From positions 1,024,001 to 1,088,000 of the forward strand of contig OZ242311.1 of the NCBI GenBank assembly GCA_965207885.1: DNA of 64,000 nucleotides, in the 5' to 3' direction. Source of the stretch: Candidatus Latescibacterota bacterium (GTDB lineage Bacteria > Latescibacterota > UBA2968). The translations under genes and the position numbers were made by a program. Positions 1 through 64,000 of the stretch are shown here, one piece after another. The notes under the pieces were generated by a model that did no database searches, was not told the DNA's origin, and saw only the letters and a program-made list of their open reading frames with translations. Position 1 is the first letter of the stretch; each line of letters starts with the position of its first letter.

Positions 1-95
1 CAAAATTGACAGCAACTGTTCGCTATAGCAAGGGAGATGATATTGCGGCCGGGTGTGGACAGTTGTATTGGGAAATGGAGAAAGGTGTGAAGTAG
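1..95 (+). CDS. rlmN: 3' end of 23S rRNA m2A2503/tRNA methyltransferase RlmN (partial)
   Basis: Frame 3 reads ...TVRYSKGDDIAAGCGQLYWEMEKGVK*, matching the RlmN C-terminal TVRxSxGxDIxAACGQL motif. Confidence 0.85.
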   Translation, partial: KLTATVRYSKGDDIAAGCGQLYWEMEKGVK

Positions 96-152
96 GTAGG
101 GGACGGTCCCCGTGCCGTGCGTCATCGCGGCAGGGTTTTAGCCGCGATCCAG
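96..152. repeat. Adjacent REP-like palindromes: GTAG-type (96-120) and GTCATCGCGGCA...AGCCGCGATCCAG (121-152)
   Basis: GTAGGGGACGGTCCCCGTGCCGT followed by hairpin ATCGCGGC-N10-GCCGCGAT; the second element recurs at 17181 and 18014. Confidence 0.7.
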
Positions 153-222
153 AAGGTTTTGCCTCTGATTTTCATCCTGTTTATCCTTTCATCCTGCAAA
201 TCCTGATTCTGCCTTTTTACTC

Positions 223-251
223 TTGAAATATTTCCCTATCTGTTCTATGAT
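223..251 (+). promoter_or_regulatory. Putative sigma70 promoter for murA
   Basis: TTGAAA (223-228), 17-bp spacer, TATGAT (246-251). Confidence 0.5.
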
Positions 252-312
252 AAGCATAACCACGAAGCTACCTGTTTTTTCTCCTCCATAATACAGTTTG
301 GAGATGTTTTTT

Positions 313-1602
313 ATGGACCAATTTGTTATCGAGGGTGGACATCCTTTGTCTGGAACTGTTGTTCCTGCTGGCAATAAGAATGCGGCTCAACCTCTTTTGG
401 CGGCGACTTTGTTGACTGAAGAACCTGTGGTGCTAAAAAATGTACCTGATATTGGTGATATTGCCGTTATTGTCGAAATTTTGCGCGATCTGGGGGCAGA
501 GGTTCGCTACTCGGGTGATCACGAACTGACTATTTGTACACGGGATGTCCGCAAGTCTGTGTTGCGGGCCGATTTGTGCCGAAAAGTGCGCGGCAGTTTT
601 ATGTTTGCCGGTCCGTTGTTGGGGCGATTTGGGAGGGCGACTATTCCGCGACCTGGGGGCGATCGCATCGGTCGGCGGCGGGTCGATACGCATTTGATTG
701 CGCTGGAAGAACTCGGTGTGCGTTTTCATACCAATCACATTTACGATTTTGAGGCGCCCAGAGGCCTTGTGGGGGCGGACATTTTTCTGGATGAGCGCAG
801 TGTGACCGGCACTGAAAATGCCGTGATGGCAGCGGTTCTTGCGCGAGGTACGACTATTTTGAGCAATGTGGCTTCAGAGCCTCATGTGCAGGAATTGTGT
901 TTGATGCTGAACAGGATGGGTGCTCAAATTTCGGGTATTGGGACCAATGAACTGGTTATTGAAGGCGTGTCGAGGCTCTGTGGAACAACGCATACGATTG
1001 GTCCAGATTATATGGAGGTCGGCAGTTTTATTGGATTGGCAGGGGCGACCAATAGCGAGATACGCATTGTCAATGCTGCGCCCAAAAATATGCGCAAGAG
1101 TTTGATGGTGTTTCGGCGTTTGGGGCTGGAAGTTGAGGTCGATGGACAGGATATTGTGGTGCCGTCCTTTCAAAAGCTGGAAATTATGCCGGATGTGGGC
1201 GATGCGATTCCGCGCATTGACAACGATCCCTGGCCGGGTTTTCCACCCGATTTAATGAGTATTGCCATTGTGTTGGCGACACAGGCGCGGGGTACGGTGC
1301 TGTTTTTTGAGAAGATGTTTGAACAGCGCATGTACTGGTTGGACCGTCTCATCGATATGGGCGCGAAGATTGTGATTTGTGACCCGCATCGCGCTGTGGT
1401 GGTGGGGCCGTCAAAACTTTATGGCGAGCATTTGACGAGTCCCGATATTCGAGCGGGTATGGCGCTGATTATTGCGGCTTTGTGTGCCGAGGGTCAAAGT
1501 GTGATTAGAAATATCGAACAGATCGATCGCGGTTACGAACAAATCGATACGCGCTTGCGCAGTTTGGGTGCGCGTATTCAGCGGGTGACGGTAGAGGAGT
1601 AA
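313..1602 (+). CDS. murA: UDP-N-acetylglucosamine 1-carboxyvinyltransferase
   Basis: [36 protein letters not shown] and IDRGYE motifs; ATG at 313 preferred over TTG at 298. Confidence 0.95.
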
Positions 1603-1622
1603 TGGTAAAGAGGTGATTTGAT

Positions 1623-2948
1623 GTGACGAATGACCAGGATGCACGCATGGGCGCGCTGGAAATTGTGCGTCGTTTGCAGGCGCGGGGTTTTCGCGCTTTG
1701 TGGGCTGGTGGATGCGTGCGAGACATGTTGATGGGGCAGGTGCCCCGCGATTACGATATTGCCACAAATGCCGATCTCCAACAGGTGATCGGCATTTTTC
1801 CTCATGCACAGGTGGTTGGGGCGCATTTTGGGGTGGTGATTGTGCGGCTGGGTGATTATCATTATGAGGTGGCGCGTTTTCGCCGCGATCTGAAGTATTC
1901 CGATGGTCGGCATCCCGATGGTGTGGTGTTCGTGGATGAAGAAGAGGACGCGAGGAGGCGCGATTTTACCATTAATGGGATGTTTTACGATCCGGTGGTC
2001 AATGTTGTGCTCGACTATGTGGGGGGACAGGCTGATTTAAAAAAAAAGGCGATCCGCACGATTGGCGATCCGCATGCCCGATTTCGTGAAGATCGATTGC
2101 GTATGTTGCGCGCGATTCGCTTTGCGTGTCGGTATCACTGGCCCCTTGAGGAGAAGACGCGAGAGGCTATTGGAGAACTGAGCGCGGGTATTGTTTTTAT
2201 AAGTCACGAGCGCATTCGCGATGAAGTTGTTAAAATTTTGACCGAGGGGGGCTCGCCTTTGGGGGTGCGCTGGCTGATCGATTTGGGATTGATGGCGGTT
2301 TTTATGCCCGAGGTTGTGGCTATGGATGGTGTGCCCCAACCGCCTCAGTTTCATCCCGAAGGCGATGTGTTGACCCATACGCTTATTATGTTGGGTTTGA
2401 TGCAGAATCCCTCTGTAGAGTTGGCGATGGGTATTTTGTTGCACGATGTGGGCAAACCCCCTACTTATGAGGTGCGGGATCGCATTCGGTTTCACAATCA
2501 TACAAAAGTTGGGCGCGAGATGGCCGAGGAGATTTGCAGAAGGTTGCGTTTTTCGTCGGAACAGATAAAGCATATTGCGGCGTTGGTAGCAGATCATCAC
2601 AAATTTATGCATGTACAGGAGATGCGCTCGAGTACGTTGAAGCGCTTTTTGCGTACGGATCGGTTTGAAGATCACCTGGAATTGCACCGGATTGATTGTT
2701 TGTCGAGCCATGGTGCGTTGGACAATTATGCGTTTTGTAAGGCTGCGCTGGAGAATCTGGAGCCAGAACAAATCAGACCTGTTCCGTTGATTAATGGACG
2801 CGATTTGATTGCGATGGGACAAAAACCCGGTCCCGCGTTTAAGAAGGTGTTGCGGGCTGTTGAAGATGCACAGTTAGAAGGGCGTGTAACGCGACGCGAT
2901 GAGGCGTTGAGGTTGGCTACACAGGTGTTTGAATCGCTTGGGTTGTAG
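1623..2948 (+). CDS. CCA tRNA nucleotidyltransferase with HD domain
   Basis: GGCVRD, DYDIAT, RRDFTING, EDRLRMLRAIRF, HPEGDV and LLHDVGKP motifs. Confidence 0.9.
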   Translation: MTNDQDARMGALEIVRRLQARGFRALWAGGCVRDMLMGQVPRDYDIATNADLQQVIGIFPHAQVVGAHFGVVIVRLGDYHYEVARFRRDLKYSDGRHPDGVVFVDEEEDARRRDFTINGMFYDPVVNVVLDYVGGQADLKKKAIRTIGDPHARFREDRLRMLRAIRFACRYHWPLEEKTREAIGELSAGIVFISHERIRDEVVKILTEGGSPLGVRWLIDLGLMAVFMPEVVAMDGVPQPPQFHPEGDVLTHTLIMLGLMQNPSVELAMGILLHDVGKPPTYEVRDRIRFHNHTKVGREMAEEICRRLRFSSEQIKHIAALVADHHKFMHVQEMRSSTLKRFLRTDRFEDHLELHRIDCLSSHGALDNYAFCKAALENLEPEQIRPVPLINGRDLIAMGQKPGPAFKKVLRAVEDAQLEGRVTRRDEALRLATQVFESLGL

Positions 2949-3045
2949 TTCTGCAGTTCATCCTGCAACTGTTTGCCCGTTGAGATGTATAAGAGATGAT
3001 ATTTGAGATGTTTACTGGTTGCTGTTTTTTTCAGGAGGTAGGAGA

Positions 3046-3612
3046 ATGTATAAACGATTGTTTGCAGGTCTGATGTTGATGGCTATGGGGTGGACACCCG
3101 CCTGGGCGACGACTGTGAAGACGTTTGTTTTTGAAGAAATGTGCGAAACTGCGCAGACTATTGTATATGTCAAATGTCTCGCGCGCGATAATGCAGTTTT
3201 TGCCGATCGAGAGGGTATTTTTACCCAAACGCGGTTTAAAATTATGGAGGTGGTCAAAGGGCAGACTGATTCAGAAATGGTGCTGACTTTGCCCGGCGGT
3301 GAGTGGGAAGGACAGCGCATGTATGTGCCTGGTATGCCGCAGTTTGTGGTGGGGCAAGAGACTGTGCTGTTTCTTTCGAAGCGCGACGATTTTGGTTCTC
3401 CATGGCCGATGGGATTGGGACAGGGATGTTATGCCGTGCAGGTGGGCGAAGGTGGAAATCGCCAGGTCAGACTCAGACATGTGCCTTTGCCTCCGGAGGT
3501 GCGCAGCAAACCCGCACAAGCGCAAACATCGCACATGGAGTTGGGCGATTTTTTGACTGCGGTTCGAGAAGTGCTCAATTTGAACCAGCAAGAGGCACCT
3601 GCTGAACAGTAA
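3046..3612 (+). CDS. Hypothetical exported protein
   Basis: SD GGAG, N-terminal signal peptide ending AWA, GMPQF..G...VLFL motif. Confidence 0.65.
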   Translation: MYKRLFAGLMLMAMGWTPAWATTVKTFVFEEMCETAQTIVYVKCLARDNAVFADREGIFTQTRFKIMEVVKGQTDSEMVLTLPGGEWEGQRMYVPGMPQFVVGQETVLFLSKRDDFGSPWPMGLGQGCYAVQVGEGGNRQVRLRHVPLPPEVRSKPAQAQTSHMELGDFLTAVREVLNLNQQEAPAEQ

Positions 3613-3620
3613 GGGGTAAT

Positions 3621-4709
3621 ATGAATCTGCATTTTGATATTCGAGATATTTTTCGCTGTGTGCGACTGGGTTGGTCTGGGAAAAAAATTTGGGTTGGGCT
3701 GTTGGGGCTGGCCGCAGCTTGGGCGGGCTATTCGGCTTTGTTGCTTATCGCACATGTCCGCGCAGGCAGTGGGGACATGTGGCAGCGCTATGGTTTATTC
3801 CCTGGCGCAGCGATCGGTGAATTTGATCTGCTTGGCACGGGGTTGCACATTTTGGGCATGGTGTTTGCCCTTGCGGTGGTGTTTGTAACGACCAGTATGA
3901 TGTGCAAGATCACTTTTCAGCAGCTTCGGGGCGATGAATTTTATTCGGTTGGCGATGTCTGCCGATTTGCAAGCGCGCGCTGGAAAACCGTGCTGTTTGG
4001 CCCCGTTGCCGTGCTTGCTCTGTTTGCCCTTTTTGTGGTTGGCGGCGTTGTGATTGGGTGGATTGCCGGCTGGATCCCCTCGGTGGGTGAGATAGTTTTC
4101 GCGCTGTGTTTTATTCCCATTTTTTTTGCGGCTTTGTTGGCTGTGTTTATCGGTCTGGTATTTGTTGTTGCTGTGATTATGTCGCCAGCTATTGTGGGTA
4201 CAGAGGGGGTTGATATTTTAGATGTTGTGATACAGTCGTTTTCACTGACGTGGTCACAGCCCTGGCGATTGGTTTTGTATGCGGTGTGGATGATTTTTGC
4301 GGTGTGGGTTGGTTTGATGATGCTGGGAGCTTTAACCATGGGTGCGATTGGTCTGATTGCCTGGGCATGTGGTTTGTTTATGGATGTTAAACTGGCCAAT
4401 CTTTTTTACGTGGCGTCGCACTATCTCTTGTTTGTCCCGGAGAAATGGGATGATTTGTTTGCGAGTTTGCCCGTGCCTGGGACACCGTCGGGAGCCGAGG
4501 TCTGGGGTGGTGGTATCCTCGGGGTGATGCTCATTGTGATTACGGGTATTGTGGTTGCTTATGTCCAGGCGACTTATGCGTCGGGACTGAGTTTGATGTA
4601 TGTGGTTTTAAGACATCGCAAGGACGATGAAAATTTGCTTGCTCGAGATGATGATCTCGAGGTTGTGAGCGAGGAGGCCAGCGATAACACTGATTCCGAA
4701 ACGGCATAG
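3621..4709 (+). CDS. Multi-pass membrane protein of unknown function
   Basis: Several long hydrophobic segments and an acidic C-terminal tail; operon-like spacing. Confidence 0.7.
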   Translation: MNLHFDIRDIFRCVRLGWSGKKIWVGLLGLAAAWAGYSALLLIAHVRAGSGDMWQRYGLFPGAAIGEFDLLGTGLHILGMVFALAVVFVTTSMMCKITFQQLRGDEFYSVGDVCRFASARWKTVLFGPVAVLALFALFVVGGVVIGWIAGWIPSVGEIVFALCFIPIFFAALLAVFIGLVFVVAVIMSPAIVGTEGVDILDVVIQSFSLTWSQPWRLVLYAVWMIFAVWVGLMMLGALTMGAIGLIAWACGLFMDVKLANLFYVASHYLLFVPEKWDDLFASLPVPGTPSGAEVWGGGILGVMLIVITGIVVAYVQATYASGLSLMYVVLRHRKDDENLLARDDDLEVVSEEASDNTDSETA

Positions 4710-4728
4710 GTCAAATTTTCCCGTTGAC

Positions 4729-5742
4729 TTGCTGCGCGAGGTGGCAATCCAGGCGCGGCTGGCCGAAGGTGCCGAGGGTGTGCGTCGCATTCTGCGAACG
4801 GTTTTTATGGCTGAGCAGATTCCCGTTCGCAATGTCGCCCAGGAGGTGGGGTTGCCCGTTCCCGTGGTTGCCGCTGTGCGGGGTGAATTGGAAAAGAGAG
4901 GTATTTTGACGCGAAAAGGAGGGGTTTCGCTCACGGGTAAGGGCCTGAGTGTTGTGCAATCGGAGTTGGGGCTGTCATGCCGCAAACGCTTTGCGCGCCC
5001 GGGCGTGCCTCCCATACCTGTGGTTTTGAAAGATCTGTGTGGTCGTTTTGCAGATATTGCTGAGAGGCGACCAGAGGTCGATGTCAAACTGGATCAGTCT
5101 CATGCAACGCCCGAAACTGTTTTAAGGCGCGCTGTGTATTTGTACGAACACGATGCTCTCGAAGGGCGCAATCTGCTCGTTCTTGGGGACGACGATCTGA
5201 CGTCTGTGGCGGTGGGATTGCTGGCGCAGCATTTGGAGATTGTTCTCGGGCAGGTGGTGGTGTTGGAGTGCGATGGGCGGCTCGTTGATTTTCTCGGTGT
5301 AATCAGCGAACGCGAAGGGTTGCCTATCACTGTGATTGCACGCGATTTGCGCGAAGATATTCCGGGTGACCTGTGCGGGCAAATGGATGTGTTTTTTACC
5401 GATCCACCCTACACGTTGTCCGGTTTGTCGTTATTTGTTTCTCGCGGTGCTTCTGCACTGGTGCCCGAGGTGGGCAAGCAGGGGTTTGTCAGTTTTGGCC
5501 GTCGTTCACCAGATGAGACAGTACGGGCGATTGGTTCATTGATCGAGATGGGCTTTGCGCCTGTGGAAATCATACCGGATTTTAATGAATATGTCGGTGC
5601 CCAGGTATTGGGTGGGGTCAGTCAGATGATTCGTCTGATTTCTACCGGGAAGCCACAGCCTCTTGTGACTGGCACATATCACGGGGCACTGTACACGGCT
5701 GATCTCAAAAGGCGGCGACAAGGTGATCGGGCATCCCATTGA
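4729..5742 (+). CDS. BpsA-like (bis-aminopropyl spermidine synthase / DUF43) protein
   Basis: LDQ..AT.ET, GDDDLTS and DVFFTDPPYT motifs; N-terminal HTH-like region; start codon uncertain. Confidence 0.8.
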   Translation: MLREVAIQARLAEGAEGVRRILRTVFMAEQIPVRNVAQEVGLPVPVVAAVRGELEKRGILTRKGGVSLTGKGLSVVQSELGLSCRKRFARPGVPPIPVVLKDLCGRFADIAERRPEVDVKLDQSHATPETVLRRAVYLYEHDALEGRNLLVLGDDDLTSVAVGLLAQHLEIVLGQVVVLECDGRLVDFLGVISEREGLPITVIARDLREDIPGDLCGQMDVFFTDPPYTLSGLSLFVSRGASALVPEVGKQGFVSFGRRSPDETVRAIGSLIEMGFAPVEIIPDFNEYVGAQVLGGVSQMIRLISTGKPQPLVTGTYHGALYTADLKRRRQGDRASH

Positions 5743-6601
5743 TCCCACGTATGGCGAGTATTTGCGCGATGTGTTTTTGCGAGCAAATAAGCGGGCTTGG
5801 TGTTATTTTCCGCCCTTTCTCTGTGCTTTTAGTCTCGCTCCCAATCGGATTGTTTGCGTCGATGAAATTGCGGGGAGTACGTGTCTGTTCGTACAGCGTC
5901 CAGAAGGTGTTGACTTGCTGCTGCCACCTGTTCCCTGTGATGCTGATACGCTGAAGAGGGTTGTCGATAAACTTGCCTCTCATCAGGGTGGTCGTCTGCC
6001 GAGAATTTTGTGGTTAGATGCCTGTGATGCCAAATATGTAGATACCGACAAGTTTGCACTTCGCGATAAAGACGCAGAATACGTTTACGATCCATCGCAG
6101 ATTGCTGTGGCTACAGGAAGGCGTTTCAGGGATGTGCGCAAGCGCGTGCGCCGTTTTGAGCGCGCCCACGCGTTCCGTTTTCGCGCTTTGACTGCGTGGG
6201 ATGTGCCGGATTGTTTCGCGCTGTTGAAGCATTGGCGTCGGCGCCAGGGGCGTCGGCATCCCTTTTTGCTGGACTGGGGATATACGCGAGTAGCGCTCGA
6301 TCAGTTTCATTTTTGGTCAGAAGATGTGTTGTGGGGGTGGTGTGTGGAGGTTGCGGGACGGATTGAGGCTTTTGCCCTGAGCGGAAAGATGCAGCCCGAT
6401 TTGGCGCATTTTTTTGTTGCGAAGACCAATCCCGATTTGCCCGATTTGTCGTATTTTTTGCGATGGCGGGTCTATGGCGCGTTGTCTGCTTATCGCCGCG
6501 TAAATGACGCTGGAGATCTGGGTTTGTCGGGTTTGCGCCAGTTCAAGCAGAAATTTCGACCTGTGGATCAGTGGCGGGTTTTTTCAGCAGAACCCCTGTG
6601 A
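5723..6601 (+). CDS. DUF2156 / phosphatidylglycerol lysyltransferase-like GNAT-fold protein
   Basis: EYVY, G..F...RK and VNDAGDLGLSGLRQFKQKFRP motifs; overlaps the upstream gene. Confidence 0.7.
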   Translation: MIGHPIDPTYGEYLRDVFLRANKRAWCYFPPFLCAFSLAPNRIVCVDEIAGSTCLFVQRPEGVDLLLPPVPCDADTLKRVVDKLASHQGGRLPRILWLDACDAKYVDTDKFALRDKDAEYVYDPSQIAVATGRRFRDVRKRVRRFERAHAFRFRALTAWDVPDCFALLKHWRRRQGRRHPFLLDWGYTRVALDQFHFWSEDVLWGWCVEVAGRIEAFALSGKMQPDLAHFFVAKTNPDLPDLSYFLRWRVYGALSAYRRVNDAGDLGLSGLRQFKQKFRPVDQWRVFSAEPL

Positions 6602-6609
6602 GGCATATT

Positions 6610-6897
6610 ATGAACAGGTTGCTAATCGTTGCAATTTTTAGTCTATGGATTTGTGGATGCGAGACCACATCGCCCTCTTCTTATGTTTATTACGAGGTGG
6701 TGCATTCTCCAGAGCAAGTCGCGGTGGGAGATTCTCTGTTGATAGAGACCAGAGAGGGCGCGACATTTCAAGGGATTTTGTTGCGGGCAGATAAAGAAGA
6801 GATTGTGGTGACGACAGAGACGCAGGGTAAGGTCCGGGTACTCTGGCGCGAGGTCTCCAAGGTGAAGCGCGTTATAAGGGCAAGGGCGCAGGAGTGA
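6610..6897 (+). CDS. Small lipoprotein
   Basis: Signal peptide with lipobox-like ICGC. Confidence 0.55.
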   Translation: MNRLLIVAIFSLWICGCETTSPSSYVYYEVVHSPEQVAVGDSLLIETREGATFQGILLRADKEEIVVTTETQGKVRVLWREVSKVKRVIRARAQE

Positions 6898-7687
6898 GAA
6901 GACGATCTACTTCGTTGGACCAGGTGTTGGCAATGCAAAGGCCGTATTCTTTTTTTCCTCCTGTGGCAAGGGGACCTGTGAGGTGGGTATAGCGTCGGGT
7001 CGCTTTGAGGTTTTTGGGGATATAGTCGGTGTTCAAAAAGTGCAGTGCAAGGCCCGCGCGTTCTCTGTGTGTGGTATTTGCATGTGTGCGATGTGCAATG
7101 CCAAAGTTGAAGAAGACGGCACCTCCGGCTGGCAATTCAATGGGGATGGCTCTTTCTTCGGGTACTGTGCAGTGGATGTGGTGGTCGCTGTTGGGGTCCC
7201 GGTCGTGGGCGTAAATTTCGCGGTGGCTGTCGGGTACGATGTGCAGTGTGCCGTTGGCGATGTTGGCATCGTGAAGGGCAACCCACATGCCAACGCCTTT
7301 GGCGGGATCGCTGATTTTGAAATACGCGTTGTCCTGGTGCCAGTCCGTGCCAATGCCCTGTTTGCCAGGTTTGAGAAAGATCTGGTCGAGGTGGAATACA
7401 AAGGGAGAGCCGATGAGTTGCCCGACAAGCGCGAGGACTTTGGGGTGAAAGTGCAGGGCGCGATAAAAAGGGCTTTTGGGCGTGATGGGACAGATTTGCA
7501 GGTTGATTTGCGTTTGTGAATGGGTCTGCCCATCCCCGTCGGTGGCGACATTGCGGAGGAGGCCCTCGCGTTTGAAGCGGTCGAGTTCAGCGCGCATGGC
7601 GCGTATTTCCCGGCGGGTGAACATGTCGGGGACTATGGCGTAACCCGAGGTGCGAAAGCGGTCGAGTTGTTCTTGTGTTAGAGACAT
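6872..7687 (-). CDS. Phytanoyl-CoA dioxygenase family (Fe/2OG) protein
   Basis: WHQDNAY (HxD), WVALHDA...NGTL and a distal His (AHRT). Confidence 0.9.
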   Translation of the reverse strand: MSLTQEQLDRFRTSGYAIVPDMFTRREIRAMRAELDRFKREGLLRNVATDGDGQTHSQTQINLQICPITPKSPFYRALHFHPKVLALVGQLIGSPFVFHLDQIFLKPGKQGIGTDWHQDNAYFKISDPAKGVGMWVALHDANIANGTLHIVPDSHREIYAHDRDPNSDHHIHCTVPEERAIPIELPAGGAVFFNFGIAHRTHANTTHRERAGLALHFLNTDYIPKNLKATRRYTHLTGPLATGGKKEYGLCIANTWSNEVDRLLTPAPLPL

Positions 7688-7695
7688 TTTCCCTC

Positions 7696-8700
<1,005 letters not shown>

Positions 8701-8726
8701 GATGTCTGGTTCCATTTGCGAGGCGG

Positions 8727-9713
8727 TCAGTTTTCCAGCCAACAACTGACGCGATGGCCCGATTCGATTTCGAGGAGTTGTGGTTCTTCTCGGCACTTAT
8801 CCATTGCATGCGGGCACCGCGGGGCAAAGGCGCAGCCTTGTGGGATTTCAAAAGGATCGGGGATTGTGCCTTCGATGGGTACCAGGCGGCGTTTTTGTCC
8901 CACTTGTGGAATGGAGTTCAGCAGGCCCCTGGTGTAGGGATGGCGCGGATCTTTGAAGACGGTGCGCGTGTCGGAGTATTCGACGATTTTACCCAGGTAC
9001 ATCACCGCGACGTAGTCGGCCATGCTGGCGACGACGCCGAGGTCGTGGGTGATGAGCATGATCGCCATGCCGATGTCGGATTGGAGATGGCGCATCAGGT
9101 CCAGGATTTGGGCTTGGACCGTGACATCGAGGGCTGTCGTGGGTTCGTCGGCGATGAGCAAGCTGGGATTGCACGAGAGGGCCATTGCGATCATGGCGCG
9201 CTGACGCATGCCGCCTGAGAGTTCATGGGGATACGCATCGACCTGACGGTCGGGACGCGGTAGGCGCACTTTGTTGAGGGCATCGATAGCGCGTTCACGA
9301 GCTTCTTTTTTGTCTGCGTTCTGATGTAGCATGATCGCCTCGGCAATTTGGTTGCCCACGGTGTGTACAGGGCTGAGAGAGGTCATAGGCTCCTGAAAGA
9401 TCATGGCGATGTCATTCCCGCGAATGTCGCGCATCTGCGTGCCTTTGGGATTGAGTTGTGTCAGGTCAATGGGATCGCTTTCGGGATCTTTGTGAAAGAG
9501 GATCTGCCCGTGTTCGATTTTGCCCGGGGGACTCGGGATGAGGCGCATGGTTGAAAAGGCGGTGATGCTTTTTCCACAGCCCGATTCGCCGACCAGGCCG
9601 AGGGTTTTTTCGGGCGCTATGGATAGGGATACGCCATCGACCGCGCGCACGACGCCATCGTCGGTGTGGAAATAGGTTTTGAGGTCGCGTATGTCTAAGA
9701 GCGGTTGGGTCAT
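8727..9713 (-). CDS. Oligopeptide ABC transporter ATP-binding protein (OppD-like)
   Basis: [16 protein letters not shown] and DEPTTALD motifs. Confidence 0.92.
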
Positions 9714-9716
9714 ATC

Positions 9717-10859
9717 TTATCTGCTCGAATACGGGTCGGCTGCATCGCGCAGGCCATCGCCGAGGAAGTTGAAGGCGAGGACGGCAATGATGATGCAGAC
9801 CCCCGGGATGAGGAGCCAGGGATAGAGACTGAGCGAGTGAATGTTCATGGCGTCGGATAAGAGCAATCCCCAGGAGGTCATGGGCGGTTTGATGCCCAGG
9901 CCCAGAAAACTCAATGTACTTTCGCCGAGGATGAATCCGGGAATGGCGAGGGTTGCAATGACGATGATGTGGCTGAACATGGATGGGAGCAGGTGCCGAA
10001 AAATGATGCGCCGATCTTTGGCACCGGCCACGCGGGCGGCCAGTACAAAGTCGGATTCGCGGATGGACAGAGTTTTGCCGCGTATTTCACGGGCGAGTCC
10101 GCCCCAGCCCACGAGCGCGAGTACGGTGACAATGCCCATAAAGACCAGATGCGAGGGCCATTCGGGAGGCAATATTGCGCTGAGGGCCATGAGAATGGGG
10201 ATAGATGGAAATGCAAAGATGAGTTCGATGATGCGCTGGATGATGTTATCGATATTGCCGCCGTAATAGCCGGAGATCACACCGAGTGTGGAGCCGAGGG
10301 TGAGGCTGATGAATACGGCGAGCAGGCCAATGGTGAGGGAGATGCGGCCCCCTGCGATAATGCGCGAGAGCATGTCGCGCCCAAAGCGGTCGGTGCCGAG
10401 GAGGAACATGGGATTGTCTTTGCCGGTGCCAAACAGGTGGATGTCGGTGGTAAAGAGGCCGTAGAATGTGTATTGGGCACCTCGCGCAAAGGGGTACACG
10501 GGATAGCGCACAGAGGCGTCTTCGGTATAGGTTTTGATACCGGTTTGCAGGTCAAAAGATTTTTTGATGCCATAGACAAAGGGCCAGTGGATGCCGTCTT
10601 GAGAGAATATGTGGATGCGCTGGGCGGGCAGGTGTACGTAGTTATAGTAGCGATGCGCCGGATCGTGTGGGGCAAGAAATTCGCCCAGAAAGACGCAGAT
10701 GTAGAGAAAGATGACCACGCATCCACCGATGACGCCAGCGCGGTGTTTTTTGAAACGCCGCCAGATGAGCTGGCGCTGTGAATAGGTGGCGGTGGTTGTG
10801 TTTTCTACGACGAGGGTTTCTTCGCGCTCGTCGGGAGGTGTTTCGACGACACTACTCAT
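9717..10859 (-). CDS. Oligopeptide ABC transporter permease (OppC-like)
   Basis: LGTDRFGRD, EAA-like loop and ESTLSFLGLG motif. Confidence 0.9.
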   Translation of the reverse strand: MSSVVETPPDEREETLVVENTTTATYSQRQLIWRRFKKHRAGVIGGCVVIFLYICVFLGEFLAPHDPAHRYYNYVHLPAQRIHIFSQDGIHWPFVYGIKKSFDLQTGIKTYTEDASVRYPVYPFARGAQYTFYGLFTTDIHLFGTGKDNPMFLLGTDRFGRDMLSRIIAGGRISLTIGLLAVFISLTLGSTLGVISGYYGGNIDNIIQRIIELIFAFPSIPILMALSAILPPEWPSHLVFMGIVTVLALVGWGGLAREIRGKTLSIRESDFVLAARVAGAKDRRIIFRHLLPSMFSHIIVIATLAIPGFILGESTLSFLGLGIKPPMTSWGLLLSDAMNIHSLSLYPWLLIPGVCIIIAVLAFNFLGDGLRDAADPYSSR

Positions 10860-11850
10860 AGCGAATCCTCGGGTCGAGCCATGCCAGGAGAATATCGGCT
10901 AATAAATTGCCGATGAGTAAGAAAGTGGCGGCTAAGAGCAGGAATGCACCTGCCAGATACATGTCTTGAGATGTGAGTGCTGTGAGAAAAATGGGGCCGG
11001 CGGTTGGCAGGCCGAGTACGATGCCGGTGACGACGGCGCCAGAGAGCAGGTTGGGCAGTTCGAGGCCCAGGCGGCTGACGAGGGGGTTGATGGCAATGCG
11101 CACGCCGTATTTGACGATGACTTTGCCTTCTTTGAGGCCCTTGGCGCGGCCGGTTTGGATGTGTTGTTGGCCGAGTATGTCGAGCAGGTTGCCGCGCATG
11201 ATGCGGATGATGCCCGCTGTGCTGCCCGTGCCGATGACGATGATGGGTACCCAGATATGTTTGAGGAGATCGACGAATTTTGCCCATGTCCAGGCAGCGC
11301 CGATGTATTCGGGAGAGAGGAGTCCGCCTACGGATTCGGCTTCGAAGACGGCGACCTGAATGAACATGATGACCAGAGCCAGCAAAAAGTTTGGGGTGGC
11401 CAGGCCGATGAATCCGAGAAAGGTAAAGCCGTAATCGCCTATCGAATACTGCCGGGTGGCAGAGTAGATGCCAATGGGTATGGCGACGATCCAGGTGAAG
11501 ATCAATGTGGAGAGTGTGAGTGTGAGGGTGAGTCCCAGTCGTTCGGCCAGGAGTTCCATCACGTCCATTTCGTAAGTGAAGGATTGCCCGAAGTCGCCTT
11601 TGCTGACGATTTTCCAGATCCAGTGGATGTATTGCACATAGATCGGATCGTTGAGGCCATAGCGTTCGCGCAGGGATTCTATTTGCGCCATTGCGCTTTC
11701 AGATCCGAGTTCGCCCTGTTCGGCCAATTCGGCGAGGCGAGAGGTGAGCATATCGCCCGGCGGTGCTTGTATGACCACAAAGCTGACCATTGAGATCAGG
11801 ATCAGCGTGGGAATCATGTGCAACAGACGACGGATGATGTAGTTGGTCAT
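10852..11850 (-). CDS. Oligopeptide ABC transporter permease (OppB-like)
   Basis: YIIRRLL, GDFGQS, RAKGL and LDPRIR motifs. Confidence 0.9.
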   Translation of the reverse strand: MTNYIIRRLLHMIPTLILISMVSFVVIQAPPGDMLTSRLAELAEQGELGSESAMAQIESLRERYGLNDPIYVQYIHWIWKIVSKGDFGQSFTYEMDVMELLAERLGLTLTLTLSTLIFTWIVAIPIGIYSATRQYSIGDYGFTFLGFIGLATPNFLLALVIMFIQVAVFEAESVGGLLSPEYIGAAWTWAKFVDLLKHIWVPIIVIGTGSTAGIIRIMRGNLLDILGQQHIQTGRAKGLKEGKVIVKYGVRIAINPLVSRLGLELPNLLSGAVVTGIVLGLPTAGPIFLTALTSQDMYLAGAFLLLAATFLLIGNLLADILLAWLDPRIRYE

Positions 11851-11853
11851 AGG

Positions 11854-13761
11854 CTATTGCTTTATAAATATCTGTTCGTGAAACACGGGGCGACCCCAGC
11901 CGCGGTGTACGTCGGCAGCGCTGCCCTGCATGGGGACATTGCCGAGTCGCGTGCTGGCGCCCCATATAGAGTAGGCGGATCCGACGACGATAACGGGTAC
12001 GTTGTCGGTGTGGAGGTCGCGCACTTCTGTCATGTGTTCATGTACGGCTATGGGATCTACGGTTGTCAATACTTTTTTAATGCGCATTGTGGCTTCGTGC
12101 AACCACGCGGGACCTTCTTTGGAGGCGTTGCGGTGCCAAAAGGGGACGGTGGGTGCCATAATTGCCCAGTCATTGAGGCGGCCGAGAGGGTCGGCGGGTC
12201 CTTCGAGGCCCCAGTGGTGTATGTCGTATTCGCCGTTGAGGCGGCGGGGCCATACAATGTCGCGCAGGGAAATGTTCAGGTTGGCTTTGATGCCTATGTC
12301 GCGCCAGTGTTCGGATACGAGTTCAGAGACATCGACGCCGACGCCGGGGACGACGTCGATGTTGAGTTCAAAACGCGAGCCGTCTTTGAGTTCCCGCCAA
12401 CCATCGCTGTCTGTGTCGCGGTATCCGGCTTTGTCGAGGAGATCGCGGGATTTGTCGGGGTCGAATTTGGCGTATTTGCGATAGGCGGCTTCTGAATAGT
12501 GCGGATTAGAGGGCGCAAAGGAGTAGCCCGCGGGGTCGAGGAGGCCGTGATAGACGATCTGGTTGATTTCTTCGCGGTTGATCGCGTATGACAGGGCTAT
12601 GCGTACGTCGCGGTTGCGAAAGGCTTCTCGCAGGGCGGGTTTTGGGGTGTCCCAGTTGAGGTAATAGGCTGGACCGCGGTCTGGGCCGGTGATCCGCAAT
12701 TTGAATTTGCCCTTTTTTTCTTCGGTGCGCAGCGTGGGAAACATGTTGATGCGAGAGTAGCGTCCAAACAGGTCGAGTTCGCCGTTGACAAATTTGAGCA
12801 GGATAACCTGGGGGTCCTGGATGACGGTAAATTCGATGCGGTCTGCATAGGGCAGTTGGTTGCCCGCTGTGTCGATTTTCCAATAATAGGGGTTGCGCGC
12901 ATAGACGATGCGCTGACCGCGAATCCATTCGACGGGGACCCAGGCGGATAAGCGCGGCATGCCGGGTTTCATGATGACCATGGCATTGGTGGCTTGTTCT
13001 CGAAATTCTTCATAGGTCGCTTCGGGGTTATAACGAGGGTGCAGGTGTGACAGGTGGTGTTTGGGCTGTGCTATGACATCTGAACACAGGGCGTGTAATA
13101 CGCGACCGAGGGGTTTGGACGATGAGACTTCAAGGGTGTGGTCGTCGATTTTTTTCAGGTCGATGGGTTTGCCATCGACGACCCACACAGAGGGGGGGAC
13201 GGGCTGGTTGTGGGGACGGGCATTGTCGTCAAAGGTCATGTCGTAGTACCAGAACAATATGTCGTCAACTGTAAATGGCACGCCGTCTGACCATTGGATG
13301 CCTTTGCGGATTTTGAAGATGGCGGTTCGGCCTTCGTCGTGAAATTCAAAACTTTCCGCAAGGTTGTGTACGATGCTGTCGGGCATGGGGCGCAAAAATC
13401 CCATGAGGTTTTCGCTCAGTGTTTTATTGACGCCCGCTGTTTGGATGATGTCGCCCGTGAGTGCGCGCCGCAAGACGCCGCCGTATTGTCCGATGGTGTC
13501 CATGGGGACGACGATGAGAGGATTTTCGGGCAGGCGTTCAGATACGGGGGGGAGTTCCCCTTTTTTTACTTTTTCGGCGAGGATGGGGGCCTCATTAAAG
13601 GTGCGGTTGATGAGGATTTCCGGGTCGATTTGTACGGGTGCGCGCGTTTCGCGAATCGCCGCGTTGGATTGTGCGGCTTCACCTGTTTTTGCAAGATGCC
13701 CTGGGTCGGATGCGAGACAACCACAGAAGATTAGGGGGATGAGAAAATAGGTTCGTTTCAT
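11854..13761 (-). CDS. Family 5 ABC substrate-binding lipoprotein
   Basis: LPPVSERLP, WSDGVPFTVDD and RNPYYWK.D..GNQLPY motifs. Confidence 0.9.
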   Translation of the reverse strand: MKRTYFLIPLIFCGCLASDPGHLAKTGEAAQSNAAIRETRAPVQIDPEILINRTFNEAPILAEKVKKGELPPVSERLPENPLIVVPMDTIGQYGGVLRRALTGDIIQTAGVNKTLSENLMGFLRPMPDSIVHNLAESFEFHDEGRTAIFKIRKGIQWSDGVPFTVDDILFWYYDMTFDDNARPHNQPVPPSVWVVDGKPIDLKKIDDHTLEVSSSKPLGRVLHALCSDVIAQPKHHLSHLHPRYNPEATYEEFREQATNAMVIMKPGMPRLSAWVPVEWIRGQRIVYARNPYYWKIDTAGNQLPYADRIEFTVIQDPQVILLKFVNGELDLFGRYSRINMFPTLRTEEKKGKFKLRITGPDRGPAYYLNWDTPKPALREAFRNRDVRIALSYAINREEINQIVYHGLLDPAGYSFAPSNPHYSEAAYRKYAKFDPDKSRDLLDKAGYRDTDSDGWRELKDGSRFELNIDVVPGVGVDVSELVSEHWRDIGIKANLNISLRDIVWPRRLNGEYDIHHWGLEGPADPLGRLNDWAIMAPTVPFWHRNASKEGPAWLHEATMRIKKVLTTVDPIAVHEHMTEVRDLHTDNVPVIVVGSAYSIWGASTRLGNVPMQGSAADVHRGWGRPVFHEQIFIKQ

Positions 13762-13852
13762 AGGGGTTCTAAATTAAACAAACTGTTTCTTTTATGCGAG
13801 TTTTTTTTCTATCACCTTGACGGATTGGCTGTTGTGCGAGTATATTGTTTTT

Positions 13853-14773
13853 ATGATTTCTGATGAGATGAGAAGACGCATCGCCGCGCTCAATCGCCGC
13901 GATTTGAAACACGCAGATGAGGTTTCGGAAGCCGAGGGGCAAGTAGAGCCTGAAGTTCGGTCTGCCCGTGGAGAGAGGCGCGCGCCCGATCCCGGCGAGT
14001 TGCGCGTGATGGCTGCTGCGTCCGATGCGCGATTGCATCTCTCGCTGGACGAGGTGGCACAGGGCGAGGAGATTCATACGCCCGCAGGCACATTTTTGCT
14101 GATTGATCAGACTGTTCAAGAGGTTCTGCGCGGTGGTGGGCGCGCGTTTGGCGCGCGATACGAACGCGCGATTGGTGCGTTACATGAGGGCAATGTGCCG
14201 CATGATCCGTATGATACATTTCATTCTTTGATTGATGCACGCGCCGAAGATGTGATTTACGTCGATATTGAGACGACGGGGTTGACGGCTGGTACGCCGC
14301 TGTTTTTGATTGGTGTGTTGGGGCATTTTGATGGCGATTTGCGCGTTGTGCAGTTGCTGGCGCGAGATTATACGGAAGAGGCCGCGTCGTTGTCGCACTT
14401 CGTCACTATGTTGGATGCTTCGAAGGTGATTGTCAGCTTTAATGGCAAGTCGTATGATTTGCCCTATATCCGCGACCGGTGTTTGTTTATGGGTGTGCCG
14501 TTTCGATTGCGACAGGCGCATATCGATATGTTGCATGTGGGGCGTCGTATATGGGGCAGGCAGTTGCCCAATTGCAAGTTGCAGACTCTGGAACAATATA
14601 TTTGCCGTCGCACCCGACAAGGCGATATTCCGGGTGCGGAGATTCCCAATGCGTATCACCGGTTTGTCAAGTCGGGAAATGCCGTGCAAATGCGCGATAT
14701 TTTGCATCACAATGCGCTGGATCTGCTGACGACGACAGAGGTGTTGTTGCGTGTGTTGGAAGGTAAGACGTAA
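13853..14773 (+). CDS. YprB-like RNase H-fold exonuclease domain protein
   Basis: DIETTGL, FNGKSYDLP and HNALD motifs. Confidence 0.85.
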   Translation: MISDEMRRRIAALNRRDLKHADEVSEAEGQVEPEVRSARGERRAPDPGELRVMAAASDARLHLSLDEVAQGEEIHTPAGTFLLIDQTVQEVLRGGGRAFGARYERAIGALHEGNVPHDPYDTFHSLIDARAEDVIYVDIETTGLTAGTPLFLIGVLGHFDGDLRVVQLLARDYTEEAASLSHFVTMLDASKVIVSFNGKSYDLPYIRDRCLFMGVPFRLRQAHIDMLHVGRRIWGRQLPNCKLQTLEQYICRRTRQGDIPGAEIPNAYHRFVKSGNAVQMRDILHHNALDLLTTTEVLLRVLEGKT

Positions 14774-14806
14774 AAGGTAAGAGGACCGCTCTACCCCTCT
14801 CACGTC

Positions 14807-17093
<2,287 letters not shown>

Positions 17094-17180
17094 GGAGATA
17101 TTTGCAGGAAATTGGGAACGCGAGTGAAGTATGAAGTGTGAAATGTGAAGAGGGAAACAAGCGAGACGTTAAAGGCAACC

Positions 17181-17212
17181 GTCATCGCGGCATGTTTAAA
17201 GCCGCGATCCAG
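17181..17212. repeat. REP-like palindrome, copy 2
   Basis: GTCATCGCGGCATGTTTAAAGCCGCGATCCAG, near-identical to 121-152. Confidence 0.75.
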
Positions 17213-17271
17213 AAAGTTTTTAGCTGATTGCTATATCATTTGGGTGTTACCACAAGAGGAGGAGGCGAGAT

Positions 17272-17949
17272 ATGAATATGCGGTGGATCATCGGTTTGTT
17301 TTTTGTCGGGTGTGTTATAGTACAACAGGTCTGGGCGGAGACATCATTGGGGTTGCCGGTTGAGGGTGTTCAGACGATTGTGTTGCGCAATGAGGTGGGT
17401 AAGAATCAGATTCAGTTTGTGAGTTCGGCACCGCTGGAGGAGATACACGGTACAGCGTCGGAGATTTCGGGTGCGTTGATACTGGATCCGGCAAATGTGG
17501 AGGGTTTGACGGGGAAGATTGAGGTGCAGGTTGCGAGTATGGAGACGGGTATCGAGAAGCGCGACGCGCATTTGCATAGCGCGGATTGGTTGGATGAAAA
17601 ACAGTTTCCGGTGATTGGGTTTGAGATTGCGGGGTTGAAGGATGTGTCTGTGGAGGCAGGGGAAGATAGGGCTGTGATTAAGGGATTGGCAATGGGGACG
17701 TTTTCACTGCACGGCGTGGATAAGGAGATGGAGATTCCTTTTGAGGCGACGTATTTGCTGGCGTCAGAGCAGACAAAGAAGCGCGCGCCAGGGGATTTTT
17801 TTGTGGTGAAGGGCGAGTTTCCGATTGCGTTGAAGGATTTTGATATTGCAGGTGCGCGCGGGCTGGTGGGTAACCGGGTTGGGAAGAAGATCGATTTGAA
17901 GACGAATTTTTTTGGTTCGACGATGAGAAGTGAGAAGGATGAAGGGTGA
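17272..17949 (+). CDS. YceI family periplasmic lipid/isoprenoid-binding protein
   Basis: Signal peptide, TGIEKRDAHL...DWLD...FP and LHGV motifs. Confidence 0.88.
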   Translation: MNMRWIIGLFFVGCVIVQQVWAETSLGLPVEGVQTIVLRNEVGKNQIQFVSSAPLEEIHGTASEISGALILDPANVEGLTGKIEVQVASMETGIEKRDAHLHSADWLDEKQFPVIGFEIAGLKDVSVEAGEDRAVIKGLAMGTFSLHGVDKEMEIPFEATYLLASEQTKKRAPGDFFVVKGEFPIALKDFDIAGARGLVGNRVGKKIDLKTNFFGSTMRSEKDEG

Positions 17950-18013
17950 AGTGAGAGGGCTTCACACGAAGACACGGAGACACAAAGATACAAGAAGTGG
18001 GAAGAGAGAAGTT

Positions 18014-18073
18014 TCATCGCGGCATGATTCCCTGCTCAACACCATGCAGGGACATGCTTGAGCCGCGATCCAG
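18014..18073. repeat. REP-like palindrome, copy 3, with nested hairpin insertion
   Basis: TCATCGCGGCATG-[ATTCCCTGC...GCAGGGA]-CATGCTTGAGCCGCGATCCAG. Confidence 0.7.
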
Positions 18074-18081
18074 TGTTTGCG

Positions 18082-18124
18082 AACTGTGGATGGGAAAACT
18101 TGATATCCCATTCACAGTTTTTTT
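18082..18124 (+). terminator. Intrinsic terminator after yceI, at the left edge of the island
   Basis: AACTGTGGATGGGA / TCCCATTCACAGTT stem followed by a T run. Confidence 0.65.
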
Positions 18125-18157
18125 ATAAAAATGCACCAATTCTGAAAAAAATGAAAA

Positions 18158-18235
18158 AATAAGAGATATTCGGAAGGAATAAGAGATATGCGGAATCTTT
18201 TTGGGTTGAACTTATAGACGCGATGGTGTTATCAT
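18158..18235 (+). promoter_or_regulatory. Tandem direct-repeat operator plus putative extended -10 promoter
   Basis: AATAAGAGATAT(T/G)CGGAA twice with 20-bp period (18158, 18178), then TTGAAC-N18-TATCAT with TG extension. Confidence 0.5.
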
Positions 18236-18613
18236 AAAAAAGCCGCTGACAAGACCAGGACAAGTCAAGTGTCAGCGGCAGCAAATATCTCAAGCTGATA
18301 ACTTGAGAAGGTTAAACAAAGGTAGCGACCTGAAGCGCGATTGTCAATGTGAATATAATGTTCAATACAAAAAGAGAAAATTGAACGATGTGTTCACTTC
18401 TCAATTCGATAGTCAGCTTGAACTTTATTCTACAATACTCTCTATATGGAATAAAAGTAACGCCTTAAAAAAATTATTATTTGAACAATTCATATTGGCA
18501 TACATGTTGCATGTATCTGTTTAAGCAGTAAAAAATCTGTTTTGAATCGTGTGGAAAGTCAGGCTCTAAGCCTCAAATATTTTAGACAGCGTTTTATCGC
18601 CCCGGAGAAAAAT

Positions 18614-19405
18614 ATGAACAAACAGAAAATTCTGATTATAGATCACGACCCCGGCATTCTATCGACCCTTGTCGGATTTCTGAGCGATGAACCTTATGAC
18701 GTTTGCACGGCGAGCAATGGGAAAGAAGGGCTTGAAATTTTGAGACGAGAGAAGATCGATCTCGCCATCGCTGAAATGTATATGGGAGGTCTTGATGGGG
18801 TCGCGCTTTTAAAGCGCGTTGCAATAGAGAAAATTCAGACAAACGTCCTGATCATGGAAAATGTTGTGCCTCTGGAAGTAGCCGAAAAAATACTCAAGGC
18901 CGGTACTGCAGGCGTATTGGACAAACCGACCAATAAGGACAGATTTTTGGCACAGATCAAAAACTGTATCCTACTAAATGAAGTGGAATACACTGGGGCG
19001 CGGGTCTATGAAGCACCTCGTTCACTGTCCAGACCCTCCTTCGCCCGAGTGCCTGCTTCGCAAGAGGCATTGGAATCATTTTTGGAGGAGCGTTACAGAG
19101 ATCCAGACCTGAAATTTGAAGACCTTACGCGCTATTTTGGTATCTCGCTGTCGCGTGGTCACGAGCTGTTTAGAAAACATTTTGACAGGACCTTCCGTGA
19201 AAAACTGAGGGAGGTCAGAATAGCACAGGCAGAGCATTTTTTAACACACTCATCACTGTTGATATATGAAATTGCACGCCTATGTGGGTTTCGCGGATCA
19301 AATCGTTTCTCTGAGGATTTCAAGAGGATACATGGCTTTTCTCCTACCCAGTATCGTAAAAAGTTTATGCGCGGAGAAATTCAGTCGTTTTCGGAAGATG
19401 TCTGA
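18614..19405 (+). CDS. Response regulator-like protein: atypical receiver plus AraC HTH
   Basis: CheY-like N-terminus with degenerate phospho-site; C-terminal IYEIARLCGF...FSEDFKRIHGFSPTQYRK; SD GGAG at 18604. Confidence 0.88.
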   Translation: MNKQKILIIDHDPGILSTLVGFLSDEPYDVCTASNGKEGLEILRREKIDLAIAEMYMGGLDGVALLKRVAIEKIQTNVLIMENVVPLEVAEKILKAGTAGVLDKPTNKDRFLAQIKNCILLNEVEYTGARVYEAPRSLSRPSFARVPASQEALESFLEERYRDPDLKFEDLTRYFGISLSRGHELFRKHFDRTFREKLREVRIAQAEHFLTHSSLLIYEIARLCGFRGSNRFSEDFKRIHGFSPTQYRKKFMRGEIQSFSEDV

Positions 19406-19477
19406 GTTCAATGTTCATTTGATCGGTCTAAATCTATCGGTGTTAGCCGTTATCGCAACCTGTCTTATGTCTCCAGT

Positions 19478-20656
19478 ATGGCTTTAGCCACCAGACAGCC
19501 TGAATCTGATCATGAGATCAAGCTAAAGGGCTTCGAATTTATAAGATTCTTCATTCTGTCTATTATCGCATTGAGTATTCTGCTTATTGCAGGGGTTGTG
19601 ATTTTAGGCTGGGATGTCGAAATGGAAATTAGTGTTGAGGCGTCGGGGCACGTTGAACCCGTTGAGAAAAAATTTGTCAAATCAGAGACCGTGGGGACGA
19701 TAGAGAAGGTGCTTATTCACGCGGGTCAGCAGGTCGCAAAAGGGGATACGCTTTTTGTTCTCGGTGCTTCAGAGTGGAGAAAAGAGGCCGCGAAAATAGA
19801 AAAAGAGATTGCAATTAATCAACGACAGAGAGAGGAACTCAGAGAGACATTATTTTTTGATCGGCAAAGGATAGAATCAAGTCTTGACCAGGCGCGGCTC
19901 GAACACGAAGCAAGCGGTCTTAGGCTTGAACAGATTTTACAGGAGCAACAATTGTATCAAAAATATCTGAAAGAGAGAAAGGAACGGACACGACCTCTTG
20001 AGACGCTTTTACCTGTAAAACTTCAGGAGAACAATCTCAACCGTGTTCAGCAACGCATGACCTATCTGAAAATTGAGCGTGATGCTCTGGCTGTTAGAGA
20101 GAAAGAAATCCAAACTTTGAAACTGGTGGGGGATAAGCTCATGCAAGAACGCGATTGGATTCAGGAACAGATACGGAAAACCACCATCACTTCCCCAATC
20201 GCAGGTATTATTCTGACATCAGATATTGAGACGATTGAGGGCGATAGGGTTTCGGTTGGTAGTCCGGTATTGGAATTGGCGCAGTTAAATGAATGGCAGG
20301 CGAGGGTTTTTGTGCAAGAGGTGGATATTTCAAAAATTGAAATGGGTCAAGATGTCAAATTGTACATCCATGCGTTTCCGCATATGAGTTACAAAATTTT
20401 TAGTGGTAGGGTGAGTGAATTGCCCAGCCGGAATCAAGTCGTGCCTCCCAATGCAACGGCTCTGACATTATACCCGGTGAAGATATTGATCGATGAACCT
20501 TTTGTTCGCAGTGGTGATCAGGTCTATCCGGTGGCGTATGGCATGCGGTTAGATGCGAAGATCATTATTGAAAGAAATTTTTTATGGGAAATTGCGTGGA
20601 AAAAGATAAAAGAGGCTTTTAGTATCGTTGACAAGAAAAATCCGTTGGTTTTTTAA
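19478..20656 (+). CDS. HlyD family membrane fusion protein
   Basis: N-terminal TM, lipoyl-like half motifs (GQQVAKGDTL; ITSPIAG), coiled coil and GMRLDAKI. Confidence 0.9.
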   Translation: MALATRQPESDHEIKLKGFEFIRFFILSIIALSILLIAGVVILGWDVEMEISVEASGHVEPVEKKFVKSETVGTIEKVLIHAGQQVAKGDTLFVLGASEWRKEAAKIEKEIAINQRQREELRETLFFDRQRIESSLDQARLEHEASGLRLEQILQEQQLYQKYLKERKERTRPLETLLPVKLQENNLNRVQQRMTYLKIERDALAVREKEIQTLKLVGDKLMQERDWIQEQIRKTTITSPIAGIILTSDIETIEGDRVSVGSPVLELAQLNEWQARVFVQEVDISKIEMGQDVKLYIHAFPHMSYKIFSGRVSELPSRNQVVPPNATALTLYPVKILIDEPFVRSGDQVYPVAYGMRLDAKIIIERNFLWEIAWKKIKEAFSIVDKKNPLVF

Positions 20657-20687
20657 TTGATGACAGGCAAACCGGAGATCGGGAATC

Positions 20688-22403
20688 TTGACGCAAATAT
20701 TCACTATTGTTAAGATGCTGCGGCCTTATTGGCGGTATATCATTCAGTCGCTTTGTGTTGGCATTTTGTTTATGTTGTTTCAGATACCAGGACCTTATTT
20801 CACGAAAATAATGATCGATGACGTATATCCGCATAAAGATTTCTCTCTGTTGAATTTTGTTCTGTTGTTGGGCATGCTCATGTCATTGGGTGTAGGCGGG
20901 ATGAGGTTTATCAGTGGGTATTTTGGTCAGTGTGTTGGCATCCGGATGGGGTATGATTTTCAAGCGCGTTTTTACAAACATATACAAACGTTGGATTTTG
21001 GTTTTTTTGATAGCCGGGAGACGGGTGAAATACTATCTCGATTTCGAGATATGCGAAGTTCAATTGCCAGTGTTATTAGTTTGATTAACACGCTGATTAT
21101 CAATTCGCTCCAACTCCTAATTTTTCCGCCCATTCTGTTCTTTATCAATTGGAAACTGGCACTGATTAGCCTTACAGTTTTGCCCTTTGACACGCTGTTG
21201 GTTATGATTTCAAGACGGTTTATCCGCAAATATACAAGGGAAGTTGCAGAACGCTCAGCAGAGTTATCGGCGAAAAATTACGAGTCCATCTCTTCAATTA
21301 GAACAGTGCAGTCTTTGGGGTTGGAAGCTTCATTTTTTCAGAAGCTACAGGGATTGTTCATCGGTGTGGCAAATTTGAGAATGAAAGTGTCGCTTTTTTC
21401 GGGCACAACGGGATATGCCAGCACCATTATCAAGACAGGCGGAACACTTGCCTACGGCTTCTACGGATGGCACGAGGTGTTATCTGACAATTTGACGTTG
21501 GGAAGTTATATGGCTTTTACGGGCTATGTGGGGTATTTGTATGGACCCATAAAAAGTCTCATTGGCCTGTTGCGGCGCATCGAATCCACGCTGGTTCATA
21601 CAGATCGCTTTTTTGAAGTCTATAATATTACGCCTGACATACGCGATGAACCGCAGTTGGCTGAACTCAACGGGGTTCGTGGAAGGATAGAGTTTCGAGA
21701 TGTCAATTTTGCATATCAGCCCGAAAGGGTGGTGTTGAACGAGATCAATCTCCAGATTGACGCCGATCAAACAGTCGCCATTGTTGGAAGAAGTGGGTCG
21801 GGCAAATCTACCCTGGCAAAGCTCATTCCGAGGTTCTACGATCCAGTGGATGGGCAGGTCTTGATCGATGGGGTCGATATCAGGCAATACCGTCTCAATT
21901 CTCTGCGACAAAATATCGGCTTTGTGATGCAAGGCAGTGCGCTGTTTCAGGGGAGTATTTTGGAGAATCTGACGTTTAACAAACCCATTTCCATGATTGA
22001 TGTCGAAGCCGCAACCCGGGCAGCCTATATCCACGATTTTGTCACGAAGCTCCCCAACGGCTATCACACTGTCATCGGTGAGCAGGGGGCGCAACTTTCA
22101 GAGGGGCAAAAGCAGAGGGTCGCACTTGCACGAGTGCTACTACAGAACACACCCATCTTGATTTTGGATGAACCCACTGCGGCACTGGATAACGAGTCTG
22201 AGTTTTATATTCAAGAAGCGATGAAGGAAATTTGCAAACAAAGAACAGTGATCGTCATTGCCCATCGTCTGTCAACCATCCGGCGTGCAGACAAAATCGT
22301 GGTCATCGACCAGGGAAGAATTGCTGAGGAAGGCAGCCACGAGGTTTTGATGCTGCAAGATGGTGTTTATTCCATGCTCCAGGAGAGAGCAGCGAGGATT
22401 TGA
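20688..22403 (+). CDS. ABC exporter, fused permease/ATPase, no C39 peptidase domain
   Basis: TM domain with TGEILSRF, Walker A GRSGSGKST, signature variant LSEGQKQR, LILDEPT and AHRLST. Confidence 0.92.
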   Translation: MTQIFTIVKMLRPYWRYIIQSLCVGILFMLFQIPGPYFTKIMIDDVYPHKDFSLLNFVLLLGMLMSLGVGGMRFISGYFGQCVGIRMGYDFQARFYKHIQTLDFGFFDSRETGEILSRFRDMRSSIASVISLINTLIINSLQLLIFPPILFFINWKLALISLTVLPFDTLLVMISRRFIRKYTREVAERSAELSAKNYESISSIRTVQSLGLEASFFQKLQGLFIGVANLRMKVSLFSGTTGYASTIIKTGGTLAYGFYGWHEVLSDNLTLGSYMAFTGYVGYLYGPIKSLIGLLRRIESTLVHTDRFFEVYNITPDIRDEPQLAELNGVRGRIEFRDVNFAYQPERVVLNEINLQIDADQTVAIVGRSGSGKSTLAKLIPRFYDPVDGQVLIDGVDIRQYRLNSLRQNIGFVMQGSALFQGSILENLTFNKPISMIDVEAATRAAYIHDFVTKLPNGYHTVIGEQGAQLSEGQKQRVALARVLLQNTPILILDEPTAALDNESEFYIQEAMKEICKQRTVIVIAHRLSTIRRADKIVVIDQGRIAEEGSHEVLMLQDGVYSMLQERAARI

Positions 22404-22545
22404 TATGTTCAAAGCAAAGTGCCCAATTCTAAAAGCACCTCTTGACAAGGAAAGGAGGTAAATGAAAAATCACTACACGGTGCTTTGTCCATAGTGAATG
22501 GAAAACATTCACCGATTTCTAATTTTTACAGTATTGGAGGATCAC

Positions 22546-23022
22546 ATGCAAAAGCTGGTGAAAAGAAGGATGCATTACGAAACCATTATGCCCGTTGAGG
22601 CTTATGACGATGAAAAAAAGAAAGAGGATGAGAACACGGCCGATATTATTGGTGCTTCTCTTACGTTTCTGGGTATAGTAGTAACGACGTCTGGGGGTCC
22701 TGTTAGCCAAGCTGCAGGAATGCTTCTCGCTGGCGGGGGTCTCGCGACTACGGCTATCCATAATGAACAATTTACAGAGACAGCAAGAGAAGTAGCTACT
22801 GTTGAGGCAGAGACTGATTTAATAATATCTGAGGGTCTCGTAGATGCAGGCAGTGCTGGAGCCAGTGCTATAGGTGAAGGAATCTTAGCTGTAGGTGCTG
22901 CTGTCGAAGCTGTAGAAGAATTTGCCGGACATGTAGCCGAGAGAGCACCACAGGCGATGGCAGATGCGGTTACAGAAATGGTTGAGACGATAACCGACTT
23001 TGGGGACGATGGCGGAGGTTAA
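22546..23022 (+). CDS. Putative precursor/secreted toxin with a leader ending VEAY
   Basis: SD GGAGG at 22536; basic 20-aa leader MQKLVKRRMHYETIMPVEAY, then an acidic Ala/Gly-rich core with a hydrophobic hairpin; sits directly after the exporter. Confidence 0.6.
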   Translation: MQKLVKRRMHYETIMPVEAYDDEKKKEDENTADIIGASLTFLGIVVTTSGGPVSQAAGMLLAGGGLATTAIHNEQFTETAREVATVEAETDLIISEGLVDAGSAGASAIGEGILAVGAAVEAVEEFAGHVAERAPQAMADAVTEMVETITDFGDDGGG

Positions 23023-23088
23023 TTCAAATAAACCTACATTTCGTTGTAAATTAAAAATGTAGTATGGGCCAGTTTTTATGGATCATTG

Positions 23089-23126
23089 CAGGTATTGCAC
23101 TCTTGTATATTTGAGTGCAATACCTG
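23089..23126 (+). terminator. Perfect 14-bp stem-loop after the precursor gene
   Basis: CAGGTATTGCACTC / GAGTGCAATACCTG; no clear U-tract, so possibly an mRNA-stabilising or attenuating hairpin. Confidence 0.6.
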
Positions 23127-23175
23127 AATTGCTCATTCTTCCCCGAAACTTGATAGCAAGAATAAGAGAAGCTGT

Positions 23176-24087
23176 ATGCTTAAATCATTTTCAAAAATCG
23201 AGACAAAAAAAATCCTGATTTACTTTCTCTTACTTTTTTTTCTCTTAGGATGTATTCATGCTATTCTAAAAATTACAGGTAATATAAGTCCTGGGGAAAC
23301 ACCTCCTTGGGGTATATGGATCTTCATTTTTTTTATAATCTGGATGTTGTTCAACTTGCGAAGACCTGGTAAGACCTTGAGTGAATTATTAGGTACCAAT
23401 ATTACCTTTTCAAAATTGGAAGTTATGGCCATATCCATGGGGAAATTCTTGCTGGCTTTTGGATTTACAATTCTGGTTCTTCGCCCATTATTTGGTTTTG
23501 AGATAGGTTCCATGTATTTGATGCGCTACAAATTAAGTATGGGACATTTTTCATTGGACCCAATACATTTTATTAAATTGATAATTTTATCTCCAATAGC
23601 AGAGGAATTGTTCTTTAGGGGCTATTTGCTGCAAAGGCTTTCGGCCAAATGGGGATTGAAAACTGGGTTGTTCATTTCCGCCGTTATCTTTTCTGTCGTG
23701 CATCCAAATATCTTTAGTGCTTTGATTTTGGGTCTTTTGACTACGCTCATTTATGTCAAAACTCAAAATATCTTCGCTCCAATCTTGTGTCATAGTCTTA
23801 GTAATGCCTTCGTTGTTTTTAGATTTTTTCTCATATACAGTTTCGCCAGGTTGGAATCTTTACTCCAGATCAATGTCTCTCTAACCACCTTTGGTCTGAT
23901 CTTGCTCATTCCTGGCTTCTTGATCACAGGTTATTTTATTTTTAAACTCTGGTCTGTATTAAACGATCCGCCTGACGGTGCATCTGTCTCCGCCCCTTCT
24001 TGCGCTACCGCAGACAAGTATGATGTGTCGGCAGACAAGGATACTACAGACAGGCTTGCTCAGCAGACGAGTCAGGACGGTAATTAA
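23176..24087 (+). CDS. CPBP/Abi (CAAX-type) intramembrane metalloprotease, possible immunity factor
   Basis: EELFFRG, FSVVH and HSLSN motifs. Confidence 0.88.
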   Translation: MLKSFSKIETKKILIYFLLLFFLLGCIHAILKITGNISPGETPPWGIWIFIFFIIWMLFNLRRPGKTLSELLGTNITFSKLEVMAISMGKFLLAFGFTILVLRPLFGFEIGSMYLMRYKLSMGHFSLDPIHFIKLIILSPIAEELFFRGYLLQRLSAKWGLKTGLFISAVIFSVVHPNIFSALILGLLTTLIYVKTQNIFAPILCHSLSNAFVVFRFFLIYSFARLESLLQINVSLTTFGLILLIPGFLITGYFIFKLWSVLNDPPDGASVSAPSCATADKYDVSADKDTTDRLAQQTSQDGN

Positions 24088-24258
24088 ACCAAGTTCTTAA
24101 AGAAGGCAGGAAATCTTCTCATCCAGGGTGGAGGACCTGAAAAATGCCGATAGATTTAAAAAAATTTTATACCTGCCCGAATGTGGACATCCTGTGGGGT
24201 GGTGGCGCAAATTCCGTACGGAAGTAAAGGATCCGCCGATACCCCTAACCCATTTGAA

Positions 24259-25260
24259 ATGAAAACGATGCCTAAAAATAAAGTCCTATCTCATATTGGT
24301 GCAGCCATAAATCATGTTTATGGGCCTGCAAGCATAGACTATAAGCCTACAGAACTGGTCGTGTTGTGTCTGGTTCGCGATGGGCAAGCATACATGCGAA
24401 CATTTATTGAACATTATTTGGGACTTGGAATCCGGCATATCATTTTTTTGGATAATGGTTCAAAAGACAGGACGATTGCCATTGCCAGGCAGTATCCCCA
24501 AATATCCATCTTTTCTACCACGCTGTCGTATAAAGAATATAAATATCAAATGAAGGAATATTTGATTCGCCGGTTCGGGCAGAACAGATGGTCACTCTAC
24601 GTGGATATTGATGAACTGTTCGACTTTCCATCATCGGATAAAATCCGCATAAGAGACCTTTTGGAATATTTAAACGTTCATTCATTTACCGCAGTCGTGG
24701 CGCAAATGCTGGATATGTTTTCGGAAGATACGTTAGCAAATTTGCCCGATGCAGAATCGACTCCCCTAAAGGATGCTTGCAATTATTACGATTTGTCGGA
24801 TATCGCTAAAGAAGCGTATTCAGATTCTGAATTTTGTCCTCATAATTTTGTTTCCAACCAAAGGATTGCCCATCATAAAGGTGGCATAAGACAGACGCTT
24901 TTTGGTGCAGATTGTTCTTTAACGAAACATCCGCTTATTTTTTTAGATGACGAGATCAAACCTATGTGTGAGTCTTCTCATAAGATCGAAAATGGATATA
25001 TCGCAGATATTACAACTGTGCTCTACCATTTCAAATTTATCGATGGTTTTGAAAACCTCACTCAAAGGGCGGTGCATGAAGAGAATTACTGGATGGATTC
25101 ACGAGAATACAAAAGATATTATGAAGTCATGAAACGCGACCCCAATCTCGTGATAAAACAGAAAACTTCGAGAAAGCTAAACAGCATTGACGAATTGGTG
25201 GAGTGCGGATTTCTTGTTGTTTCGAAAAATTTTCAGAATTGGGGTGTCATAGGCAGTTGA
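24259..25260 (+). CDS. Glycosyltransferase family 2-like protein
   Basis: VRDG..Y...FIEHY..LG, DNGSKD, YVDIDE (DxD) and LYHFKF motifs; start uncertain (24181/24259/24268). Confidence 0.82.
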   Translation: MKTMPKNKVLSHIGAAINHVYGPASIDYKPTELVVLCLVRDGQAYMRTFIEHYLGLGIRHIIFLDNGSKDRTIAIARQYPQISIFSTTLSYKEYKYQMKEYLIRRFGQNRWSLYVDIDELFDFPSSDKIRIRDLLEYLNVHSFTAVVAQMLDMFSEDTLANLPDAESTPLKDACNYYDLSDIAKEAYSDSEFCPHNFVSNQRIAHHKGGIRQTLFGADCSLTKHPLIFLDDEIKPMCESSHKIENGYIADITTVLYHFKFIDGFENLTQRAVHEENYWMDSREYKRYYEVMKRDPNLVIKQKTSRKLNSIDELVECGFLVVSKNFQNWGVIGS

Positions 25261-25288
25261 TATACGGAGATTTGATTGCGAGTCTAAA

Positions 25289-26320
25289 ATGAAAAAAGAG
25301 TTGCCTATAGGAATGCCCCGGATTACTTGCGCGCTTCATCATGCGTATCCGCTGTCCATATTGGCAATCTCGGATGATTATCTCCCCTGGTTTTATAGCC
25401 ATTATATCCAGATGGAATACGAAACAGACCATAAATATAGATTCAACTTTTATCGCTACCCCCACTATCTTGTGTCTGTATCTCCTTGGTTGCAAATTCA
25501 GATGATGCATCATAATGTCGTTCGCAGGGCGTATAAAAACGCGGTAGATTTCGTTAAAGACGCCATCAATGAAAATTTATATATCCAAATGGATGTCGAT
25601 GAGTTTTATATCCCTCACAAAGAGTTGTACAATCGTCACCATTACACGCGCGAATTGCTTATTTACGGATATGACTCACTAAATCAAACCCTTAAGACGC
25701 TGGGCTTTAACGCAGAGGGGAATTATACGTCGAACAATGTTTCTTTTCGTCAGTTTGAGGAAGCTCATATAAATTCTATCTCAAACAATGAGCAGGATTG
25801 CAGAGTATTTATGTTCAGATATATAGATAACGCACAATATGAATTCGACCTCAATGCCGTTCTTGAACAACTGCAAGATTATCTCTATGCAGTCAACACG
25901 TCGAAAAGATTCAGGAGTTTAGCACCTGTCAAAAACTATGCTTATGGTCTTGCGACATATAGGGTTATTCAGAATTATCTTTTGTTTAAGGCTGACAATG
26001 CAAGTGATATTAACCGTATAACTTTTCACACGCTTTGGGAGCATAAAAAATGCATGACAGAACGTCTTAATTTTTTGGAACAACACGGATTTTTAAGTTC
26101 ATCTTTTGGGTTGCAGATGGCTTATGAAAGCGTAGAAAAAAAGACACAGCAATTGCGCGCCATGTCTTTTAAGTATGTCCTGACAAAAGATACTGCGATT
26201 GTAGAAAGGATGGTTGAATTGATCAACATAATCGCGTCGGAAGAGAAGCAGATATTAGTGCGTGTTTGTGCTGCTCTGAAGAGCGGGATGGAGGGGATTA
26301 ATAATTCCAACACGGTTTAG
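25289..26320 (+). CDS. BtrH-like protein, paralog 1 (putative ACP-dependent acyltransferase/peptidase fold)
   Basis: PWFYSHYIQ, VDEFYIP..., LIYGYD, YGLATY and TLWEHKKCM motifs shared with 29219-30255. Confidence 0.55.
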   Translation: MKKELPIGMPRITCALHHAYPLSILAISDDYLPWFYSHYIQMEYETDHKYRFNFYRYPHYLVSVSPWLQIQMMHHNVVRRAYKNAVDFVKDAINENLYIQMDVDEFYIPHKELYNRHHYTRELLIYGYDSLNQTLKTLGFNAEGNYTSNNVSFRQFEEAHINSISNNEQDCRVFMFRYIDNAQYEFDLNAVLEQLQDYLYAVNTSKRFRSLAPVKNYAYGLATYRVIQNYLLFKADNASDINRITFHTLWEHKKCMTERLNFLEQHGFLSSSFGLQMAYESVEKKTQQLRAMSFKYVLTKDTAIVERMVELINIIASEEKQILVRVCAALKSGMEGINNSNTV

Positions 26321-26377
26321 TGTGTACCCAACTCGATTACTGCGTAACGTCGTAAATCAAGAGAGGAGACATACAGT

Positions 26378-26836
26378 ATGAAAACACGAATCATCATATG
26401 GGTGGCCTCACTGGTCTTAACAGGGGCACTTAATGTAGTCGCAGAAGAAATGCCTGACCCGGCTTCTGTATCCAAGATAGCGGATATCAAACGCCTGATG
26501 GAAATAACCGATGTACGCAATCTTGGCAGGAAAATTATGAATCGGCTGGTTCTCACCATGAGGAAAGGTCGTTCAGCAGTTCCTTGGGATGATTTCATGG
26601 CTGAATTTGACGTCAATGAGTTTATTGAAATGATTATACCCATTTACGACAAGCATTTCACCCATGAGGAAATCAAGCAACTGATCGCATTTTATGAGTC
26701 TCCTATAGGGAAAAAGATGATTAAAGTTCAACCTCAACTTATGATGGACAGCATGGCAGCGGGCGAAGAGTGGGGAAAAAAGTTGATCAAGAGAGTCAAG
26801 GAAAAACTCCACGAAGAAGGATATGAAAAAAACTAA
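26378..26836 (+). CDS. DUF2059 domain exported protein
   Basis: YDKHFTHEEIKQLIAFYESPIGKK motif; signal peptide. Confidence 0.8.
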   Translation: MKTRIIIWVASLVLTGALNVVAEEMPDPASVSKIADIKRLMEITDVRNLGRKIMNRLVLTMRKGRSAVPWDDFMAEFDVNEFIEMIIPIYDKHFTHEEIKQLIAFYESPIGKKMIKVQPQLMMDSMAAGEEWGKKLIKRVKEKLHEEGYEKN

Positions 26837-27018
26837 TCTATGCGTCACACCATTTTTGATTGCGCTGAAAAATTTATTTGGAAAAATGTGCGGTAATTGA
26901 GCGACAGTTATTCGTCTATCGGGTGGTTCGCACAAGGCGGTGATCATCGCTCTATTTACCTATCAAAACGCGGATAGCTGAGTTGTATGGACTTGAACCG
27001 GATATTTAATGGCTTGTT

Positions 27019-28950
27019 ATGTATATCATACAGAAAAAATACAAATGCAATTTCCATGATCTAAGCGGAGAAGGTGTCAAGGTTGCAATTATCGATAGCG
27101 GGATTGATCGTTCTCATGAAGTGTTGCAGCGTGTGACCGCAGGAATCTGTTTTGAGTTTTCTGCGGGCAATGTCCTTACGTCTGAAGACTATCGAGACAC
27201 ATCTGGTCATGGCACTGCGGTTGCGAGTATTATCAAAAAGAAGGCTCCGGGTACAGAGCTATATGCTATAAAAATCTTCGATCAATCTCTGATTGTCGAA
27301 CAAAAAATTCTCCTTGAATCCATTCGCTGGGCAATTGATCAGAACGTCGATATCATCAATCTGAGCCTTGGGACAACAGACATCCAGGTCAAGAATGCTC
27401 TGTTGGATATATGTAAGGTGGCAACGAAAAAGGGTATCGCAATCGTCGCTGCCGAACACAATTCAGGGCAGGAGAGTTATCCCGCCTATTTCTCCAATGT
27501 GATCGGTGTGAAGGCGGGGGAGATAAAAGGGCGTTACAATTATCTGTTTTGTGCAGGAGAGTCTATTGAATGTATCGCACCTGGAACAACGCAGCGCGTT
27601 CTCTGGACAGGTGGGCGAGAGCATATTGTTGAAGGCAGTAGCTTTGCTGCGCCTCACCTCACGGGCATTATCGCATTAATCAAACAGGCCTTTCCCAAAG
27701 CCAATCTGAATGAGATCAGACACATATTAGAGGTGAATGCCAGTCGAGAAGTGCAGCAACAAATCCCTTCAGGTCGCAAGATTCGGGTGCATACTCCCCA
27801 AACGTCCCAATCCTTTGATCCAAACAAGATTAAAAGAGCAGCTATTTATCCCTATAACAAGAAAATGCATAGTCTAATGCGTTTCAGGGAGTTGTTAAAT
27901 TTTGAAATTGTGGGTATCGCTGATCCCATTGCCAAAGGTTATGTTGGGAAAGATGCTGGTGAAGCGATTGGCATACCGCCCGTTGGCATACGGGTTCAGC
28001 CGCGATTTCAAGAGATATTGAAAGAGGCTGATACGCTTATTCTGGGCTATGTAGATGAACTGAGTCGAATTACTAAAAAGAATGTCCTGCGCGAGAGTAT
28101 TGAGAAGGCCATTGATGCCAACTTAAATGTGTTCAGCTTTCTGTCCGTTTATCAGAAGGATTTAAGAGATTTGATTGATAAGGCTCGTAAAAAGAACCTC
28201 TGGATTTATTCGCCTGACGTTCATCAAAATGACCTGCTCAAAGCACTTCAGCCCCACAATAATCCAGCCGTTGATGTGCCAGTTATCGGTGTTTTTGGCA
28301 CGAGTGCTCAACAGGGTAAGTTCACTGTTCAACTCGCCTTGAGGTCAAAGCTGATAAAAGAGGGATATAAGGTTGGGCAAATCGGTACCGAACACCATTC
28401 TCAGTTATTTGGAATGGATGTGGCATTTCCAACGGGCTACGCCTCTCCACTGCAATTTCCAATACAGCTTCACGCGCCTTATCTGGATTTCAAAATGCGC
28501 GAGATCTGTGCGAATAAGAAACCGGATTTAATGCTTGTCGGGGCACAGTCGGGAAGTATCCCCTATGATGTCCATGAGCCGGGAAATCACACGCTTTCAA
28601 CACTTGTTTTTATGCTGGGTACAAAACCCGATGCCAATATATTGGTCGTGAATAGCGTTGATGATGGCGAGTATATACGCGATACCATGAACACGCTCAA
28701 GGCAATTACCAAAGGCCCCGTGTTATGCCTCGCAATGAGTGATAAAGAAAAACACATCCGAGCAGCTTATGGCCGAACACTGATTAGTCCGCGTCAAATG
28801 TCAAAAGAAGAAATCAAAGAGAAATTGGCGTATTTGGAGGATAGATTTGAGATTCCAGCTATAGAGATTGTGTCAGAGGAGGGGCAACAGAGGATGGTTG
28901 ACCTCATTATAAGCTACTTTGCAGATGAGCAAGAAGGAGGGGATGTATGA
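27019..28950 (+). CDS. S8 subtilase fused to a DUF1611/TIGR04066-like P-loop domain
   Basis: Triad IIDSG, GHGT, GSSFAAP; C-terminal half has PVIGVFGTSAQQGKF..QL and GYKVGQIGTE; no signal peptide. Confidence 0.8.
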   Translation: MYIIQKKYKCNFHDLSGEGVKVAIIDSGIDRSHEVLQRVTAGICFEFSAGNVLTSEDYRDTSGHGTAVASIIKKKAPGTELYAIKIFDQSLIVEQKILLESIRWAIDQNVDIINLSLGTTDIQVKNALLDICKVATKKGIAIVAAEHNSGQESYPAYFSNVIGVKAGEIKGRYNYLFCAGESIECIAPGTTQRVLWTGGREHIVEGSSFAAPHLTGIIALIKQAFPKANLNEIRHILEVNASREVQQQIPSGRKIRVHTPQTSQSFDPNKIKRAAIYPYNKKMHSLMRFRELLNFEIVGIADPIAKGYVGKDAGEAIGIPPVGIRVQPRFQEILKEADTLILGYVDELSRITKKNVLRESIEKAIDANLNVFSFLSVYQKDLRDLIDKARKKNLWIYSPDVHQNDLLKALQPHNNPAVDVPVIGVFGTSAQQGKFTVQLALRSKLIKEGYKVGQIGTEHHSQLFGMDVAFPTGYASPLQFPIQLHAPYLDFKMREICANKKPDLMLVGAQSGSIPYDVHEPGNHTLSTLVFMLGTKPDANILVVNSVDDGEYIRDTMNTLKAITKGPVLCLAMSDKEKHIRAAYGRTLISPRQMSKEEIKEKLAYLEDRFEIPAIEIVSEEGQQRMVDLIISYFADEQEGGDV

Positions 28951-29216
28951 ATGATGATCTAAAGATACAGATAAAACAGACGATTGTGCGTGCGTTAAAC
29001 CTTGAAATTGATCCCGAAGAGATAGGAGATTCAGATGTGCTTTTTGGTGGAGAAATGGGTCTCAATTCAATGGCAATGGTTGAACTCGTTGTGGGCATAG
29101 AAGATGAATTTGACCTTGAAATCTCAGATGAAGATCTGAGTGCCGAAGTTTTTAAAAGTGTGCAGACGATTGAAGATTATATCCGGTCTGTGCGTGAGTG
29201 CGTTTTGACTGCCTGA
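28947..29216 (+). CDS. Acyl carrier protein
   Basis: Acidic 89 aa, GLNSMAMVEL (Ppant Ser), IEDEFDLEISDE; ATGA overlap with the protease gene. Confidence 0.88.
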   Translation: MNDDLKIQIKQTIVRALNLEIDPEEIGDSDVLFGGEMGLNSMAMVELVVGIEDEFDLEISDEDLSAEVFKSVQTIEDYIRSVRECVLTA

Positions 29217-29218
29217 AA

Positions 29219-30255
29219 ATGAAAAAATCGCTTCCCATCCAGTTATCCCCACCCATCCACGGCTATCCCCGCCATGGCTACCGACTTTCGATTATGTCGC
29301 TTCACGATGCGTATATTCCCTGGTTCTTCTGCAATTACATACAGCTATTCGCCGTTGATCTGTTAAATGAGAGCAAACACAACATCCGATTCAACTTCTA
29401 TTTTCAGGGTCCATACTCCCCGCCGTGGCTGTCTATCTACACCGTTCCACGGCGATCAATTGCTAAAGTCTATCATCAGATTGTGCCGTTTATTCGAGAT
29501 CAGATTGATGAGGGTTTTTATGTCCAGTTGATGGCCGATGAGTATTTCCTGCCGATGAGTATTTCCTGCCGCATACGCCATTTTATGAGAAGATACATCA
29601 TCCACATGCTATTATGGCATTTGGATACGATGACGATACAGAAACGCTTGAGACTCTGGGATTCAATAGAGCGCGGGACTACTCTGTTTCAAGGGTTGGA
29701 TATTCAGATTTTGAAGCGGCGTTTCGCTGGGTTGATCCCGAGAAACGCAGATCGTACCTGGTGACTCTTTTTGAGTATAATGAGGACGGTATCTATGAGT
29801 TTGACATTGATGCTGTCATTGACCAGTTGCGAGCCTACATCCATTCAGAGAATCCGTCTATTCACTATCGGATGTTGCGTAAGCCGGTTGAAGGCGTTTT
29901 TGGGATGGCGACGTATAAGCTCTTGCGAGATTATTTTACGCATTTGTTTGTTCAGCCTCGGTTGTGGGATCGGCGGCATCTGTTCACGCTTTGGGAGCAC
30001 AAGCGTTGTATGTTAGACAGGCTTGCTTATCTGGAAGAGCGCGGGTATTTGCGTCCGTCAGACCAGTTTCATCAGGCGTACAAGGAGGTCGAGCATAAGG
30101 CGCATCAGATTCATCTGATGATGCTTAAATTGCGAGCGTTGGTGGAGGTCAAGAGAGCGTGGGATGTGGATCGTATTTTGAAGATTATCACCTTGTTAGA
30201 TGATATTTCTCAAAGGGAAGAGCGCATTCTGAAGGATGTTTTGAAGGCGCTTTGA
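29219..30255 (+). pseudogene. BtrH-like protein, paralog 2, frameshifted by a 17-bp tandem duplication
   Basis: GCCGATGAGTATTTCCT duplicated at 29534-29567; removing one copy joins the two ORFs into 339 aa colinear with paralog 1. Confidence 0.85.
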
Positions 30256-30278
30256 AACGCGTACACGATAGCACATAG

Positions 30279-30322
30279 AATCCCCTATTGCGCGTTATTG
30301 CGATGGGGGATTGGTTTTTTTT
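30279..30322 (+). terminator. Intrinsic terminator at the right edge of the island
   Basis: AATCCCCTATTGCG / TGCGATGGGGGATT stem (with G-U pairs) then a T run, between convergent genes. Confidence 0.65.
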
Positions 30323-31211
30323 ACATCAATTTTTTGCGTTTGGCGAGGTAGTTGAAGAGGGCGGTGTCAAAGGGTTCCGAGGTTTCGAGGAGGACGTAGT
30401 CGATCATGGCTTCGCGGCATTCGCGGCGAAAGCGGTTGATGAGGGTTTCCATGTGATCTCGGTACTCGGGTGCGAGGTGCCAGGGTTCTGTGGCGATTTG
30501 CGTGCCGGATTCGAGATCGACAAAGCGCATTTCACGGTTGAAGTCGAGGTCGCGCTCTCGGGGGTCCAGGATGTGGAAGACGATGACTTCGTGGTTGCGA
30601 TGGCGAAAGTGTTTGAGGCCGTTGAGCAGGCGGTCTGGGTCGTCGAAGAGGTCGGAGATGACGATGACGAGGCCGCGACGCACAATGCGTTCTGCCAGTT
30701 CGTGAAAGGTGGCGGCGAGGTCGGTGTCGGTGCCTTCGGGGCTGGTGTTTTGAAGTGTGGTGAGGAGGGTGTGCAAATGACTGGTGACTGACCGGGGCTG
30801 CAAATACGTGCGAATGCGGTCGTCAAAGGCGATTAATCCGACGGCGTCGCGCTGGCGCAACATGAGGTGGGATAGGGCGGCTGCGGTATAAGATGCGTAT
30901 TGGTATTTGGTGATGGCGTCCGAGCCATAAGCCATTGAGGCACTGGCGTCTATGAGAAGATGGGATTTGAGGTTGGTTTCTTCTTCGTATTGTTTGACGT
31001 AGAGGCGGTCGGTTTTGCCAAATACTTTCCAGTCCAGGTCGCGCAGTGAGTCCCCCGGCATGTATTGCCGGTATTCAGAGAATTCGACAGAGAAGCCGTG
31101 ATAGGGGCTTTGATGTAGGCCGGTGATAAATCCTTCGACGACCATGCGGGCGATCAGGTCCAGGCGCGCGAGCCGGGAGACGACTTCTGGTTTGAGATAT
31201 TCCTGGTTCAT
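30321..31211 (-). CDS. DUF58 (MoxR-associated vWA-like) protein
   Basis: GLHQSPYHGFSVEFSEYRQY.PGD, DWKVFGKTD and DASASM motifs. Confidence 0.9.
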   Translation of the reverse strand: MNQEYLKPEVVSRLARLDLIARMVVEGFITGLHQSPYHGFSVEFSEYRQYMPGDSLRDLDWKVFGKTDRLYVKQYEEETNLKSHLLIDASASMAYGSDAITKYQYASYTAAALSHLMLRQRDAVGLIAFDDRIRTYLQPRSVTSHLHTLLTTLQNTSPEGTDTDLAATFHELAERIVRRGLVIVISDLFDDPDRLLNGLKHFRHRNHEVIVFHILDPRERDLDFNREMRFVDLESGTQIATEPWHLAPEYRDHMETLINRFRRECREAMIDYVLLETSEPFDTALFNYLAKRKKLM

Positions 31212-31213
31212 CC

Positions 31214-32383
31214 CTAAAAGCCCGCGGCGAGGAGTATCCAACCCGCAACGGCACCGCCAACGACCAGCCATACTGCGCCGATTCCGCGCCACAATATCAG
31301 AATGGATGCGATGCCTGCGATTGCCATTTTGGGTATTGAATCAAGGGTTAGATAGCCCAGTTCTATTGTTACAGCGGCCATCAATCCCACGGCACAGACG
31401 TTTACGGCGTCGAGAAAAGACGCCACCCATTCAGATTCTCGCAGCCGGGGCAAGAGGGGATTCAGGGCGGCGACAAATACAAAGGAGGGTAAGAAGATTG
31501 CGCCAGCAGCGACGAGTGCGCCGGATAATTTGCCGCCGGTGACGAGATAGCCGATGAAGGCTGCGGTCGATAATACGGGTCCGGGCGTGAACTGGCCGAT
31601 GGCAATGGCTTCCAGCAATTGTTCCTGCGTTAGCCAGGCATACCCCTGTACAAGTTCTTCTTCGAGGAATGCAATGAGTAAGTATCCGCTGCCGTAGAGG
31701 ATTGCGCCAATTTTTAGAAAGAATAGGCCCAGTGCCCAGAGTGTTGGTCCTGCTGCGGATACGGCGCCCTGACTTGCGAGCATTGTCAATCCAGTGCCGG
31801 CCACAGGTGCTATTACGGCCATGTGTTCGCGGTCTCTCGGTCGCGTCATTCTCAGCCAGAACATTCCGACGATTCCGCCGCCGATCAGTGCGAGGACGCC
31901 GTTAAATGGCGTGAGGGCTACGAGCATTACAGCCAGGCCCAGAAAGCTCAATCGCCAGCCTTTTACGGCTTTTTGCCCCAGTCGCCACAGTGCGCCCAGG
32001 ATGACTGCGAGTACCGCTGGTTTGATGCCGTAGAGCAGGTCGGCGACTTCTGGGATGGCGCCATAAGTCATGTAAGCCCAGGCGAGTATTGTTGTCAATG
32101 TAACGGCGGGAAATATAAAACACAGGCCAGCCAGCAATAGGCCGGGCCAACCGCCGCGCAAGAATCCCAGGTGTATCGCCATTTCAGTCGAGTTTGGTCC
32201 GGGGATAATACTGGTTACGCCGACGAGATCTAAGAATCGCTCGCGCGATAGCCACGCGCGTTTTTCAACTACTTCGTCTTCCATCAGGGCGATGTGCGCT
32301 GCGGGTCCACCAAAACCTATTACACCGAGTTTGAAGAATAATGCCGCTACTTCACGCAGTCGTCCGGGTTTTTCGTTTGACAT
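31214..32383 (-). CDS. chrA: Chromate efflux transporter (long-chain CHR)
   Basis: GFGGPAAHIA, PGPNSTE and GQFTPGP motifs. Confidence 0.88.
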   Translation of the reverse strand: MSNEKPGRLREVAALFFKLGVIGFGGPAAHIALMEDEVVEKRAWLSRERFLDLVGVTSIIPGPNSTEMAIHLGFLRGGWPGLLLAGLCFIFPAVTLTTILAWAYMTYGAIPEVADLLYGIKPAVLAVILGALWRLGQKAVKGWRLSFLGLAVMLVALTPFNGVLALIGGGIVGMFWLRMTRPRDREHMAVIAPVAGTGLTMLASQGAVSAAGPTLWALGLFFLKIGAILYGSGYLLIAFLEEELVQGYAWLTQEQLLEAIAIGQFTPGPVLSTAAFIGYLVTGGKLSGALVAAGAIFLPSFVFVAALNPLLPRLRESEWVASFLDAVNVCAVGLMAAVTIELGYLTLDSIPKMAIAGIASILILWRGIGAVWLVVGGAVAGWILLAAGF

Positions 32384-32436
32384 ATAAAATCCTTAAGGGG
32401 CTGGGGGTTGGAGACTGGGGGCTGGTTGGCGTTTTC

Positions 32437-33825
32437 TCACTTCACACTTCCTACTTCACACTTCTGTACTTCATCTACAACTTCAGCGAGTACTTGTAAG
32501 CCGTCTTCGAGCGCGTCTTGTTCAATGGTCAATGGCGGAGAGATTTTTACGGTTTGTCCCCACGCGCCCACAGGAGCAAAGAATAGCAATCCTTTGTGAA
32601 AACATCGCAGTACAATTTCGTGCGCCAGGTCCGGGTCGGGTTCTTTTTGTCCGGCTTTTACCATTTGTACACCGCCTACGAGTCCTTTGCAGGTTACGTG
32701 CCCGACCACGTCGGGATGTGCAGTTTGGATTTTTTTGATTCCTTCCATCAATACTGGTTCGAGGCGCGCTGCATTGCCGGTTAAGTCGTCATTTACGATT
32801 TTTTTCAGGCTGGCGAGTGCCGCTGCACAACAGACGGGGTTGCCCGTGTGGGTGCTTGTCATTGATCCGGGGGGGTATAAGTCCATGACTTCGGATTTGC
32901 CGATTACGCCCGATAGAGGAAGTGAACTGCTTACGCCTTTGCCAAAGCAGATGAGGTCGGGTATTACGCCATAGTGCTCAAATCCCCACATTTTGCCGGT
33001 GCGACCAAATCCCGCCTGTATTTCGTCAAAGATTAAGAGAGCATTGTGTGCTTTGCACCATTCAGATAGTGCCTGTACGTACGCTACGGGCGCGAAATCA
33101 GGTCCCACGCCCTGATATGTTTCGAGCATGACACCGCATACATCGTCTGCATTTAGTCCTTTGTCTTTGAGTGTAGAGCAGAAGAAGTCGAAGTCCACGT
33201 TTTCTGTCCAATACCCGTCGGGAAAGGGGACCTGTACGATGGCGGGGTCTTCGTTGCCGATCCAGTCTTTTTGTCCGGGCATGCCGCCGACTTGCTGGGC
33301 ACCCATTGTACGTCCGTGAAATCCGCGTTCAAATCCCACAAAGCCGATTTTCTTTTTTCCTCCGATTGTAATGCCGTATGTTCGCGCCAGTTTTAAGGCG
33401 TTTTCCGTGCTTTCAGATCCGGTTGTTAGTAGAAATGCTTTGTCTAACCCTTCTGGTGCCAGATCCGCCAGAAATTCGACGAGTTGCGCCCGTTCTTCGC
33501 TCGGGAATACGTAGTTGTGCAGTAGCCCGGTGCCTACCTGATCTACGATTGCACGCCGCACTTCGGGCATGCCGTGTCCGGCATTGGTGACGAGTACGCC
33601 GGAGCTCCAGTCGAGCCACATGTTGCCGTATTTGTCATAGACCTGACAATCTTCTGCGCGGTCCCATACAATGGGCGGTTGTCCGCGCATGGAGATGGGT
33701 TCTACCCGGTGCAGGGTTTCCAAAGTTGCTACCGAGTCTGGGTGGGGCACAGGGGTCACGATGCGGCGATATTTTGTATCGACTTTTGGTACGTTAACAG
33801 GGGTGATGTCGAATTCTTTTCCCAT
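32437..33825 (-). CDS. Class III PLP aminotransferase (GabT-like)
   Basis: GSESTENALK, FHGRT, FDEIQAGFGRTG, FGKG and THTGNP motifs. Confidence 0.9.
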   Translation of the reverse strand: MGKEFDITPVNVPKVDTKYRRIVTPVPHPDSVATLETLHRVEPISMRGQPPIVWDRAEDCQVYDKYGNMWLDWSSGVLVTNAGHGMPEVRRAIVDQVGTGLLHNYVFPSEERAQLVEFLADLAPEGLDKAFLLTTGSESTENALKLARTYGITIGGKKKIGFVGFERGFHGRTMGAQQVGGMPGQKDWIGNEDPAIVQVPFPDGYWTENVDFDFFCSTLKDKGLNADDVCGVMLETYQGVGPDFAPVAYVQALSEWCKAHNALLIFDEIQAGFGRTGKMWGFEHYGVIPDLICFGKGVSSSLPLSGVIGKSEVMDLYPPGSMTSTHTGNPVCCAAALASLKKIVNDDLTGNAARLEPVLMEGIKKIQTAHPDVVGHVTCKGLVGGVQMVKAGQKEPDPDLAHEIVLRCFHKGLLFFAPVGAWGQTVKISPPLTIEQDALEDGLQVLAEVVDEVQKCEVGSVK

Positions 33826-35108
33826 TACACTGGCCTATCGTATATTTTTTCAAATACTGCGTCGGGTCCGTCAGATGCGCGGTTGGGATCGACGATGGTG
33901 ATGCCGTCTGCGCCGAATTGCGCTGTGACTGTGGCGCCTTTGCCTTCGCGCATGTATTCAAAATTGCGGTCGCGGACAATGCGCGCAGCATCTACGATCG
34001 CCGTGGTGATCCGCCCGTCTTCAGCCGTGGGATAGATTTCTTTTACGTCTGATAGGGTTTCACCCAGGAATTCGACGCGACATATTGCGACGAGTGCCAC
34101 GATGATGCTGTCTGTGCCATATCCCACATAGACTTCTGAGCCGTCGGGGCGTTTGACGTTGCGGGTAAAGTGGTTGTTTGAACTCTGGCTGCCGCCGTCT
34201 GCGTACCAGAATCGAAATCCGCGATATTGCTGGTCGGATTCCACTTTGCCGTCGGTGCCGACTATTTCGTGTCCCTGATTGACAGGTCCTTCAAAATCGT
34301 CGGGGGTGATCCAGTTGTTGTGGAAGTAAATGCTCATGCCATTGTCGAAATCTACGCGTACCTGGACGGCGTCATAAGCGTCAATTCCGTCGCGTATGAG
34401 GCGTTTTTTTTGCCCTACGGCTGTGAGGGATACGGGTTTGCTGCGGTAGTAGTTGTAAAATAGATCGACCCAATGGGGTCCCACATAGGAGAAGGGGTCG
34501 CTTTCTTCTGCCCACTTAAATGTGGTGGTGGATACTTCGAGGGGTTCTTCCAGCATGGCGAGCCCGTAAATGGGGTCGCCGATGCGATTGGCGATGTCGT
34601 GTTCGATGCGCATGTGATCCGGGTCGTAGCGTTTGTGCATATCTACCGCGCATACCAGTCCTTTTTTATTGGCGAGTTCGATCATTTCATCGGCTTCGTG
34701 GACCGATAAACACATCGGTTTTTCGGTGATGACATGGGTGCCGTTGTTCAGTGCTGCGAGTACCACAGGTGTATGCAGGTTGTCGGGTGTGGCAACGGCC
34801 ATTACGTCGAGGTCCGGAAAGTCGCTCAATACATCTTCCCAGGGGGTTTCGCCCCAATAGGGTGCGGGCGCGTGTCCGGTCCATTGCTCAAAGTTGGCTT
34901 TTGCGCGTTGTGCGGATGCTTCGCTGCGCGTGGCTACTGCAACGAGATCAAATTCGATGTCTGCAAGGTCGCGCGCCCAGGCGTCGAGTCCCACTCGTCC
35001 CATCAGGCCGCTGATGCCGTTGCGCTGCAGATCCGCAAATGCCCGGGCGTGAACATCGCCGCCAAACATCCCGGCACCAATCAATGCTATTGTTACTTTT
35101 TTTGCCAT
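33825..35108 (-). CDS. Gfo/Idh/MocA oxidoreductase
   Basis: IGAGMFG, ATPDNLH, TEKP and HKRYDP motifs. Confidence 0.85.
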   Translation of the reverse strand: MAKKVTIALIGAGMFGGDVHARAFADLQRNGISGLMGRVGLDAWARDLADIEFDLVAVATRSEASAQRAKANFEQWTGHAPAPYWGETPWEDVLSDFPDLDVMAVATPDNLHTPVVLAALNNGTHVITEKPMCLSVHEADEMIELANKKGLVCAVDMHKRYDPDHMRIEHDIANRIGDPIYGLAMLEEPLEVSTTTFKWAEESDPFSYVGPHWVDLFYNYYRSKPVSLTAVGQKKRLIRDGIDAYDAVQVRVDFDNGMSIYFHNNWITPDDFEGPVNQGHEIVGTDGKVESDQQYRGFRFWYADGGSQSSNNHFTRNVKRPDGSEVYVGYGTDSIIVALVAICRVEFLGETLSDVKEIYPTAEDGRITTAIVDAARIVRDRNFEYMREGKGATVTAQFGADGITIVDPNRASDGPDAVFEKIYDRPV

Positions 35109-35362
35109 TAAATACTCCATTCTGGATCAGGTGTACACCATTCTACAGGATTTACGGGTCGCTAATTTACAAAGAGATTGAGAAAATTCAATAGAAAGAT
35201 GTACAACGGCAATAGCAGTTTACAAAAATGCAAGGTTGTGATACGGGTTTGAGATTTGTGTAATATTGAGTATCTTTAAGAATTATCAAGAAGAGCATTC
35301 TGGTTAAAATTTATTGAATGATACCCTCACCTCTGATCATAATGAAACCAAAGGAATAAAAA

Positions 35363-35614
35363 ATGCAGATGATTCAGATTGAAGTGCCAGAAGAGATCTT
35401 TCTGTCCTTAAAAGAGACACCTGAAGAATTTACCCAGGAGGTCCGCATGGCCGCCGCGGCCAAGCTCTATGAAATGGGTAAGATGTCTTCCGGGCATGCG
35501 GCTGAATTCGCTGGCATGTCGCGCATCCAGTTTCTTCAAAATATGGGTCACTACAGCGTGTCTGTATTTGATATGACAGATGAAGAATTAGAACAGGATC
35601 TCCAAAATGCCTGA
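35363..35614 (+). CDS. UPF0175 family putative antitoxin
   Basis: LYEMGKMSSGHAAEFAGMSR HTH; overlaps the downstream PIN gene. Confidence 0.85.
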   Translation: MQMIQIEVPEEIFLSLKETPEEFTQEVRMAAAAKLYEMGKMSSGHAAEFAGMSRIQFLQNMGHYSVSVFDMTDEELEQDLQNA

Positions 35615-36092
35615 GGTCGTGATCAGCAATACATCGCCGATCTTTTACCTCCATCGACTTCGTCTTCTCGATCTGCTTCAAGAACTCTATCAGAAGATTA
35701 TTGTTCCAAAAGCAGTTGTAGTAGAATTGGAGATAGGACGCAGACAAGGCGAAGATGTGCCAGAGATAGACAATTATGAATGGATTGAAACCCGAGCCAT
35801 TCAGGCACCTCAAATTTTGGGATTGAGTACAGACTTTGGCTCAGGTGAAGCGGAGGTGTTGGCTTTAGCATTAGAAGAATCGGATAGTCTGGTTATTATT
35901 GATGAAAAACTCGCAAGAAAAATAGCTCGTCTGCGAGGTTTACGAGTAACAGGTACAGCAGGTGTATTACTCAAAGCCAAACAAGAGGGTTATATCTCGG
36001 CGGTAAAACCTTTACTTGATCAGTTGCAAGAGATACATTTTCATCTCAGCGATAATGTGAGGACTCTAATTTTGAGTAAAGCTGGAGAATAA
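35607..36092 (+). CDS. DUF3368 PIN-domain putative toxin
   Basis: ISNTSP, GEAEVLALA, IIDEKLAR and TGTAGVL motifs. Confidence 0.88.
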   Translation: MPEVVISNTSPIFYLHRLRLLDLLQELYQKIIVPKAVVVELEIGRRQGEDVPEIDNYEWIETRAIQAPQILGLSTDFGSGEAEVLALALEESDSLVIIDEKLARKIARLRGLRVTGTAGVLLKAKQEGYISAVKPLLDQLQEIHFHLSDNVRTLILSKAGE

Positions 36093-36128
36093 CGAGTTCT
36101 AAAGAGTGCTGACATATTGTTTTTTTGG

Positions 36129-36156
36129 AGGCTACGAGATTAATAGTAGCCTTTTT
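36129..36156 (+). terminator. Intrinsic terminator of the TA operon
   Basis: AGGCTAC / GTAGCCT stem plus T run. Confidence 0.55.
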
Positions 36157-36161
36157 GTTTT

Positions 36162-36941
36162 TTAGACATGTGCGCGCAAGAACGATAGGTCGGCTTTCGC
36201 CGCTGCCCAGAGGTCGTCCATGTTTTCGCCGGGTTCGCGCGTTCCTTTGGAAAATTCGACGGTGATGGAGCCAGAGAATTTGTATTCGGCCATCAGGTCC
36301 AGTGCCGTTTGAGCGCGTTCGGGATGGTCGTGGAGCAATTGGACATTGGTGTTTTCATCGCGCAATTGCGTGTGTGCGTGTGTGACTTTGGGACCAAAGA
36401 GGTCGAACCATCGCTTCAGGATATCCATTTCGGGGATGAAGCAGTGTACGATGATTTCCCAGCCTTCGATGCCCAGGTCATCGAAGAATGCCCTGGCGTC
36501 ATCGGGGTGTTCAACGATTGTGCCCGGGTGACATTCGCAGAGCAGTGTACAGGTTTGTGGGACTTGTTCGCGCCAGGCGCGCAGGTTGTTCAAATAGGTT
36601 TCGCGCAGGGCAGGATCTTTGCCCACGTTGAATTTTACGCCGGTTGAGCCGAATAGGCCGATCATTTCTGCTGCGTTTTGTCGCGCATCGGAAGAGTTGT
36701 CGTCAAAGTCGCAATACGTGTTGTAGATGGTTGCGGGGAAATTAGAGGATAGCAATTTTTCGCGTTCGGCGTCTGAACACAGTGTGGCGTGATATTCCCA
36801 GAGTTCCATTCCGTCAAATCCGGCTTTCAGAAAGCGGTCAGTCCAATCGCTTACTTCGTAGGTCGGTGTTTTGGGATCGCCCCAGCGGTTGAGGTCCAGG
36901 AGTATGGAGCCGATCAAGATTTGTCCATTGCGATTTGACAT
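36162..36941 (-). CDS. Sugar phosphate isomerase/epimerase-like TIM barrel
   Basis: GFDGMELW, ECHPGT and TVEF motifs. Confidence 0.7.
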   Translation of the reverse strand: MSNRNGQILIGSILLDLNRWGDPKTPTYEVSDWTDRFLKAGFDGMELWEYHATLCSDAEREKLLSSNFPATIYNTYCDFDDNSSDARQNAAEMIGLFGSTGVKFNVGKDPALRETYLNNLRAWREQVPQTCTLLCECHPGTIVEHPDDARAFFDDLGIEGWEIIVHCFIPEMDILKRWFDLFGPKVTHAHTQLRDENTNVQLLHDHPERAQTALDLMAEYKFSGSITVEFSKGTREPGENMDDLWAAAKADLSFLRAHV

Positions 36942-36960
36942 GTTCTATCTCCATTAGAAT

Positions 36961-37050
36961 AAAAAGCGCGAATCAACGAATCAACGAATCGAAGTTCGTA
37001 GTGATTTTGAGTGGTTGAGCGGGGTTCGTCTATTCGTCTATTCGTTGATT
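36961..37050. repeat. ~90-bp element with inverted 8-mer tandem arms, copy 1
   Basis: AAAAAGCGCGAAT(CAACGAAT)2...GCGGGGTTCGT(CTATTCGT)2; homologous to 59678-59777. Confidence 0.75.
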
Positions 37051-37061
37051 TCCCTGCCTAT

Positions 37062-37928
37062 TTACGGACTCCAATTTCTCATCAACCGACGCCAGACTTT
37101 TATAATCTCGTTCTTTTCCCGGATGGCATCCTGCCAGATGTCGGGGAAACAGGCGAGCGCATATCCAGAGCCCTGTGGTCCCAGTTCGGGTACGATATGG
37201 AGTATTTTGCCCGGTTTTGCGCCCTGTAACCACGCTTCGAGGGCGGGTTCCAGGTAATTTGTCAGCCAGATTTTGAAATCGCGATCCAATCGCCCTTTGC
37301 CATTTGTTACCGGGGTCTGACAATGGCTGCCCGTAAAGGGACGAAAGTGGATGAGTTCGTGCATTTGCAAGAGGTCGGTGCGTTCCGATAGCCGCTCCCA
37401 GTATTCGTGCGGGCGGAGTTGTTTGATGATTGCCGGGTGCGAGTGGTCGAAGTTCATTCGCAGTTTCTTTTTGTATTTTTTTCGGTACGCATCGGCCAGT
37501 GCAAAGGCTTTTTCCGGTGTTTCTGTACAGGTGTCGCGATGGATCTCGATTGCGGGTGTGACTTTGTGCTTTTTTCCGGCTTTTACGACTGCTCGCGCGA
37601 CTTTTACCGCAGCTTTTGTTTTCGTGTCGTGGTCGCACAATTGGACGTTGATGTGAATCACGCCTATGTCGGCAAATGCTTTCATTTTTGCGTCGGCTTC
37701 TTTTTTGCTGCCTACATCTACCCCACCTACCATTTCCAATCCCTGTTTGTGCAATTCTGCGGCTAACTCGGCGTCGGCTCCAGACGACATGCCGTGAAAT
37801 CCCGCTTCTTTCACTTTTCGCACTTTGGTCTGAATAGTCCAGGGGTTTCTTGCAGATGGGTAATCTCTCAATGACCAGTCTGCTGCCATGATTTTAATTT
37901 TTGGTTTTTGAACTGGTTTTTTCGCCAT
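37062..37928 (-). CDS. Xylose isomerase-like TIM barrel protein
   Basis: EIHRDTCTE, FDHSH and PELGP motifs. Confidence 0.7.
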   Translation of the reverse strand: MAKKPVQKPKIKIMAADWSLRDYPSARNPWTIQTKVRKVKEAGFHGMSSGADAELAAELHKQGLEMVGGVDVGSKKEADAKMKAFADIGVIHINVQLCDHDTKTKAAVKVARAVVKAGKKHKVTPAIEIHRDTCTETPEKAFALADAYRKKYKKKLRMNFDHSHPAIIKQLRPHEYWERLSERTDLLQMHELIHFRPFTGSHCQTPVTNGKGRLDRDFKIWLTNYLEPALEAWLQGAKPGKILHIVPELGPQGSGYALACFPDIWQDAIREKNEIIKVWRRLMRNWSP

Positions 37929-37966
37929 ATAACACCTCCGCGACAATGAATACAAATTCTGGTTTT

Positions 37967-39424
37967 TTACATGGGTCCAATGCGTTCTGGTCCTCTGTCC
38001 ATTGCGAGCATTGACGCATCAAAGCTGCGTTGCATTAAGTCGAGTTTTACATCTGCATGATCGGGATTGTCCCACAGATTGTCAAATTCGTCTGGATCCT
38101 CCTGTAAGTCGTAGAGTTCGCCCAGGCCATGCCCGTGATAGACCACGAGTTTGTACCGACGGTTGCGATACATTGTGGCAAATGTTCCGTCGGCTTGATC
38201 GAGTGCATCGTAATATTCACAGCGCACGAAATCGCGGTGTTCGTCGGGGGGTTGATCACCGCTGAGCATGGGTGATAGAGAATGCGGTTGCATTCGTTCG
38301 GGCACTTCTATGCCAGCGAGTTCCAGCAAGAGGGGAGCTATGTCGCGCAATTCGACGAGTGCATCGCTTTTTTGTTCCGATTTTACGTGGCCCGGCCATG
38401 AGAAAATGAGCGGTACGCGCACCAGTCCTTCGTAAAAACGGCATCCCTTTTGAATCAGGCCGTGGTCTCCGAGAGTTTCGCCGTGGTCGCTGGTGAAGAT
38501 AATCAATGTGTTGTCGCGCTGTCCAGTTTCTTCCAGTGCGGTTATTATGCGTCCGAGTTGATCGTCGATTAGTTTGATCATGGCGTAATAGGCGGCAATG
38601 AGTGTTTTTGCATCGCGTTTTCCGGCTGATTCAGATTCGTGCAATCCGCGCGTCGGTGTTCTGGGGATTACAGGGCTTCTGATATCCAGTTCATCGGGAT
38701 GCCGCCCTTTGGACTGGAAGTCGATGGCTTCCAATTTTTCCTGTTGCGCGAGATCGCTTTCTCGAAATAGGGGGCCGTTTACCTGTTCGGGATCGAACAT
38801 TTCGCGGTACGTTTTTGGAGGATTAAATGGCGGATGTGGGTCGTAGATGTTCACAGAGGCCAACCAGGGGCCATCGCGCTGTTCGCTCAAAAATTCGATG
38901 GTTTTTTCCGCACACCACGTGGTCTGGTGCAGTTCTGCGGGTACGCCATCGGGACTTTTGATGAGTTCGCCCAGGATTTCGCCTTTTGATCGCACCCAGT
39001 CGGCATAATCGTGTCCGGTTTCCCAGTCGTCCCGGGGCGCGTGGCTGTATTGCCAGTAGCGGTATCCGTCATCTGTTCTTTTTTCAATGCGCCCATGCGC
39101 GCTCGATAAGTGCAATTTGCCGATTAGTCCGCAGTCGTATCCGTTGTCTGCGAGTATTTTGGTGACCAAGGGGGGCGCGTCTGGGAAATGCGAGTTGCCA
39201 TTGCCGTTTACGTGTACGGCGCTGGCGTATTGTCCGGTCAAAAAACTCGTCCGACTGGGTGTGCAAATCGGACTCTGGCAATAGGCATGGGTAAATGCAA
39301 ATCCTTCAGCGATCAGGCGGTCGATATTGGGGGTATCCACATGGGGATTGCCCAATGCACCAATGGTGTCATATCGCTGCTGGTCTGTACAGATCCACAA
39401 GATGTTTGGTTTTGTTCCTTTCAT
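37967..39424 (-). CDS. Sulfatase (Cys-type)
   Basis: PNILWICTDQQR, CTPSR, GKLH and SDHGE motifs. Confidence 0.92.
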   Translation of the reverse strand: MKGTKPNILWICTDQQRYDTIGALGNPHVDTPNIDRLIAEGFAFTHAYCQSPICTPSRTSFLTGQYASAVHVNGNGNSHFPDAPPLVTKILADNGYDCGLIGKLHLSSAHGRIEKRTDDGYRYWQYSHAPRDDWETGHDYADWVRSKGEILGELIKSPDGVPAELHQTTWCAEKTIEFLSEQRDGPWLASVNIYDPHPPFNPPKTYREMFDPEQVNGPLFRESDLAQQEKLEAIDFQSKGRHPDELDIRSPVIPRTPTRGLHESESAGKRDAKTLIAAYYAMIKLIDDQLGRIITALEETGQRDNTLIIFTSDHGETLGDHGLIQKGCRFYEGLVRVPLIFSWPGHVKSEQKSDALVELRDIAPLLLELAGIEVPERMQPHSLSPMLSGDQPPDEHRDFVRCEYYDALDQADGTFATMYRNRRYKLVVYHGHGLGELYDLQEDPDEFDNLWDNPDHADVKLDLMQRSFDASMLAMDRGPERIGPM

Positions 39425-40272
39425 ATATGCTCCTTTTTGCAATCTACTAATTTTACGCCTTTTTTCATCCATTCGCGCAGGCGCGTTATGTCATTCACGG
39501 CTCGCAATGCGATGTTGCGCGATGCCTGATGGAGGTCTAATTTGCGGATTATGATTTCGTCGGTGAATATGCCAGCTTCGGTTATGACGTTGCCATTTGG
39601 GTGGATGATTTTTGATTCGCCGTGGGAAGATCCCGCACGGTTGATGTCCATAGGGTCGGCAGGGGCGTTTGCCATGACGACGTAGATGTCATTTTCGGTT
39701 GCGCGGCTGATGGGCATGGCGCGATAGGCCGACAATTTGTGCTCTGAGGTGACAGAGCTTTCACAACTTGAGAAGAAGCAGATTTTTGCACCGGCTGCGG
39801 CGGGCAATCTCACGAGTTCGGGATATCGAATGTCGTGACAGATTAAAAAACAACAGGGTATGCCGCACAAGTGATAAATGGGCAGGTGTTGCGCGGGTTC
39901 ACACCATTTTTCACCCGCCAGATGTATTTTGCCATAGCGTCCCTTTATGGTGCCATCGCGATCTATGACGAGCAGGCTGTTGTAGCGTTGTCCGTTTTCG
40001 AGATGTGTTGAGCCTACGATTGCGGCAATGCCTTTTTCACGGCATACCTTTATAATTTGTTGTTCGGCTCTTTCAATGCGCGTTTGATCCAGGCTTGACC
40101 AGAAGTCGGGGCAGTTGGTATAGCCGTATAAAATCCCTTCGTGAAATGCGGCTATTTCCACTTTTTCACGCGCACAGGTGTTTAGACGGTCGATAATCTC
40201 ACATGTGTTTTTTTCGATGTTCTCATCGGCATGCATTTGACATGCGGCAACGCGCAACCATTTTTTGGACAT
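39421..40272 (-). CDS. Carbon-nitrogen hydrolase (nitrilase superfamily)
   Basis: E-K-C triad: FHEG, GKIHL, ICHDIRYPE. Confidence 0.88.
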   Translation of the reverse strand: MSKKWLRVAACQMHADENIEKNTCEIIDRLNTCAREKVEIAAFHEGILYGYTNCPDFWSSLDQTRIERAEQQIIKVCREKGIAAIVGSTHLENGQRYNSLLVIDRDGTIKGRYGKIHLAGEKWCEPAQHLPIYHLCGIPCCFLICHDIRYPELVRLPAAAGAKICFFSSCESSVTSEHKLSAYRAMPISRATENDIYVVMANAPADPMDINRAGSSHGESKIIHPNGNVITEAGIFTDEIIIRKLDLHQASRNIALRAVNDITRLREWMKKGVKLVDCKKEHI

Positions 40273-40425
40273 GTTTTCCTCCGATCGATGGTCAGGCGCG
40301 AAATATAATGACTATTTTTTAAAAATGAAGGAATTTTTGGTTGTGGAGTAATATTTGGTTTGGCGTGTTTTGTGTGATATATTTTAGTGTTGGGATTGAC
40401 AACTAATAACCGAAAGGATTCGTTT

Positions 40426-42006
40426 ATGACTGGAATAAATCTGGAACGCTACAATATTACCAGGCCGCTTATTTTGCGCAATGCTTCGCCTGCGGTGCTT
40501 TACGAGGAGGCGCTGACCCACGAGACTGGATCGACTATTACGAGTACTGGGGCACTTATTGTGCGTTCGGGAGAAAAGACCGGGCGCAGTCCAGAGGATA
40601 AACGCATTGTGAATCATCCCGATAGTGTGGACGATATCTGGTGGGGTGAGGTCAATATTAAACTCGATGAGCACACGTTTCTGATTAATAGAGAGCGGGC
40701 TATCGATTATCTCAATGTTTGCGATCGCATTTATGTGGTTGATGGGTACGCGGGCTGGGATCCCAAGTATCGCATTAAGGTGCGGGTTGTTTGCGCCCGC
40801 GCGTACCACGCTCTGTTTATGCACAATATGCTTATGCGTCCCTCGCGTACAGAGCTTGAAAATTTTGGCGAGCCGGACTATGTCATTTTTAATGCTGGCA
40901 GATTTCCCGCGAACCGATATACAGCCGAGATGACTTCGACTACGAGTGTGGATGTGAGTTTTGAGTTGCGGGAAATGGTTATTTTGGGGACGGAATATGC
41001 GGGAGAGATGAAGAAAGGTGTTTTTACGGTTCTGAACTATATTTTGCCCAAGCAGGATATTTTGTCGATGCACTGTTCGGCTAATGTGGGTGCAGCGGGT
41101 GATACGGCGCTCTTTTTTGGTCTGTCTGGTACGGGAAAGACCACGCTTTCAGCCGAGCCTCAGCGTCGTTTGATCGGCGATGATGAACACGGGTGGAGTG
41201 ATCGCGGCATTTTCAATTTTGAGGGTGGTTGTTACGCCAAGTGCATTGGCCTTTCGCAAGCGCGCGAGCCAGAGATTTACAATGCGATCCGTTTTGGGAC
41301 GGTGCTCGAAAATGTCGTTTTTGACGAGCATACGCGCGTGATTAGTTACGACGATGATTCTATTACGGAAAATACGCGCGCGGCATATCCCATCGAGTAT
41401 ATTCCCAATGCACAAATCCCCTGTGTGGGTGGACATCCCAAAAATGTGATTTTTTTGACTTGCGATGCGTTTGGTGTTTTGCCTCCGGTGAGCAAGCTCA
41501 CGCCTGCACAGGCGATGTACCATTTTATCAGTGGTTATACGGCTAAGGTCGCGGGTACAGAGATGGGTGTTACCGAACCACAGGCTTCTTTTTCGGCCTG
41601 TTTTGGCGCGCCTTTTCTCGTGTGGCATCCGGGGAAATATGCCGAGCAACTGGCAGAAAAAATCCAGCAACACAATTCGGATGTGTGGCTGGTCAATACG
41701 GGCTGGTCGGGCGGTGGTTACGGGGTTGGCAAGCGCATTACACTGACCAATACCCGATCAATTATTCGAGCGATACACAATGGTGCTTTGACAGGTGTGG
41801 CGTGCGAGAAAGATCCGCGCTTTGGTTTCGAGGTTCCAAAGACCTGTCCAGATGTTACAGGTAGTATTTTGTCGCCGCGTGCGACGTGGTCTAATCCGTC
41901 TGAATACGATGCGAGGGCTACGAATCTGGCGCGGTTGTTTAAGGAGAATTTCAAGCAGTTTGAAGATGGGGTCAGCGATGAGATTCTGAAGGCGGGTCCT
42001 GTTTGA
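40426..42006 (+). CDS. pckA: Phosphoenolpyruvate carboxykinase (ATP)
   Basis: [34 protein letters not shown] and NFEGGCYAK motifs. Confidence 0.97.
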
Positions 42007-42011
42007 GGAGA

Positions 42012-43268
42012 TTACAAGTAGGGAATGACCAGTGGTCCATCGGGCAAGACGGCTACGCGATTATCCCGGGATTCCAGGTGCTCGTGTATCGCTTTGTTGA
42101 GGTCGGGTATGACCTGTAGTTTGCAGGCGCGGACCTCGTCCTTATTCATTTCGGTATAGACTTTTACGTTTACGCGGTCTAAGATGCCCGATAGAATTTG
42201 CGCCTGCCACTGGTCGAGGATCGGTTCGCGCGCATAGACCGATTCTATCACGTCTGCAGGTGTATGGCCTTCGCGCATCAATGCCGCAAAATTGCCGTGG
42301 TCGGGTACGCCATCGCTGCACGCACTGGCTACGAGGATTGTTCCGCCGTCGGTTACGATACGCGCTGCGGCTGAGATGCCTTTTACGGTTTGATACAGGT
42401 TTTGATCCAGGGGAAAGCCGCTGTTGGATGTTACGACCAGCGGGAAGGGTGTTTCGACAGGTACCATTGCCGAGGCTTTTACATCGGCGCATCCCTTTGC
42501 ATGGGCTTGGGAGAGATCGCCCGCGTAATATCCCGATATTTTCTTTTCTGCATTGAGTGTCACGTTGAGCAAAAAATCCGGGGGACATAGTGCGACGCAT
42601 TTGCGGATTTCCCGGTGTAGTGGGTTTTCGTGGAGTACGCCCCAGGTGCTGTTTGGGTCGGCGATGAGTTCGGCGCGATGTAGTCGGAAAATGGTTTCAA
42701 TGCTCGCCACACCGGGCGCGACGGCTTTTGGTCCGCCTGAGAAGCCCGCAAAGAAGTGCGGTTCGATAAATCCGAGGGCGATGCGCACATCTACGTTGAG
42801 GTATTCTTTGTTCAAAAATACGGTTGTTCCATCCGCAGTTTTGCCCACCTGTTCGTTTTGCGTTTCGCTAAATGCATCGTGGTTGACGATGCGTACGCGG
42901 CGAACCAGTTCTTCGCCAAACATTTCGACAATTTCGCGCTTTGTGTTTGGCCTGTGCGTGCCCGTGCCGATTAATACGGTTACCTGATCGGGGGATACGG
43001 GCAGTTCTTCGAGTAGCCATGGGATCAGTTGTTTGTTGGGCACGGGACGGGTGCCGTCGGATGTTGCGATTACGACGCGGTCTGAAGGCTTGACTATTTC
43101 TCTGAGCGGTTTTGTCCCGAGAGGGTGGCGCACGGCTTTGTGAAATAGCCGTTTGGAGTCTTCAAGTGCTGGTTCAAATGAGGGGCGGATTACGTCCCAT
43201 TGCGCGAGTTTGGGATCCGCACAAACAGATACGGCTCCTCGGCCATAAGGTATATCGATTTGTTTCAT
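42012..43268 (-). CDS. larA: LarA-family nickel-pincer racemase/epimerase
   Basis: DGTRP, GTHR, NHD, EPHFFAGFSGGPK and DQNLYQTVK motifs; substrate not determinable. Confidence 0.8.
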   Translation of the reverse strand: MKQIDIPYGRGAVSVCADPKLAQWDVIRPSFEPALEDSKRLFHKAVRHPLGTKPLREIVKPSDRVVIATSDGTRPVPNKQLIPWLLEELPVSPDQVTVLIGTGTHRPNTKREIVEMFGEELVRRVRIVNHDAFSETQNEQVGKTADGTTVFLNKEYLNVDVRIALGFIEPHFFAGFSGGPKAVAPGVASIETIFRLHRAELIADPNSTWGVLHENPLHREIRKCVALCPPDFLLNVTLNAEKKISGYYAGDLSQAHAKGCADVKASAMVPVETPFPLVVTSNSGFPLDQNLYQTVKGISAAARIVTDGGTILVASACSDGVPDHGNFAALMREGHTPADVIESVYAREPILDQWQAQILSGILDRVNVKVYTEMNKDEVRACKLQVIPDLNKAIHEHLESRDNRVAVLPDGPLVIPYL

Positions 43269-43270
43269 TT

Positions 43271-44536
43271 TTAGCCCCGTACCAAAGTGTCTGCTGTTTG
43301 CAAGATGATTTCCTCTTCGCCCTGATATGGCGCGGGTTCTCCGTAATACGGATAGGCATTGGGTTCGTAACCGCCTTCTTCGTATTGCCGCTCTGTACAC
43401 AAATATCCCACTTCGTCATTGGCATAGCCCACGGGCCACAGGTCCCCGCTGATGTTCCGCAGTCTTTTTTCCATTGCATGCCCAATTTCCTGCACGGGTT
43501 CGCCCGGTATGGTAATGAGTGCTATTGGTCCTATCTGCATCAGTTGCATTTCGGTGGGTTTTTCAGATGGGACAGTGCCTGACGCCACCATGTCCAGGAC
43601 CTTTCTTGCCCAGGGGCCTGTCAATAGTTGTCCGCGTTCGCTTTCGTCTGTTGCCATTTTTTTTAGTTCGTCTTCGGGCATCAGGTCGCCGAATGGAATG
43701 GCGATGTCGGTGCGGCGAGCAGATATGCCTTGTGCACTCCTGGTATTCAGTCCTGTAGCTATGCGGCAGACCTCATCGCCGAGTTCGTGACCACACGCGT
43801 CCAATTGTTCTCTGGTGGCGGATGCAAATCCCCCGGTTTCGCTCAGGATGGCGGGGCGGATGTTGCCGAAGCATCCGGGTAAGAAGAGTGCTTTGCTACC
43901 GAGGGTTTGTTCAATTCGGCTGCGAGCTATGCCGGGGTAATCGGGCGAGATGATGCCGTTGGAACCGCTCAATGTGGTCGGGTGACATGCGTAGTGGAAT
44001 AATGTGGCGAGGGGGGTGCCGTTTTCTCCTGTTACGTGTAAAACCCGTACGCGGCGATCGACGATTCCGCCGTAGTTCAAGGTCATGCTCGAGGCTCCGG
44101 GGAGCGGACGGCGGTTGATGTTGAAATGCGCGGATCCACATCCGAGACCAAGGGTTACGGGCTGGAGATTTGTGGCTGCTTCGGCTATGCACGCGGCGGT
44201 GGTTTCGACTATGCGATCCATATATTCGGGGTCGGGAGTCCCGCCCAAACACGGCAATGTGGCGAGGGCGCAGTGCGTGTGGCTGCACGCTACCATTACG
44301 CTGTCTCCCGGGATAATATTTGCCACTTTCGCCCGGATTCGGTCAGTGGTGGCTTTTGTTATGCCGATGACGTCGAGTGTGGCAATGGCTATTTGTGCGT
44401 CTCCGTCGGCAAAGACTACTGCCCGTACTTCCAGAGGGTAGAGTACGGAATGCGATGGGTTGGTGTTCCAATGCCCCTGAAGCACTGGACCGGGTTCTGG
44501 CGTGATGTCTCCGCTTGCAACGCCGCTTCGGATCAT
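43271..44536 (-). CDS. Neutral/alkaline ceramidase-like hydrolase
   Basis: CSHTH, YACHPT, SPDYPG, PGEP and GYAND..GY motifs. Confidence 0.75.
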   Translation of the reverse strand: MIRSGVASGDITPEPGPVLQGHWNTNPSHSVLYPLEVRAVVFADGDAQIAIATLDVIGITKATTDRIRAKVANIIPGDSVMVACSHTHCALATLPCLGGTPDPEYMDRIVETTAACIAEAATNLQPVTLGLGCGSAHFNINRRPLPGASSMTLNYGGIVDRRVRVLHVTGENGTPLATLFHYACHPTTLSGSNGIISPDYPGIARSRIEQTLGSKALFLPGCFGNIRPAILSETGGFASATREQLDACGHELGDEVCRIATGLNTRSAQGISARRTDIAIPFGDLMPEDELKKMATDESERGQLLTGPWARKVLDMVASGTVPSEKPTEMQLMQIGPIALITIPGEPVQEIGHAMEKRLRNISGDLWPVGYANDEVGYLCTERQYEEGGYEPNAYPYYGEPAPYQGEEEIILQTADTLVRG

Positions 44537-44700
44537 GGTGGGTCTCCTGAATTTGTGCGTTCGGAATTTAATTTTTCAAATGTATCTCAGAATCGCCTTT
44601 CGCGCAATCTTCTCACACGCCATTGACTTTTGTAGTATAACACAGTAATTTTGAAATATCAATCTATGACTGTTTGAAATACCTACCATTGGAGAGAACA

Positions 44701-44907
44701 ATGGAAACGACGCTTGATGTGGCAGGATTGCCGGAAGATCGAATACAATATCTCAAAAATCTCGTTGCGATTTGGAAAGCGCGAGGTGAGAATAGTGGTG
44801 GACTACAACCCATTATCAAGCGAAAGGTAGCTTCGTCGGAATTTATCGTGAAGGATTCTGATGTTGTTGGCGGTGAAGTGACCCGAGCAATGGCGTATGA
44901 TGAATAA
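44701..44907 (+). CDS. Small hypothetical protein (orphan antitoxin-like)
   Basis: SD GGAG, 68 aa ending TRAMAYDE, located in an AT-rich insert. Confidence 0.45.
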   Translation: METTLDVAGLPEDRIQYLKNLVAIWKARGENSGGLQPIIKRKVASSEFIVKDSDVVGGEVTRAMAYDE

Positions 44908-45086
44908 TTTTGGTGACCTCTCATACCTTCTCTTACAACCAAAATTCATCCAAATGACACCCCTGAAGAGATTATCTCTCCAGGGGGTTTTAAATTTTTC
45001 AATATAGGACATCAAGTGGAATAGGCATTATCAAATTACTTGTCAGAACTCGACGAATCAGTCGTTGCCAAACACCGTGCATAAGA

Positions 45087-45115
45087 TTGCGTAAAACTGC
45101 AACATGTGCTATAAT
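45087..45115 (+). promoter_or_regulatory. Putative promoter of the HigBA-like operon
   Basis: TTGCGT-N17-TATAAT with TG extension. Confidence 0.55.
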
Positions 45116-45165
45116 TTATCGTCTCCATGCCATCTTTAAAGGATTTTAGCCATGAATAATTAGGT

Positions 45166-45513
45166 ATGTGGCCTGTTGAATTTTACCAAAATGAAAATGG
45201 ACAAGAGCCTGTTAGAGGCTTTTTGCTCTCACTTCAACCAAAGCCGAGAGGAAAGATCTTGCAGGTGATTCAAATTCTTTCAGAGTTTGGTATTGATCTC
45301 CCCTTTCCCTATTCGAGTCAAGTTGAGGGAAGGTTGAGAGAACTGCGAGCGCGTTATGGGAAAAATCAATATCGCGTTTTGTACTACGGTGATGCGAATC
45401 GAATTTTTGTCCTGTTGCACGCCTTTGAAAAGCGAAGCCAGAAACTTCCGCAAAGAGAAATTCGGATTGCAATGGAACGCATGAACGCTGATCGAGAGCG
45501 AAAAGAGGGATAA
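45166..45513 (+). CDS. RelE/ParE (Gp49/HigB-like) toxin
   Basis: LRELR...YRVLY and VLLHAFEKRSQKLP motifs. Confidence 0.88.
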   Translation: MWPVEFYQNENGQEPVRGFLLSLQPKPRGKILQVIQILSEFGIDLPFPYSSQVEGRLRELRARYGKNQYRVLYYGDANRIFVLLHAFEKRSQKLPQREIRIAMERMNADRERKEG

Positions 45514-45515
45514 AG

Positions 45516-45827
45516 ATGACCAGTGAAAAGACAAATGTTCGGATATTTCTCGAAGAACAGTTGAAAGATCGAGAAGTCGCGGAATCATTCTACCAGGGTC
45601 TTGATGAACTGCGGCTTGCAGTTAAAATTGCCCAACTGCGCAAGCAACGAGGATTGACACAAGCGCAATTGGCAGCGAAATTGGATACCAGTACACCGGT
45701 CATTAGCCGATTGGAAAACCGGGGAAACTGTACCATCAGCACCTTAAAAAAAGTCGCCGCAGCCCTGGATGCAGTTGTGCAAATTGACATCGTGTCTAAG
45801 GAAGATAGGGCAATTCAAAAAACGTGA
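45516..45827 (+). CDS. XRE-family HTH antitoxin (HigA-like)
   Basis: RKQRGLTQAQLA...ISRLEN HTH; toxin-first gene order. Confidence 0.88.
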   Translation: MTSEKTNVRIFLEEQLKDREVAESFYQGLDELRLAVKIAQLRKQRGLTQAQLAAKLDTSTPVISRLENRGNCTISTLKKVAAALDAVVQIDIVSKEDRAIQKT

Positions 45828-45886
45828 ACCTCTTCCTTCCCATAAAGTCGTTCAACAAATTTCAATTTAAGTGCAAAAGTAAAAAG

Positions 45887-45921
45887 AAAACGCCCCAGCA
45901 TCGTTGTGCCGGGGCGTTTTT
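45887..45921. terminator. Bidirectional intrinsic terminator
   Basis: AAAACGCCCC / GGGGCGTTTT between convergent genes. Confidence 0.75.
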
Positions 45922-45972
45922 GTGTATCAAGTAAACCAATTCCCATTTGTTAAATCTTTATTTGCTTCAGAA

Positions 45973-46701
45973 TCATCCAGGATATAAACAAGCCTCCTGA
46001 TGTGCCTTTACGAGATCTGCCATGCTGTTGAATTGAAAATTGTAGTTTGGCATTTCACCCGGGTCTCTGGTCGCGCCGAAGCCTTCTTCATTGGAGCGCC
46101 TGTATATCCAACAGGTGGCGAGTCCGTTTTTGTTCGCGGGTATGTGATCGTGGAATAGGCTTTCTGCGGTGTGTAGTATTTCCGATTTTTCAATGCCGAG
46201 CGATTTCAGGTGTTCCAGCATGTATTTGAAGTTTCGATCCGCAGGTTTGTACGATCCTATGTCTTCAGCCGTGTATATGGCGTCAAATTCGACACCGAGG
46301 CGGTCGTTGCTGTATTTGAAGCTGTGGTTATCGACGTTGGACAGGATCACGAGCTTATAGTGCTTTTTGAGATATTGTAGCGCGTTGGGAGAATCGGAAA
46401 ACGCTGGCCATTGTTTTATCGATTGGCCATAAGCGGCGCATTCATCGGGTGTGACGGCGATGCCCCATTCTTCGGCGAGGCGTTTATATACGATGGCGAG
46501 GAGTTCGGAATAGCGCATTCCCGGCGTCCAGGTTTGTTGTGTTGATTCGTGTCGCGCGTGCGCTTGAAGGATTTCATTGCGCGGCAATTTTCGTTCGACC
46601 TTTGATAGAAGCGGTTCCAGCCCTTTGATCATCCCGGTTTCCCAGTCGATAAGCGTGCCATAGCAATCGAATGTGAGGACTTTGAAATCGGTGAGTTTCA
46701 T
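45973..46701 (-). CDS. Haloacid dehalogenase type II-like HAD hydrolase
   Basis: FDCYGTLIDW, LSN, YKP and HTAESLFHD motifs. Confidence 0.85.
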   Translation of the reverse strand: MKLTDFKVLTFDCYGTLIDWETGMIKGLEPLLSKVERKLPRNEILQAHARHESTQQTWTPGMRYSELLAIVYKRLAEEWGIAVTPDECAAYGQSIKQWPAFSDSPNALQYLKKHYKLVILSNVDNHSFKYSNDRLGVEFDAIYTAEDIGSYKPADRNFKYMLEHLKSLGIEKSEILHTAESLFHDHIPANKNGLATCWIYRRSNEEGFGATRDPGEMPNYNFQFNSMADLVKAHQEACLYPG

Positions 46702-46706
46702 TTTTG

Positions 46707-47414
46707 TCAATGACACCCCAGTTGGTCGGCGAGGTCGTGAAAATCTTGGGCTATGATGTCGAAGTCCAAATCGGGGGGTAGATCTTTTTTTGCGTTGGGT
46801 CCTCGCTCAAAAGGTCGGAATACATAAGCCGTTTTCATGCCGACGCCAGCTGCATGGTGCAGGTCGCCTTGGTGAGCGGCGACCATCATGACTTCCCGGG
46901 GTTCACAACTGAGCAGTTCGATGGCTTTCAAATAGGTCTCGGCATCGGGTTTGTAATGTCCGGCCAATTCGGCGGATAAGATGCAATCCCAGGGCAGTCC
47001 GCCGTATTTCGCCATGTTGGCGAGGAGCGATACATTGCCGTTGGATAGTGTGGCGATCAGGTACCGCGATTTTAACCGCCATAAGCCGCCTGCGGCATCG
47101 GGCCAGGGATCGAGGCGATGCCAGACGCGATTGAAGTCCGCGATTTCTTCTTCGGATAATCCCGAGATGCCCAATTTTTTCAGGAGTTCGTCCAGGATCA
47201 TGCGGTGCAGGTCGTCGATTTTTGTCCAGGGTAATTCGCCCGTGCGCACGCGGTTCATGGATGGGCCATAGCCCCCGCGCCACGCATCGGCAAATGCGGC
47301 CCAATCAATGTCCAATCCCTTGCGCTCGCCCAATCGCTCGCCGTCGCGGATGACGGAACTGCGCCAATCGACGACTGTGCCGAATACGTCAAATGTCAAT
47401 GCTTTGATTGTCAT
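46707..47414 (-). CDS. Haloacid dehalogenase type II
   Basis: FDVFGTVVDW, LSNGN, YKP and VAAH..D motifs. Confidence 0.88.
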   Translation of the reverse strand: MTIKALTFDVFGTVVDWRSSVIRDGERLGERKGLDIDWAAFADAWRGGYGPSMNRVRTGELPWTKIDDLHRMILDELLKKLGISGLSEEEIADFNRVWHRLDPWPDAAGGLWRLKSRYLIATLSNGNVSLLANMAKYGGLPWDCILSAELAGHYKPDAETYLKAIELLSCEPREVMMVAAHQGDLHHAAGVGMKTAYVFRPFERGPNAKKDLPPDLDFDIIAQDFHDLADQLGCH

Positions 47415-47423
47415 TTTTGACCT

Positions 47424-48521
47424 CTACGGTACTGCACCCACTGCTTTGTTCAAAGCTGGCATTAGTTCACGGGCGAATAATTCCATGCTGTATATCCAGC
47501 TATCTTTGTCGTCCCAGTCGTAGCCCATCAGCACCAGAGTGCCAAAGGGTCCGGTTTCCTCGAACAGGTCCAGCAAGCGACGCAGTGCTTCATCGACATC
47601 GCCAGCGATGATCTGTTCGGTCATCAAATAGTCCAGATTGCACTCGGAGTCGGGCATGTCCAGGTCGCGCTTGTACACCTGGCGCCCCAGGCCCTTGTCG
47701 AATAGACGCCCGATGTACTCGTAATTTTTTGCCAGGGAATTGTGCCGCGCCTTTTTCACGGCTTCGGCTGTGGTGTCGGCGAGAAAGATTGAACGGGCGA
47801 TTTTCCAGTCGGTCCGCTGCGGTTGTCGTCCCGCCTGCAGGGCGCTCTGCTCGTAGATCTGCCAGTTGTCGGCTACCACATTGCCCGATATCAGGCAGGC
47901 GGAAAAGGGCTGGAAGCCGCGCTCGCCAGCTGTTTGCATGCTGTGTGAGTTGCGGCTCATTCCCGGCATGGCAATGGGCGGGTGGGGCTGTTGAAAGGGT
48001 TTGTGGATGAAGCCGATCTGGGTTTCTTCGTCAATATTGTCTTTGAGCTGGAATTGCCAGTATTTCCCCCGGTGCTCATAGGGTGGATCCGATGTCCATA
48101 AATTGAGGATGGCGTCAATGGCTTCCCCGGTCATTGCGCCGCCCGATTTGGGATCCAGGCCGTACAGTTCCTGGTCTGAGGTGACACTGCCCGGGCCAAA
48201 GCACAGATTGAGTCGGCCTTTGGCCAGGTGATCCAAAAAAGATAGACGACTGGCGACATAGGCGGGGTGGTGCAGGTTCAAACAGACCGGTGCCGGTCCC
48301 AGGCGGATGCTCTGAGTCTCACCCAGGGCGCGTCCGATGAAAATTTCGGGCGTGACAATGGTCTCGTACTTCATGGTATGGTGTTCGCCGATCCAAAATT
48401 CATCAAAGCCCAGTTCCTCGGCTTTGACAACGAGTTCCAAATCCTCGTCAAATCCCTGACTCAACGGCTTGTCCGGGGCGTGGAAGGGCATGATGAACAT
48501 ACCGTATTTGATGGGTTCCAT
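47424..48521 (-). CDS. LLM class flavin-dependent monooxygenase
   Basis: GFDEFWIGEHH, HHP, LDHLAKGRL and KPFQQPHPP motifs. Confidence 0.88.
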   Translation of the reverse strand: MEPIKYGMFIMPFHAPDKPLSQGFDEDLELVVKAEELGFDEFWIGEHHTMKYETIVTPEIFIGRALGETQSIRLGPAPVCLNLHHPAYVASRLSFLDHLAKGRLNLCFGPGSVTSDQELYGLDPKSGGAMTGEAIDAILNLWTSDPPYEHRGKYWQFQLKDNIDEETQIGFIHKPFQQPHPPIAMPGMSRNSHSMQTAGERGFQPFSACLISGNVVADNWQIYEQSALQAGRQPQRTDWKIARSIFLADTTAEAVKKARHNSLAKNYEYIGRLFDKGLGRQVYKRDLDMPDSECNLDYLMTEQIIAGDVDEALRRLLDLFEETGPFGTLVLMGYDWDDKDSWIYSMELFARELMPALNKAVGAVP

Positions 48522-48532
48522 AGAGGTGCTCC

Positions 48533-49237
48533 TTAATCTCCGTATTTGTTCACGATGACCAGATCAGCGGTCTCGGGGTAGATGAATTTTACGAGTAGCG
48601 AGACGCGATTGTCTTCGTCTAACAGGTTCCAGAATACATCGGCGGTTTGCTGTATGTCGTCGAATAATTCGACGGCATAAGGCTCTCCTTGGAATGAGGG
48701 CAGGGGATTGCCGTCGTCTGTATATGTTGTGATGCAGTGGCCCGTGCCGGGGATTGCGGTTTCATAATTGAAAAATTGGCGCGAACAATAGCGCGCATCA
48801 CCGCCAACAGTTTTTAAGACTGATAGTCGATAGGCTTGCGCGTCGCCCAGGTCGGTAAGGCCAGAGATGCGCGGTGTGAAATTGGGGGCGTCGGGTTCAT
48901 AAGTGCGCGTTTTTAAGGCGGATTCGAATGAGCCGCCGTTTTGCAGGGTATGGACGATGGTGTCGGTCTGGTCGCCATTTGTGACGATATGCGCGTTGCC
49001 CAGTACGCGGATGGGATAGTACATGGTCAGTGGATCAATGTCATGGGATTTATCCACAGTGTCGGTTTTTACCGCGTCGCCTTCTCGCACAAATACGCGG
49101 TTGCGACTGCTGGGACTGCGGCCCATGATCCAGTAGATTTGAACCATACATAAAGTATCAGGTGTTTGTCCTATTACGATACCTCGACCAGGATAGGTGG
49201 CGTTTTTTAAGCGGTTCATGTCGGCGTCTATGGTCAT
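48533..49237 (-). CDS. IMP cyclohydrolase-like protein (PurO/Ntn fold)
   Basis: YPGRG, IMGRS..SRNR, TNGDQTD and EPDAPNFTPRISG motifs. Confidence 0.82.
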   Translation of the reverse strand: MTIDADMNRLKNATYPGRGIVIGQTPDTLCMVQIYWIMGRSPSSRNRVFVREGDAVKTDTVDKSHDIDPLTMYYPIRVLGNAHIVTNGDQTDTIVHTLQNGGSFESALKTRTYEPDAPNFTPRISGLTDLGDAQAYRLSVLKTVGGDARYCSRQFFNYETAIPGTGHCITTYTDDGNPLPSFQGEPYAVELFDDIQQTADVFWNLLDEDNRVSLLVKFIYPETADLVIVNKYGD

Positions 49238-52086
49238 TTTGCCGTCACCCCTTCTTCGGGTAATAGGACGAATCGCGCGTAGTTTTCCAGGTTGAAATAT
49301 TGCTGTGTTGATTTCTGCACGTGTTCTGCTGTGAGTTTTTTGATGACTTCGTCTTCATACGTCAACCACGCCATCAAATCCATCTCATTCTGGTAATACC
49401 GGCTCAGTGTACTGCGCCAGTAACCGTTTTCTTTTTTGTTGGTCTCCCGCCCCCGCAGATCCATTTCGGTCACTTTGTCGATGTAGGATTGATCGACGGG
49501 TTTTTGCTTCATGCTGTCAATTTGGGCAAAGACGAGTTGCGTCAGTTCTTCCAATCGCTCGGGATCGCATCCAAAGCTGATTGAGATGCTGTATCGGCCT
49601 TCGGGCCAACGCGAAAGAGATGTGCGCACGCCAACGCCGTACGTGCCGCCCTCGTCTTCTCGGAGTAATTCTCGAAGTTTTATCTGCAGGACGTCGCCCA
49701 TTGAGCCAAAGACATACCGCCTGAATCGATCGTTGTAATCAATAGGTCCCGTGAAAATCAAACTCGTCTGACTTTTGGGTTCTTGTCCCCGTTTCACGGT
49801 TTTTTCAATGACGCCTTTTGGCGCTCTGACGCCTGTGTTGCGCCAGGTTTCTCCGCGGTTGAGCGCGGGCAAGCCGCCCAGATAGGTTTCTATCAGCGGT
49901 TTTATTTTTTCTGGCTCAAAGTTGCCGACAAATACAAATGTGAAGTCACTGGCATCGGCAAATCGGTCTTTGTAAAATGCCAGCGATTTTTGCAGGTTCA
50001 TTTCTTTTAGGATTTCGTTTGATAGCGGGCGTGACCTGACGTGGTATTGAGACATGGTAACTTGAATCGTATCGTAATAAGCTGTTGTTGGCCTCATATC
50101 TCGATTTTGCAACCTGCCCCGATAGCGGTCCAGTAGTGCTTGAAACGCCAGAGAGTCGGCACGCGGTTCCTTGAAGATGAGATAGATGAGTTGAAACATG
50201 GTTTCTATGTCTTCGGGAGACGCGCTACCCGATACGCCCTCGCTGAGGCTGCTGATGCGGGGCGATACGCGCACGACTTTGCCGGCGAGTTTTTTATTGA
50301 GTTCAATTTGATTGAATTTTCCCAGACCGCTTTCCATTATGGCTGATGTCGCTGTGGATGCCGCCATGTAGTTTTCATCGCTTGATAGAGAATGACCGCC
50401 CGGGCTGAAGGATGTGAATAGGATTTCATCGTTTTTGAAGTCCGTGGGCTTCATGACGACTTTTACCCCATTGCTCAAGGCCCATTCTGTGACGCCAAAG
50501 GTGTCGATTGTTGTTTCGCGTACGACCTTTCCCGGCGTTGGGATATTCGCGATGAGGGGGTCGTCGGATACATCTTCCACATAGGGTTCAACCTCTTTTT
50601 GCTGGACTTCGTTGATTATGTTTAACAAGTCCGCTTCGGAAGGTACAGGTAGGCTGTCTTTCTCAGGTGCGCTGACTACGATGACGCGGTTTTTGTCGGT
50701 GATCCATTCGCCGACGAGGCGGTTGATTTCTTCGACTTGAATGCTCGGGAGTAATTCACGAAATAGATCGCGTTCGATTTCAATGCCCGGAATGGGTTCG
50801 CCTGTCAATATGTGACGGATGTATTCCGATGCAAAACCGCGCGAACGGCGTCTGTCGCGCTCGCGATAAGATTGTTCGATGCTGCGCAACATGTTGGTTT
50901 TTAAGCGATCTACTTCGGGTTGCGTAAATCCGTGGCGTTGGACGCGAATGGCTTCTGTTAAGACTGCTTCCAGGCCGCGTTCAATTCCTCCTTCTTTGAC
51001 GCCTGCGCCCAGGATGTATGCAGCTTTGGTTCTGACGAGGTTTCCGCGGCTGGAGCCTGCGCCCAGAAATGGTGGATCGGGCTTTTTGGTTATTTCTCTA
51101 AATCGCTGATTGAGCATGCTGTTGAACATGTTGCGAATGAGCATGCTGCGATAATCTTCTACTGTTCCTTCGGGTGCGACATCTTGCATGAAATAGATAG
51201 CGATGGAAGATTGAGAATTTTCCGGGTCGGTTGTAATCGCAAACAGGGTTTCACCGTGGTCGGGAACCGTATAGGCGGTTCGCGCGCGGGGATTATCTGC
51301 TTTTGGTATCGGGTCAAAGGTCTTTTTGATCAGGGTTTCAATCGCGTCTGTTTCAAAGTCTCCCACTGCAATGACTGCCATGAGGTCGGGGCGATACCAG
51401 TCGCGATAAAAGCGCGTGAGGGATTCGTGCTTGAATGTGTCGAGTAGTGCTTTTTGTCCGATGGGCAAACGCTCGGCATAACGCGAGTCTTTGAGTAAGA
51501 CCGGCAATTGTTTGTCGCGCATGCGCGCTCTGGCTCCGCGTCCCGAACGCCATTCTTCTATGACTACACCTCTTTCTTTTTCGATTTCTTCGGGGTCAAA
51601 TTTTACCCGATGCGCCCAGTCGCCCAGGATGCGAAATGCTTTTTCCATTACTTCGGTGCTGTCTGTGGGCATGCGAAGCATATAGACGGTCTCGTCAAAA
51701 CTCGTGTAGGCATTTAAGTGCGCGCCAAAGCGCATGCCAATGCTTTCGAGGAAATCGATTATTTCTTGTTTGGGGAAGTTGGCCGTGCCATTAAATGCCA
51801 TGTGTTCGGCAAAGTGCGCCAGTCCCTGCTGGTCTTCGTCTTCCAGAATGGATCCCGCATTGACTACGAGGCGCAATTCGGCGCGGTTTTCCGGTCGTTT
51901 GTTTTCCCGGATTACGTAGCGAAGCCCATTTGCCAGTTTGCCCGTTCGCACAGCAGGATCGATGGGCAGGGTGGGGGATGGTGGTTGGGGAGCTGGATGT
52001 TGAGGTGTTTCAACTTCTGTCTGCGTTGTTGCACACGAGGTTATGACACACGCGCAGCAAAGTAGAATGAAGTAGTTCCTGATCAT
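49234..52086 (-). CDS. M16 family zinc peptidase (PqqL-like), lipoprotein
   Basis: HFAEH inverzincin motif, NAYTSFDETVY, lipobox ITSC. Confidence 0.92.
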   Translation of the reverse strand: MIRNYFILLCCACVITSCATTQTEVETPQHPAPQPPSPTLPIDPAVRTGKLANGLRYVIRENKRPENRAELRLVVNAGSILEDEDQQGLAHFAEHMAFNGTANFPKQEIIDFLESIGMRFGAHLNAYTSFDETVYMLRMPTDSTEVMEKAFRILGDWAHRVKFDPEEIEKERGVVIEEWRSGRGARARMRDKQLPVLLKDSRYAERLPIGQKALLDTFKHESLTRFYRDWYRPDLMAVIAVGDFETDAIETLIKKTFDPIPKADNPRARTAYTVPDHGETLFAITTDPENSQSSIAIYFMQDVAPEGTVEDYRSMLIRNMFNSMLNQRFREITKKPDPPFLGAGSSRGNLVRTKAAYILGAGVKEGGIERGLEAVLTEAIRVQRHGFTQPEVDRLKTNMLRSIEQSYRERDRRRSRGFASEYIRHILTGEPIPGIEIERDLFRELLPSIQVEEINRLVGEWITDKNRVIVVSAPEKDSLPVPSEADLLNIINEVQQKEVEPYVEDVSDDPLIANIPTPGKVVRETTIDTFGVTEWALSNGVKVVMKPTDFKNDEILFTSFSPGGHSLSSDENYMAASTATSAIMESGLGKFNQIELNKKLAGKVVRVSPRISSLSEGVSGSASPEDIETMFQLIYLIFKEPRADSLAFQALLDRYRGRLQNRDMRPTTAYYDTIQVTMSQYHVRSRPLSNEILKEMNLQKSLAFYKDRFADASDFTFVFVGNFEPEKIKPLIETYLGGLPALNRGETWRNTGVRAPKGVIEKTVKRGQEPKSQTSLIFTGPIDYNDRFRRYVFGSMGDVLQIKLRELLREDEGGTYGVGVRTSLSRWPEGRYSISISFGCDPERLEELTQLVFAQIDSMKQKPVDQSYIDKVTEMDLRGRETNKKENGYWRSTLSRYYQNEMDLMAWLTYEDEVIKKLTAEHVQKSTQQYFNLENYARFVLLPEEGVTAK

Positions 52087-52109
52087 GATGTTCCCTTTTA
52101 TTTGAGTTA

Positions 52110-53447
52110 TTATTCCGGACGCCAGGCTACATCCAGTTTGCGATGTGTAAATGTTTTGGCATTTTCGCCGATGTAATCGTCCGCAATGTGTCCTTCACCT
52201 GTTACCACGTATTTGTAGATGACGAGGCCTTCCAGACCGACGGGTCCACGGCTGTGCAGGCGGTTGGTGCTGATGCCCACTTCGGCGCCGAGGCCGTAGC
52301 GAAATCCGTCGGCAAACCGGGTTGACGCATTGTGTATGACGGATGCCGAATCCACGGCTTGCAAAAATTTCTTCGCGGCTTGCTGGTCTTCGGTTACGAT
52401 CGAGTCGGTGTGGTGGCTGCTGTATTCGTTGATGTGGGCGATTGCTTCTTCGACCGAATCGACGACTTTGACGGATAGGACATAGTCGAGGTATTCGGTT
52501 GACCAGTCGCTGTCACTGGCCGGGGTCAGGGCATCTGCGCTGGCGGCGAGGTCCAGGGTGCGGGCGTCGCCGCGGATTAGAACGCCCTGGTCGGTGAGTT
52601 GTTGAATTGCCGTGGCGAAGAAGTTTCTGGCAATTTCGGCGTGTACCAGCAGGGTTTCGGCGGCGTTGCAGACGGCTGCGTACTGTGTCTTGGAGTCGAT
52701 GGCGATGCGCACGGCTTTTTTCAGGTCGGCGTCTTTATCTACGTACACATGGCAGATGCCGTCGGCGTGCCCCATGACGGGGATTTTTGTGTTGTTCATG
52801 ATGTGTTGCACGAATTCATTGCCGCCGCGCGGAATGATCAGGTCGATGAGGTCGTGTAATTCGAGAATGCCCGCGACCTCTTCTCGCGTTTCCAGAAGGT
52901 GCATCCATCCTTCGGGGATGCCGTCCAGGTCAGCCGTTGCAGCGACCATAATTTCGGCCAGTGCGCGGTTGGTGTGAAATGCTTCGCTGCCGCCTTTGAG
53001 CATGACGGCATTGCCCGATTTTAGACATAAGGTCGCGATTTGCACCAGTGCGTCGGGGCGCGATTCAAAGACCACGCCGATTACGCCGATTGGGACGGTT
53101 ACGCGATAGAGGTTGAGGCCTTCGTCCAATTCGGTCGCGGCCTGCGTTTTGCCAATGGGGTCTTCTTGGGCTGCGACACTGCGGACGCCAACTATTATTT
53201 CACTGTCCAGCTTTTCATCATCTACTTTCAGGCGCTTGATCAGGGGGAGGGTGATTTCTCCCTGTGCCAGCATTTTTTCTGCTGCCGCCTGATCGCGTTT
53301 GTTGGCGTCTAAAATGCGATCGCGATTAACATGCAATGCCTGTGCTATGGCCTCGAGCGTGGCATTGCGCTGTTTTTCCGTTGCCTGACTCAATGCGAGT
53401 GCAGCCTGCCGTGCAGTTCTCGCCGCAGCTTTGATATCATCTGCCAT
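52110..53447 (-). CDS. proA: Gamma-glutamyl phosphate reductase
   Basis: FESRP, PRGG, CNAAETLL and NASTRFADG...GAEVGIST..LHSRGPVGL motifs. Confidence 0.95.
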   Translation of the reverse strand: MADDIKAAARTARQAALALSQATEKQRNATLEAIAQALHVNRDRILDANKRDQAAAEKMLAQGEITLPLIKRLKVDDEKLDSEIIVGVRSVAAQEDPIGKTQAATELDEGLNLYRVTVPIGVIGVVFESRPDALVQIATLCLKSGNAVMLKGGSEAFHTNRALAEIMVAATADLDGIPEGWMHLLETREEVAGILELHDLIDLIIPRGGNEFVQHIMNNTKIPVMGHADGICHVYVDKDADLKKAVRIAIDSKTQYAAVCNAAETLLVHAEIARNFFATAIQQLTDQGVLIRGDARTLDLAASADALTPASDSDWSTEYLDYVLSVKVVDSVEEAIAHINEYSSHHTDSIVTEDQQAAKKFLQAVDSASVIHNASTRFADGFRYGLGAEVGISTNRLHSRGPVGLEGLVIYKYVVTGEGHIADDYIGENAKTFTHRKLDVAWRPE

Positions 53448-53468
53448 GTTTCCTCCTGAAATATCTAA

Positions 53469-54944
53469 CTAAAAGAATTGCCGCTTTGTGTCAATCCATC
53501 GGCTGATTGTTACTTTTTGTCGCGTGAAGAACGATATGCCTTCGGTGCCCTGTACATGTAAGTCGCCGAAGAAGGAATTGTTCCACCCGGAGAAGGGGAA
53601 GAATGCCATGGGCGCGGGTACGCCGATGTTGATGCCGACCATGCCGGCGTTTACTTCGTGGCGAAATTTGCGCGCGGCTCCGCCACTGGATGTGAATAGT
53701 ACGGCTGCGTTGCCGTATCCGCTGGCATTGCACCGCGCAATGGCTCCGCTCAGGTCATCTGTGTGCATGGTCGATAATACGGGTCCGAAGATTTCTTCCC
53801 GCGCAATGGACATCTGGGGTTTTACCCGATCGAAAATTGTAGCACCGAGGTAGAAGCCATGCGGCGTTTCTTCGATGTGTACATCGCGTCCATCTACGAT
53901 CAGTTCTGCGCCTTCTCGCAATCCGTTTTCAATATGTTGATGGATGCGGTCCAGATGCGTTTTGGTCACTACTGGTCCCATATCTACACCGGGGTCGCGG
54001 TCGGTTGGTCCCACCCGAAATTCGCGTGCGGTTTCACTGAGCGGTTCCAGGAAACGTTCGCCCGCGCCTTCGGCACAGACGAGGACACTGCCGGCCATGC
54101 AGCGTTCGCCCGCGCAGCCATAAGCAGATCCCATGACGGCTGCTACGGTTGAGTCCAGGTCGGCGTCGGGCAATACGATTAAGTAATTTTTCGCGCCACC
54201 GGCTGATTGTACGCGTTTGCCATTGCGCGTGGCTGTTTCATAGACATAGCGCGCCACGGGTGTTGATCCGACGAATGAAACGGTTTTGACTTCGGGGTGG
54301 GCGAGTAGTGCATCTACCGCGTCTTTTCCACCGTGTGCGATGTTGAATACGCCGGGCGGTAATCCGGCTTCGGCCAATAATTCGCCAATTCGAATCGCGC
54401 TCAATGGTACGCGCTCCGATGGCTTTAATACGTAGGTGTTGCCACATACCAGGGCGATGGGCAATGTCCACATGGGTACCATAGATGGAAAGTTGAATGG
54501 CGTGATGCCCACGGATACGCCTATGGGTTGTCGGATGGTGTCGCAATCAATCCCCTGTGCGATATTTTCCAGCGAGTCGCCCATCAAGAGCGCAGGCGCA
54601 CCACAGGCAAATTCCGCGACTTCGATTCCGCGTCGAATTTCGCCTCGCGCATCCTCTATGGTTTTGCCGTTTTCGAGGGTTACGAGTTGGGCCAATTCCT
54701 CGAAGTGGGTTTCCATGAGTGCGACAAGCCGGAACATTACGCGCGCGCGGTCAACGGCTGGTGTATTTGCCCATTCGGGAAATGCGTCTGCGGCTGATTG
54801 CACTACGCGATCTATCTCTGACGCGCCACATAAGGGCGTTGCGGCTATTTCTGTTCCATCCGATGGGTTGTAAACCGGTACTGTTTCCGTTGTTTCAGAT
54901 GCTACCCATTCGCCATTGAGCAATAATTTGACTGTTTCGGCCAT
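53469..54944 (-). CDS. mmsA: CoA-acylating methylmalonate-semialdehyde dehydrogenase
   Basis: ITPFNFP, GGAKN, GERCMA and GINIGVPAPMAFFPFSGW motifs. Confidence 0.9.
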   Translation of the reverse strand: MAETVKLLLNGEWVASETTETVPVYNPSDGTEIAATPLCGASEIDRVVQSAADAFPEWANTPAVDRARVMFRLVALMETHFEELAQLVTLENGKTIEDARGEIRRGIEVAEFACGAPALLMGDSLENIAQGIDCDTIRQPIGVSVGITPFNFPSMVPMWTLPIALVCGNTYVLKPSERVPLSAIRIGELLAEAGLPPGVFNIAHGGKDAVDALLAHPEVKTVSFVGSTPVARYVYETATRNGKRVQSAGGAKNYLIVLPDADLDSTVAAVMGSAYGCAGERCMAGSVLVCAEGAGERFLEPLSETAREFRVGPTDRDPGVDMGPVVTKTHLDRIHQHIENGLREGAELIVDGRDVHIEETPHGFYLGATIFDRVKPQMSIAREEIFGPVLSTMHTDDLSGAIARCNASGYGNAAVLFTSSGGAARKFRHEVNAGMVGINIGVPAPMAFFPFSGWNNSFFGDLHVQGTEGISFFTRQKVTISRWIDTKRQFF

Positions 54945-54959
54945 GATTATCTCCTGTGC

Positions 54960-56417
54960 TCACTCCGATCCGTGTTGGCGAAATTTTGGTGCTTCGCCGG
55001 GTACGGGCGAGTTGTCAAATGCGCCCCGATGAATTACGGCTTCTTTGCCACCCAGAGATTCAATCATTTCTCGTTGCGAGGTTTTGGCCCGGGTATCCAC
55101 AGCTTCGGGATCGATGAGGTCGCGCAATTCGCGTTCGAAATTTTCCAGGACTTCTCGATGATCGGGCGACTGCGCGAGGTCGCGGCACTCTTCTGGGTCG
55201 TCTATTGTATCGAATAATTGCGGCGGGTTATTGACGTGATATATGTATTTGTATTGTCGATTGCGCAACATATACGCCCCGTGCTGTGCGCCTATCGCGT
55301 GGTATTCGCTAAATACCGTGCGGTCGCGGTCTTCTTCCCGTGCAATGGACCACAGTGATTCGCCTGGCAACTCTGCGTCGTCTTCGGTGTGTTGCGCGCC
55401 CACGGCTTCCAAAATTGTCGGGAAGCTATCGACGAGCGAGACAGGCGTTTCCACGACTTTGCCCGCGGGGACGTCGGGACCTGCCATCAAAAAGGGTACG
55501 GCGGCCGATTCTTCATACATGGTAAATTTGCCGTATATGCCGCGTCCGCCCAGGTGTTCACCGTGATCTGTTGTATAGATTATGCGGGTTGTGTCGGTTA
55601 ATCTCAGTTCGTCCAGGGTATTTAGTACCCGACCAATTTGCCGGTCCAGGTATGTGCATACGCCGTAATACGCCGCATTTAGTTGCCGCACGGTGGCTTC
55701 GGGGAATTGGGGATCAAATGTGAAGAATCGCCTGAAATAGTCCATTGCGGGATGATCGGGCCAGTCCTCTGTGCGCCATTGCGGCGGCATGGGCAATTCG
55801 TCCGGGGCGTAGATGTCGTATGCGTCTGGCGGCGAAATATACGGCGGATGTGGGCACACAAATGATAAAAACAGGCACCAGGGTTTTTCGTCGTGCCAAT
55901 GCTCTTGCAGCCACTTTATCGCGTTGTCTGCGTTGCGCTGGTCGTATTGCAAATACGTCGAGTCGCCCGGTCCAGCTTCTCGAATTCCCGGTCGTTTGTT
56001 GCGATAGGGCGGCTGTTCCCGGATACAGGCCAGTATGTCGCCCATGCCATCGACGACGTTTAATGGTTCGATTTCTTCGGTGAAGCCGTGATCCGTGCCC
56101 TGGCCCTTAAAGTGCAATTTGCCAATTGATGTGGCGTTAAAATCCTGCTCGCGCAAGCGATGATGCCAGCTTGGCGTGTCTCCGATGTATGGATGTCCAT
56201 TATCCCAGTTGCCTATCTGATGTACGTAGCGTCCCGTGGCCAGAGATGCACGCGCCGGTACGCAAATTGGACAGTTGGTGTAGGCATTGGTAAATCGCGT
56301 GCCCTGTTCGGATAGCCGATCCAGGTTGGGGGTTTGTACCATCGGGTGACCATAACATCCGAGTAAATTGCGATTGTGTTGATCGGATATGATGTAGAGC
56401 ATGTTTGTCGGTTGCAT
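54960..56417 (-). CDS. Sulfatase (choline-sulfatase-like)
   Basis: SDQH, CVPAR, GKLH, DHGE and FSEYH motifs. Confidence 0.9.
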   Translation of the reverse strand: MQPTNMLYIISDQHNRNLLGCYGHPMVQTPNLDRLSEQGTRFTNAYTNCPICVPARASLATGRYVHQIGNWDNGHPYIGDTPSWHHRLREQDFNATSIGKLHFKGQGTDHGFTEEIEPLNVVDGMGDILACIREQPPYRNKRPGIREAGPGDSTYLQYDQRNADNAIKWLQEHWHDEKPWCLFLSFVCPHPPYISPPDAYDIYAPDELPMPPQWRTEDWPDHPAMDYFRRFFTFDPQFPEATVRQLNAAYYGVCTYLDRQIGRVLNTLDELRLTDTTRIIYTTDHGEHLGGRGIYGKFTMYEESAAVPFLMAGPDVPAGKVVETPVSLVDSFPTILEAVGAQHTEDDAELPGESLWSIAREEDRDRTVFSEYHAIGAQHGAYMLRNRQYKYIYHVNNPPQLFDTIDDPEECRDLAQSPDHREVLENFERELRDLIDPEAVDTRAKTSQREMIESLGGKEAVIHRGAFDNSPVPGEAPKFRQHGSE

Positions 56418-56424
56418 AAAGACC

Positions 56425-56949
56425 TCATTTTTTCCATAAATTCATTACGGCACCATTTGTTCCAAAGACCGGATCGGATGCGGGCATTGGTACTTTGGGT
56501 ATATTTTCCAGCGCGTGTTTGTGTTCACGGGCACTTTCTCGACACAGGTCTGGGTGCTGTCCATCGGGATATGCGCCTACGACTAATAGATCTGTACTCG
56601 CGCCCAGGTTTTTGTGTCCCACGCCCGCGGGAATTACCATGACATCGCCAGGTCCGATTGTCAAGCGCGCGCCCTGTTCACCGCCCATGCACACTCTGGC
56701 ACTTCCCTGCGCTATGCCCAAGACTTCGTGTGCTGTGGCGTGGTAGTGGTGAAAAGGATAAATGCCGTTGCGCCACGAACGCGACCAGCGATTGGCGGCA
56801 AATACCTGCTCAAATGCCCGTGCGGGATCGTCTTCGGGTAGTGATAGAGCACCTTGATAGACGATGAGGGGAAACGCGCTGTTTGGAACCACACCGTCGT
56901 CTTGAAAATAATGCGGTGTTATTTGTGCGTTTTTTTGGACGAATTCCAT
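56425..56949 (-). CDS. Cupin domain protein (YjlB-like)
   Basis: HHYHATAHEVLG, IPAGVGH and VGAYP motifs. Confidence 0.85.
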   Translation of the reverse strand: MEFVQKNAQITPHYFQDDGVVPNSAFPLIVYQGALSLPEDDPARAFEQVFAANRWSRSWRNGIYPFHHYHATAHEVLGIAQGSARVCMGGEQGARLTIGPGDVMVIPAGVGHKNLGASTDLLVVGAYPDGQHPDLCRESAREHKHALENIPKVPMPASDPVFGTNGAVMNLWKK

Positions 56950-57047
56950 AATTTTCCTTTCGCGTGGATTCAAGGAGTTTTAAGTTATTCATCTTGTGTG
57001 TTTTGTAAAGAATTAAAGATGGAGGAATGTAAAAGAAAAAACAAATC

Positions 57048-57076
57048 TTGACAAATGAACATTTGTGCACTAATTT
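57048..57076 (+). promoter_or_regulatory. Promoter with overlapping palindromic operator
   Basis: TTGACA (57048-57053)-N17-TAATTT; palindrome ACAAATG-AA-CATTTGT at 57051-57066. Confidence 0.55.
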
Positions 57077-57123
57077 TTTGAAGTGTGTTTATTTTGTCTA
57101 GGCTGCTCTATGTGGGGTGTTCT

Positions 57124-58008
57124 ATGATGTATTACCGACGAAAAGTTTTGTTGGCAGTGGTTGAGGTATTTGGCGGCAGATTAAAGCGGACAGATTTTCA
57201 AAAACTGCTCTTTTTGTTTTGCCAATATACCGGGCAGAATTTCTACGATTTTTTCCCATATAAATACGGTGGATTTAGTTTCTTGTCTTATCAAGATAAG
57301 AGTCGTCTGGTATCACAAGGTCTTTTAAGTCGGGACGAGGATTTTGAATTTATAGCAGATGTGTCTTTTGTCGAGCAACTCAAGTCAAAAGATCAAGTTG
57401 CTCTTAAGACTTTTGTTGCTGAAACAAATGGATTGCGAGGGAATCCACTCATTCGAAAAACCTATCTCGAGTTTCCTGCTTACGCCTGTCAAAGTAAGAT
57501 TCTTTCAGAAATATTAAGCGATGATGAAATTACATCCCTGCAGCCGTGGTGGCAGCGGGATACATCGCCCTGTCTTTTCACAATTGGATATGAGGGTAAA
57601 AGTATTGATGCCTATCTTAATCAATTGATTGCCAATAATGTTAAGGCACTCGTTGATGTGCGTAAAAATCCATTATCTATGAAATATGGGTTTTCTAAAA
57701 CGAGATTGCGAAGTTATATAGAAAGCGTTGGCCTTCAATATTACCATTTGCCAGAGTTGGGCATTCCATCAAGTTTGCGGCGTGATCTAAATTCATCTGA
57801 TGCATATCGAGATTTGTTTGAATATTATCGTACGAAAATTTTACCAGACCAATTCGAGAGTCTCGAAGATGTAAAGACATTGTTGAGCAAACATACGCGT
57901 ATTGCATTGACGTGCTTTGAAAAAGATCATCACTGCTGTCATCGCAATCAGGTGACGGAATATTTAAAAAAGAACGCAGGTTTTAGCACCCGAGTTGCCC
58001 ATTTATAG
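57124..58008 (+). CDS. DUF488 domain protein with an N-terminal wHTH-like domain
   Basis: FTIGYEG, LVDVR..P.S.K.GFSK, LGIP...R and LTCFE....CHR motifs; N-terminal QKLLFL...F.PYKYG. Confidence 0.82.
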   Translation: MMYYRRKVLLAVVEVFGGRLKRTDFQKLLFLFCQYTGQNFYDFFPYKYGGFSFLSYQDKSRLVSQGLLSRDEDFEFIADVSFVEQLKSKDQVALKTFVAETNGLRGNPLIRKTYLEFPAYACQSKILSEILSDDEITSLQPWWQRDTSPCLFTIGYEGKSIDAYLNQLIANNVKALVDVRKNPLSMKYGFSKTRLRSYIESVGLQYYHLPELGIPSSLRRDLNSSDAYRDLFEYYRTKILPDQFESLEDVKTLLSKHTRIALTCFEKDHHCCHRNQVTEYLKKNAGFSTRVAHL

Positions 58009-58018
58009 GACTTAAAGA

Positions 58019-58858
58019 ATGAATCTTGAAATTCCCCAGGCAGAGGTGTTCATTACAGTCAAAACCTATCCTCAACCTTCGAGCCGTTATGGAGAATTGG
58101 TATGTACAGCGGGGTTACTCAATGGCGAACAGTGGATTCGAATCTATCCCGTTCCATTTCGGTTTTTACAGGATAATCAGCAGTATCCGAAATACAGTTG
58201 GATTACACTTGATTTAGAAAGAAGGACGCGGGATTTTCGTCCCGAGAGCTATCGACCGCGTCGAGGCATTGATGAACCTATTCATGTAGGCGATAAGCTG
58301 GGTACTCAAGATGCATGGGCTGGACGAAAGGAGTTTGTACTGAAGGAAGTTTTTACATCTATGCAGGAGCTTATCAAATTGGCCAGGACGGAGCCAGAAT
58401 ATAAATCGCTCGCTACGCTTAAGCCTGCTGAAATTGTCGATTTTGAGATCCGAGAAACAGACCGCGATTGGAAAGAGAAAATTATCGCTCAAAATCAACA
58501 GGGTAATATTTTTGAGACCAATGCCAAAGGAGAGATGCAATCGCGCCAGTTTGTGCAAAAACTTCCTTACAAATATTCCTATAAGTTTTTTTCAGAAGGC
58601 GATGATCGGCCACGTACGATGATGATTGAGGATTGGGAAATCGGAGCACTGTTCTGGAACTGCTTTAAAAAAACCGATGGGGATGAAGTGGCGGCCAATG
58701 CACTTGTTAAGCAACAATATTTTGATACATTTCTCGAAAAACGTGATGTGTATCTTTTTTTGGGTACCACGCTACAACACCATCACGTATCTCTAAATCC
58801 CTTCGTGATCATTGGTGTTTTCTATCCTCCTAAGACACCGCAATTGTCTCTCTTTTAA
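58019..58858 (+). CDS. Conserved hypothetical protein, DUF488 partner (dual OB-like)
   Basis: VKTYP.PS..Y.E.VCTAG, WIRIYPVPFR, RPESY and IEDWEIG motifs; 10 bp downstream of the DUF488 gene. Confidence 0.65.
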   Translation: MNLEIPQAEVFITVKTYPQPSSRYGELVCTAGLLNGEQWIRIYPVPFRFLQDNQQYPKYSWITLDLERRTRDFRPESYRPRRGIDEPIHVGDKLGTQDAWAGRKEFVLKEVFTSMQELIKLARTEPEYKSLATLKPAEIVDFEIRETDRDWKEKIIAQNQQGNIFETNAKGEMQSRQFVQKLPYKYSYKFFSEGDDRPRTMMIEDWEIGALFWNCFKKTDGDEVAANALVKQQYFDTFLEKRDVYLFLGTTLQHHHVSLNPFVIIGVFYPPKTPQLSLF

Positions 58859-58875
58859 ATCTCGTGACCCACGCT

Positions 58876-59661
58876 TCATTTTTTTAATCTACGCATCACC
58901 TCGATGCACTCAGCTACCTGTTTCTCTGGGGAAGGAGCGTTATTTTCTTCTTCCAATACCAGCCAGCCCGTAAATCCTTGTAGCGCGCTTTGCAGTGCTG
59001 ATAGGTCTAATACGCCCGTGCCCAATTGTGGTCGAAGGGCATTGCCCTGAGCGTCTTCTGAATGGTCTGCGAGGTGGATGATGTGTAGTCTGTCTGAGAG
59101 TTCTCTGACCAATGCGATTGCGTCTTTGCCCGCCCGTATGTGATGTCCGGTGTCAAAGGCAAATCCCACGTATGACGGTTCGGTATATGCCGCCAGTTTG
59201 ACCAGTCCTTCTTGTTCAGATTCCCACCAGTGGTTGTGATAGGCGAGTTGGACGCCTTTGGGCGCGCAGTGTTCGCCCAGGAGGTTCAGACCTTCTGCGG
59301 TTTTTTCCCACATTTCGTCTGATACGGTTCCCTGTGTTGGACGTCGTCCGCTGCAAACAATGTACTGTCCGCCAACAGCGGATACAAAGTCGGCGATTTG
59401 GTTGCCTTCAATTCTAATTTGCTCGCGGGAGGATTCATCCCAGTGTGCGGCACCGTAATGCGCGCCGATCAGTTCGAGATTGGTTTCGGATAGGATGCGT
59501 TTGAATGCTTCGGGGTCTTGAAAATAGCGTTCCAGATTTTTCCAATTTGCTTCCAGTCCCCTGAAACACAGCTTTCCGATTTGGTGAACCACTGAGAGGA
59601 AGTCCGCTTCGCTGGGGTATATTCCTTTGCCAAATGATCTCGCCTGGCATCCGAGTTTCAT
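58876..59661 (-). CDS. Sugar phosphate isomerase/epimerase (IolE-like TIM barrel)
   Basis: YHNHWWE, FDTGH, HLAD and WLVLEEE motifs. Confidence 0.82.
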   Translation of the reverse strand: MKLGCQARSFGKGIYPSEADFLSVVHQIGKLCFRGLEANWKNLERYFQDPEAFKRILSETNLELIGAHYGAAHWDESSREQIRIEGNQIADFVSAVGGQYIVCSGRRPTQGTVSDEMWEKTAEGLNLLGEHCAPKGVQLAYHNHWWESEQEGLVKLAAYTEPSYVGFAFDTGHHIRAGKDAIALVRELSDRLHIIHLADHSEDAQGNALRPQLGTGVLDLSALQSALQGFTGWLVLEEENNAPSPEKQVAECIEVMRRLKK

Positions 59662-59677
59662 TTTGTCTTCCTTCGGT

Positions 59678-59777
59678 AAAAAAAGCGCGAATAGACGAAT
59701 AGACGAATAGACGAATGGCAACACTGATTCTGGGAGGATGGGCGGGGTTCGTAGATTCGTAGATTCGCTGATTCGTT
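59678..59777. repeat. ~100-bp element with inverted 8-mer tandem arms, copy 2
   Basis: AAAAAAAGCGCGAAT(AGACGAAT)3...GCGGGGTTCGT(AGATTCGT)... Confidence 0.75.
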
Positions 59778-60777
59778 AAAGCTCGACTGTGATGGCTTTT
59801 CCCTCGCGGGAAGAGAAATATGCGCCTTCGCTTACCGCTACTTGTGCGAGTCCATCTCGCAGGCTCGCTCCGGGCGATACATCCGTTCGCCCTTCTTTCA
59901 CGCATTGCGCGAAATGCGTCCACATGTCTGTCGGCGGCTGTCCCGATCCCGTCCATTCTCCCGCTTTTAGATCAATCGGTGTTTTGTTTTCGTTAAATCC
60001 GAGGTGTGTGACGTATCGGATTCGATTGCGTTCTACTGACGAGATGTTTCCCCTCAAGCCCGCCATCTGATAGATGTTCTGCATCTGGATGCCCGCCATG
60101 CTGCCCGTCATGCACACGATTTGCCCGTTTTCGCATCGGGTTGTGATGTTGACAAATTCTACGGCGTCTTTGTCGGGTTTGAACAGGCCGCAACGCTGGT
60201 GTCCCATGACTTCTACGGGCAAAGAGCCTGTCCACCACAAAGCCAGGTCCATGGTGTGTGAGAGCGCGTCGAGGATGCCGCTGTAGTGTTCGGGAAAGAA
60301 ATATTGCGGGTTAAAAAATCCGCGCTGAAGTGTTACATTGGTTTGTATCAGGTCGATCTGTGAGGCAAGGGCTTTCATTTCCTGGGCAAAAGCCGTGAAG
60401 CGAGATTGATAGCCCACCATTGCTACGACGTTATTTTTTTCTGCAAGTTCACAAATTTCTACGCCCGATTCAATGCTGTCGCAGTATGGCTTTTCGACCA
60501 GGAATGGCTTGCCTGCCGCGGCTGCATCGCGCATGACGCCTGCGTGGTGTCGCGTGTGCGTTGCAATTGCCAGGGCGTCGATGTCATTCCGTGCGATGAC
60601 TTCCCGATGGTCGAGTTCGTATTTTACGTTAAAATTTTCAGCCGCGTTTTTGGCGCGTTCTTCATCCAGGTCGCACACGAGTGCGAGTTCGGCTTCATCG
60701 CATCCCAATAGTTCGCGAGCATGCGACGGTCCGCGCTGTCCTGTGCCAATGACTGCTACGCGAATTTTGTTTGACAT
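59776..60777 (-). CDS. Gfo/Idh/MocA oxidoreductase
   Basis: VIGTGQRG, VEKP, GYQSRF and H.MD motifs. Confidence 0.85.
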   Translation of the reverse strand: MSNKIRVAVIGTGQRGPSHARELLGCDEAELALVCDLDEERAKNAAENFNVKYELDHREVIARNDIDALAIATHTRHHAGVMRDAAAAGKPFLVEKPYCDSIESGVEICELAEKNNVVAMVGYQSRFTAFAQEMKALASQIDLIQTNVTLQRGFFNPQYFFPEHYSGILDALSHTMDLALWWTGSLPVEVMGHQRCGLFKPDKDAVEFVNITTRCENGQIVCMTGSMAGIQMQNIYQMAGLRGNISSVERNRIRYVTHLGFNENKTPIDLKAGEWTGSGQPPTDMWTHFAQCVKEGRTDVSPGASLRDGLAQVAVSEGAYFSSREGKAITVEL

Positions 60778-60946
60778 AATACGCTCCTTTCATCCGTGAA
60801 CATGATTTCGGGGTAAGAAATAACCACCAATCTCTCAATACGTCAACAAAAATAGCCTGTTCTGTCTTGACAAGTGCTCAGATGTGTCAGTACTTTTAGT
60901 TTTAACAGGTATTAAAACACCTATTAAAGTAGATATGGAGGATTAA

Positions 60947-62092
60947 ATGAGCGATATAGGTGGAAAAATAGGTGCTGCTCCCATTACGGCACCTGGCTGG
61001 ACCGCGAAGTCCAGAGAAGGCGTTGCAATTGTCGATTGCGATGTACACCAAAATTTTCGCCGTCCGGAAGATTTGTTGCCGCATCTTTCCAAATTTTACC
61101 AGGAGCATCTCTACGATCAGGGGTTGCATTTGCCCGGCGGTGGATATCCCAATATGCCTTTCCGCGCCAATCGGCCGGATTTGAAAGATCCGGATCTCAA
61201 GGAGCGGGATTTCAATTTTTCCGTTGAGTTTTTGCAGAAGGAGCATCTCGACCGCTGGCATATCGATTACGCGCTGTTGACGGGTCCACCGCCTTTTTAC
61301 GGGTATTCGGGTTTGCCGGATCCGGATTGGGCGGCTGCGCTGTGTCGCGCGTTTAACGATTGGACGATTGAGCATTGGCTCAGTCGCGATGACCGTCTCG
61401 TCAATGCCATTCTCGTTTCGGCTACTGATCCGTCTCAGGCGGTCGATGAAATCAACAGGCTGGCGCATCGCAAAGATACGGTTGCGGTGATGGTGCCGAT
61501 GGGTACGATGATGCCTTTTGGGAATCGCTTTTACCATCCGATATGGGAGGCGTGTGAGAATCACGGGTTGCCAGTGGTTTCCCATGTGGGTGGCGGCGGT
61601 GGGGCGACGCGGACTGTTCCGACTCCGGTGGGTTTTCCCACGTATTATATGGAGTCCAGGATGAGCCGACCGTATATGGCGAGTTCTCATGCGTCGTCGT
61701 TGATTTGTGAAGGTGTTTTTGAGAAGTTTCCAAATTTGAAGTTTGCGCTTATTGAAGCACAGCAGTTTTGGGCTGTTCCGATGATGTGGCACATGGATTC
61801 GGATTGGAAGGCGTTGCGCGACCAGACGCCGTGGCTCAAGCGGTTGCCGAGCGAGTATTTCCGCGACCATATTCGGGTTGGCTCACAGCCCTTGCACGAG
61901 CCTGAGCGACCCGAGCAGATACACCAGATGCTGGATATGTTACACGCGGATGAGACCCTTATTTATTGTTCGGATTTTCCCCATTTTGACTGGAACGATC
62001 CCGTGACGACATTTCCCAGGCTGGCAGAGGATTTGCATCAGCGCATTTTTGCCGATAATGCCCTGGAGATGCTGCGTATGGAGGTTGTGTAA
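60947..62092 (+). CDS. Amidohydrolase family 2 protein
   Basis: DCDVH, RAFNDW, GVFEKFPNLK...IE, LPSEYF and SDFPHFD motifs. Confidence 0.88.
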   Translation: MSDIGGKIGAAPITAPGWTAKSREGVAIVDCDVHQNFRRPEDLLPHLSKFYQEHLYDQGLHLPGGGYPNMPFRANRPDLKDPDLKERDFNFSVEFLQKEHLDRWHIDYALLTGPPPFYGYSGLPDPDWAAALCRAFNDWTIEHWLSRDDRLVNAILVSATDPSQAVDEINRLAHRKDTVAVMVPMGTMMPFGNRFYHPIWEACENHGLPVVSHVGGGGGATRTVPTPVGFPTYYMESRMSRPYMASSHASSLICEGVFEKFPNLKFALIEAQQFWAVPMMWHMDSDWKALRDQTPWLKRLPSEYFRDHIRVGSQPLHEPERPEQIHQMLDMLHADETLIYCSDFPHFDWNDPVTTFPRLAEDLHQRIFADNALEMLRMEVV

Positions 62093-62470
62093 ATGGCGCG
62101 TATTGTAGTTGCCAGGGTTTCGGAGATCCCGCCTGGACAGCGCAAAATTGTGGTGCCATTTCGCGGGCGCGCCGGGATTGGCATTTTTAATGTGAGGGGT
62201 TCGTTTTACGCGGTTCGCAATATTTGTCCGCATAAGAATGGTCCGCTTTGTACCGGGACACTCGGCGGTCGGGTGACGACTCAGGCGCCGCCTTCGACGG
62301 GAGAAGGCGAGATTTCCATTGATGGCGATGGCGAGATTCTGCACTGTCCGTGGCATCAGTGGTCTTTTGAGATTTCAACGGGACGCTGTCTGGTGGATCC
62401 GGAGGTGTATGTCAAGACCTATGCGGTAGAAATTGACGGCGATGATGTTGTCGTCACTTATGATGACTAA
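62093..62470 (+). CDS. Rieske [2Fe-2S] ferredoxin
   Basis: CPH...CPWH motifs. Confidence 0.9.
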   Translation: MARIVVARVSEIPPGQRKIVVPFRGRAGIGIFNVRGSFYAVRNICPHKNGPLCTGTLGGRVTTQAPPSTGEGEISIDGDGEILHCPWHQWSFEISTGRCLVDPEVYVKTYAVEIDGDDVVVTYDD

Positions 62471-62477
62471 GGTCGTT

Positions 62478-64000
62478 ATGGCACGCGCTCAACCTTCAGA
62501 GGATGTATCAGAACAAAAACGGCCGGTTATTACTGTGCGGGCAGTTGTATTGGGCGTGGCTACGGGTGTTTTGCTCAATACTTATACCAATTACACGGGG
62601 ATGGTGCTCGTCAATAGCGCGCTGGTTAAGTCGCAACTCCCGATGTCTGTGTTGCTGCCTTTTGTGGGATGGATTGGCGTCAATCTCGTTCTCAGATTTT
62701 TTTGGCCCCGCATTGCCCTTTCCAGTTCTGAACTCGTCTTGATTTACAGTATGTCGTGGATTGTGGGGACGATTCCCGTTGCGGGATGGGCCACGTACTG
62801 GGGCGGTATTGTCAGTTCTCCGACTTATTATGCCTCGCCGGAAAATCGATGGGAGGAGTTTCTTTTTGATGTTATGCCCTGGTGGGTATTGCCCCAGGCG
62901 TCGCAGGGGTCCATAACGACCTTTTACGAGGGCCTGCCGCCAGGAGAGAGCATTCCGTGGGGCAGTTGGGTAGGCACACTTTGCTGGTGGTTCAGCTTGT
63001 CTATCGCGCTTGTGGTGGCCGCGCTTTGTGTTTCGGTTATTTTTCAGAGGCAGTGGGAAGATGCCGAAAAGCTGACGTTTCCTCTGGTGACTTTCCCAGT
63101 CGCGCTGACAGAGGGTTTTGATGGTAAGGAGCGCATTCCCGCCATTTTTAAAGGCGGTATCTTCTGGGCGGGCGTTCTGGTTGTGTTGCTGGTTTATGTC
63201 TATAATATCATCACGTATTTTGCGCCCAATTTGCCCCATATGGGGATTTACGATTCGGTTCGTATCGCGAATAAGGATGTTATTATTGCAGAACATTTCC
63301 CGCCTTTGAGGCTGCGCATTATGCCGCCCGTTATTGGGCTGACCTATTTGTGCAATCTCGATATTCTTCTTTCTTTTTGGGCATTTCGCCTTTTTGCGAT
63401 TTTGAAAGAGGGATTTATCAATCGCGTTGGATATACGGTGGGCTATACGGGTCAGCAGGCAGATGCGTATGAGATTTTGCTTTTGGAATCCCACGGGGCT
63501 TTTGTTTTTCTTGCGCTGTGGTCGGTGTGGATTGCTCGGGGGCATTTGCGCAGGGTGTTTCAGGCGGCAATAGAGGGCTGTCGATCTCCCAAGGATGATG
63601 GTCTTATTCCCTACCGGTTCGCGCTTGTGGGGTTGGGACTTTCTACGGTTTTTGTCGTGGGGTTTGTCACGTATATGGGGCTTTCGTTGCCCCTTGCGAT
63701 TCTTCAGGTGGTGCTTCTCTATATTGCCTATTTTACGATTGCGAAATACACGGCGGCGAGTGGGTTCTCCTATTTGTTTCCGGTGGCGGTTCGGGGTGGA
63801 CGTATTATTGAGAGTTTGATTGGCTATTCGACGTTTACGCGCCGGGAGGTCGTTGGTCTGGGTCTTGTCAATTCCAATATGTTTTTTGGGAATTACCGCA
63901 TTCCAGTCTGGCCCTCGCTGCCCCACCATCTCAAGCTTTTTTCGTCCGAGGAGAGACGGAAGCGGGTTGTGTGGACGATTTTTCTGGCTTTTTCGACGTG
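62478..64000 (+). CDS. Large polytopic membrane protein (DUF6785-like putative transporter), runs off the window
   Basis: Open frame MARAQPSEDV...ITVRAVVLG...SSSELVLIYSM...QWEDAEKLTFPL; absent from the ORF track, apparently because it has no stop within the window. Confidence 0.7.
   Translation, partial: MARAQPSEDVSEQKRPVITVRAVVLGVATGVLLNTYTNYTGMVLVNSALVKSQLPMSVLLPFVGWIGVNLVLRFFWPRIALSSSELVLIYSMSWIVGTIPVAGWATYWGGIVSSPTYYASPENRWEEFLFDVMPWWVLPQASQGSITTFYEGLPPGESIPWGSWVGTLCWWFSLSIALVVAALCVSVIFQRQWEDAEKLTFPLVTFPVALTEGFDGKERIPAIFKGGIFWAGVLVVLLVYVYNIITYFAPNLPHMGIYDSVRIANKDVIIAEHFPPLRLRIMPPVIGLTYLCNLDILLSFWAFRLFAILKEGFINRVGYTVGYTGQQADAYEILLLESHGAFVFLALWSVWIARGHLRRVFQAAIEGCRSPKDDGLIPYRFALVGLGLSTVFVVGFVTYMGLSLPLAILQVVLLYIAYFTIAKYTAASGFSYLFPVAVRGGRIIESLIGYSTFTRREVVGLGLVNSNMFFGNYRIPVWPSLPHHLKLFSSEERRKRVVWTIFLAFST

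Follow-up and report, generated by a model that had tools for sequence, protein, structure and literature searches.

Related systems

The closest described relatives of the locus are the CLI_3235/CcpM systems of Bacillota, in which a TIGR04065 precursor is accompanied by TIGR04066, the TIGR04068 radical SAM enzyme CcpM, the acyl carrier protein (ACP)-related TIGR04069 and an S8 protease. For TIGR04066 and TIGR04069, PMC10731318 offers no more than guesses at a role. Table 2 of that article contains a CLI_3235-family precursor that starts with MRKLVKR and has a leader ending in EAF, and SacP23 of Paenibacillus polymyxa, made from a whole CLI_3235/TIGR04066 cluster, is described as resisting Edman degradation in its mature form and as having a mass off the prediction. 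This resistance fits a blocked N terminus, among other possible explanations.

Further parallels come from papain-like ligases. PMC12865890 describes CtaG, BtrH and AsbE as ligases of this kind that transfer carrier-protein-bound acyl donors to amines. Members of the group belong to the pathways of closthioamide (CtaG), butirosin (BtrH), petrobactin (AsbE) and lincosamides (CcbD). The N-acylated RiPP lipopeptides (selidamides, lipolanthines, goadvionins, lipoavitides) use GNAT-family acyltransferases. Glycocins such as sublancin and glycocin F are GT2-dependent glycosylated bacteriocins.

The island described here lies in the 6.2-Mb genome of an uncultured Latescibacterota bacterium. On balance, we lean towards reading it as a self-contained locus that makes, matures and exports a polymorphic, bacteriocin-like protein of ribosomal origin, with an enzyme set that probably cuts off a leader and attaches a chemical group. 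The maturation system is of the already catalogued CLI_3235/TIGR04066 type, and its enzyme set is widespread and unstudied. S8 protease, TIGR04066-like domain, small ACP and ABC export are common to the island and the CLI_3235/CcpM systems, as is one leader type, MxKLVKR … EA-Y/F. In contrast, the island has no radical SAM enzyme and a Latescibacterota host, its core is a Cys-free, acidic and Gly/Ala-rich protein of 138 aa instead of a Cys-rich peptide of 10-45 aa, and it adds HlyD, a receiver-AraC regulator, CPBP, DUF2059 and GT2.

Gene content and integrity of the island

Coordinates count from the first letter of the window, which is the 64,000-nt stretch of DNA that was analysed, and the island proteins were assigned by Pfam and NCBIfam profile searches (Table 1).

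Table 1. Features of the island, with supporting matches
Feature	Coordinates	Strand	Evidence or remark
Response-regulator receiver domain + AraC-type HTH regulator	18542..19405	+	Response_reg E 6.2e-19, HTH_18 E 7.5e-17
HlyD-type membrane-fusion (periplasmic adaptor) protein	19478..20656	+	HlyD_3, HlyD_D23; TIGR01843 type_I_hlyD 84 bits, below cutoff
ABC exporter, permease + ATPase	20688..22403	+	ABC_membrane residues 31-287, ABC_tran 350-498
Promoter-like site just 5' of precursor gene	22442..22470	+	TTGACA-17-AAAAAT, 10/12 matches; consensus match only
Precursor, 158 aa	22546..23022 (ORF also from 22498)	+	No Pfam/NCBIfam family; leader 22546-22605
Hairpin 3' of precursor gene (inverted repeat I3)	23081..23134	+	22-nt arms, 86% complementary, 10-nt loop
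CPBP (Rce1-like) intramembrane protease family protein	23176..24087	+	Rce1-like E 9.9e-20
GT2-family glycosyltransferase, accessory	24181..25260	+	Glyco_tranf_2_4 E 3.3e-20
UnkA, papain-like BtrH/CtaG/CcbD-fold protein	25289..26320	+	Predicted model, Foldseek, homologue profile matches
DUF2059 protein, signal-peptide-like N terminus	26378..26836	+	DUF2059 E 5.6e-24
S8 protease + DUF1611/DgcN-fold, TIGR04066-like domain	27019..28950	+	Peptidase_S8, DUF1611_N, DUF1611 (Pfam)
Acyl carrier protein (ACP)	28947..29216	+	PP-binding E 1.7e-10; attachment serine in GLNSM
UnkB, second BtrH/CtaG-fold paralogue	29198..30255	+	Probable ATG 29219
Intrinsic terminator closing operon	30279..30322	+	14-pair stem, 6 GC pairs, then GGTTTTTTTT

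The gene order proposed in the initial annotation is borne out by eleven co-oriented genes (18542-30255), and so is its description of the island as AT-rich: the GC content is 0.428 compared to 0.537 and 0.513 in the flanks, and not one of 2073 sampled 12-kb segments of the genome falls to this level (mean 0.511, sd 0.022). Terminators had been suggested on both sides. The downstream one is strong, but a terminator scan found no plus-strand terminator at the upstream edge, where there is only a weak minus-strand terminator-like site (18308-18288); the 10 terminator-like sites found in total compare with 10.9 expected from shuffles.

Since no 12-kb stretch sampled from the genome is lower in GC and UnkB is split in the assembly, the island could be a horizontally acquired remnant that is no longer functional, which we regard as very improbable. 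The split is caused by a perfect 17-bp tandem duplication (29534-29567). Short-read contigs from the three runs X1 (128.6 of 128.6 depth), X3 and X5 lack these 17 bases, and the X1 contig shows no other difference from the window; therefore, the frameshift is probably an assembly artefact. UnkB is intact in a single frame in L001, L002, L004, L005, L006, L011 and the second cluster of the same genome, which is itself intact and has a 96%-identical S8 fusion. Every other island gene is open. Furthermore, genes for monomeric IDH, YceI and DUF58 flank the island and the related clusters of L004 and L005 alike, which indicates that the locus is old and maintained. RNA-library contigs that are 90-95% alike span only 27037-30167, with DNA carry-over as a possible source.

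The first gene had been labelled an AraC regulator. The AraC-type HTH is present, but it is fused to a receiver domain, so that the protein is not a plain AraC regulator; it would regulate the operon, and its homologues (family f6) flank related clusters. The ABC exporter lacks a C39 peptidase domain, since its membrane domain begins at residue 31, and the gap of 32 nt after the HlyD gene leaves no space for an N-terminal peptidase domain. Together, the ABC/HlyD pair would export the product.

Precursor and leader

The precursor consists of a 20-residue leader, MQKLVKRRMHYETIMPVEAY, and an acidic core with 26 D+E, 5 K+R, no Cys and a Gly/Ala-rich hydrophobic stretch, which agrees with the product of about 138 aa expected beforehand. 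Its family comprises 47 homologues of 124-157 aa. Among 31 aligned members, each of the first 20 positions is invariant or at least 90% conserved, the mean column identity is 29% overall, and identity beyond the leader is about 30%. The gene is placed between exporter and membrane-protein genes, and the tails are polymorphic. Contig joints from two sequencing runs lie at 22607, the leader/core border. The hairpin downstream may serve as an attenuator or mRNA stabiliser.

A strict leader pattern matches exactly two ORFs genome-wide, one inside each of the two S8::DUF1611 clusters. Beyond the precursor family, where loci were collected as regex matches curated by eye, this leader type precedes unrelated cores beside the cassette in Latescibacterota and Gemmatimonadota (L001/L011, with MVKLKKKRPMFYKF…ARAY, L018, L002, L043, L048, L049, L061, L066, L081, L082, L087) as well as in Bacillota and Treponema (L070, L073, L075, L077, L083, L086, L089, L090, L094, L102, L104, L105). 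In the latter two, the type MxKLxK…A/L-Y also heads short Cys-bearing peptides adjoining the cassette. The leader would be the handle for the maturation enzymes, and the cytoplasmic S8 domain is predicted to cut after its final aromatic residue, which makes Tyr the P1 residue in the island and either Tyr or Phe that of relatives.

Conservation of the cassette across phyla

The core that recurs across phyla consists of the S8-DUF1611 fusion, the ACP, a papain-like BtrH/CtaG/CcbD-fold protein and ABC/HlyD export genes. Among the TIGR04066-like genes of Latescibacterota, 48 of 60 have an ACP within 3 kb and 37 of 60 a BtrH-like gene nearby, the latter also being found for 18 of 26 in Bacillota. 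A radical SAM gene within 9 kb is common in Bacillota (22/26), Treponema (3/3) and Ignavibacteriota (2/2), in contrast to Latescibacterota (1/60) and Gemmatimonadota (0/5). The Bacillota loci examined contain an rSAM/SPASM gene, a small ACP, a Cys-bearing peptide of 31-45 aa, two ABC genes, an S8::TIGR04066 fusion and a protein of about 335 aa, which is homologous to the BtrH-like family of the window (hhalign probability 98.6%, E 1.3e-15) and is thus another shared part. The view of the island as the same chassis, minus the radical SAM enzyme and in a host outside the clostridia, is supported by these shared parts, the single leader type and the near absence of radical SAM genes in Latescibacterota.

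The profile searches proposed with that view gave a mixed result. Peptidase_S8, DUF1611 and PP-binding match, whereas BtrH_N and TIGR04065 do not, the latter missing the precursor even at E<=10. The curated cutoffs of all three CLI_3235-system models are missed: TIGR04066 matches the fusion over positions 1-360 of 361 with 147 bits (cutoff 200), and TIGR04069 scores 21.9 bits (cutoff 70).

Candidate enzymes for maturation

The S8 part of the fusion (residues 1 to about 270) is cytoplasmic and has the triad D26, H64 and S208, whose columns are invariant or at least 90% conserved in 50 aligned fusions. The DUF1611 part (residues ~272-643) contains the P-loop-like motif GTSxQQGKF, and its model (pLDDT 90.1) matches 2obn (3e-14), 2g0t (3e-13) and 7xrj, 'N-acetyltransferase DgcN' (6e-13), by Foldseek. 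The likeness is one of a two-domain Rossmann-like and P-loop fold (E 1e-12 to 3e-14, TM 0.6-0.7). DgcN uses acyl-CoA. Unlike DgcN, which belongs to D-glutamate catabolism, the domain is fused to an S8 protease, paired with an ACP and only ~15% identical, and no DgcN model is among the NCBIfam matches of the island proteins. Fusion is the usual state, seen in 95 of 101 locus rows, and 125 of the top 150 library representatives have at least 562 aa with the match in the C-terminal part. The ACP gene overlaps the stop codon of the fusion.

The label BtrH-like holds for UnkA and UnkB only indirectly. Neither has a direct Pfam or NCBIfam match even at E<=10, but PF14399 BtrH_N is matched by 14 of 44 homologues, and the UnkA model (pLDDT 93.8) resembles AziU2/U3 (E 1.1e-8), CtaG (2e-8) and CcbD (1.1e-4) by Foldseek. 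The top match AziU2/U3 is not known to be an acyltransferase. With the Cys position assigned from sequence position and not from superposition, UnkA has Cys14 and an Arg in place of the family His121 (His in 40/44 relatives), while UnkB keeps the His and has Gly at position 14, as do 29 of 44 relatives. According to the alignment columns, neither contains the full Cys-His-Asp triad of CtaG. Since the family largely lacks a complete triad, a Cys-acyl ping-pong is unlikely for most members. The invariant polar residues Q41, E251, K253, C255 and E319 nevertheless suggest an active site. As in carrier-protein-dependent ligases, a carrier protein gene adjoins the BtrH-like gene, but identity to the papain-like ligases is ~12%, and the likely acceptor is a ribosomal protein instead of the small molecule or second carrier protein of CtaG/BtrH-type ligases. 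The helical domain also has an invariant WEHKxCM motif, which the passages cited from PMC12865890 do not mention.

The mostly missing nucleophilic Cys and the lost UnkA His raise the possibility that the product is a class-II-like protein bacteriocin that merely loses its leader to the S8 domain and leaves through the ABC/HlyD pair with no other modification, with DUF1611, ACP and BtrH-like proteins as non-catalytic leader-binding, chaperone or scaffold components. The NCBIfam name of TIGR04069, just 'acyl carrier-related', is compatible with this, as is the finding that no RRE-like leader-binding domain was detected by Pfam among the island proteins, so that some other protein must bind the leader. 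However, 75 of the 77 distinct ACPs of such cassettes retain the attachment serine (the remaining pair being false hits of low complexity), GTSxxQGKF and about 20 further DUF1611 columns are invariant across four phyla, and the invariant polar residues of the BtrH-like family are suggestive of an active site. Such joint cross-phylum conservation of three proteins is hard to reconcile with mere scaffolding, and we consider this explanation unlikely.

In the favoured reading of a modified protein, the DUF1611/DgcN-fold domain, the holo-ACP and the CtaG/BtrH-fold protein or proteins would transfer an acyl or aminoacyl group, tethered to the ACP, to a core amine, most likely that of the newly exposed N terminus. 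Pfam and NCBIfam revealed no enzyme for acyl activation (adenylating, ATP-grasp or FabD-like) in the set of 11 island proteins; candidates for loading the ACP are the BtrH-like proteins and the domain of DUF1611 fold. The proposed logic of precursor, leader removal and N-acylation is that of the N-acylated RiPP lipopeptides, but Pfam detected no GNAT domain among the 11 proteins; instead, proteins of DUF1611 and papain-like fold are the candidates here, a dedicated ACP is present and the core is protein-sized.

Accessory genes

The GT2 and UnkA pair is extra in the island and might add a sugar-related step. Because only 9 of 60 Latescibacterota TIGR04066-like genes have a glycosyltransferase match nearby, GT2 lies outside the conserved set. 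As in glycocins, a GT2-family gene occurs within a bacteriocin-like export locus. In contrast to glycocins, the enzyme belongs to Glyco_tranf_2_4, its gene forms a tight pair with a BtrH-like one, a Cys-stabilised helical hairpin is missing from the core, and only a minority of cassettes has a glycosyltransferase (GT).

Compact ACP-GT-BtrH-like-(GT)-S8 modules with overlapping genes (L048, L049, L050, L055) would also suit a small-molecule pathway, in which ACP, glycosyltransferases and BtrH-like enzyme would make a glycolipid or acylated sugar and the small ORF is not a substrate. BtrH and CcbD acylate amino sugars, the former in aminoglycoside (butirosin) biosynthesis, and the CcbD fold matches include a complex with methylthiolincosamide. 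This alternative appears quite improbable, given the near-constant fusion of a leader-type serine protease to the DUF1611 domain, the leader-bearing ORFs beside the cassette in four phyla, L048 and L049 included, and the lack of GTs in most cassettes.

GT2 was also found in L049. In G017, an 83%-identical copy adjoins an UnkA orthologue, and the ORF of this copy begins where residue 28 of the window protein aligns; the true start in the window is possibly near 24262. If the exported protein is toxic, the CPBP membrane protein is a candidate immunity protein, and the perhaps periplasmic DUF2059 protein may likewise protect the producer. In L003 and L004, too, the S8 fusion is preceded by a DUF2059 orthologue. 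A CPBP orthologue with 58% identity is found at the equivalent position in L003, and other loci have tandem Zn-ribbon and TM proteins at this position.

Composition, gene content and setting of the island

The window lies in a source genome of 6.23 Mb that consists of one contig (G000:C1:1024001-1088000). The AT-rich island described in the initial annotation was confirmed, since its GC content of 0.428 compares with 0.537 and 0.513 in the flanks, and no lower value was met in the 2073 windows of 12 kb sampled across this genome (mean 0.511, sd 0.022). The majority of the proposed gene labels were borne out by Pfam and NCBIfam models, and the observation as a whole was largely confirmed. The claim that the island is bounded by terminators holds for its end, where a strong terminator is located, but no convincing + strand terminator was found at its start. 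A pair of 20-bp direct repeats in tandem (GAAAAAATAAGAGATATTCG / GAAGGAATAAGAGATATGCG) lies at the island's upstream edge, ahead of the regulator gene, and is possibly a binding site of the regulator.

Features of the island and of two related loci (window positions unless a contig or locus is named; domain assignments from Pfam and NCBIfam)
Feature	Position	Strand	Assignment
Eleven genes of the island	18542-30255	+	
Direct repeats	18153-18192		
Regulator		+	receiver, AraC-HTH
HlyD		+	HlyD
ABC exporter		+	no room for a C39 domain
Precursor ORF	start 22546	+	158 aa, no family match
Membrane protein		+	CPBP/Rce1-like
Glycosyltransferase (GT2)		+	Glyco_tranf_2_4
UnkA, first BtrH-like protein	25289-26320	+	
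DUF2059 protein		+	DUF2059
S8::DUF1611 fusion		+	Peptidase_S8, DUF1611_N, DUF1611
ACP		+	PP-binding
UnkB, second BtrH-like protein	29198-30255	+	
17-bp tandem duplication in UnkB	29534-29567		
Terminator	30279-30322	+	
Second cluster of the source genome	G000:C1:~1144800-1153800		
900-aa protein	L014:12306-15008		

Flanks with monomeric IDH, YceI and DUF58 are common to the window and the comparison loci L004 and L005, indicating that the locus is an old variable site and not a fresh insertion. The sequencing runs matching positions 18000-30400 (X1-X20) come from 10 studies and are labelled as metagenomes of sponge and marine origin. Contigs of the RNA run X15 are 90-95% alike and confined to 27037-30167; uncovered parts and small word shares of X15-X20 were excluded from the evidence.

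A radical SAM-less variant of a widespread cassette

The island is a variant, lacking a radical SAM (rSAM) enzyme and with protein-sized polymorphic cores and optional glycosyltransferase modules, of a catalogued maturation system without assigned chemistry. For comparison, 20 loci with the fusion were fetched, and another 80, including Bacillota, Treponema, Ignavibacteriota and Gemmatimonadota, were collected with a profile of stand-alone TIGR04066-like (DUF1611/DgcN-fold) proteins. For 97 distinct TIGR04066-like genes, neighbours up to 9 kb away were counted among six-frame ORFs with profiles and phmmer; absences are soft because several loci end at contig ends. An rSAM gene accompanies the cassette in 22 of 26 Bacillota, all three Treponema and both Ignavibacteriota loci, in none of the five Gemmatimonadota loci and in one of 60 Latescibacterota loci. 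This single match (L058) may be an unrelated neighbour, as a near-identical sister locus (L059) has none. Within the window, no radical SAM domain was found among the 11 island proteins with Pfam and NCBIfam, nor any rSAM gene between 12001 and 38000 by phmmer with four Bacillota queries. The other components recur in Latescibacterota (ACP within 3 kb at 48 loci, BtrH-like protein at 37, ABC at 44, HlyD at 20, any of three glycosyltransferase types at nine). In Bacillota, BtrH-like proteins were counted at 18 loci, and the ACP is undercounted there because it sits farther off. Four annotated Bacillota loci combine rSAM/SPASM, ACP, a 32-45-aa peptide, two ABC genes, an S8::TIGR04066 fusion and a ~335-aa protein, which hhalign identifies as a homologue of the UnkA family (probability 98.6%, E 1.3e-15, 312 columns).

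This architecture supports the earlier proposal of the clostridial chassis without its radical SAM enzyme. The CLI_3235/CcpM systems contain a TIGR04066 protein and an S8 protease. In the island, S8 is fused to a TIGR04066-like domain scoring under the model cutoff. The CLI_3235/CcpM systems also contain an rSAM/SPASM maturase (CcpM, TIGR04068), which the island lacks, and their Cys-rich precursor (TIGR04065) has only the leader motif in common with the island precursor. In contrast to C39/double-glycine systems, the island has neither a C39 domain in its exporter, where Pfam gave no C39 match and ABC_membrane begins at residue 31, nor a GG-type leader. A further difference concerns GNAT-dependent RiPP lipopeptides, whose clusters encode a GNAT (acetyltransferase), a family absent from the Pfam matches of the 11 island proteins. 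According to PMC13647313, all known N-acylated RiPPs are GNAT-dependent. The srp RiPP clusters of sponge symbionts were also considered as relatives. PMC9426513 classes them as proteusins/azol(in)e RiPPs and contains no S8 or ACP terms in its text; by this account they are unrelated to the island.

At the Latescibacterota locus L014, a 900-aa protein is encoded directly 3' of the fusion and ACP genes. Its N-terminal region of ~370 aa has no assignment and is accompanied by PP-binding and NRPS Condensation domains, linking the cassette to thiotemplate chemistry. A second cluster type surrounds the same fusion at L008, L009 and L012, and in part at L007 and L013, with an AhpC/TSA thioredoxin-like protein, two Yip1-domain membrane proteins, MauE/DoxX, a GT28-like glycosyltransferase, a TPR protein and extra ABC genes; among these loci, a leader-type ORF was found in L012 only (MQKLVKPGRFVYNESLKDVIAY…).

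The S8::DUF1611 fusion and the ACP

The protease part of the fusion matches Peptidase_S8 with an E-value of 2.9e-31, and its triad columns D26/H64/S208 are conserved in 50 aligned fusions. The adjoining domain matches DUF1611_N (E 8.2e-5) and DUF1611 (E 2.4e-11) and is covered by TIGR04066 over model positions 1-360 of 361 (E 6.2e-43), with 147.2 bits against a curated cutoff of 200; the fetched Bacillota fusions reach 73-96 bits, below the island's score. A model of the domain (pLDDT 90.1) retrieved the DUF1611 structures 2obn and 2g0t together with 7xrj in Foldseek (E 3e-14 to 1e-12). As the entry title of 7xrj is 'N-acetyltransferase DgcN', N-acyltransfer is a candidate activity for the modelled island domain. 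Across 40 sequences that represent four phyla, the motif GTSxxQGKF does not vary, nor do some 20 other columns. A full-library search retrieved 1376 representatives at E<=1e-3, of which 431 remain at E<=1e-30, and fusion to S8 prevails in the top matches: 125 of the best 150 are at least 562 aa long and match in their C-terminal part.

A quick tree of the domain with 58 rows places the window in a starred clade of seven rows with L001-L005 and L011, and separates Latescibacterota/Gemmatimonadota from Ignavibacteriota. The E<=1e-60 filter removed all Bacillota and Treponema rows, and this tree is unrooted and does not order rSAM gain and loss.

The attachment serine is kept in 75 of 77 distinct cassette ACPs, the other two being low-complexity false matches. 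The island protein is an ACP but not an equivalog of TIGR04069, which it matches with 21.9 bits against a cutoff of 70, while generic ACP models and PP-binding score higher. The ACP gene ends within the start of UnkB, and cassettes of different phyla carry ACP genes together with BtrH-like ones.

BtrH-like proteins without the catalytic triad

The label BtrH-like had been given to two island genes. Neither UnkA nor UnkB matches any Pfam or NCBIfam model directly, BtrH_N (PF14399) included, even at E<=10, but the fold membership of the label holds for the UnkA model in Foldseek. Nearly all of the 87 UnkA homologues at E<=1e-3 are unnamed; a few carry PF14399 and one has a UniRef name after butirosin protein H. 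BtrH_N is matched by 14 of 44 aligned family members (best E 1.8e-6). A search of PDB sequences with the family profile gave only matches at E>=0.15, with AziU3/Azi29 at E 2.5, and a fold search was therefore needed. In the AlphaFold2 model of UnkA (pLDDT 93.8, pTM 0.91), an alpha/beta domain at the N terminus is followed by a helical domain at the C terminus. Foldseek matched it to AziU2/U3 (E 1.1e-8), many CtaG entries (about 2e-8) and CcbD (1e-4, including PCP complexes), all with probability 1.00, TM 0.47-0.65 and ~12% identity.

As described in PMC12865890, CtaG is a papain-like ligase with BtrH and AsbE as structural homologues, and ligases of this type use the triad Cys11-His128-Asp144 and carrier-protein-bound acyl donors. 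The corresponding positions in the UnkA family, equated by position and spacing and not by residue-level superposition, are 14, 121 and 141. Among 44 sequences, position 14 is Cys in seven and Gly in 29, position 121 is His in 40 and Arg in four, and position 141 is occupied by Asp in 17 and by Asn in 15. The combination of Cys14 with Arg121 is found in UnkA and its three closest relatives, while UnkB keeps the His and has Gly in place of the Cys, so that neither UnkA nor UnkB has the full triad. The pair thus belongs to the BtrH/CtaG/CcbD fold class but lacks its defining catalytic triad. Other residues are invariant in the UnkA family (W34, Q41, E251, K253, C255, E319), among them a WEHKxCM motif in the helical domain.

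A perfect tandem duplication of 17 bp interrupts the UnkB gene in the window, while the gene is in a single frame at six close loci and in the second cluster of the source genome. When Logan contigs of four runs were aligned with 18000-30400, the 17 bases were missing in three: at 128.6 of 128.6 depth in X1, on a 538-nt contig otherwise without difference, at 4.97 of 4.97 in X3 and at 13.2 of 25.5 in X5. The intact form is therefore present in DNA of at least two studies, and the break in the window probably reflects either an artefact of assembly or a minor variant. For BtrH-like genes, selenocysteine or read-through of TGA was rejected in the two flagged cases checked, of which one was a terminal stop within an over-extended match in the second cluster and the other the frameshift site itself.

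A conserved leader on variable cores

The precursor has 47 homologues of 124-157 aa, none of them named. When 31 members are aligned, 14 columns among the first 23 show no variation and another four are at least 90% conserved (consensus MQKLVKR[KR]MHYETIMPVEAY), compared with a mean column identity of 29% over the alignment. The C-terminal tails alternate between …DDPxVQxYGE, …GRVLH, …REGGG and …DDGGG. The window's core contains no Cys, is acidic (26 D+E versus 5 K+R) and has a Gly/Ala-rich hydrophobic stretch. Both X1 and X5 have contig joints at 22607, just one or two bases beyond codon 20, which shows that DNA identity between variants stops at the leader/core border. A strict leader pattern occurs in exactly two ORFs genome-wide, one per S8::DUF1611 cluster. 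TIGR04065 matched none of six precursors at E<=10, and a protein atlas look-up returned only unnamed clusters (best feature score 0.85) and gave no lead.

Leader-type ORFs were found on the cassette strand of many loci as regex matches, from which false positives were culled by eye. Examples are MKKLVKKSSRKSNRKVYLY… (L090), MKKLIKPCKLLKINLVEAY… (L070), MKTTLHKPQREATNAVLAY… (L048), MVKLKKKRPMFYKFTGKIARAY… (L001) and MKKTLYKPE…VVAY… in Treponema (L073 and L077). The precursor of SacP23, a CLI_3235-family peptide of Paenibacillus polymyxa, likewise has an MRKLVKR start and a predicted leader ending in EAF, as given in Table 2 of PMC10731318. Judged from these sequences, the leaders share a basic MxKLxK(K/R/P) start and end in an aliphatic residue followed by Tyr/Phe, with Ala-Tyr, not Gly-Gly, in the window. 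Such an end suits the P1 preference of subtilisin-type proteases.

One precursor homologue (P0133) has a tail that closely matches the C-terminal tail of the CPBP protein in the window (…DKDTTNRLAQQTSQD…), which suggests a deletion or recombination that fused a precursor gene to the end of a CPBP gene.

Proposed maturation route and its significance

In the proposed route, which is the most likely one, the leader would recruit the cytoplasmic S8 domain, which would cut after Tyr20. The DgcN-fold domain, holo-ACP and the CtaG/BtrH-fold protein would then hand a group carried by the ACP to an amine in the core, most likely at its new N terminus. In the window island, GT2 and UnkA might add a sugar-related step, and the transferred group might be an acyl-sugar in some clusters. 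The product would be exported by ABC/HlyD, with immunity possibly conferred by CPBP or, at other loci, by Zn-ribbon proteins. A complex prediction of the fusion with precursor residues 1-45 scored 0.01 against a mark of 0.32, with the partner's own fold uncertain, and counts neither for nor against the route. The main weakness of acyl transfer is that the Cys nucleophile is missing in most BtrH-like members, and the second is that no acyl-activating enzyme is obvious in the island. Circumstantial support for an N-terminal modification comes by analogy from SacP23, which was obtained from a whole CLI_3235/TIGR04066 cluster and is reported in PMC10731318 to be Edman-resistant and of unexpected mass.

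A broader reading, which we consider tentative and rather doubtful, is that the S8::DgcN-fold fusion works with its ACP and with the CtaG/BtrH-fold protein lacking the triad as one leader-guided, GNAT-free machine of a kind absent from the literature searched, which would cut the leader and then transfer a carrier-tethered acyl group to the new N terminus. It would be common to the short Cys-rich peptides of Bacillota and Treponema and to the polymorphic cores of sponge-associated Latescibacterota (65-158 aa). If true, this would be a class-defining new post-translational modification in hundreds of uncharacterised clusters (the 431 representatives at E<=1e-30). Should the module acylate, it would offer a non-GNAT route to ribosomal lipoproteins or lipopeptides, and the conserved 20-residue leader could serve engineering.

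Literature searches for TIGR04065/04066/04068/04069, CLI_3235, CcpM and DUF1611 returned, besides unrelated matches, only genome-mining mentions and PMC10731318, in which a cluster is expressed heterologously and the functions of the cassette proteins are guessed. Searches on Latescibacteria, sponges and RiPPs returned general BGC surveys only, and no description of the rSAM-less Latescibacterota variant or the shared leader was found in the article texts searched. The cassette is common and has no assigned chemistry. Since the Latescibacterota variant has no rSAM step, the action of S8, DUF1611, ACP and BtrH-like proteins can be read directly on a Cys-free substrate, making it a convenient entry to the chemistry of the whole family.

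A second cluster and variable cargo

An intact cluster of the same type lies outside the window, ~100 kb downstream. It encodes a receiver-AraC regulator, HlyD, ABC, four Zn-ribbon+TM proteins, a 136-aa precursor with the same leader, S8::DUF1611, ACP and an intact UnkB-type protein. Its fusion and ACP are 96% and 97% identical to those of the island, compared with 45% for the precursors. Within the window's own clade, maturation genes are 84-94% identical and the cargo region is variable. The cargo consists of a Zn-ribbon/TM protein, precursor, CPBP and DUF2059 at L003, of up to four tandem Zn-ribbon+TM genes at L004, L005 and the second cluster, and of a different core with a TPR + Peptidase_C39_2 protein at L001 and L011. 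Several polymorphic cassette copies per genome are found in the window's genus, suggesting that they play a part in competition among densely packed symbionts.

The Zn-ribbon/TM families (L002/L032, L004, L005 and the second cluster) are 90-127 aa long, without Pfam match, and have two hydrophobic helices after a CPxC…CxxCG zinc-ribbon. Their genes surround the precursor gene in up to four tandem copies, and the proteins are candidate immunity proteins.

An X1 contig of 3864 nt is identical to 22530-26393 and confirms the order precursor-CPBP-GT2-UnkA. Other X1 contigs join 22607 to 24182 and 24213 to 27037, which indicates co-existing variants or paralogues without the CPBP-GT2-UnkA-DUF2059 part. 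GT2 and UnkA form a two-gene insert. The pair also occurs in another genome, G017 (83% and 76% identity), in a module of ACP, GT28-like, GT2, UnkA, GT4, S8::DUF1611 and receiver-AraC, and modules of ACP, glycosyltransferase, BtrH-like protein and S8 are present at L048, L049 and L050.

Follow-up and report, generated by a model that had tools for sequence, protein, structure and literature searches.

A conserved N-terminal leader on hypervariable, acidic cargo proteins encoded beside an S8-DUF1611, ACP and BtrH-like module in Latescibacterota

Introduction

Leader-guided maturation is an organising principle of ribosomal natural products, whose cores are usually short and accompanied by a recognisable tailoring enzyme. 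One such system, CLI_3235, was reportedly first described by Haft and Basu in 2011. In the Bacillota, the CLI_3235/CcpM system combines a TIGR04065 precursor, the core of which is a Cys-rich peptide of 30-45 aa, with the TIGR04068 radical-SAM enzyme CcpM, a TIGR04066 protein, the ACP-related protein TIGR04069, an S8 (subtilisin-type) protease and an ABC exporter. Clostridium plasmids, for example, encode TIGR04066, S8 and CcpM together with an annotated CLI_3235 precursor ending in ...TIEAY, and the RefSeq-annotated precursor on a plasmid of Clostridium pasteurianum reads MKLLGKKHVKVMETIEAY|ACSG.... For SacP23, a CLI_3235-family product of Paenibacillus polymyxa, the precursor is given as MRKLVKR...DTIEAF|GCGC... 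(PMC10731318, Table 2) and the N-terminus of the product as blocked to Edman degradation (PMC10731318), which fits N-terminal modification in this family of systems.

Plasmid p479 of Bacillus mycoides (NZ_CP036025.1) carries an annotated cluster, for which no description was found in the literature searched, encoding an ABC exporter, an acyl carrier protein (ACP), two 44-aa Cys precursors, an S8-DUF1611 fusion, a DUF692 protein and a BtrH-like protein. BtrH itself performs ACP-dependent acyl transfer in butirosin biosynthesis, and N-acylated ribosomal lipopeptides exist. In the maturation of quinohemoprotein amine dehydrogenase, the QhpC leader is cut in the cytoplasm by the subtilisin-like QhpE before ABC export, while class II microcins and bacteriocins leave the cell through ABC/MFP exporters and are encoded next to small membrane or Abi (CPBP) immunity proteins.

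Here we describe a locus in a 64,000-nucleotide stretch of the genome of a Candidatus Latescibacterota bacterium (contig OZ242311.1), hereafter the window, in which a first-pass annotation had noted a CLI_3235-like leader on an unrelated, larger core. Literature on CLI_3235/TIGR04066, DUF1611, BtrH and Latescibacter RiPPs contained, among the matches listed, no description of the module or of its precursors.

Results

A conserved leader precedes a variable cargo

The precursor ORF is built as first described: the leader is followed by DDEKKKEDE, by a Gly/Ala-rich hydrophobic stretch (IIGASLTFLGIVVTTSGGPVSQAAGMLLAGGGLATTAI) and by an acidic, helix-prone tail, with no Cys (Table 1). The cargo can be divided into an acidic N-terminal stretch that includes E23, a hydrophobic hairpin at about residues 32-70 and acidic helices ending in FGDDGGG.

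Table 1. Features of the precursor locus, with positions counted from the first letter of the window.
Feature	Position	Strand	Evidence and remarks
Response regulator with AraC-type HTH output	18542..19405	+	Pfam Response_reg 68.6 bits, HTH_18 61.8 bits
HlyD-family membrane-fusion (adaptor) protein of the exporter	19478..20656	+	TIGR01843 E 9.6e-24; Pfam HlyD_3, HlyD_D23
ABC exporter, permease and ATPase, 571 aa	20688..22403	+	ABC_membrane and ABC_tran
Remnant of small Zn-ribbon membrane-protein gene	22394..22450	+	DNA alignment; reduced to the first 7 and last few codons
Promoter-like site TTGACA, 17 nt, AAAAAT	22442..22470	+	Consensus scan; conserved 5' region
Perfect 7-bp inverted repeat GTGAATG-gaaaa-CATTCAC	22494..22512	+	5' UTR; block conserved in 8 aligned loci
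Precursor ORF	22546-23022	+	158 aa; ATG 5 nt 3' of a GGAGG ribosome-binding site
Leader, residues 1-20, MQKLVKRRMHYETIMPVEAY	22546..22605	+	Invariant or almost so in 48 sequences
Cargo (core), residues 21-158 and stop	22606..23022	+	Net charge -21, 0 Cys
CPBP/Rce1-like intramembrane glutamic protease (Abi family)	23176..24087	+	Pfam Rce1-like 71.1 bits
Remnant of downstream Zn-ribbon membrane-protein gene (…CGHPVGWWRK…)	24128..24200	+	By eye against intact CPKCGH…CKNCGT proteins; ORF 24128-24262
Glycosyltransferase-2-like protein, accessory	24181..25260	+	Pfam Glyco_tranf_2_4 72.8 bits
BtrH-like paralogue unkA, 343 aa, intact	25289..26320	+	35% identical to intact unkB of L009
DUF2059 protein, signal-peptide-like N-terminus	26378..26836	+	Pfam DUF2059 84.4 bits
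S8 (subtilisin-type) protease fused to DUF1611/TIGR04066-like P-loop domain	27019..28950	+	Peptidase_S8 109 bits; DUF1611 N and C domains
ACP, phosphopantetheine-site Ser (GLNSM)	28947..29216	+	PP-binding 41.4 bits; start overlaps the S8 stop
BtrH-like unkB, frame broken	29198..30255	+	DNA alignment to intact copies

When the window ORF was aligned with 47 homologues (48 members in all), 13 of the 20 leader positions were invariant (M1, Q2, K3, L4, V5, K6, Y11, I14, P16, V17, E18, A19 and Y20) and four more were at least 90% conserved, while past residue 20 the sole invariant position was E23. Pairwise identity averages 0.92 in the leader and 0.33 in the core, figures to be read together with a word-based homologue search that is biased toward proteins with a shared leader; on this alignment, the split in conservation is far beyond chance. 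The expectation that homologues would keep the leader and vary the core was borne out in this set. The protein P0047 is labelled 'Gemmatimonadetes bacterium' at NCBI.

A word-free phmmer search with the core alone, against 1.84 billion representatives, returned three proteins. Two of them (P0001 and P0002) are true relatives, each with the same leader; the third, P0060, is a repeat protein of 2140 aa whose match reflects composition, and it was rejected as a relative. By this search the cargo is an orphan. No Pfam or NCBIfam family matches the precursor, the best ESM Atlas score obtained with the core (0.84) is at chance level, and an AlphaFold2 model from the 48-row alignment is all-helical and of low confidence (pLDDT 53, pTM 0.31), too poor for a fold search. 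Nothing beyond composition favours the earlier label 'pore-former-like', and assignment of the core to a known pore-former family was rejected.

Two further statements about the core had been made from the single sequence. The absence of Cys holds for the window copy and for 27 of the 48 members, while the other 21 have one to three Cys, none of them conserved. The KKK cluster, suggested as an acylation site by analogy with RTX toxins, is present in 2 of the 48 cores, and 24 of the 48 have no Lys, so RTX-like Lys acylation cannot be the modification of the family; there is no conserved internal Lys acceptor, and the ten cluster proteins scanned include no HlyC-family acyltransferase. Net charge of the cores ranges from -16 to -24, which is unusual among membrane-permeabilising bacteriocins.

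Recurring C-terminal forms are seen among the 48 members (xYGE in 23, ...[VL]H, as ...VLH/PVH, in 13 and Gly-rich in 8), and the core is modular, one C-terminal half being joined to differing hairpins in loci L007, L008 and L017. Such discrete endings, this modularity and the standing of E23 as the only invariant core residue could point to a small RiPP hidden in a large precursor, in which a short part around E23 or the C-terminal end would be modified or excised and the rest discarded as scaffold or follower; CPBP proteases, and elsewhere a secreted TPR-C39-like protein, would be available for a second cut. However, the endings vary by member, so that no single short core is conserved, and besides the ACP and the BtrH-like protein no conserved modifying enzyme is present among the ten cluster proteins scanned. 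We regard a hidden small RiPP as quite improbable.

The leader bears a modest resemblance to those of CLI_3235 precursors

The leader is similar to CLI_3235-type leaders, as had been proposed, when set beside the C. pasteurianum precursor and the DTIEAF|GCGC junction of SacP23. The similarity is modest: a local alignment of MQKLVKRRMHYETIMPVEAY with MKLLGKKHVKVMETIEAY scores 28, a value reached by 41 of 5000 shuffles, and between TI and EAY the window leader carries an additional MPV relative to the Clostridium leader. Membership of TIGR04065 did not hold up, since residues 1-35 of the window precursor gave no match at E<=10, whereas the C. pasteurianum control (P0051) scored 29.9 bits against a cut-off of 26. 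Residues 1-35 of the paralogue were likewise unmatched at E<=10, a search of the whole genome found two unrelated sub-threshold places only, and the window core is neither short nor Cys-rich, in a family that conserves no Cys.

Homologues of the CLI_3235 partners are encoded nearby, as the local cluster includes a TIGR04066-like domain (E 6e-43) fused to S8, an ACP and an ABC exporter. The cluster shares with the CLI_3235/CcpM systems a TIGR04066-like domain, S8, ACP-type protein and ABC exporter encoded together, and its leader is modestly similar to theirs in the basic N-terminus and the ...EA[YF] before the core. It differs from them in having no TIGR04068 radical-SAM enzyme among the ten cluster proteins scanned, in its 138-aa, Cys-free and very acidic core, in the fusion of the S8 and TIGR04066-like parts, in the Ser of its ACP, which the Clostridium proteins lack, and in the presence of a BtrH-like gene.

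Of 168 Latescibacterota genomes, 87 (in 25 of 49 genera) encode the TIGR04066-like half, often in several copies. Beside paralogous S8-DUF1611 genes, which are 34-65% identical, a leader pattern M-x-x-L-x-K...V-x-A-Y recurs ahead of unrelated cargos (16 leaders aligned) with no DNA similarity at the leader; these other cargos are soluble and acidic and lack a hydrophobic hairpin. A filter combining a ribosome-binding site, a basic N-terminus and AY at residue 15-26, applied to 20 paralogous loci, gave ten hits in nine loci on the gene strand and none on the opposite strand, with a background of 0.038 per equivalent stretch of the window genome, an enrichment that is partly circular because the filter was designed after some loci had been seen. 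Three extra candidates in paralogous loci were picked by eye.

A leader HMM built without the window family placed the window ORF first and the paralogue third of 84,453 genome ORFs, and the two Bacillus precursors first and second of 663 ORFs, though its E-values are weak (0.16, 0.89), so that the ranks alone are striking; it did not pick up the Clostridium precursor. With M-x-x-L-x-K, a Tyr near position 11, V-x-A-Y and an S8-DUF1611 gene 4 kb downstream on the same strand, the window ORF fits an '...AY' leader grouping that is self-defined, uncurated and in part drawn up after seeing the data. The idea of a leader grafted on an unrelated cargo generalises: throughout the phylum, the ...AY leaders of paralogous modules precede still other unrelated cargos.

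Conservation of the leader extends into the 5' region and stops after Tyr20

DNA conservation starts about 115 nt 5' of the ATG and takes in the promoter-like site and the inverted repeat. The TTGACA block is kept in six of eight aligned loci, with TTAATA or CTAATA in L005 and L007; the consensus scan found one site where 1.5 are expected in shuffles, so the count alone is uninformative. The inverted repeat is possibly an operator or an RNA hairpin, and an Rfam scan of 22300-23200 gave chance-level matches only. Breaks in assembly contigs from four public runs fall at 22431 and at 22605-22607, which are the edges of the conserved UTR-plus-leader block. A 228-nt contig of metatranscriptome run X12 covers 22431-22607 of a relative, which by itself does not demonstrate transcription, and near-identical pieces occur in public run X6, labelled sponge metagenome.

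Conservation that begins upstream of the ORF, over a promoter-like site and an inverted repeat, and contigs that branch at both ends of the block are what would be expected if the N-terminal 20 residues stayed uncleaved on a resident membrane protein and were kept as a DNA block, either for regulation or as a homology arm for cassette exchange. Three observations argue against this. Conservation halts at the codon boundary directly after Tyr20; across 10 unique loci six leader codons vary only synonymously, with the residue kept (six others are invariant and eight change the residue, the M1-K6 and M15-Y20 ends being retained); and the leader pattern recurs in Bacillus and, as noted above, beside distant S8-DUF1611 paralogues where DNA similarity is absent. 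We consider a DNA block very unlikely.

The leader is encoded with a conserved, putative export and processing module

As judged from the related loci, the conserved module is made up of the ABC/HlyD exporter, the S8-DUF1611 fusion, the ACP and the BtrH-like protein. The ABC protein aligns to bacteriocin/HlyB-type exporters only from their position ~137-153, indicating that the N-terminal C39 peptidase part is absent. The S8-DUF1611 fusion is our proposed leader peptidase and recognition enzyme and, judged by eye from its lack of an N-terminal hydrophobic signal, would be cytoplasmic. Its N-terminal half scores 139 bits (E 1e-40) on the QhpE-like model NF049966, which has a cut-off of 165. Residues 272-635 align to positions 1-360 of the 361 in TIGR04066 (147.2 bits, E 6e-43; cut-off 200), and on these scores the C-terminal half is clearly homologous to TIGR04066 and not an equivalog. 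The catalytic triad (D26, H64, S208) and the P-loop (G427-T436) are invariant, and no PDB sequence matched the DUF1611-like half at E<=0.01.

A predicted complex of the S8-DUF1611 protein with precursor residues 1-45 scored 0.39, compared with 0.00 for the best control, on a benchmark in which 58 of 80 solved complexes and 2 of 110 mismatched pairs attained the mark, and in which the passes at scores of 0.60 or less were 7 of the 80 solved complexes together with both passing mismatches. Between runs at least 27% of contacts agree, with a partner pLDDT of at least 32, and we take the predicted complex as a weak sign that the fusion may bind the leader.

On NCBIfam models the ACP scores best as a true ACP (55 bits) and reaches 21.9 bits on TIGR04069, against a cut-off of 70; besides the uncharacterised DUF1611 domain, no enzyme that could load it was identified. 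The adjoining unkB frame is broken by a 17-bp tandem duplication, GCCGATGAGTATTTCCT (29534-29550 and 29551-29567), and intact copies of 339-346 aa are present in L006, L007, L008 and L009. Intact unkB matches BtrH_N (PF14399) at 25.3 bits (E 1.9e-5), over model positions 81-127 only and below the gathering cut-off of 29.7, and has an ESM Atlas score of 0.98 to clusters in which 17-26% of members carry BtrH_N. Alignment of the BtrH-like proteins revealed no invariant Cys, a word-based search for unkB homologues found three close relatives only, and an AlphaFold2 model of intact unkB (8 rows) is unusable for fold assignment (pLDDT 46.7, N-terminal domain below 50). The unkA protein had no Pfam match at E<=0.1. 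Latescibacterota and B. mycoides both combine a Ser-bearing ACP with a BtrH-like gene, and two Clostridium loci have ACP-related proteins without the Ser and no BtrH-like gene.

The B. mycoides p479 cluster has in common with the window the S8-DUF1611 fusion (32% identical along its full length, E 3e-89), the Ser-bearing ACP, a BtrH-like protein (E 4e-44, an unkA homologue) and the ABC exporter. The two differ in their cargo, which is a 21-aa Gly/Cys peptide accompanied by DUF692 (multinuclear iron oxidase family) in B. mycoides and a large, Cys-free protein without DUF692 in the window. Among the 10 cluster proteins of the window (19478-30252), Pfam and NCBIfam searches found no radical-SAM, DUF692, cyclodehydratase or HlyC-type family.

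The remaining genes vary in their distribution. The response regulator is the first conserved gene of the locus and is syntenic in L004, L006, L007 and L008. The CPBP protein is a candidate immunity or processing protein; a CPBP gene likewise lies 3' of the precursor in L003, in L017 and in L006 (second system), and L032, L035 and L036 have weaker matches. The DUF2059 gene is present in L003 and L007 and absent from L006, L008 and L009, and the glycosyltransferase-2-like gene, without a tblastn match in L003-L008, is unique to the window locus among those compared. A Zn-ribbon gene separates ABC and precursor genes in seven of eight aligned loci, as a single copy in five and as two in L008 and L009. 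Downstream Zn-ribbon proteins are of about five types that are shuffled among loci, no one-to-one pairing of core type with downstream Zn-ribbon type was found, and Pfam searches with five Zn-ribbon membrane proteins gave sub-threshold generic zinc-ribbon matches only. The window locus is partly decayed, with unkB frameshifted and the upstream Zn-ribbon gene deleted.

Cargos are replaced between conserved flanks

At the same chromosomal locus in sister species, the flanking genes (IDH, YceI, DUF58 and ChrA) are 88-96% identical, and in L003, L007, L008 and L006 (proximal module) the HlyD, ABC, S8-DUF1611, ACP and unkB genes show 85-96% identity. Taken alone, HlyD is 91% identical in L003, L007 and L008 (whole copies) and 37% in L006. 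Matches to the precursor in sister loci cover from residues 1-25 up to residues 1-140 only, at 34-84% identity, and the cargos of neighbouring species are only 34-46% identical while flanking genes mostly exceed 90%. The same genome has a second module copy at a distance of 100 kb, with HlyD and ABC 99%, S8 96% and the core 40% identical. In two sister species (G088 and G090), the S8-DUF1611 gene is 93-94% identical and ACP and unkB are kept, but the precursor has another leader, ...CAY|DQEEE, and an unrelated cargo; a near-identical module thus serves a different leader and cargo, in line with the earlier proposal of a conserved leader on an unrelated, larger cargo.

A cargo that is swapped and reshuffled from species to species within fixed flanks has the pattern of a competition factor. 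This pattern might also arise if the cargo were an exported acidic protein other than a toxin. In a sponge symbiont, such a protein could belong to the surface or matrix, bind metals or interact with the host, and pressure from phage or from host recognition could drive its variation. The strong negative charge of the cores, the soluble, acidic and hairpin-less nature of other cargos behind like leaders, the near-identical pieces in the sponge-metagenome run and the failure of Zn-ribbon genes to track core type would all agree with such a role, yet the layout of the locus is like that of class II bacteriocin and microcin loci, and cassette-like replacement between close species is typical of antagonism genes. 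We think a non-toxin of this kind unlikely.

Discussion

The locus described here has a leader/cargo architecture with a sharp boundary and a conserved module, and it is related to the CLI_3235/TIGR04066 systems. We favour, with moderate confidence, the reading that it encodes the leader-tagged precursor of an exported, perhaps bacteriocin-like protein. The leader, with its basic start and ...PVEAY end, would be a recognition tag for the cytoplasmic S8-DUF1611/TIGR04066-like enzyme, which would bind it and cut after Tyr20; an aromatic P1 residue is generally accepted by subtilisin-type enzymes. The ACP and the BtrH-like protein would then probably add a group to the freed cargo, most plausibly at its new N-terminal amine, and the ABC/HlyD pump would export the product. 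We infer that the cargo acts in competition as a membrane-targeting, bacteriocin-like protein; its partners would be the variable downstream membrane proteins: CPBP/Abi, with a putative part in immunity, in the window, and small Zn-ribbon proteins elsewhere.

The logic of a cytoplasmic S8 leader cut followed by ABC export is like that of QhpE, on whose model the S8 half gives a sub-threshold match; the locus differs in having no Qhp subunit and no QhpD radical-SAM enzyme, and its cargo is not an enzyme subunit. With class II microcins and bacteriocins the locus shares a leader precursor, a Gly-rich hydrophobic region, an ABC and HlyD-type exporter, small membrane proteins and a CPBP gene adjoining the structural gene, and strong strain variation. 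In contrast to class II microcins, its leader does not end in a GG, GA or GS motif, its ABC protein lacks a C39 domain, leader removal would fall to a cytoplasmic S8 protease, the cargo is longer and far more acidic, and the ACP/BtrH-like pair has no counterpart. As in the BtrH system, a BtrH_N-like gene comes immediately after the ACP gene, and transfer to an amine would suit the new N-terminus of the cargo; however, the BtrH_N match is sub-threshold, the cluster has no fatty-acid or polyketide genes, and the acceptor would be a protein. Acylation of the cargo's new N-terminus, proposed in the first-pass annotation, may occur; the module keeps a Ser-bearing ACP and a BtrH-like protein.

A bolder proposal, which we hold to be speculative and on balance doubtful, is that the S8-DUF1611/ACP/BtrH-like module is a general 'cut and cap' machine for any cargo with an ...AY leader. 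The leader would be cut in the cytoplasm and an ACP-borne acyl or aminoacyl group moved to the new N-terminus. In the window, the cargo would be a lipid-anchored, membrane-inserting hairpin toxin, kept harmless before export by its acidic tail, and the genus would swap cargo cassettes between fixed flanks in an arms race. If true, the module would provide exported proteins of 50-140 residues, N-capped and possibly lipidated, by a ribosomal route.

Whatever the nature of the cargo, a CLI_3235/TIGR04066-type leader and its partners are found here on hypervariable proteins of 110-140 residues, with no radical-SAM or iron oxidase enzyme. This separates the 'leader, S8-DUF1611, ACP, BtrH-like' module from the Cys chemistry to which it was first tied, and the module's own function thereby becomes directly testable. 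Possible gains are a portable tag-and-process system and, from uncultured bacteria associated with sponges, a new family of competition proteins. Since about half of the sampled Latescibacterota, as well as Bacillus and Clostridium plasmids, carry the TIGR04066-like half, solving its function would annotate much unknown biology.

A conserved leader precedes a variable, cysteine-free core

The precursor ORF reads as the first-pass annotation had described it: a leader, MQKLVKRRMHYETIMPVEAY (residues 1-20), followed by DDEKKKEDE, a hydrophobic stretch rich in Gly and Ala and then an acidic tail, with no Cys in the core. The net charge of the core is -21. Judged from its sequence, the precursor looks intact, with the length and layout of its family relative P0001 (73-75% identity). 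Searches with the whole precursor returned no Pfam family at E<=0.1 and a single chance-level match in NCBIfam (13 bits, cut-off 457).

A word-based search yielded 47 homologues of 124-157 aa. In the aligned family, 13 of leader positions 1-20 are invariant and four more are at least 90% conserved, E23 is the only invariant position past residue 20, and mean pairwise identity falls from 0.92 in the leader to 0.33 in the core. The cores of the 48 members are alike in architecture, not in sequence: an acidic start, a hydrophobic hairpin (approximately residues 29-70) and acidic helices lead into a small set of endings (23 members close with xYGE, 13 with ...[VL]H and eight with a Gly-rich end), with a net charge of -16 to -24 and an H-[DNHT]-E motif in 38. 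As the word-based search is biased towards proteins sharing the leader, the core alone was run by word-free phmmer against 1.84 billion representatives, which recovered three proteins, namely two true relatives and one compositional repeat protein. Homologues that keep the core and lose the leader had been named as the outcome that would count against a grafted leader; since both true relatives bear the same leader, this outcome did not occur. In aligned DNA, conservation begins about 115 nt 5' of the ATG, extends to the Tyr20 codon and collapses thereafter, and contigs from four public runs fork exactly at the edges of this UTR-plus-leader block. Across 10 unique loci, six leader codons are invariant, six vary only synonymously and eight vary with residue changes, and the leader ends MQKL.K and MPVEAY are retained.

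The locus keeps its place among sister species and is rearranged in the window

The genes are ordered as a response regulator with AraC-type output, HlyD, an ABC exporter lacking a C39 domain, the precursor, a CPBP/Abi intramembrane protease, a GT2-like protein, the BtrH-like protein unkA, a DUF2059 protein, an S8 protease-DUF1611 fusion, an ACP and unkB, the second BtrH-like paralogue. The locus occupies the same chromosomal place in six sister-species loci, with IDH, YceI, DUF58 and ChrA 88-96% identical; the proximal HlyD, ABC, S8-DUF1611, ACP and unkB, where intact (L003, L007, L008 and the precursor-adjacent module of L006), are 85-96% identical. The precursor match in these loci is confined to the leader, with 34-46% identity beyond it. 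A second copy of the module lies approximately 100 kb away in the same genome, with HlyD and ABC 99%, S8 96% and the core 40% identical. A family profile matched nine of 168 Latescibacterota species genomes, all of one genus (this genome and eight of its 20 other species), and a public run labelled sponge metagenome (X6) contains near-identical pieces. One family protein, P0047, carries an NCBI label of Gemmatimonadetes/Gemmatimonadota MAG; in the GTDB genome search the family appeared in the single Latescibacterota genus only, and the label could reflect mis-binning or gene transfer.

The window locus is rearranged, although its precursor appears intact. Because the duplication in unkB is not a homopolymer slip, the frameshift it causes probably reflects a real mutation and not an error in the reads; unkA is intact, as is the second locus's copy of unkB. 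The deleted gene would encode a small protein with a zinc ribbon (CxxC...CxxC) at its N-terminus and a pair of membrane helices. Seven of eight aligned loci carry this gene between ABC and precursor, and L008 and the second locus of this genome (L009) have it as a tandem pair. A remnant of a downstream Zn-ribbon gene sits 5' of the GT2-like gene in the window.

Two sister-species loci are decayed or recombined. At L005 10001-10462 (= L013), the precursor C-terminus is joined in frame to the last ~50 CPBP residues (P0046), and the S8 gene is a mere fragment joined to an unkB fragment. At L004 10001-10180 (= L018), the precursor is cut to 59 aa with a leader T13L change, and upstream of it the ABC gene keeps only its C-terminal two-thirds, to which an S8 fragment (45% identical) is joined.

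Coordinates of precursors, lesions and an associated enzyme gene
Feature	Position	Strand	Remarks
Precursor gene, 158 aa	window 22546-23022	+	GGAGG motif 5 nt before ATG
Small Zn-ribbon gene, deleted	window 22394-22450		usual place between ABC and precursor; intact at L009 9939-10274 and L008 9582-9917
unkB frameshift	window 29534-29567		17-bp tandem duplication, GCCGATGAGTATTTCCT twice
Paralogous precursor	G000:C1:1149359-1149769 (L009 10359-10769), this genome, outside window		same leader; two Zn-ribbon membrane genes after; unkB intact
Secreted TPR protein with Peptidase_C39_2 domain, 686 aa	L023 5695-7755 and L024 (reverse strand)		between alternative precursor and S8-DUF1611 in sister-species genomes G088 and G090

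The partner proteins resemble those of CLI_3235 systems

Within the S8 fusion, the C-terminal half aligns with the entire TIGR04066 model (147 bits, E 6e-43; cut-off 200) and the S8 half matches the QhpE leader-protease model (139 bits, cut-off 165); the ACP scores better on true ACP models than on TIGR04069. When plasmids were searched by tblastn with the TIGR04066-like half, eight records were obtained. Clostridium pasteurianum pCLOPA01 encodes an annotated CLI_3235 precursor (MKLLGKKHVKVMETIEAY followed by ACSG...) and, next to it, CcpM, TIGR04066, an S8 peptidase and a small ACP-like protein. On Bacillus mycoides p479, a fused S8-DUF1611, 32% identical over its full length, is accompanied by an unkA/unkB homologue (E 4e-44), an ABC exporter, an ACP, a DUF692 protein and two 44-aa precursors (MKK[AT]LKKPTKVGKEVEETKVTLY followed by MGELGCG...). 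The SacP23 paper describes the same partner proteins in a Paenibacillus CLI_3235 cluster, a precursor reading MRKLVKR...DTIEAF followed by GCGC... (PMC10731318, Table 2), and an N-terminus blocked to Edman degradation (PMC10731318).

The Clostridium and SacP23 precursors bear leaders of the form given in the first-pass annotation, which was accurate on this point. TIGR04065 gave no match to the window leader at E<=10, while the Clostridium control passed at 29.9 bits, which rules out formal membership; the pairwise score between the window and Clostridium leaders is 28, a value reached by 41 of 5000 shuffles. The window system resembles CLI_3235 systems in the ...EA[YF] end of its leader and in its partners (a TIGR04066-like domain that scores below that model's cut-off, an S8 protease and an ACP-type protein); its leader fails TIGR04065.

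At L020 10092-11656 (p479), the S8-DUF1611/ACP/BtrH-like module is joined to DUF692 (multinuclear iron oxidase family) and two identical-core Gly/Cys precursors of 44 aa, a combination of which we found no description in the literature searched.

Similar leaders accompany S8-DUF1611 enzymes across the phylum

Of 168 Latescibacterota genomes, 87, from 25 of 49 genera, encode the TIGR04066-like half, with up to seven matches per genome, mostly within ORFs of ~640-660 aa, that is, in the fused form. Of 20 paralogous S8-DUF1611 loci (28-65% identity), tblastn found an ABC exporter near 18, an ACP near 12 and a BtrH-like gene near seven, counts that are lower bounds because the stretches end ~3 kb past the S8 gene. 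On the gene strand, a leader filter (ribosome-binding site, two or more Lys/Arg among residues 1-10, an AY that ends at residue 15-26, ORF of 40-260 aa) returned 10 matches in nine of these loci, and on the other strand it returned none, against a background of 43 matches in 2 x 6.23 Mb of this genome (0.038 per equivalent stretch), an enrichment that is partly circular because the filter was written after sight of some of the loci. By eye, three more loci hold similar leaders (...CIEAY, ...AIEAC and ...PVEPY), and 16 leaders align as M-x-x-L-x-K-...-Y-...-V-x-A-Y. An HMM built from 15 leaders, with that of the window excluded, placed the window ORF at the top of 84,453 ORFs of this genome (14.7 bits, E 0.16), with its paralogue third; among 663 ORFs of three plasmid loci, it ranked the two Bacillus precursors first and second and did not find the Clostridium precursor.

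Machinery of this kind is also paired with other cargos. In G088 and G090, where S8-DUF1611, ACP and unkB are 88-94% identical to those of the window, the leader is MVKLKKKRPMSYKFTGKIACAY followed by DQEEE..., and the cargo is unrelated, soluble and acidic; the TPR-Peptidase_C39_2 protein encoded there could be a second, extracytoplasmic processing enzyme. L006 holds a further system with leader MQLCKKPVHSYGRYKQAVQLY followed by MPGSS..., a separate cargo, an S8-DUF1611 of 50% identity and a CPBP protein.

L006 1658-9013 contains two complete systems in tandem, the upstream one also with a TPR protein, ACP and unkB, and fragments of DUF58 and of the ABC 3' end lie between them; this arrangement suggests duplication and divergence of whole modules. 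In a sub-group of S8-DUF1611 loci (L025, L027, L028 and L029, ~4900-6200 each), the filter found no ...AY-leader ORF. Upstream genes there encode two membrane proteins, one thioredoxin-like and one multi-pass of ~235 aa, and the substrate of these S8-DUF1611 enzymes may therefore differ.

Proposed maturation and export

The S8 triad (D26, H64, S208) and the DUF1611 P-loop are invariant in six sequences, by eye the N-terminus of the fusion does not look like a signal peptide, the last residue of the leaders is aromatic and the ABC exporter lacks a peptidase domain. We propose that the fusion enzyme would bind the leader and cut after Tyr20 in the cytoplasm, and that the ABC/HlyD pump would export the cargo. 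When the enzyme was modelled in complex with residues 1-45 of the precursor, the score was 0.39 versus 0.00 for the best control (contact agreement at least 27%, partner pLDDT at least 32). In calibration, 58 of 80 solved complexes and two of 110 mismatches reached the mark, but at <=0.60 only seven of the 80 and both mismatches did so; the model lends weak support to enzyme-leader binding.

The phosphopantetheine Ser of the ACP is kept in Latescibacterota (GLNSM) and B. mycoides (IDSL, read from the alignment), where a BtrH-like gene accompanies it; the ACP-related proteins of Clostridium lack the Ser and their loci lack a BtrH-like gene. This co-occurrence, with two lineages on each side only, is suggestive and would fit an ACP-borne group transferred by the BtrH-like protein, for which the new N-terminus may be the acceptor, as the only one common to unrelated cargos. 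Against such a transfer, the BtrH_N match reaches 25.3 bits (cut-off 29.7), the BtrH-like family has no invariant Cys, and no ACP-loading enzyme is recognisable. The KKK cluster, put forward earlier as a Lys-acylation site, is not a family feature and is ruled out as such: KKK occurs in two of 48 cores, and 24 of the 48 have no Lys.

Function of the cargo

The role of the cargo is the weakest part of our account. The cassette-like swap between fixed flanks, the hydrophobic Gly-rich hairpin and the exporter would suit an antagonism factor whose immunity genes lie next to it. Cores are mosaic, one C-terminal half being found with different hairpins in L007, L008 and a further precursor locus, L017, and the membrane proteins 3' of the precursor vary (CPBP/Abi in the window, L003 and L017; elsewhere one to three Zn-ribbon proteins of ~5 types). 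Against antagonism, the Zn-ribbon types were not found to track the core types, and extreme acidity is unusual in membrane-active bacteriocins. The label "pore-former-like" is supported by no tool, the structure model being poor and the feature search at chance level, and was dropped.

We found no description of this system in the literature searched. Of the first-pass interpretation, the leader/cargo idea and the tie to CLI_3235-type machinery hold and generalise; formal membership of TIGR04065, the pore-former label and the proposed site of Lys acylation fall away. We rate the window system as leader-guided maturation of a known, biochemically uncharacterised kind, in a variant with a large Cys-free cargo.
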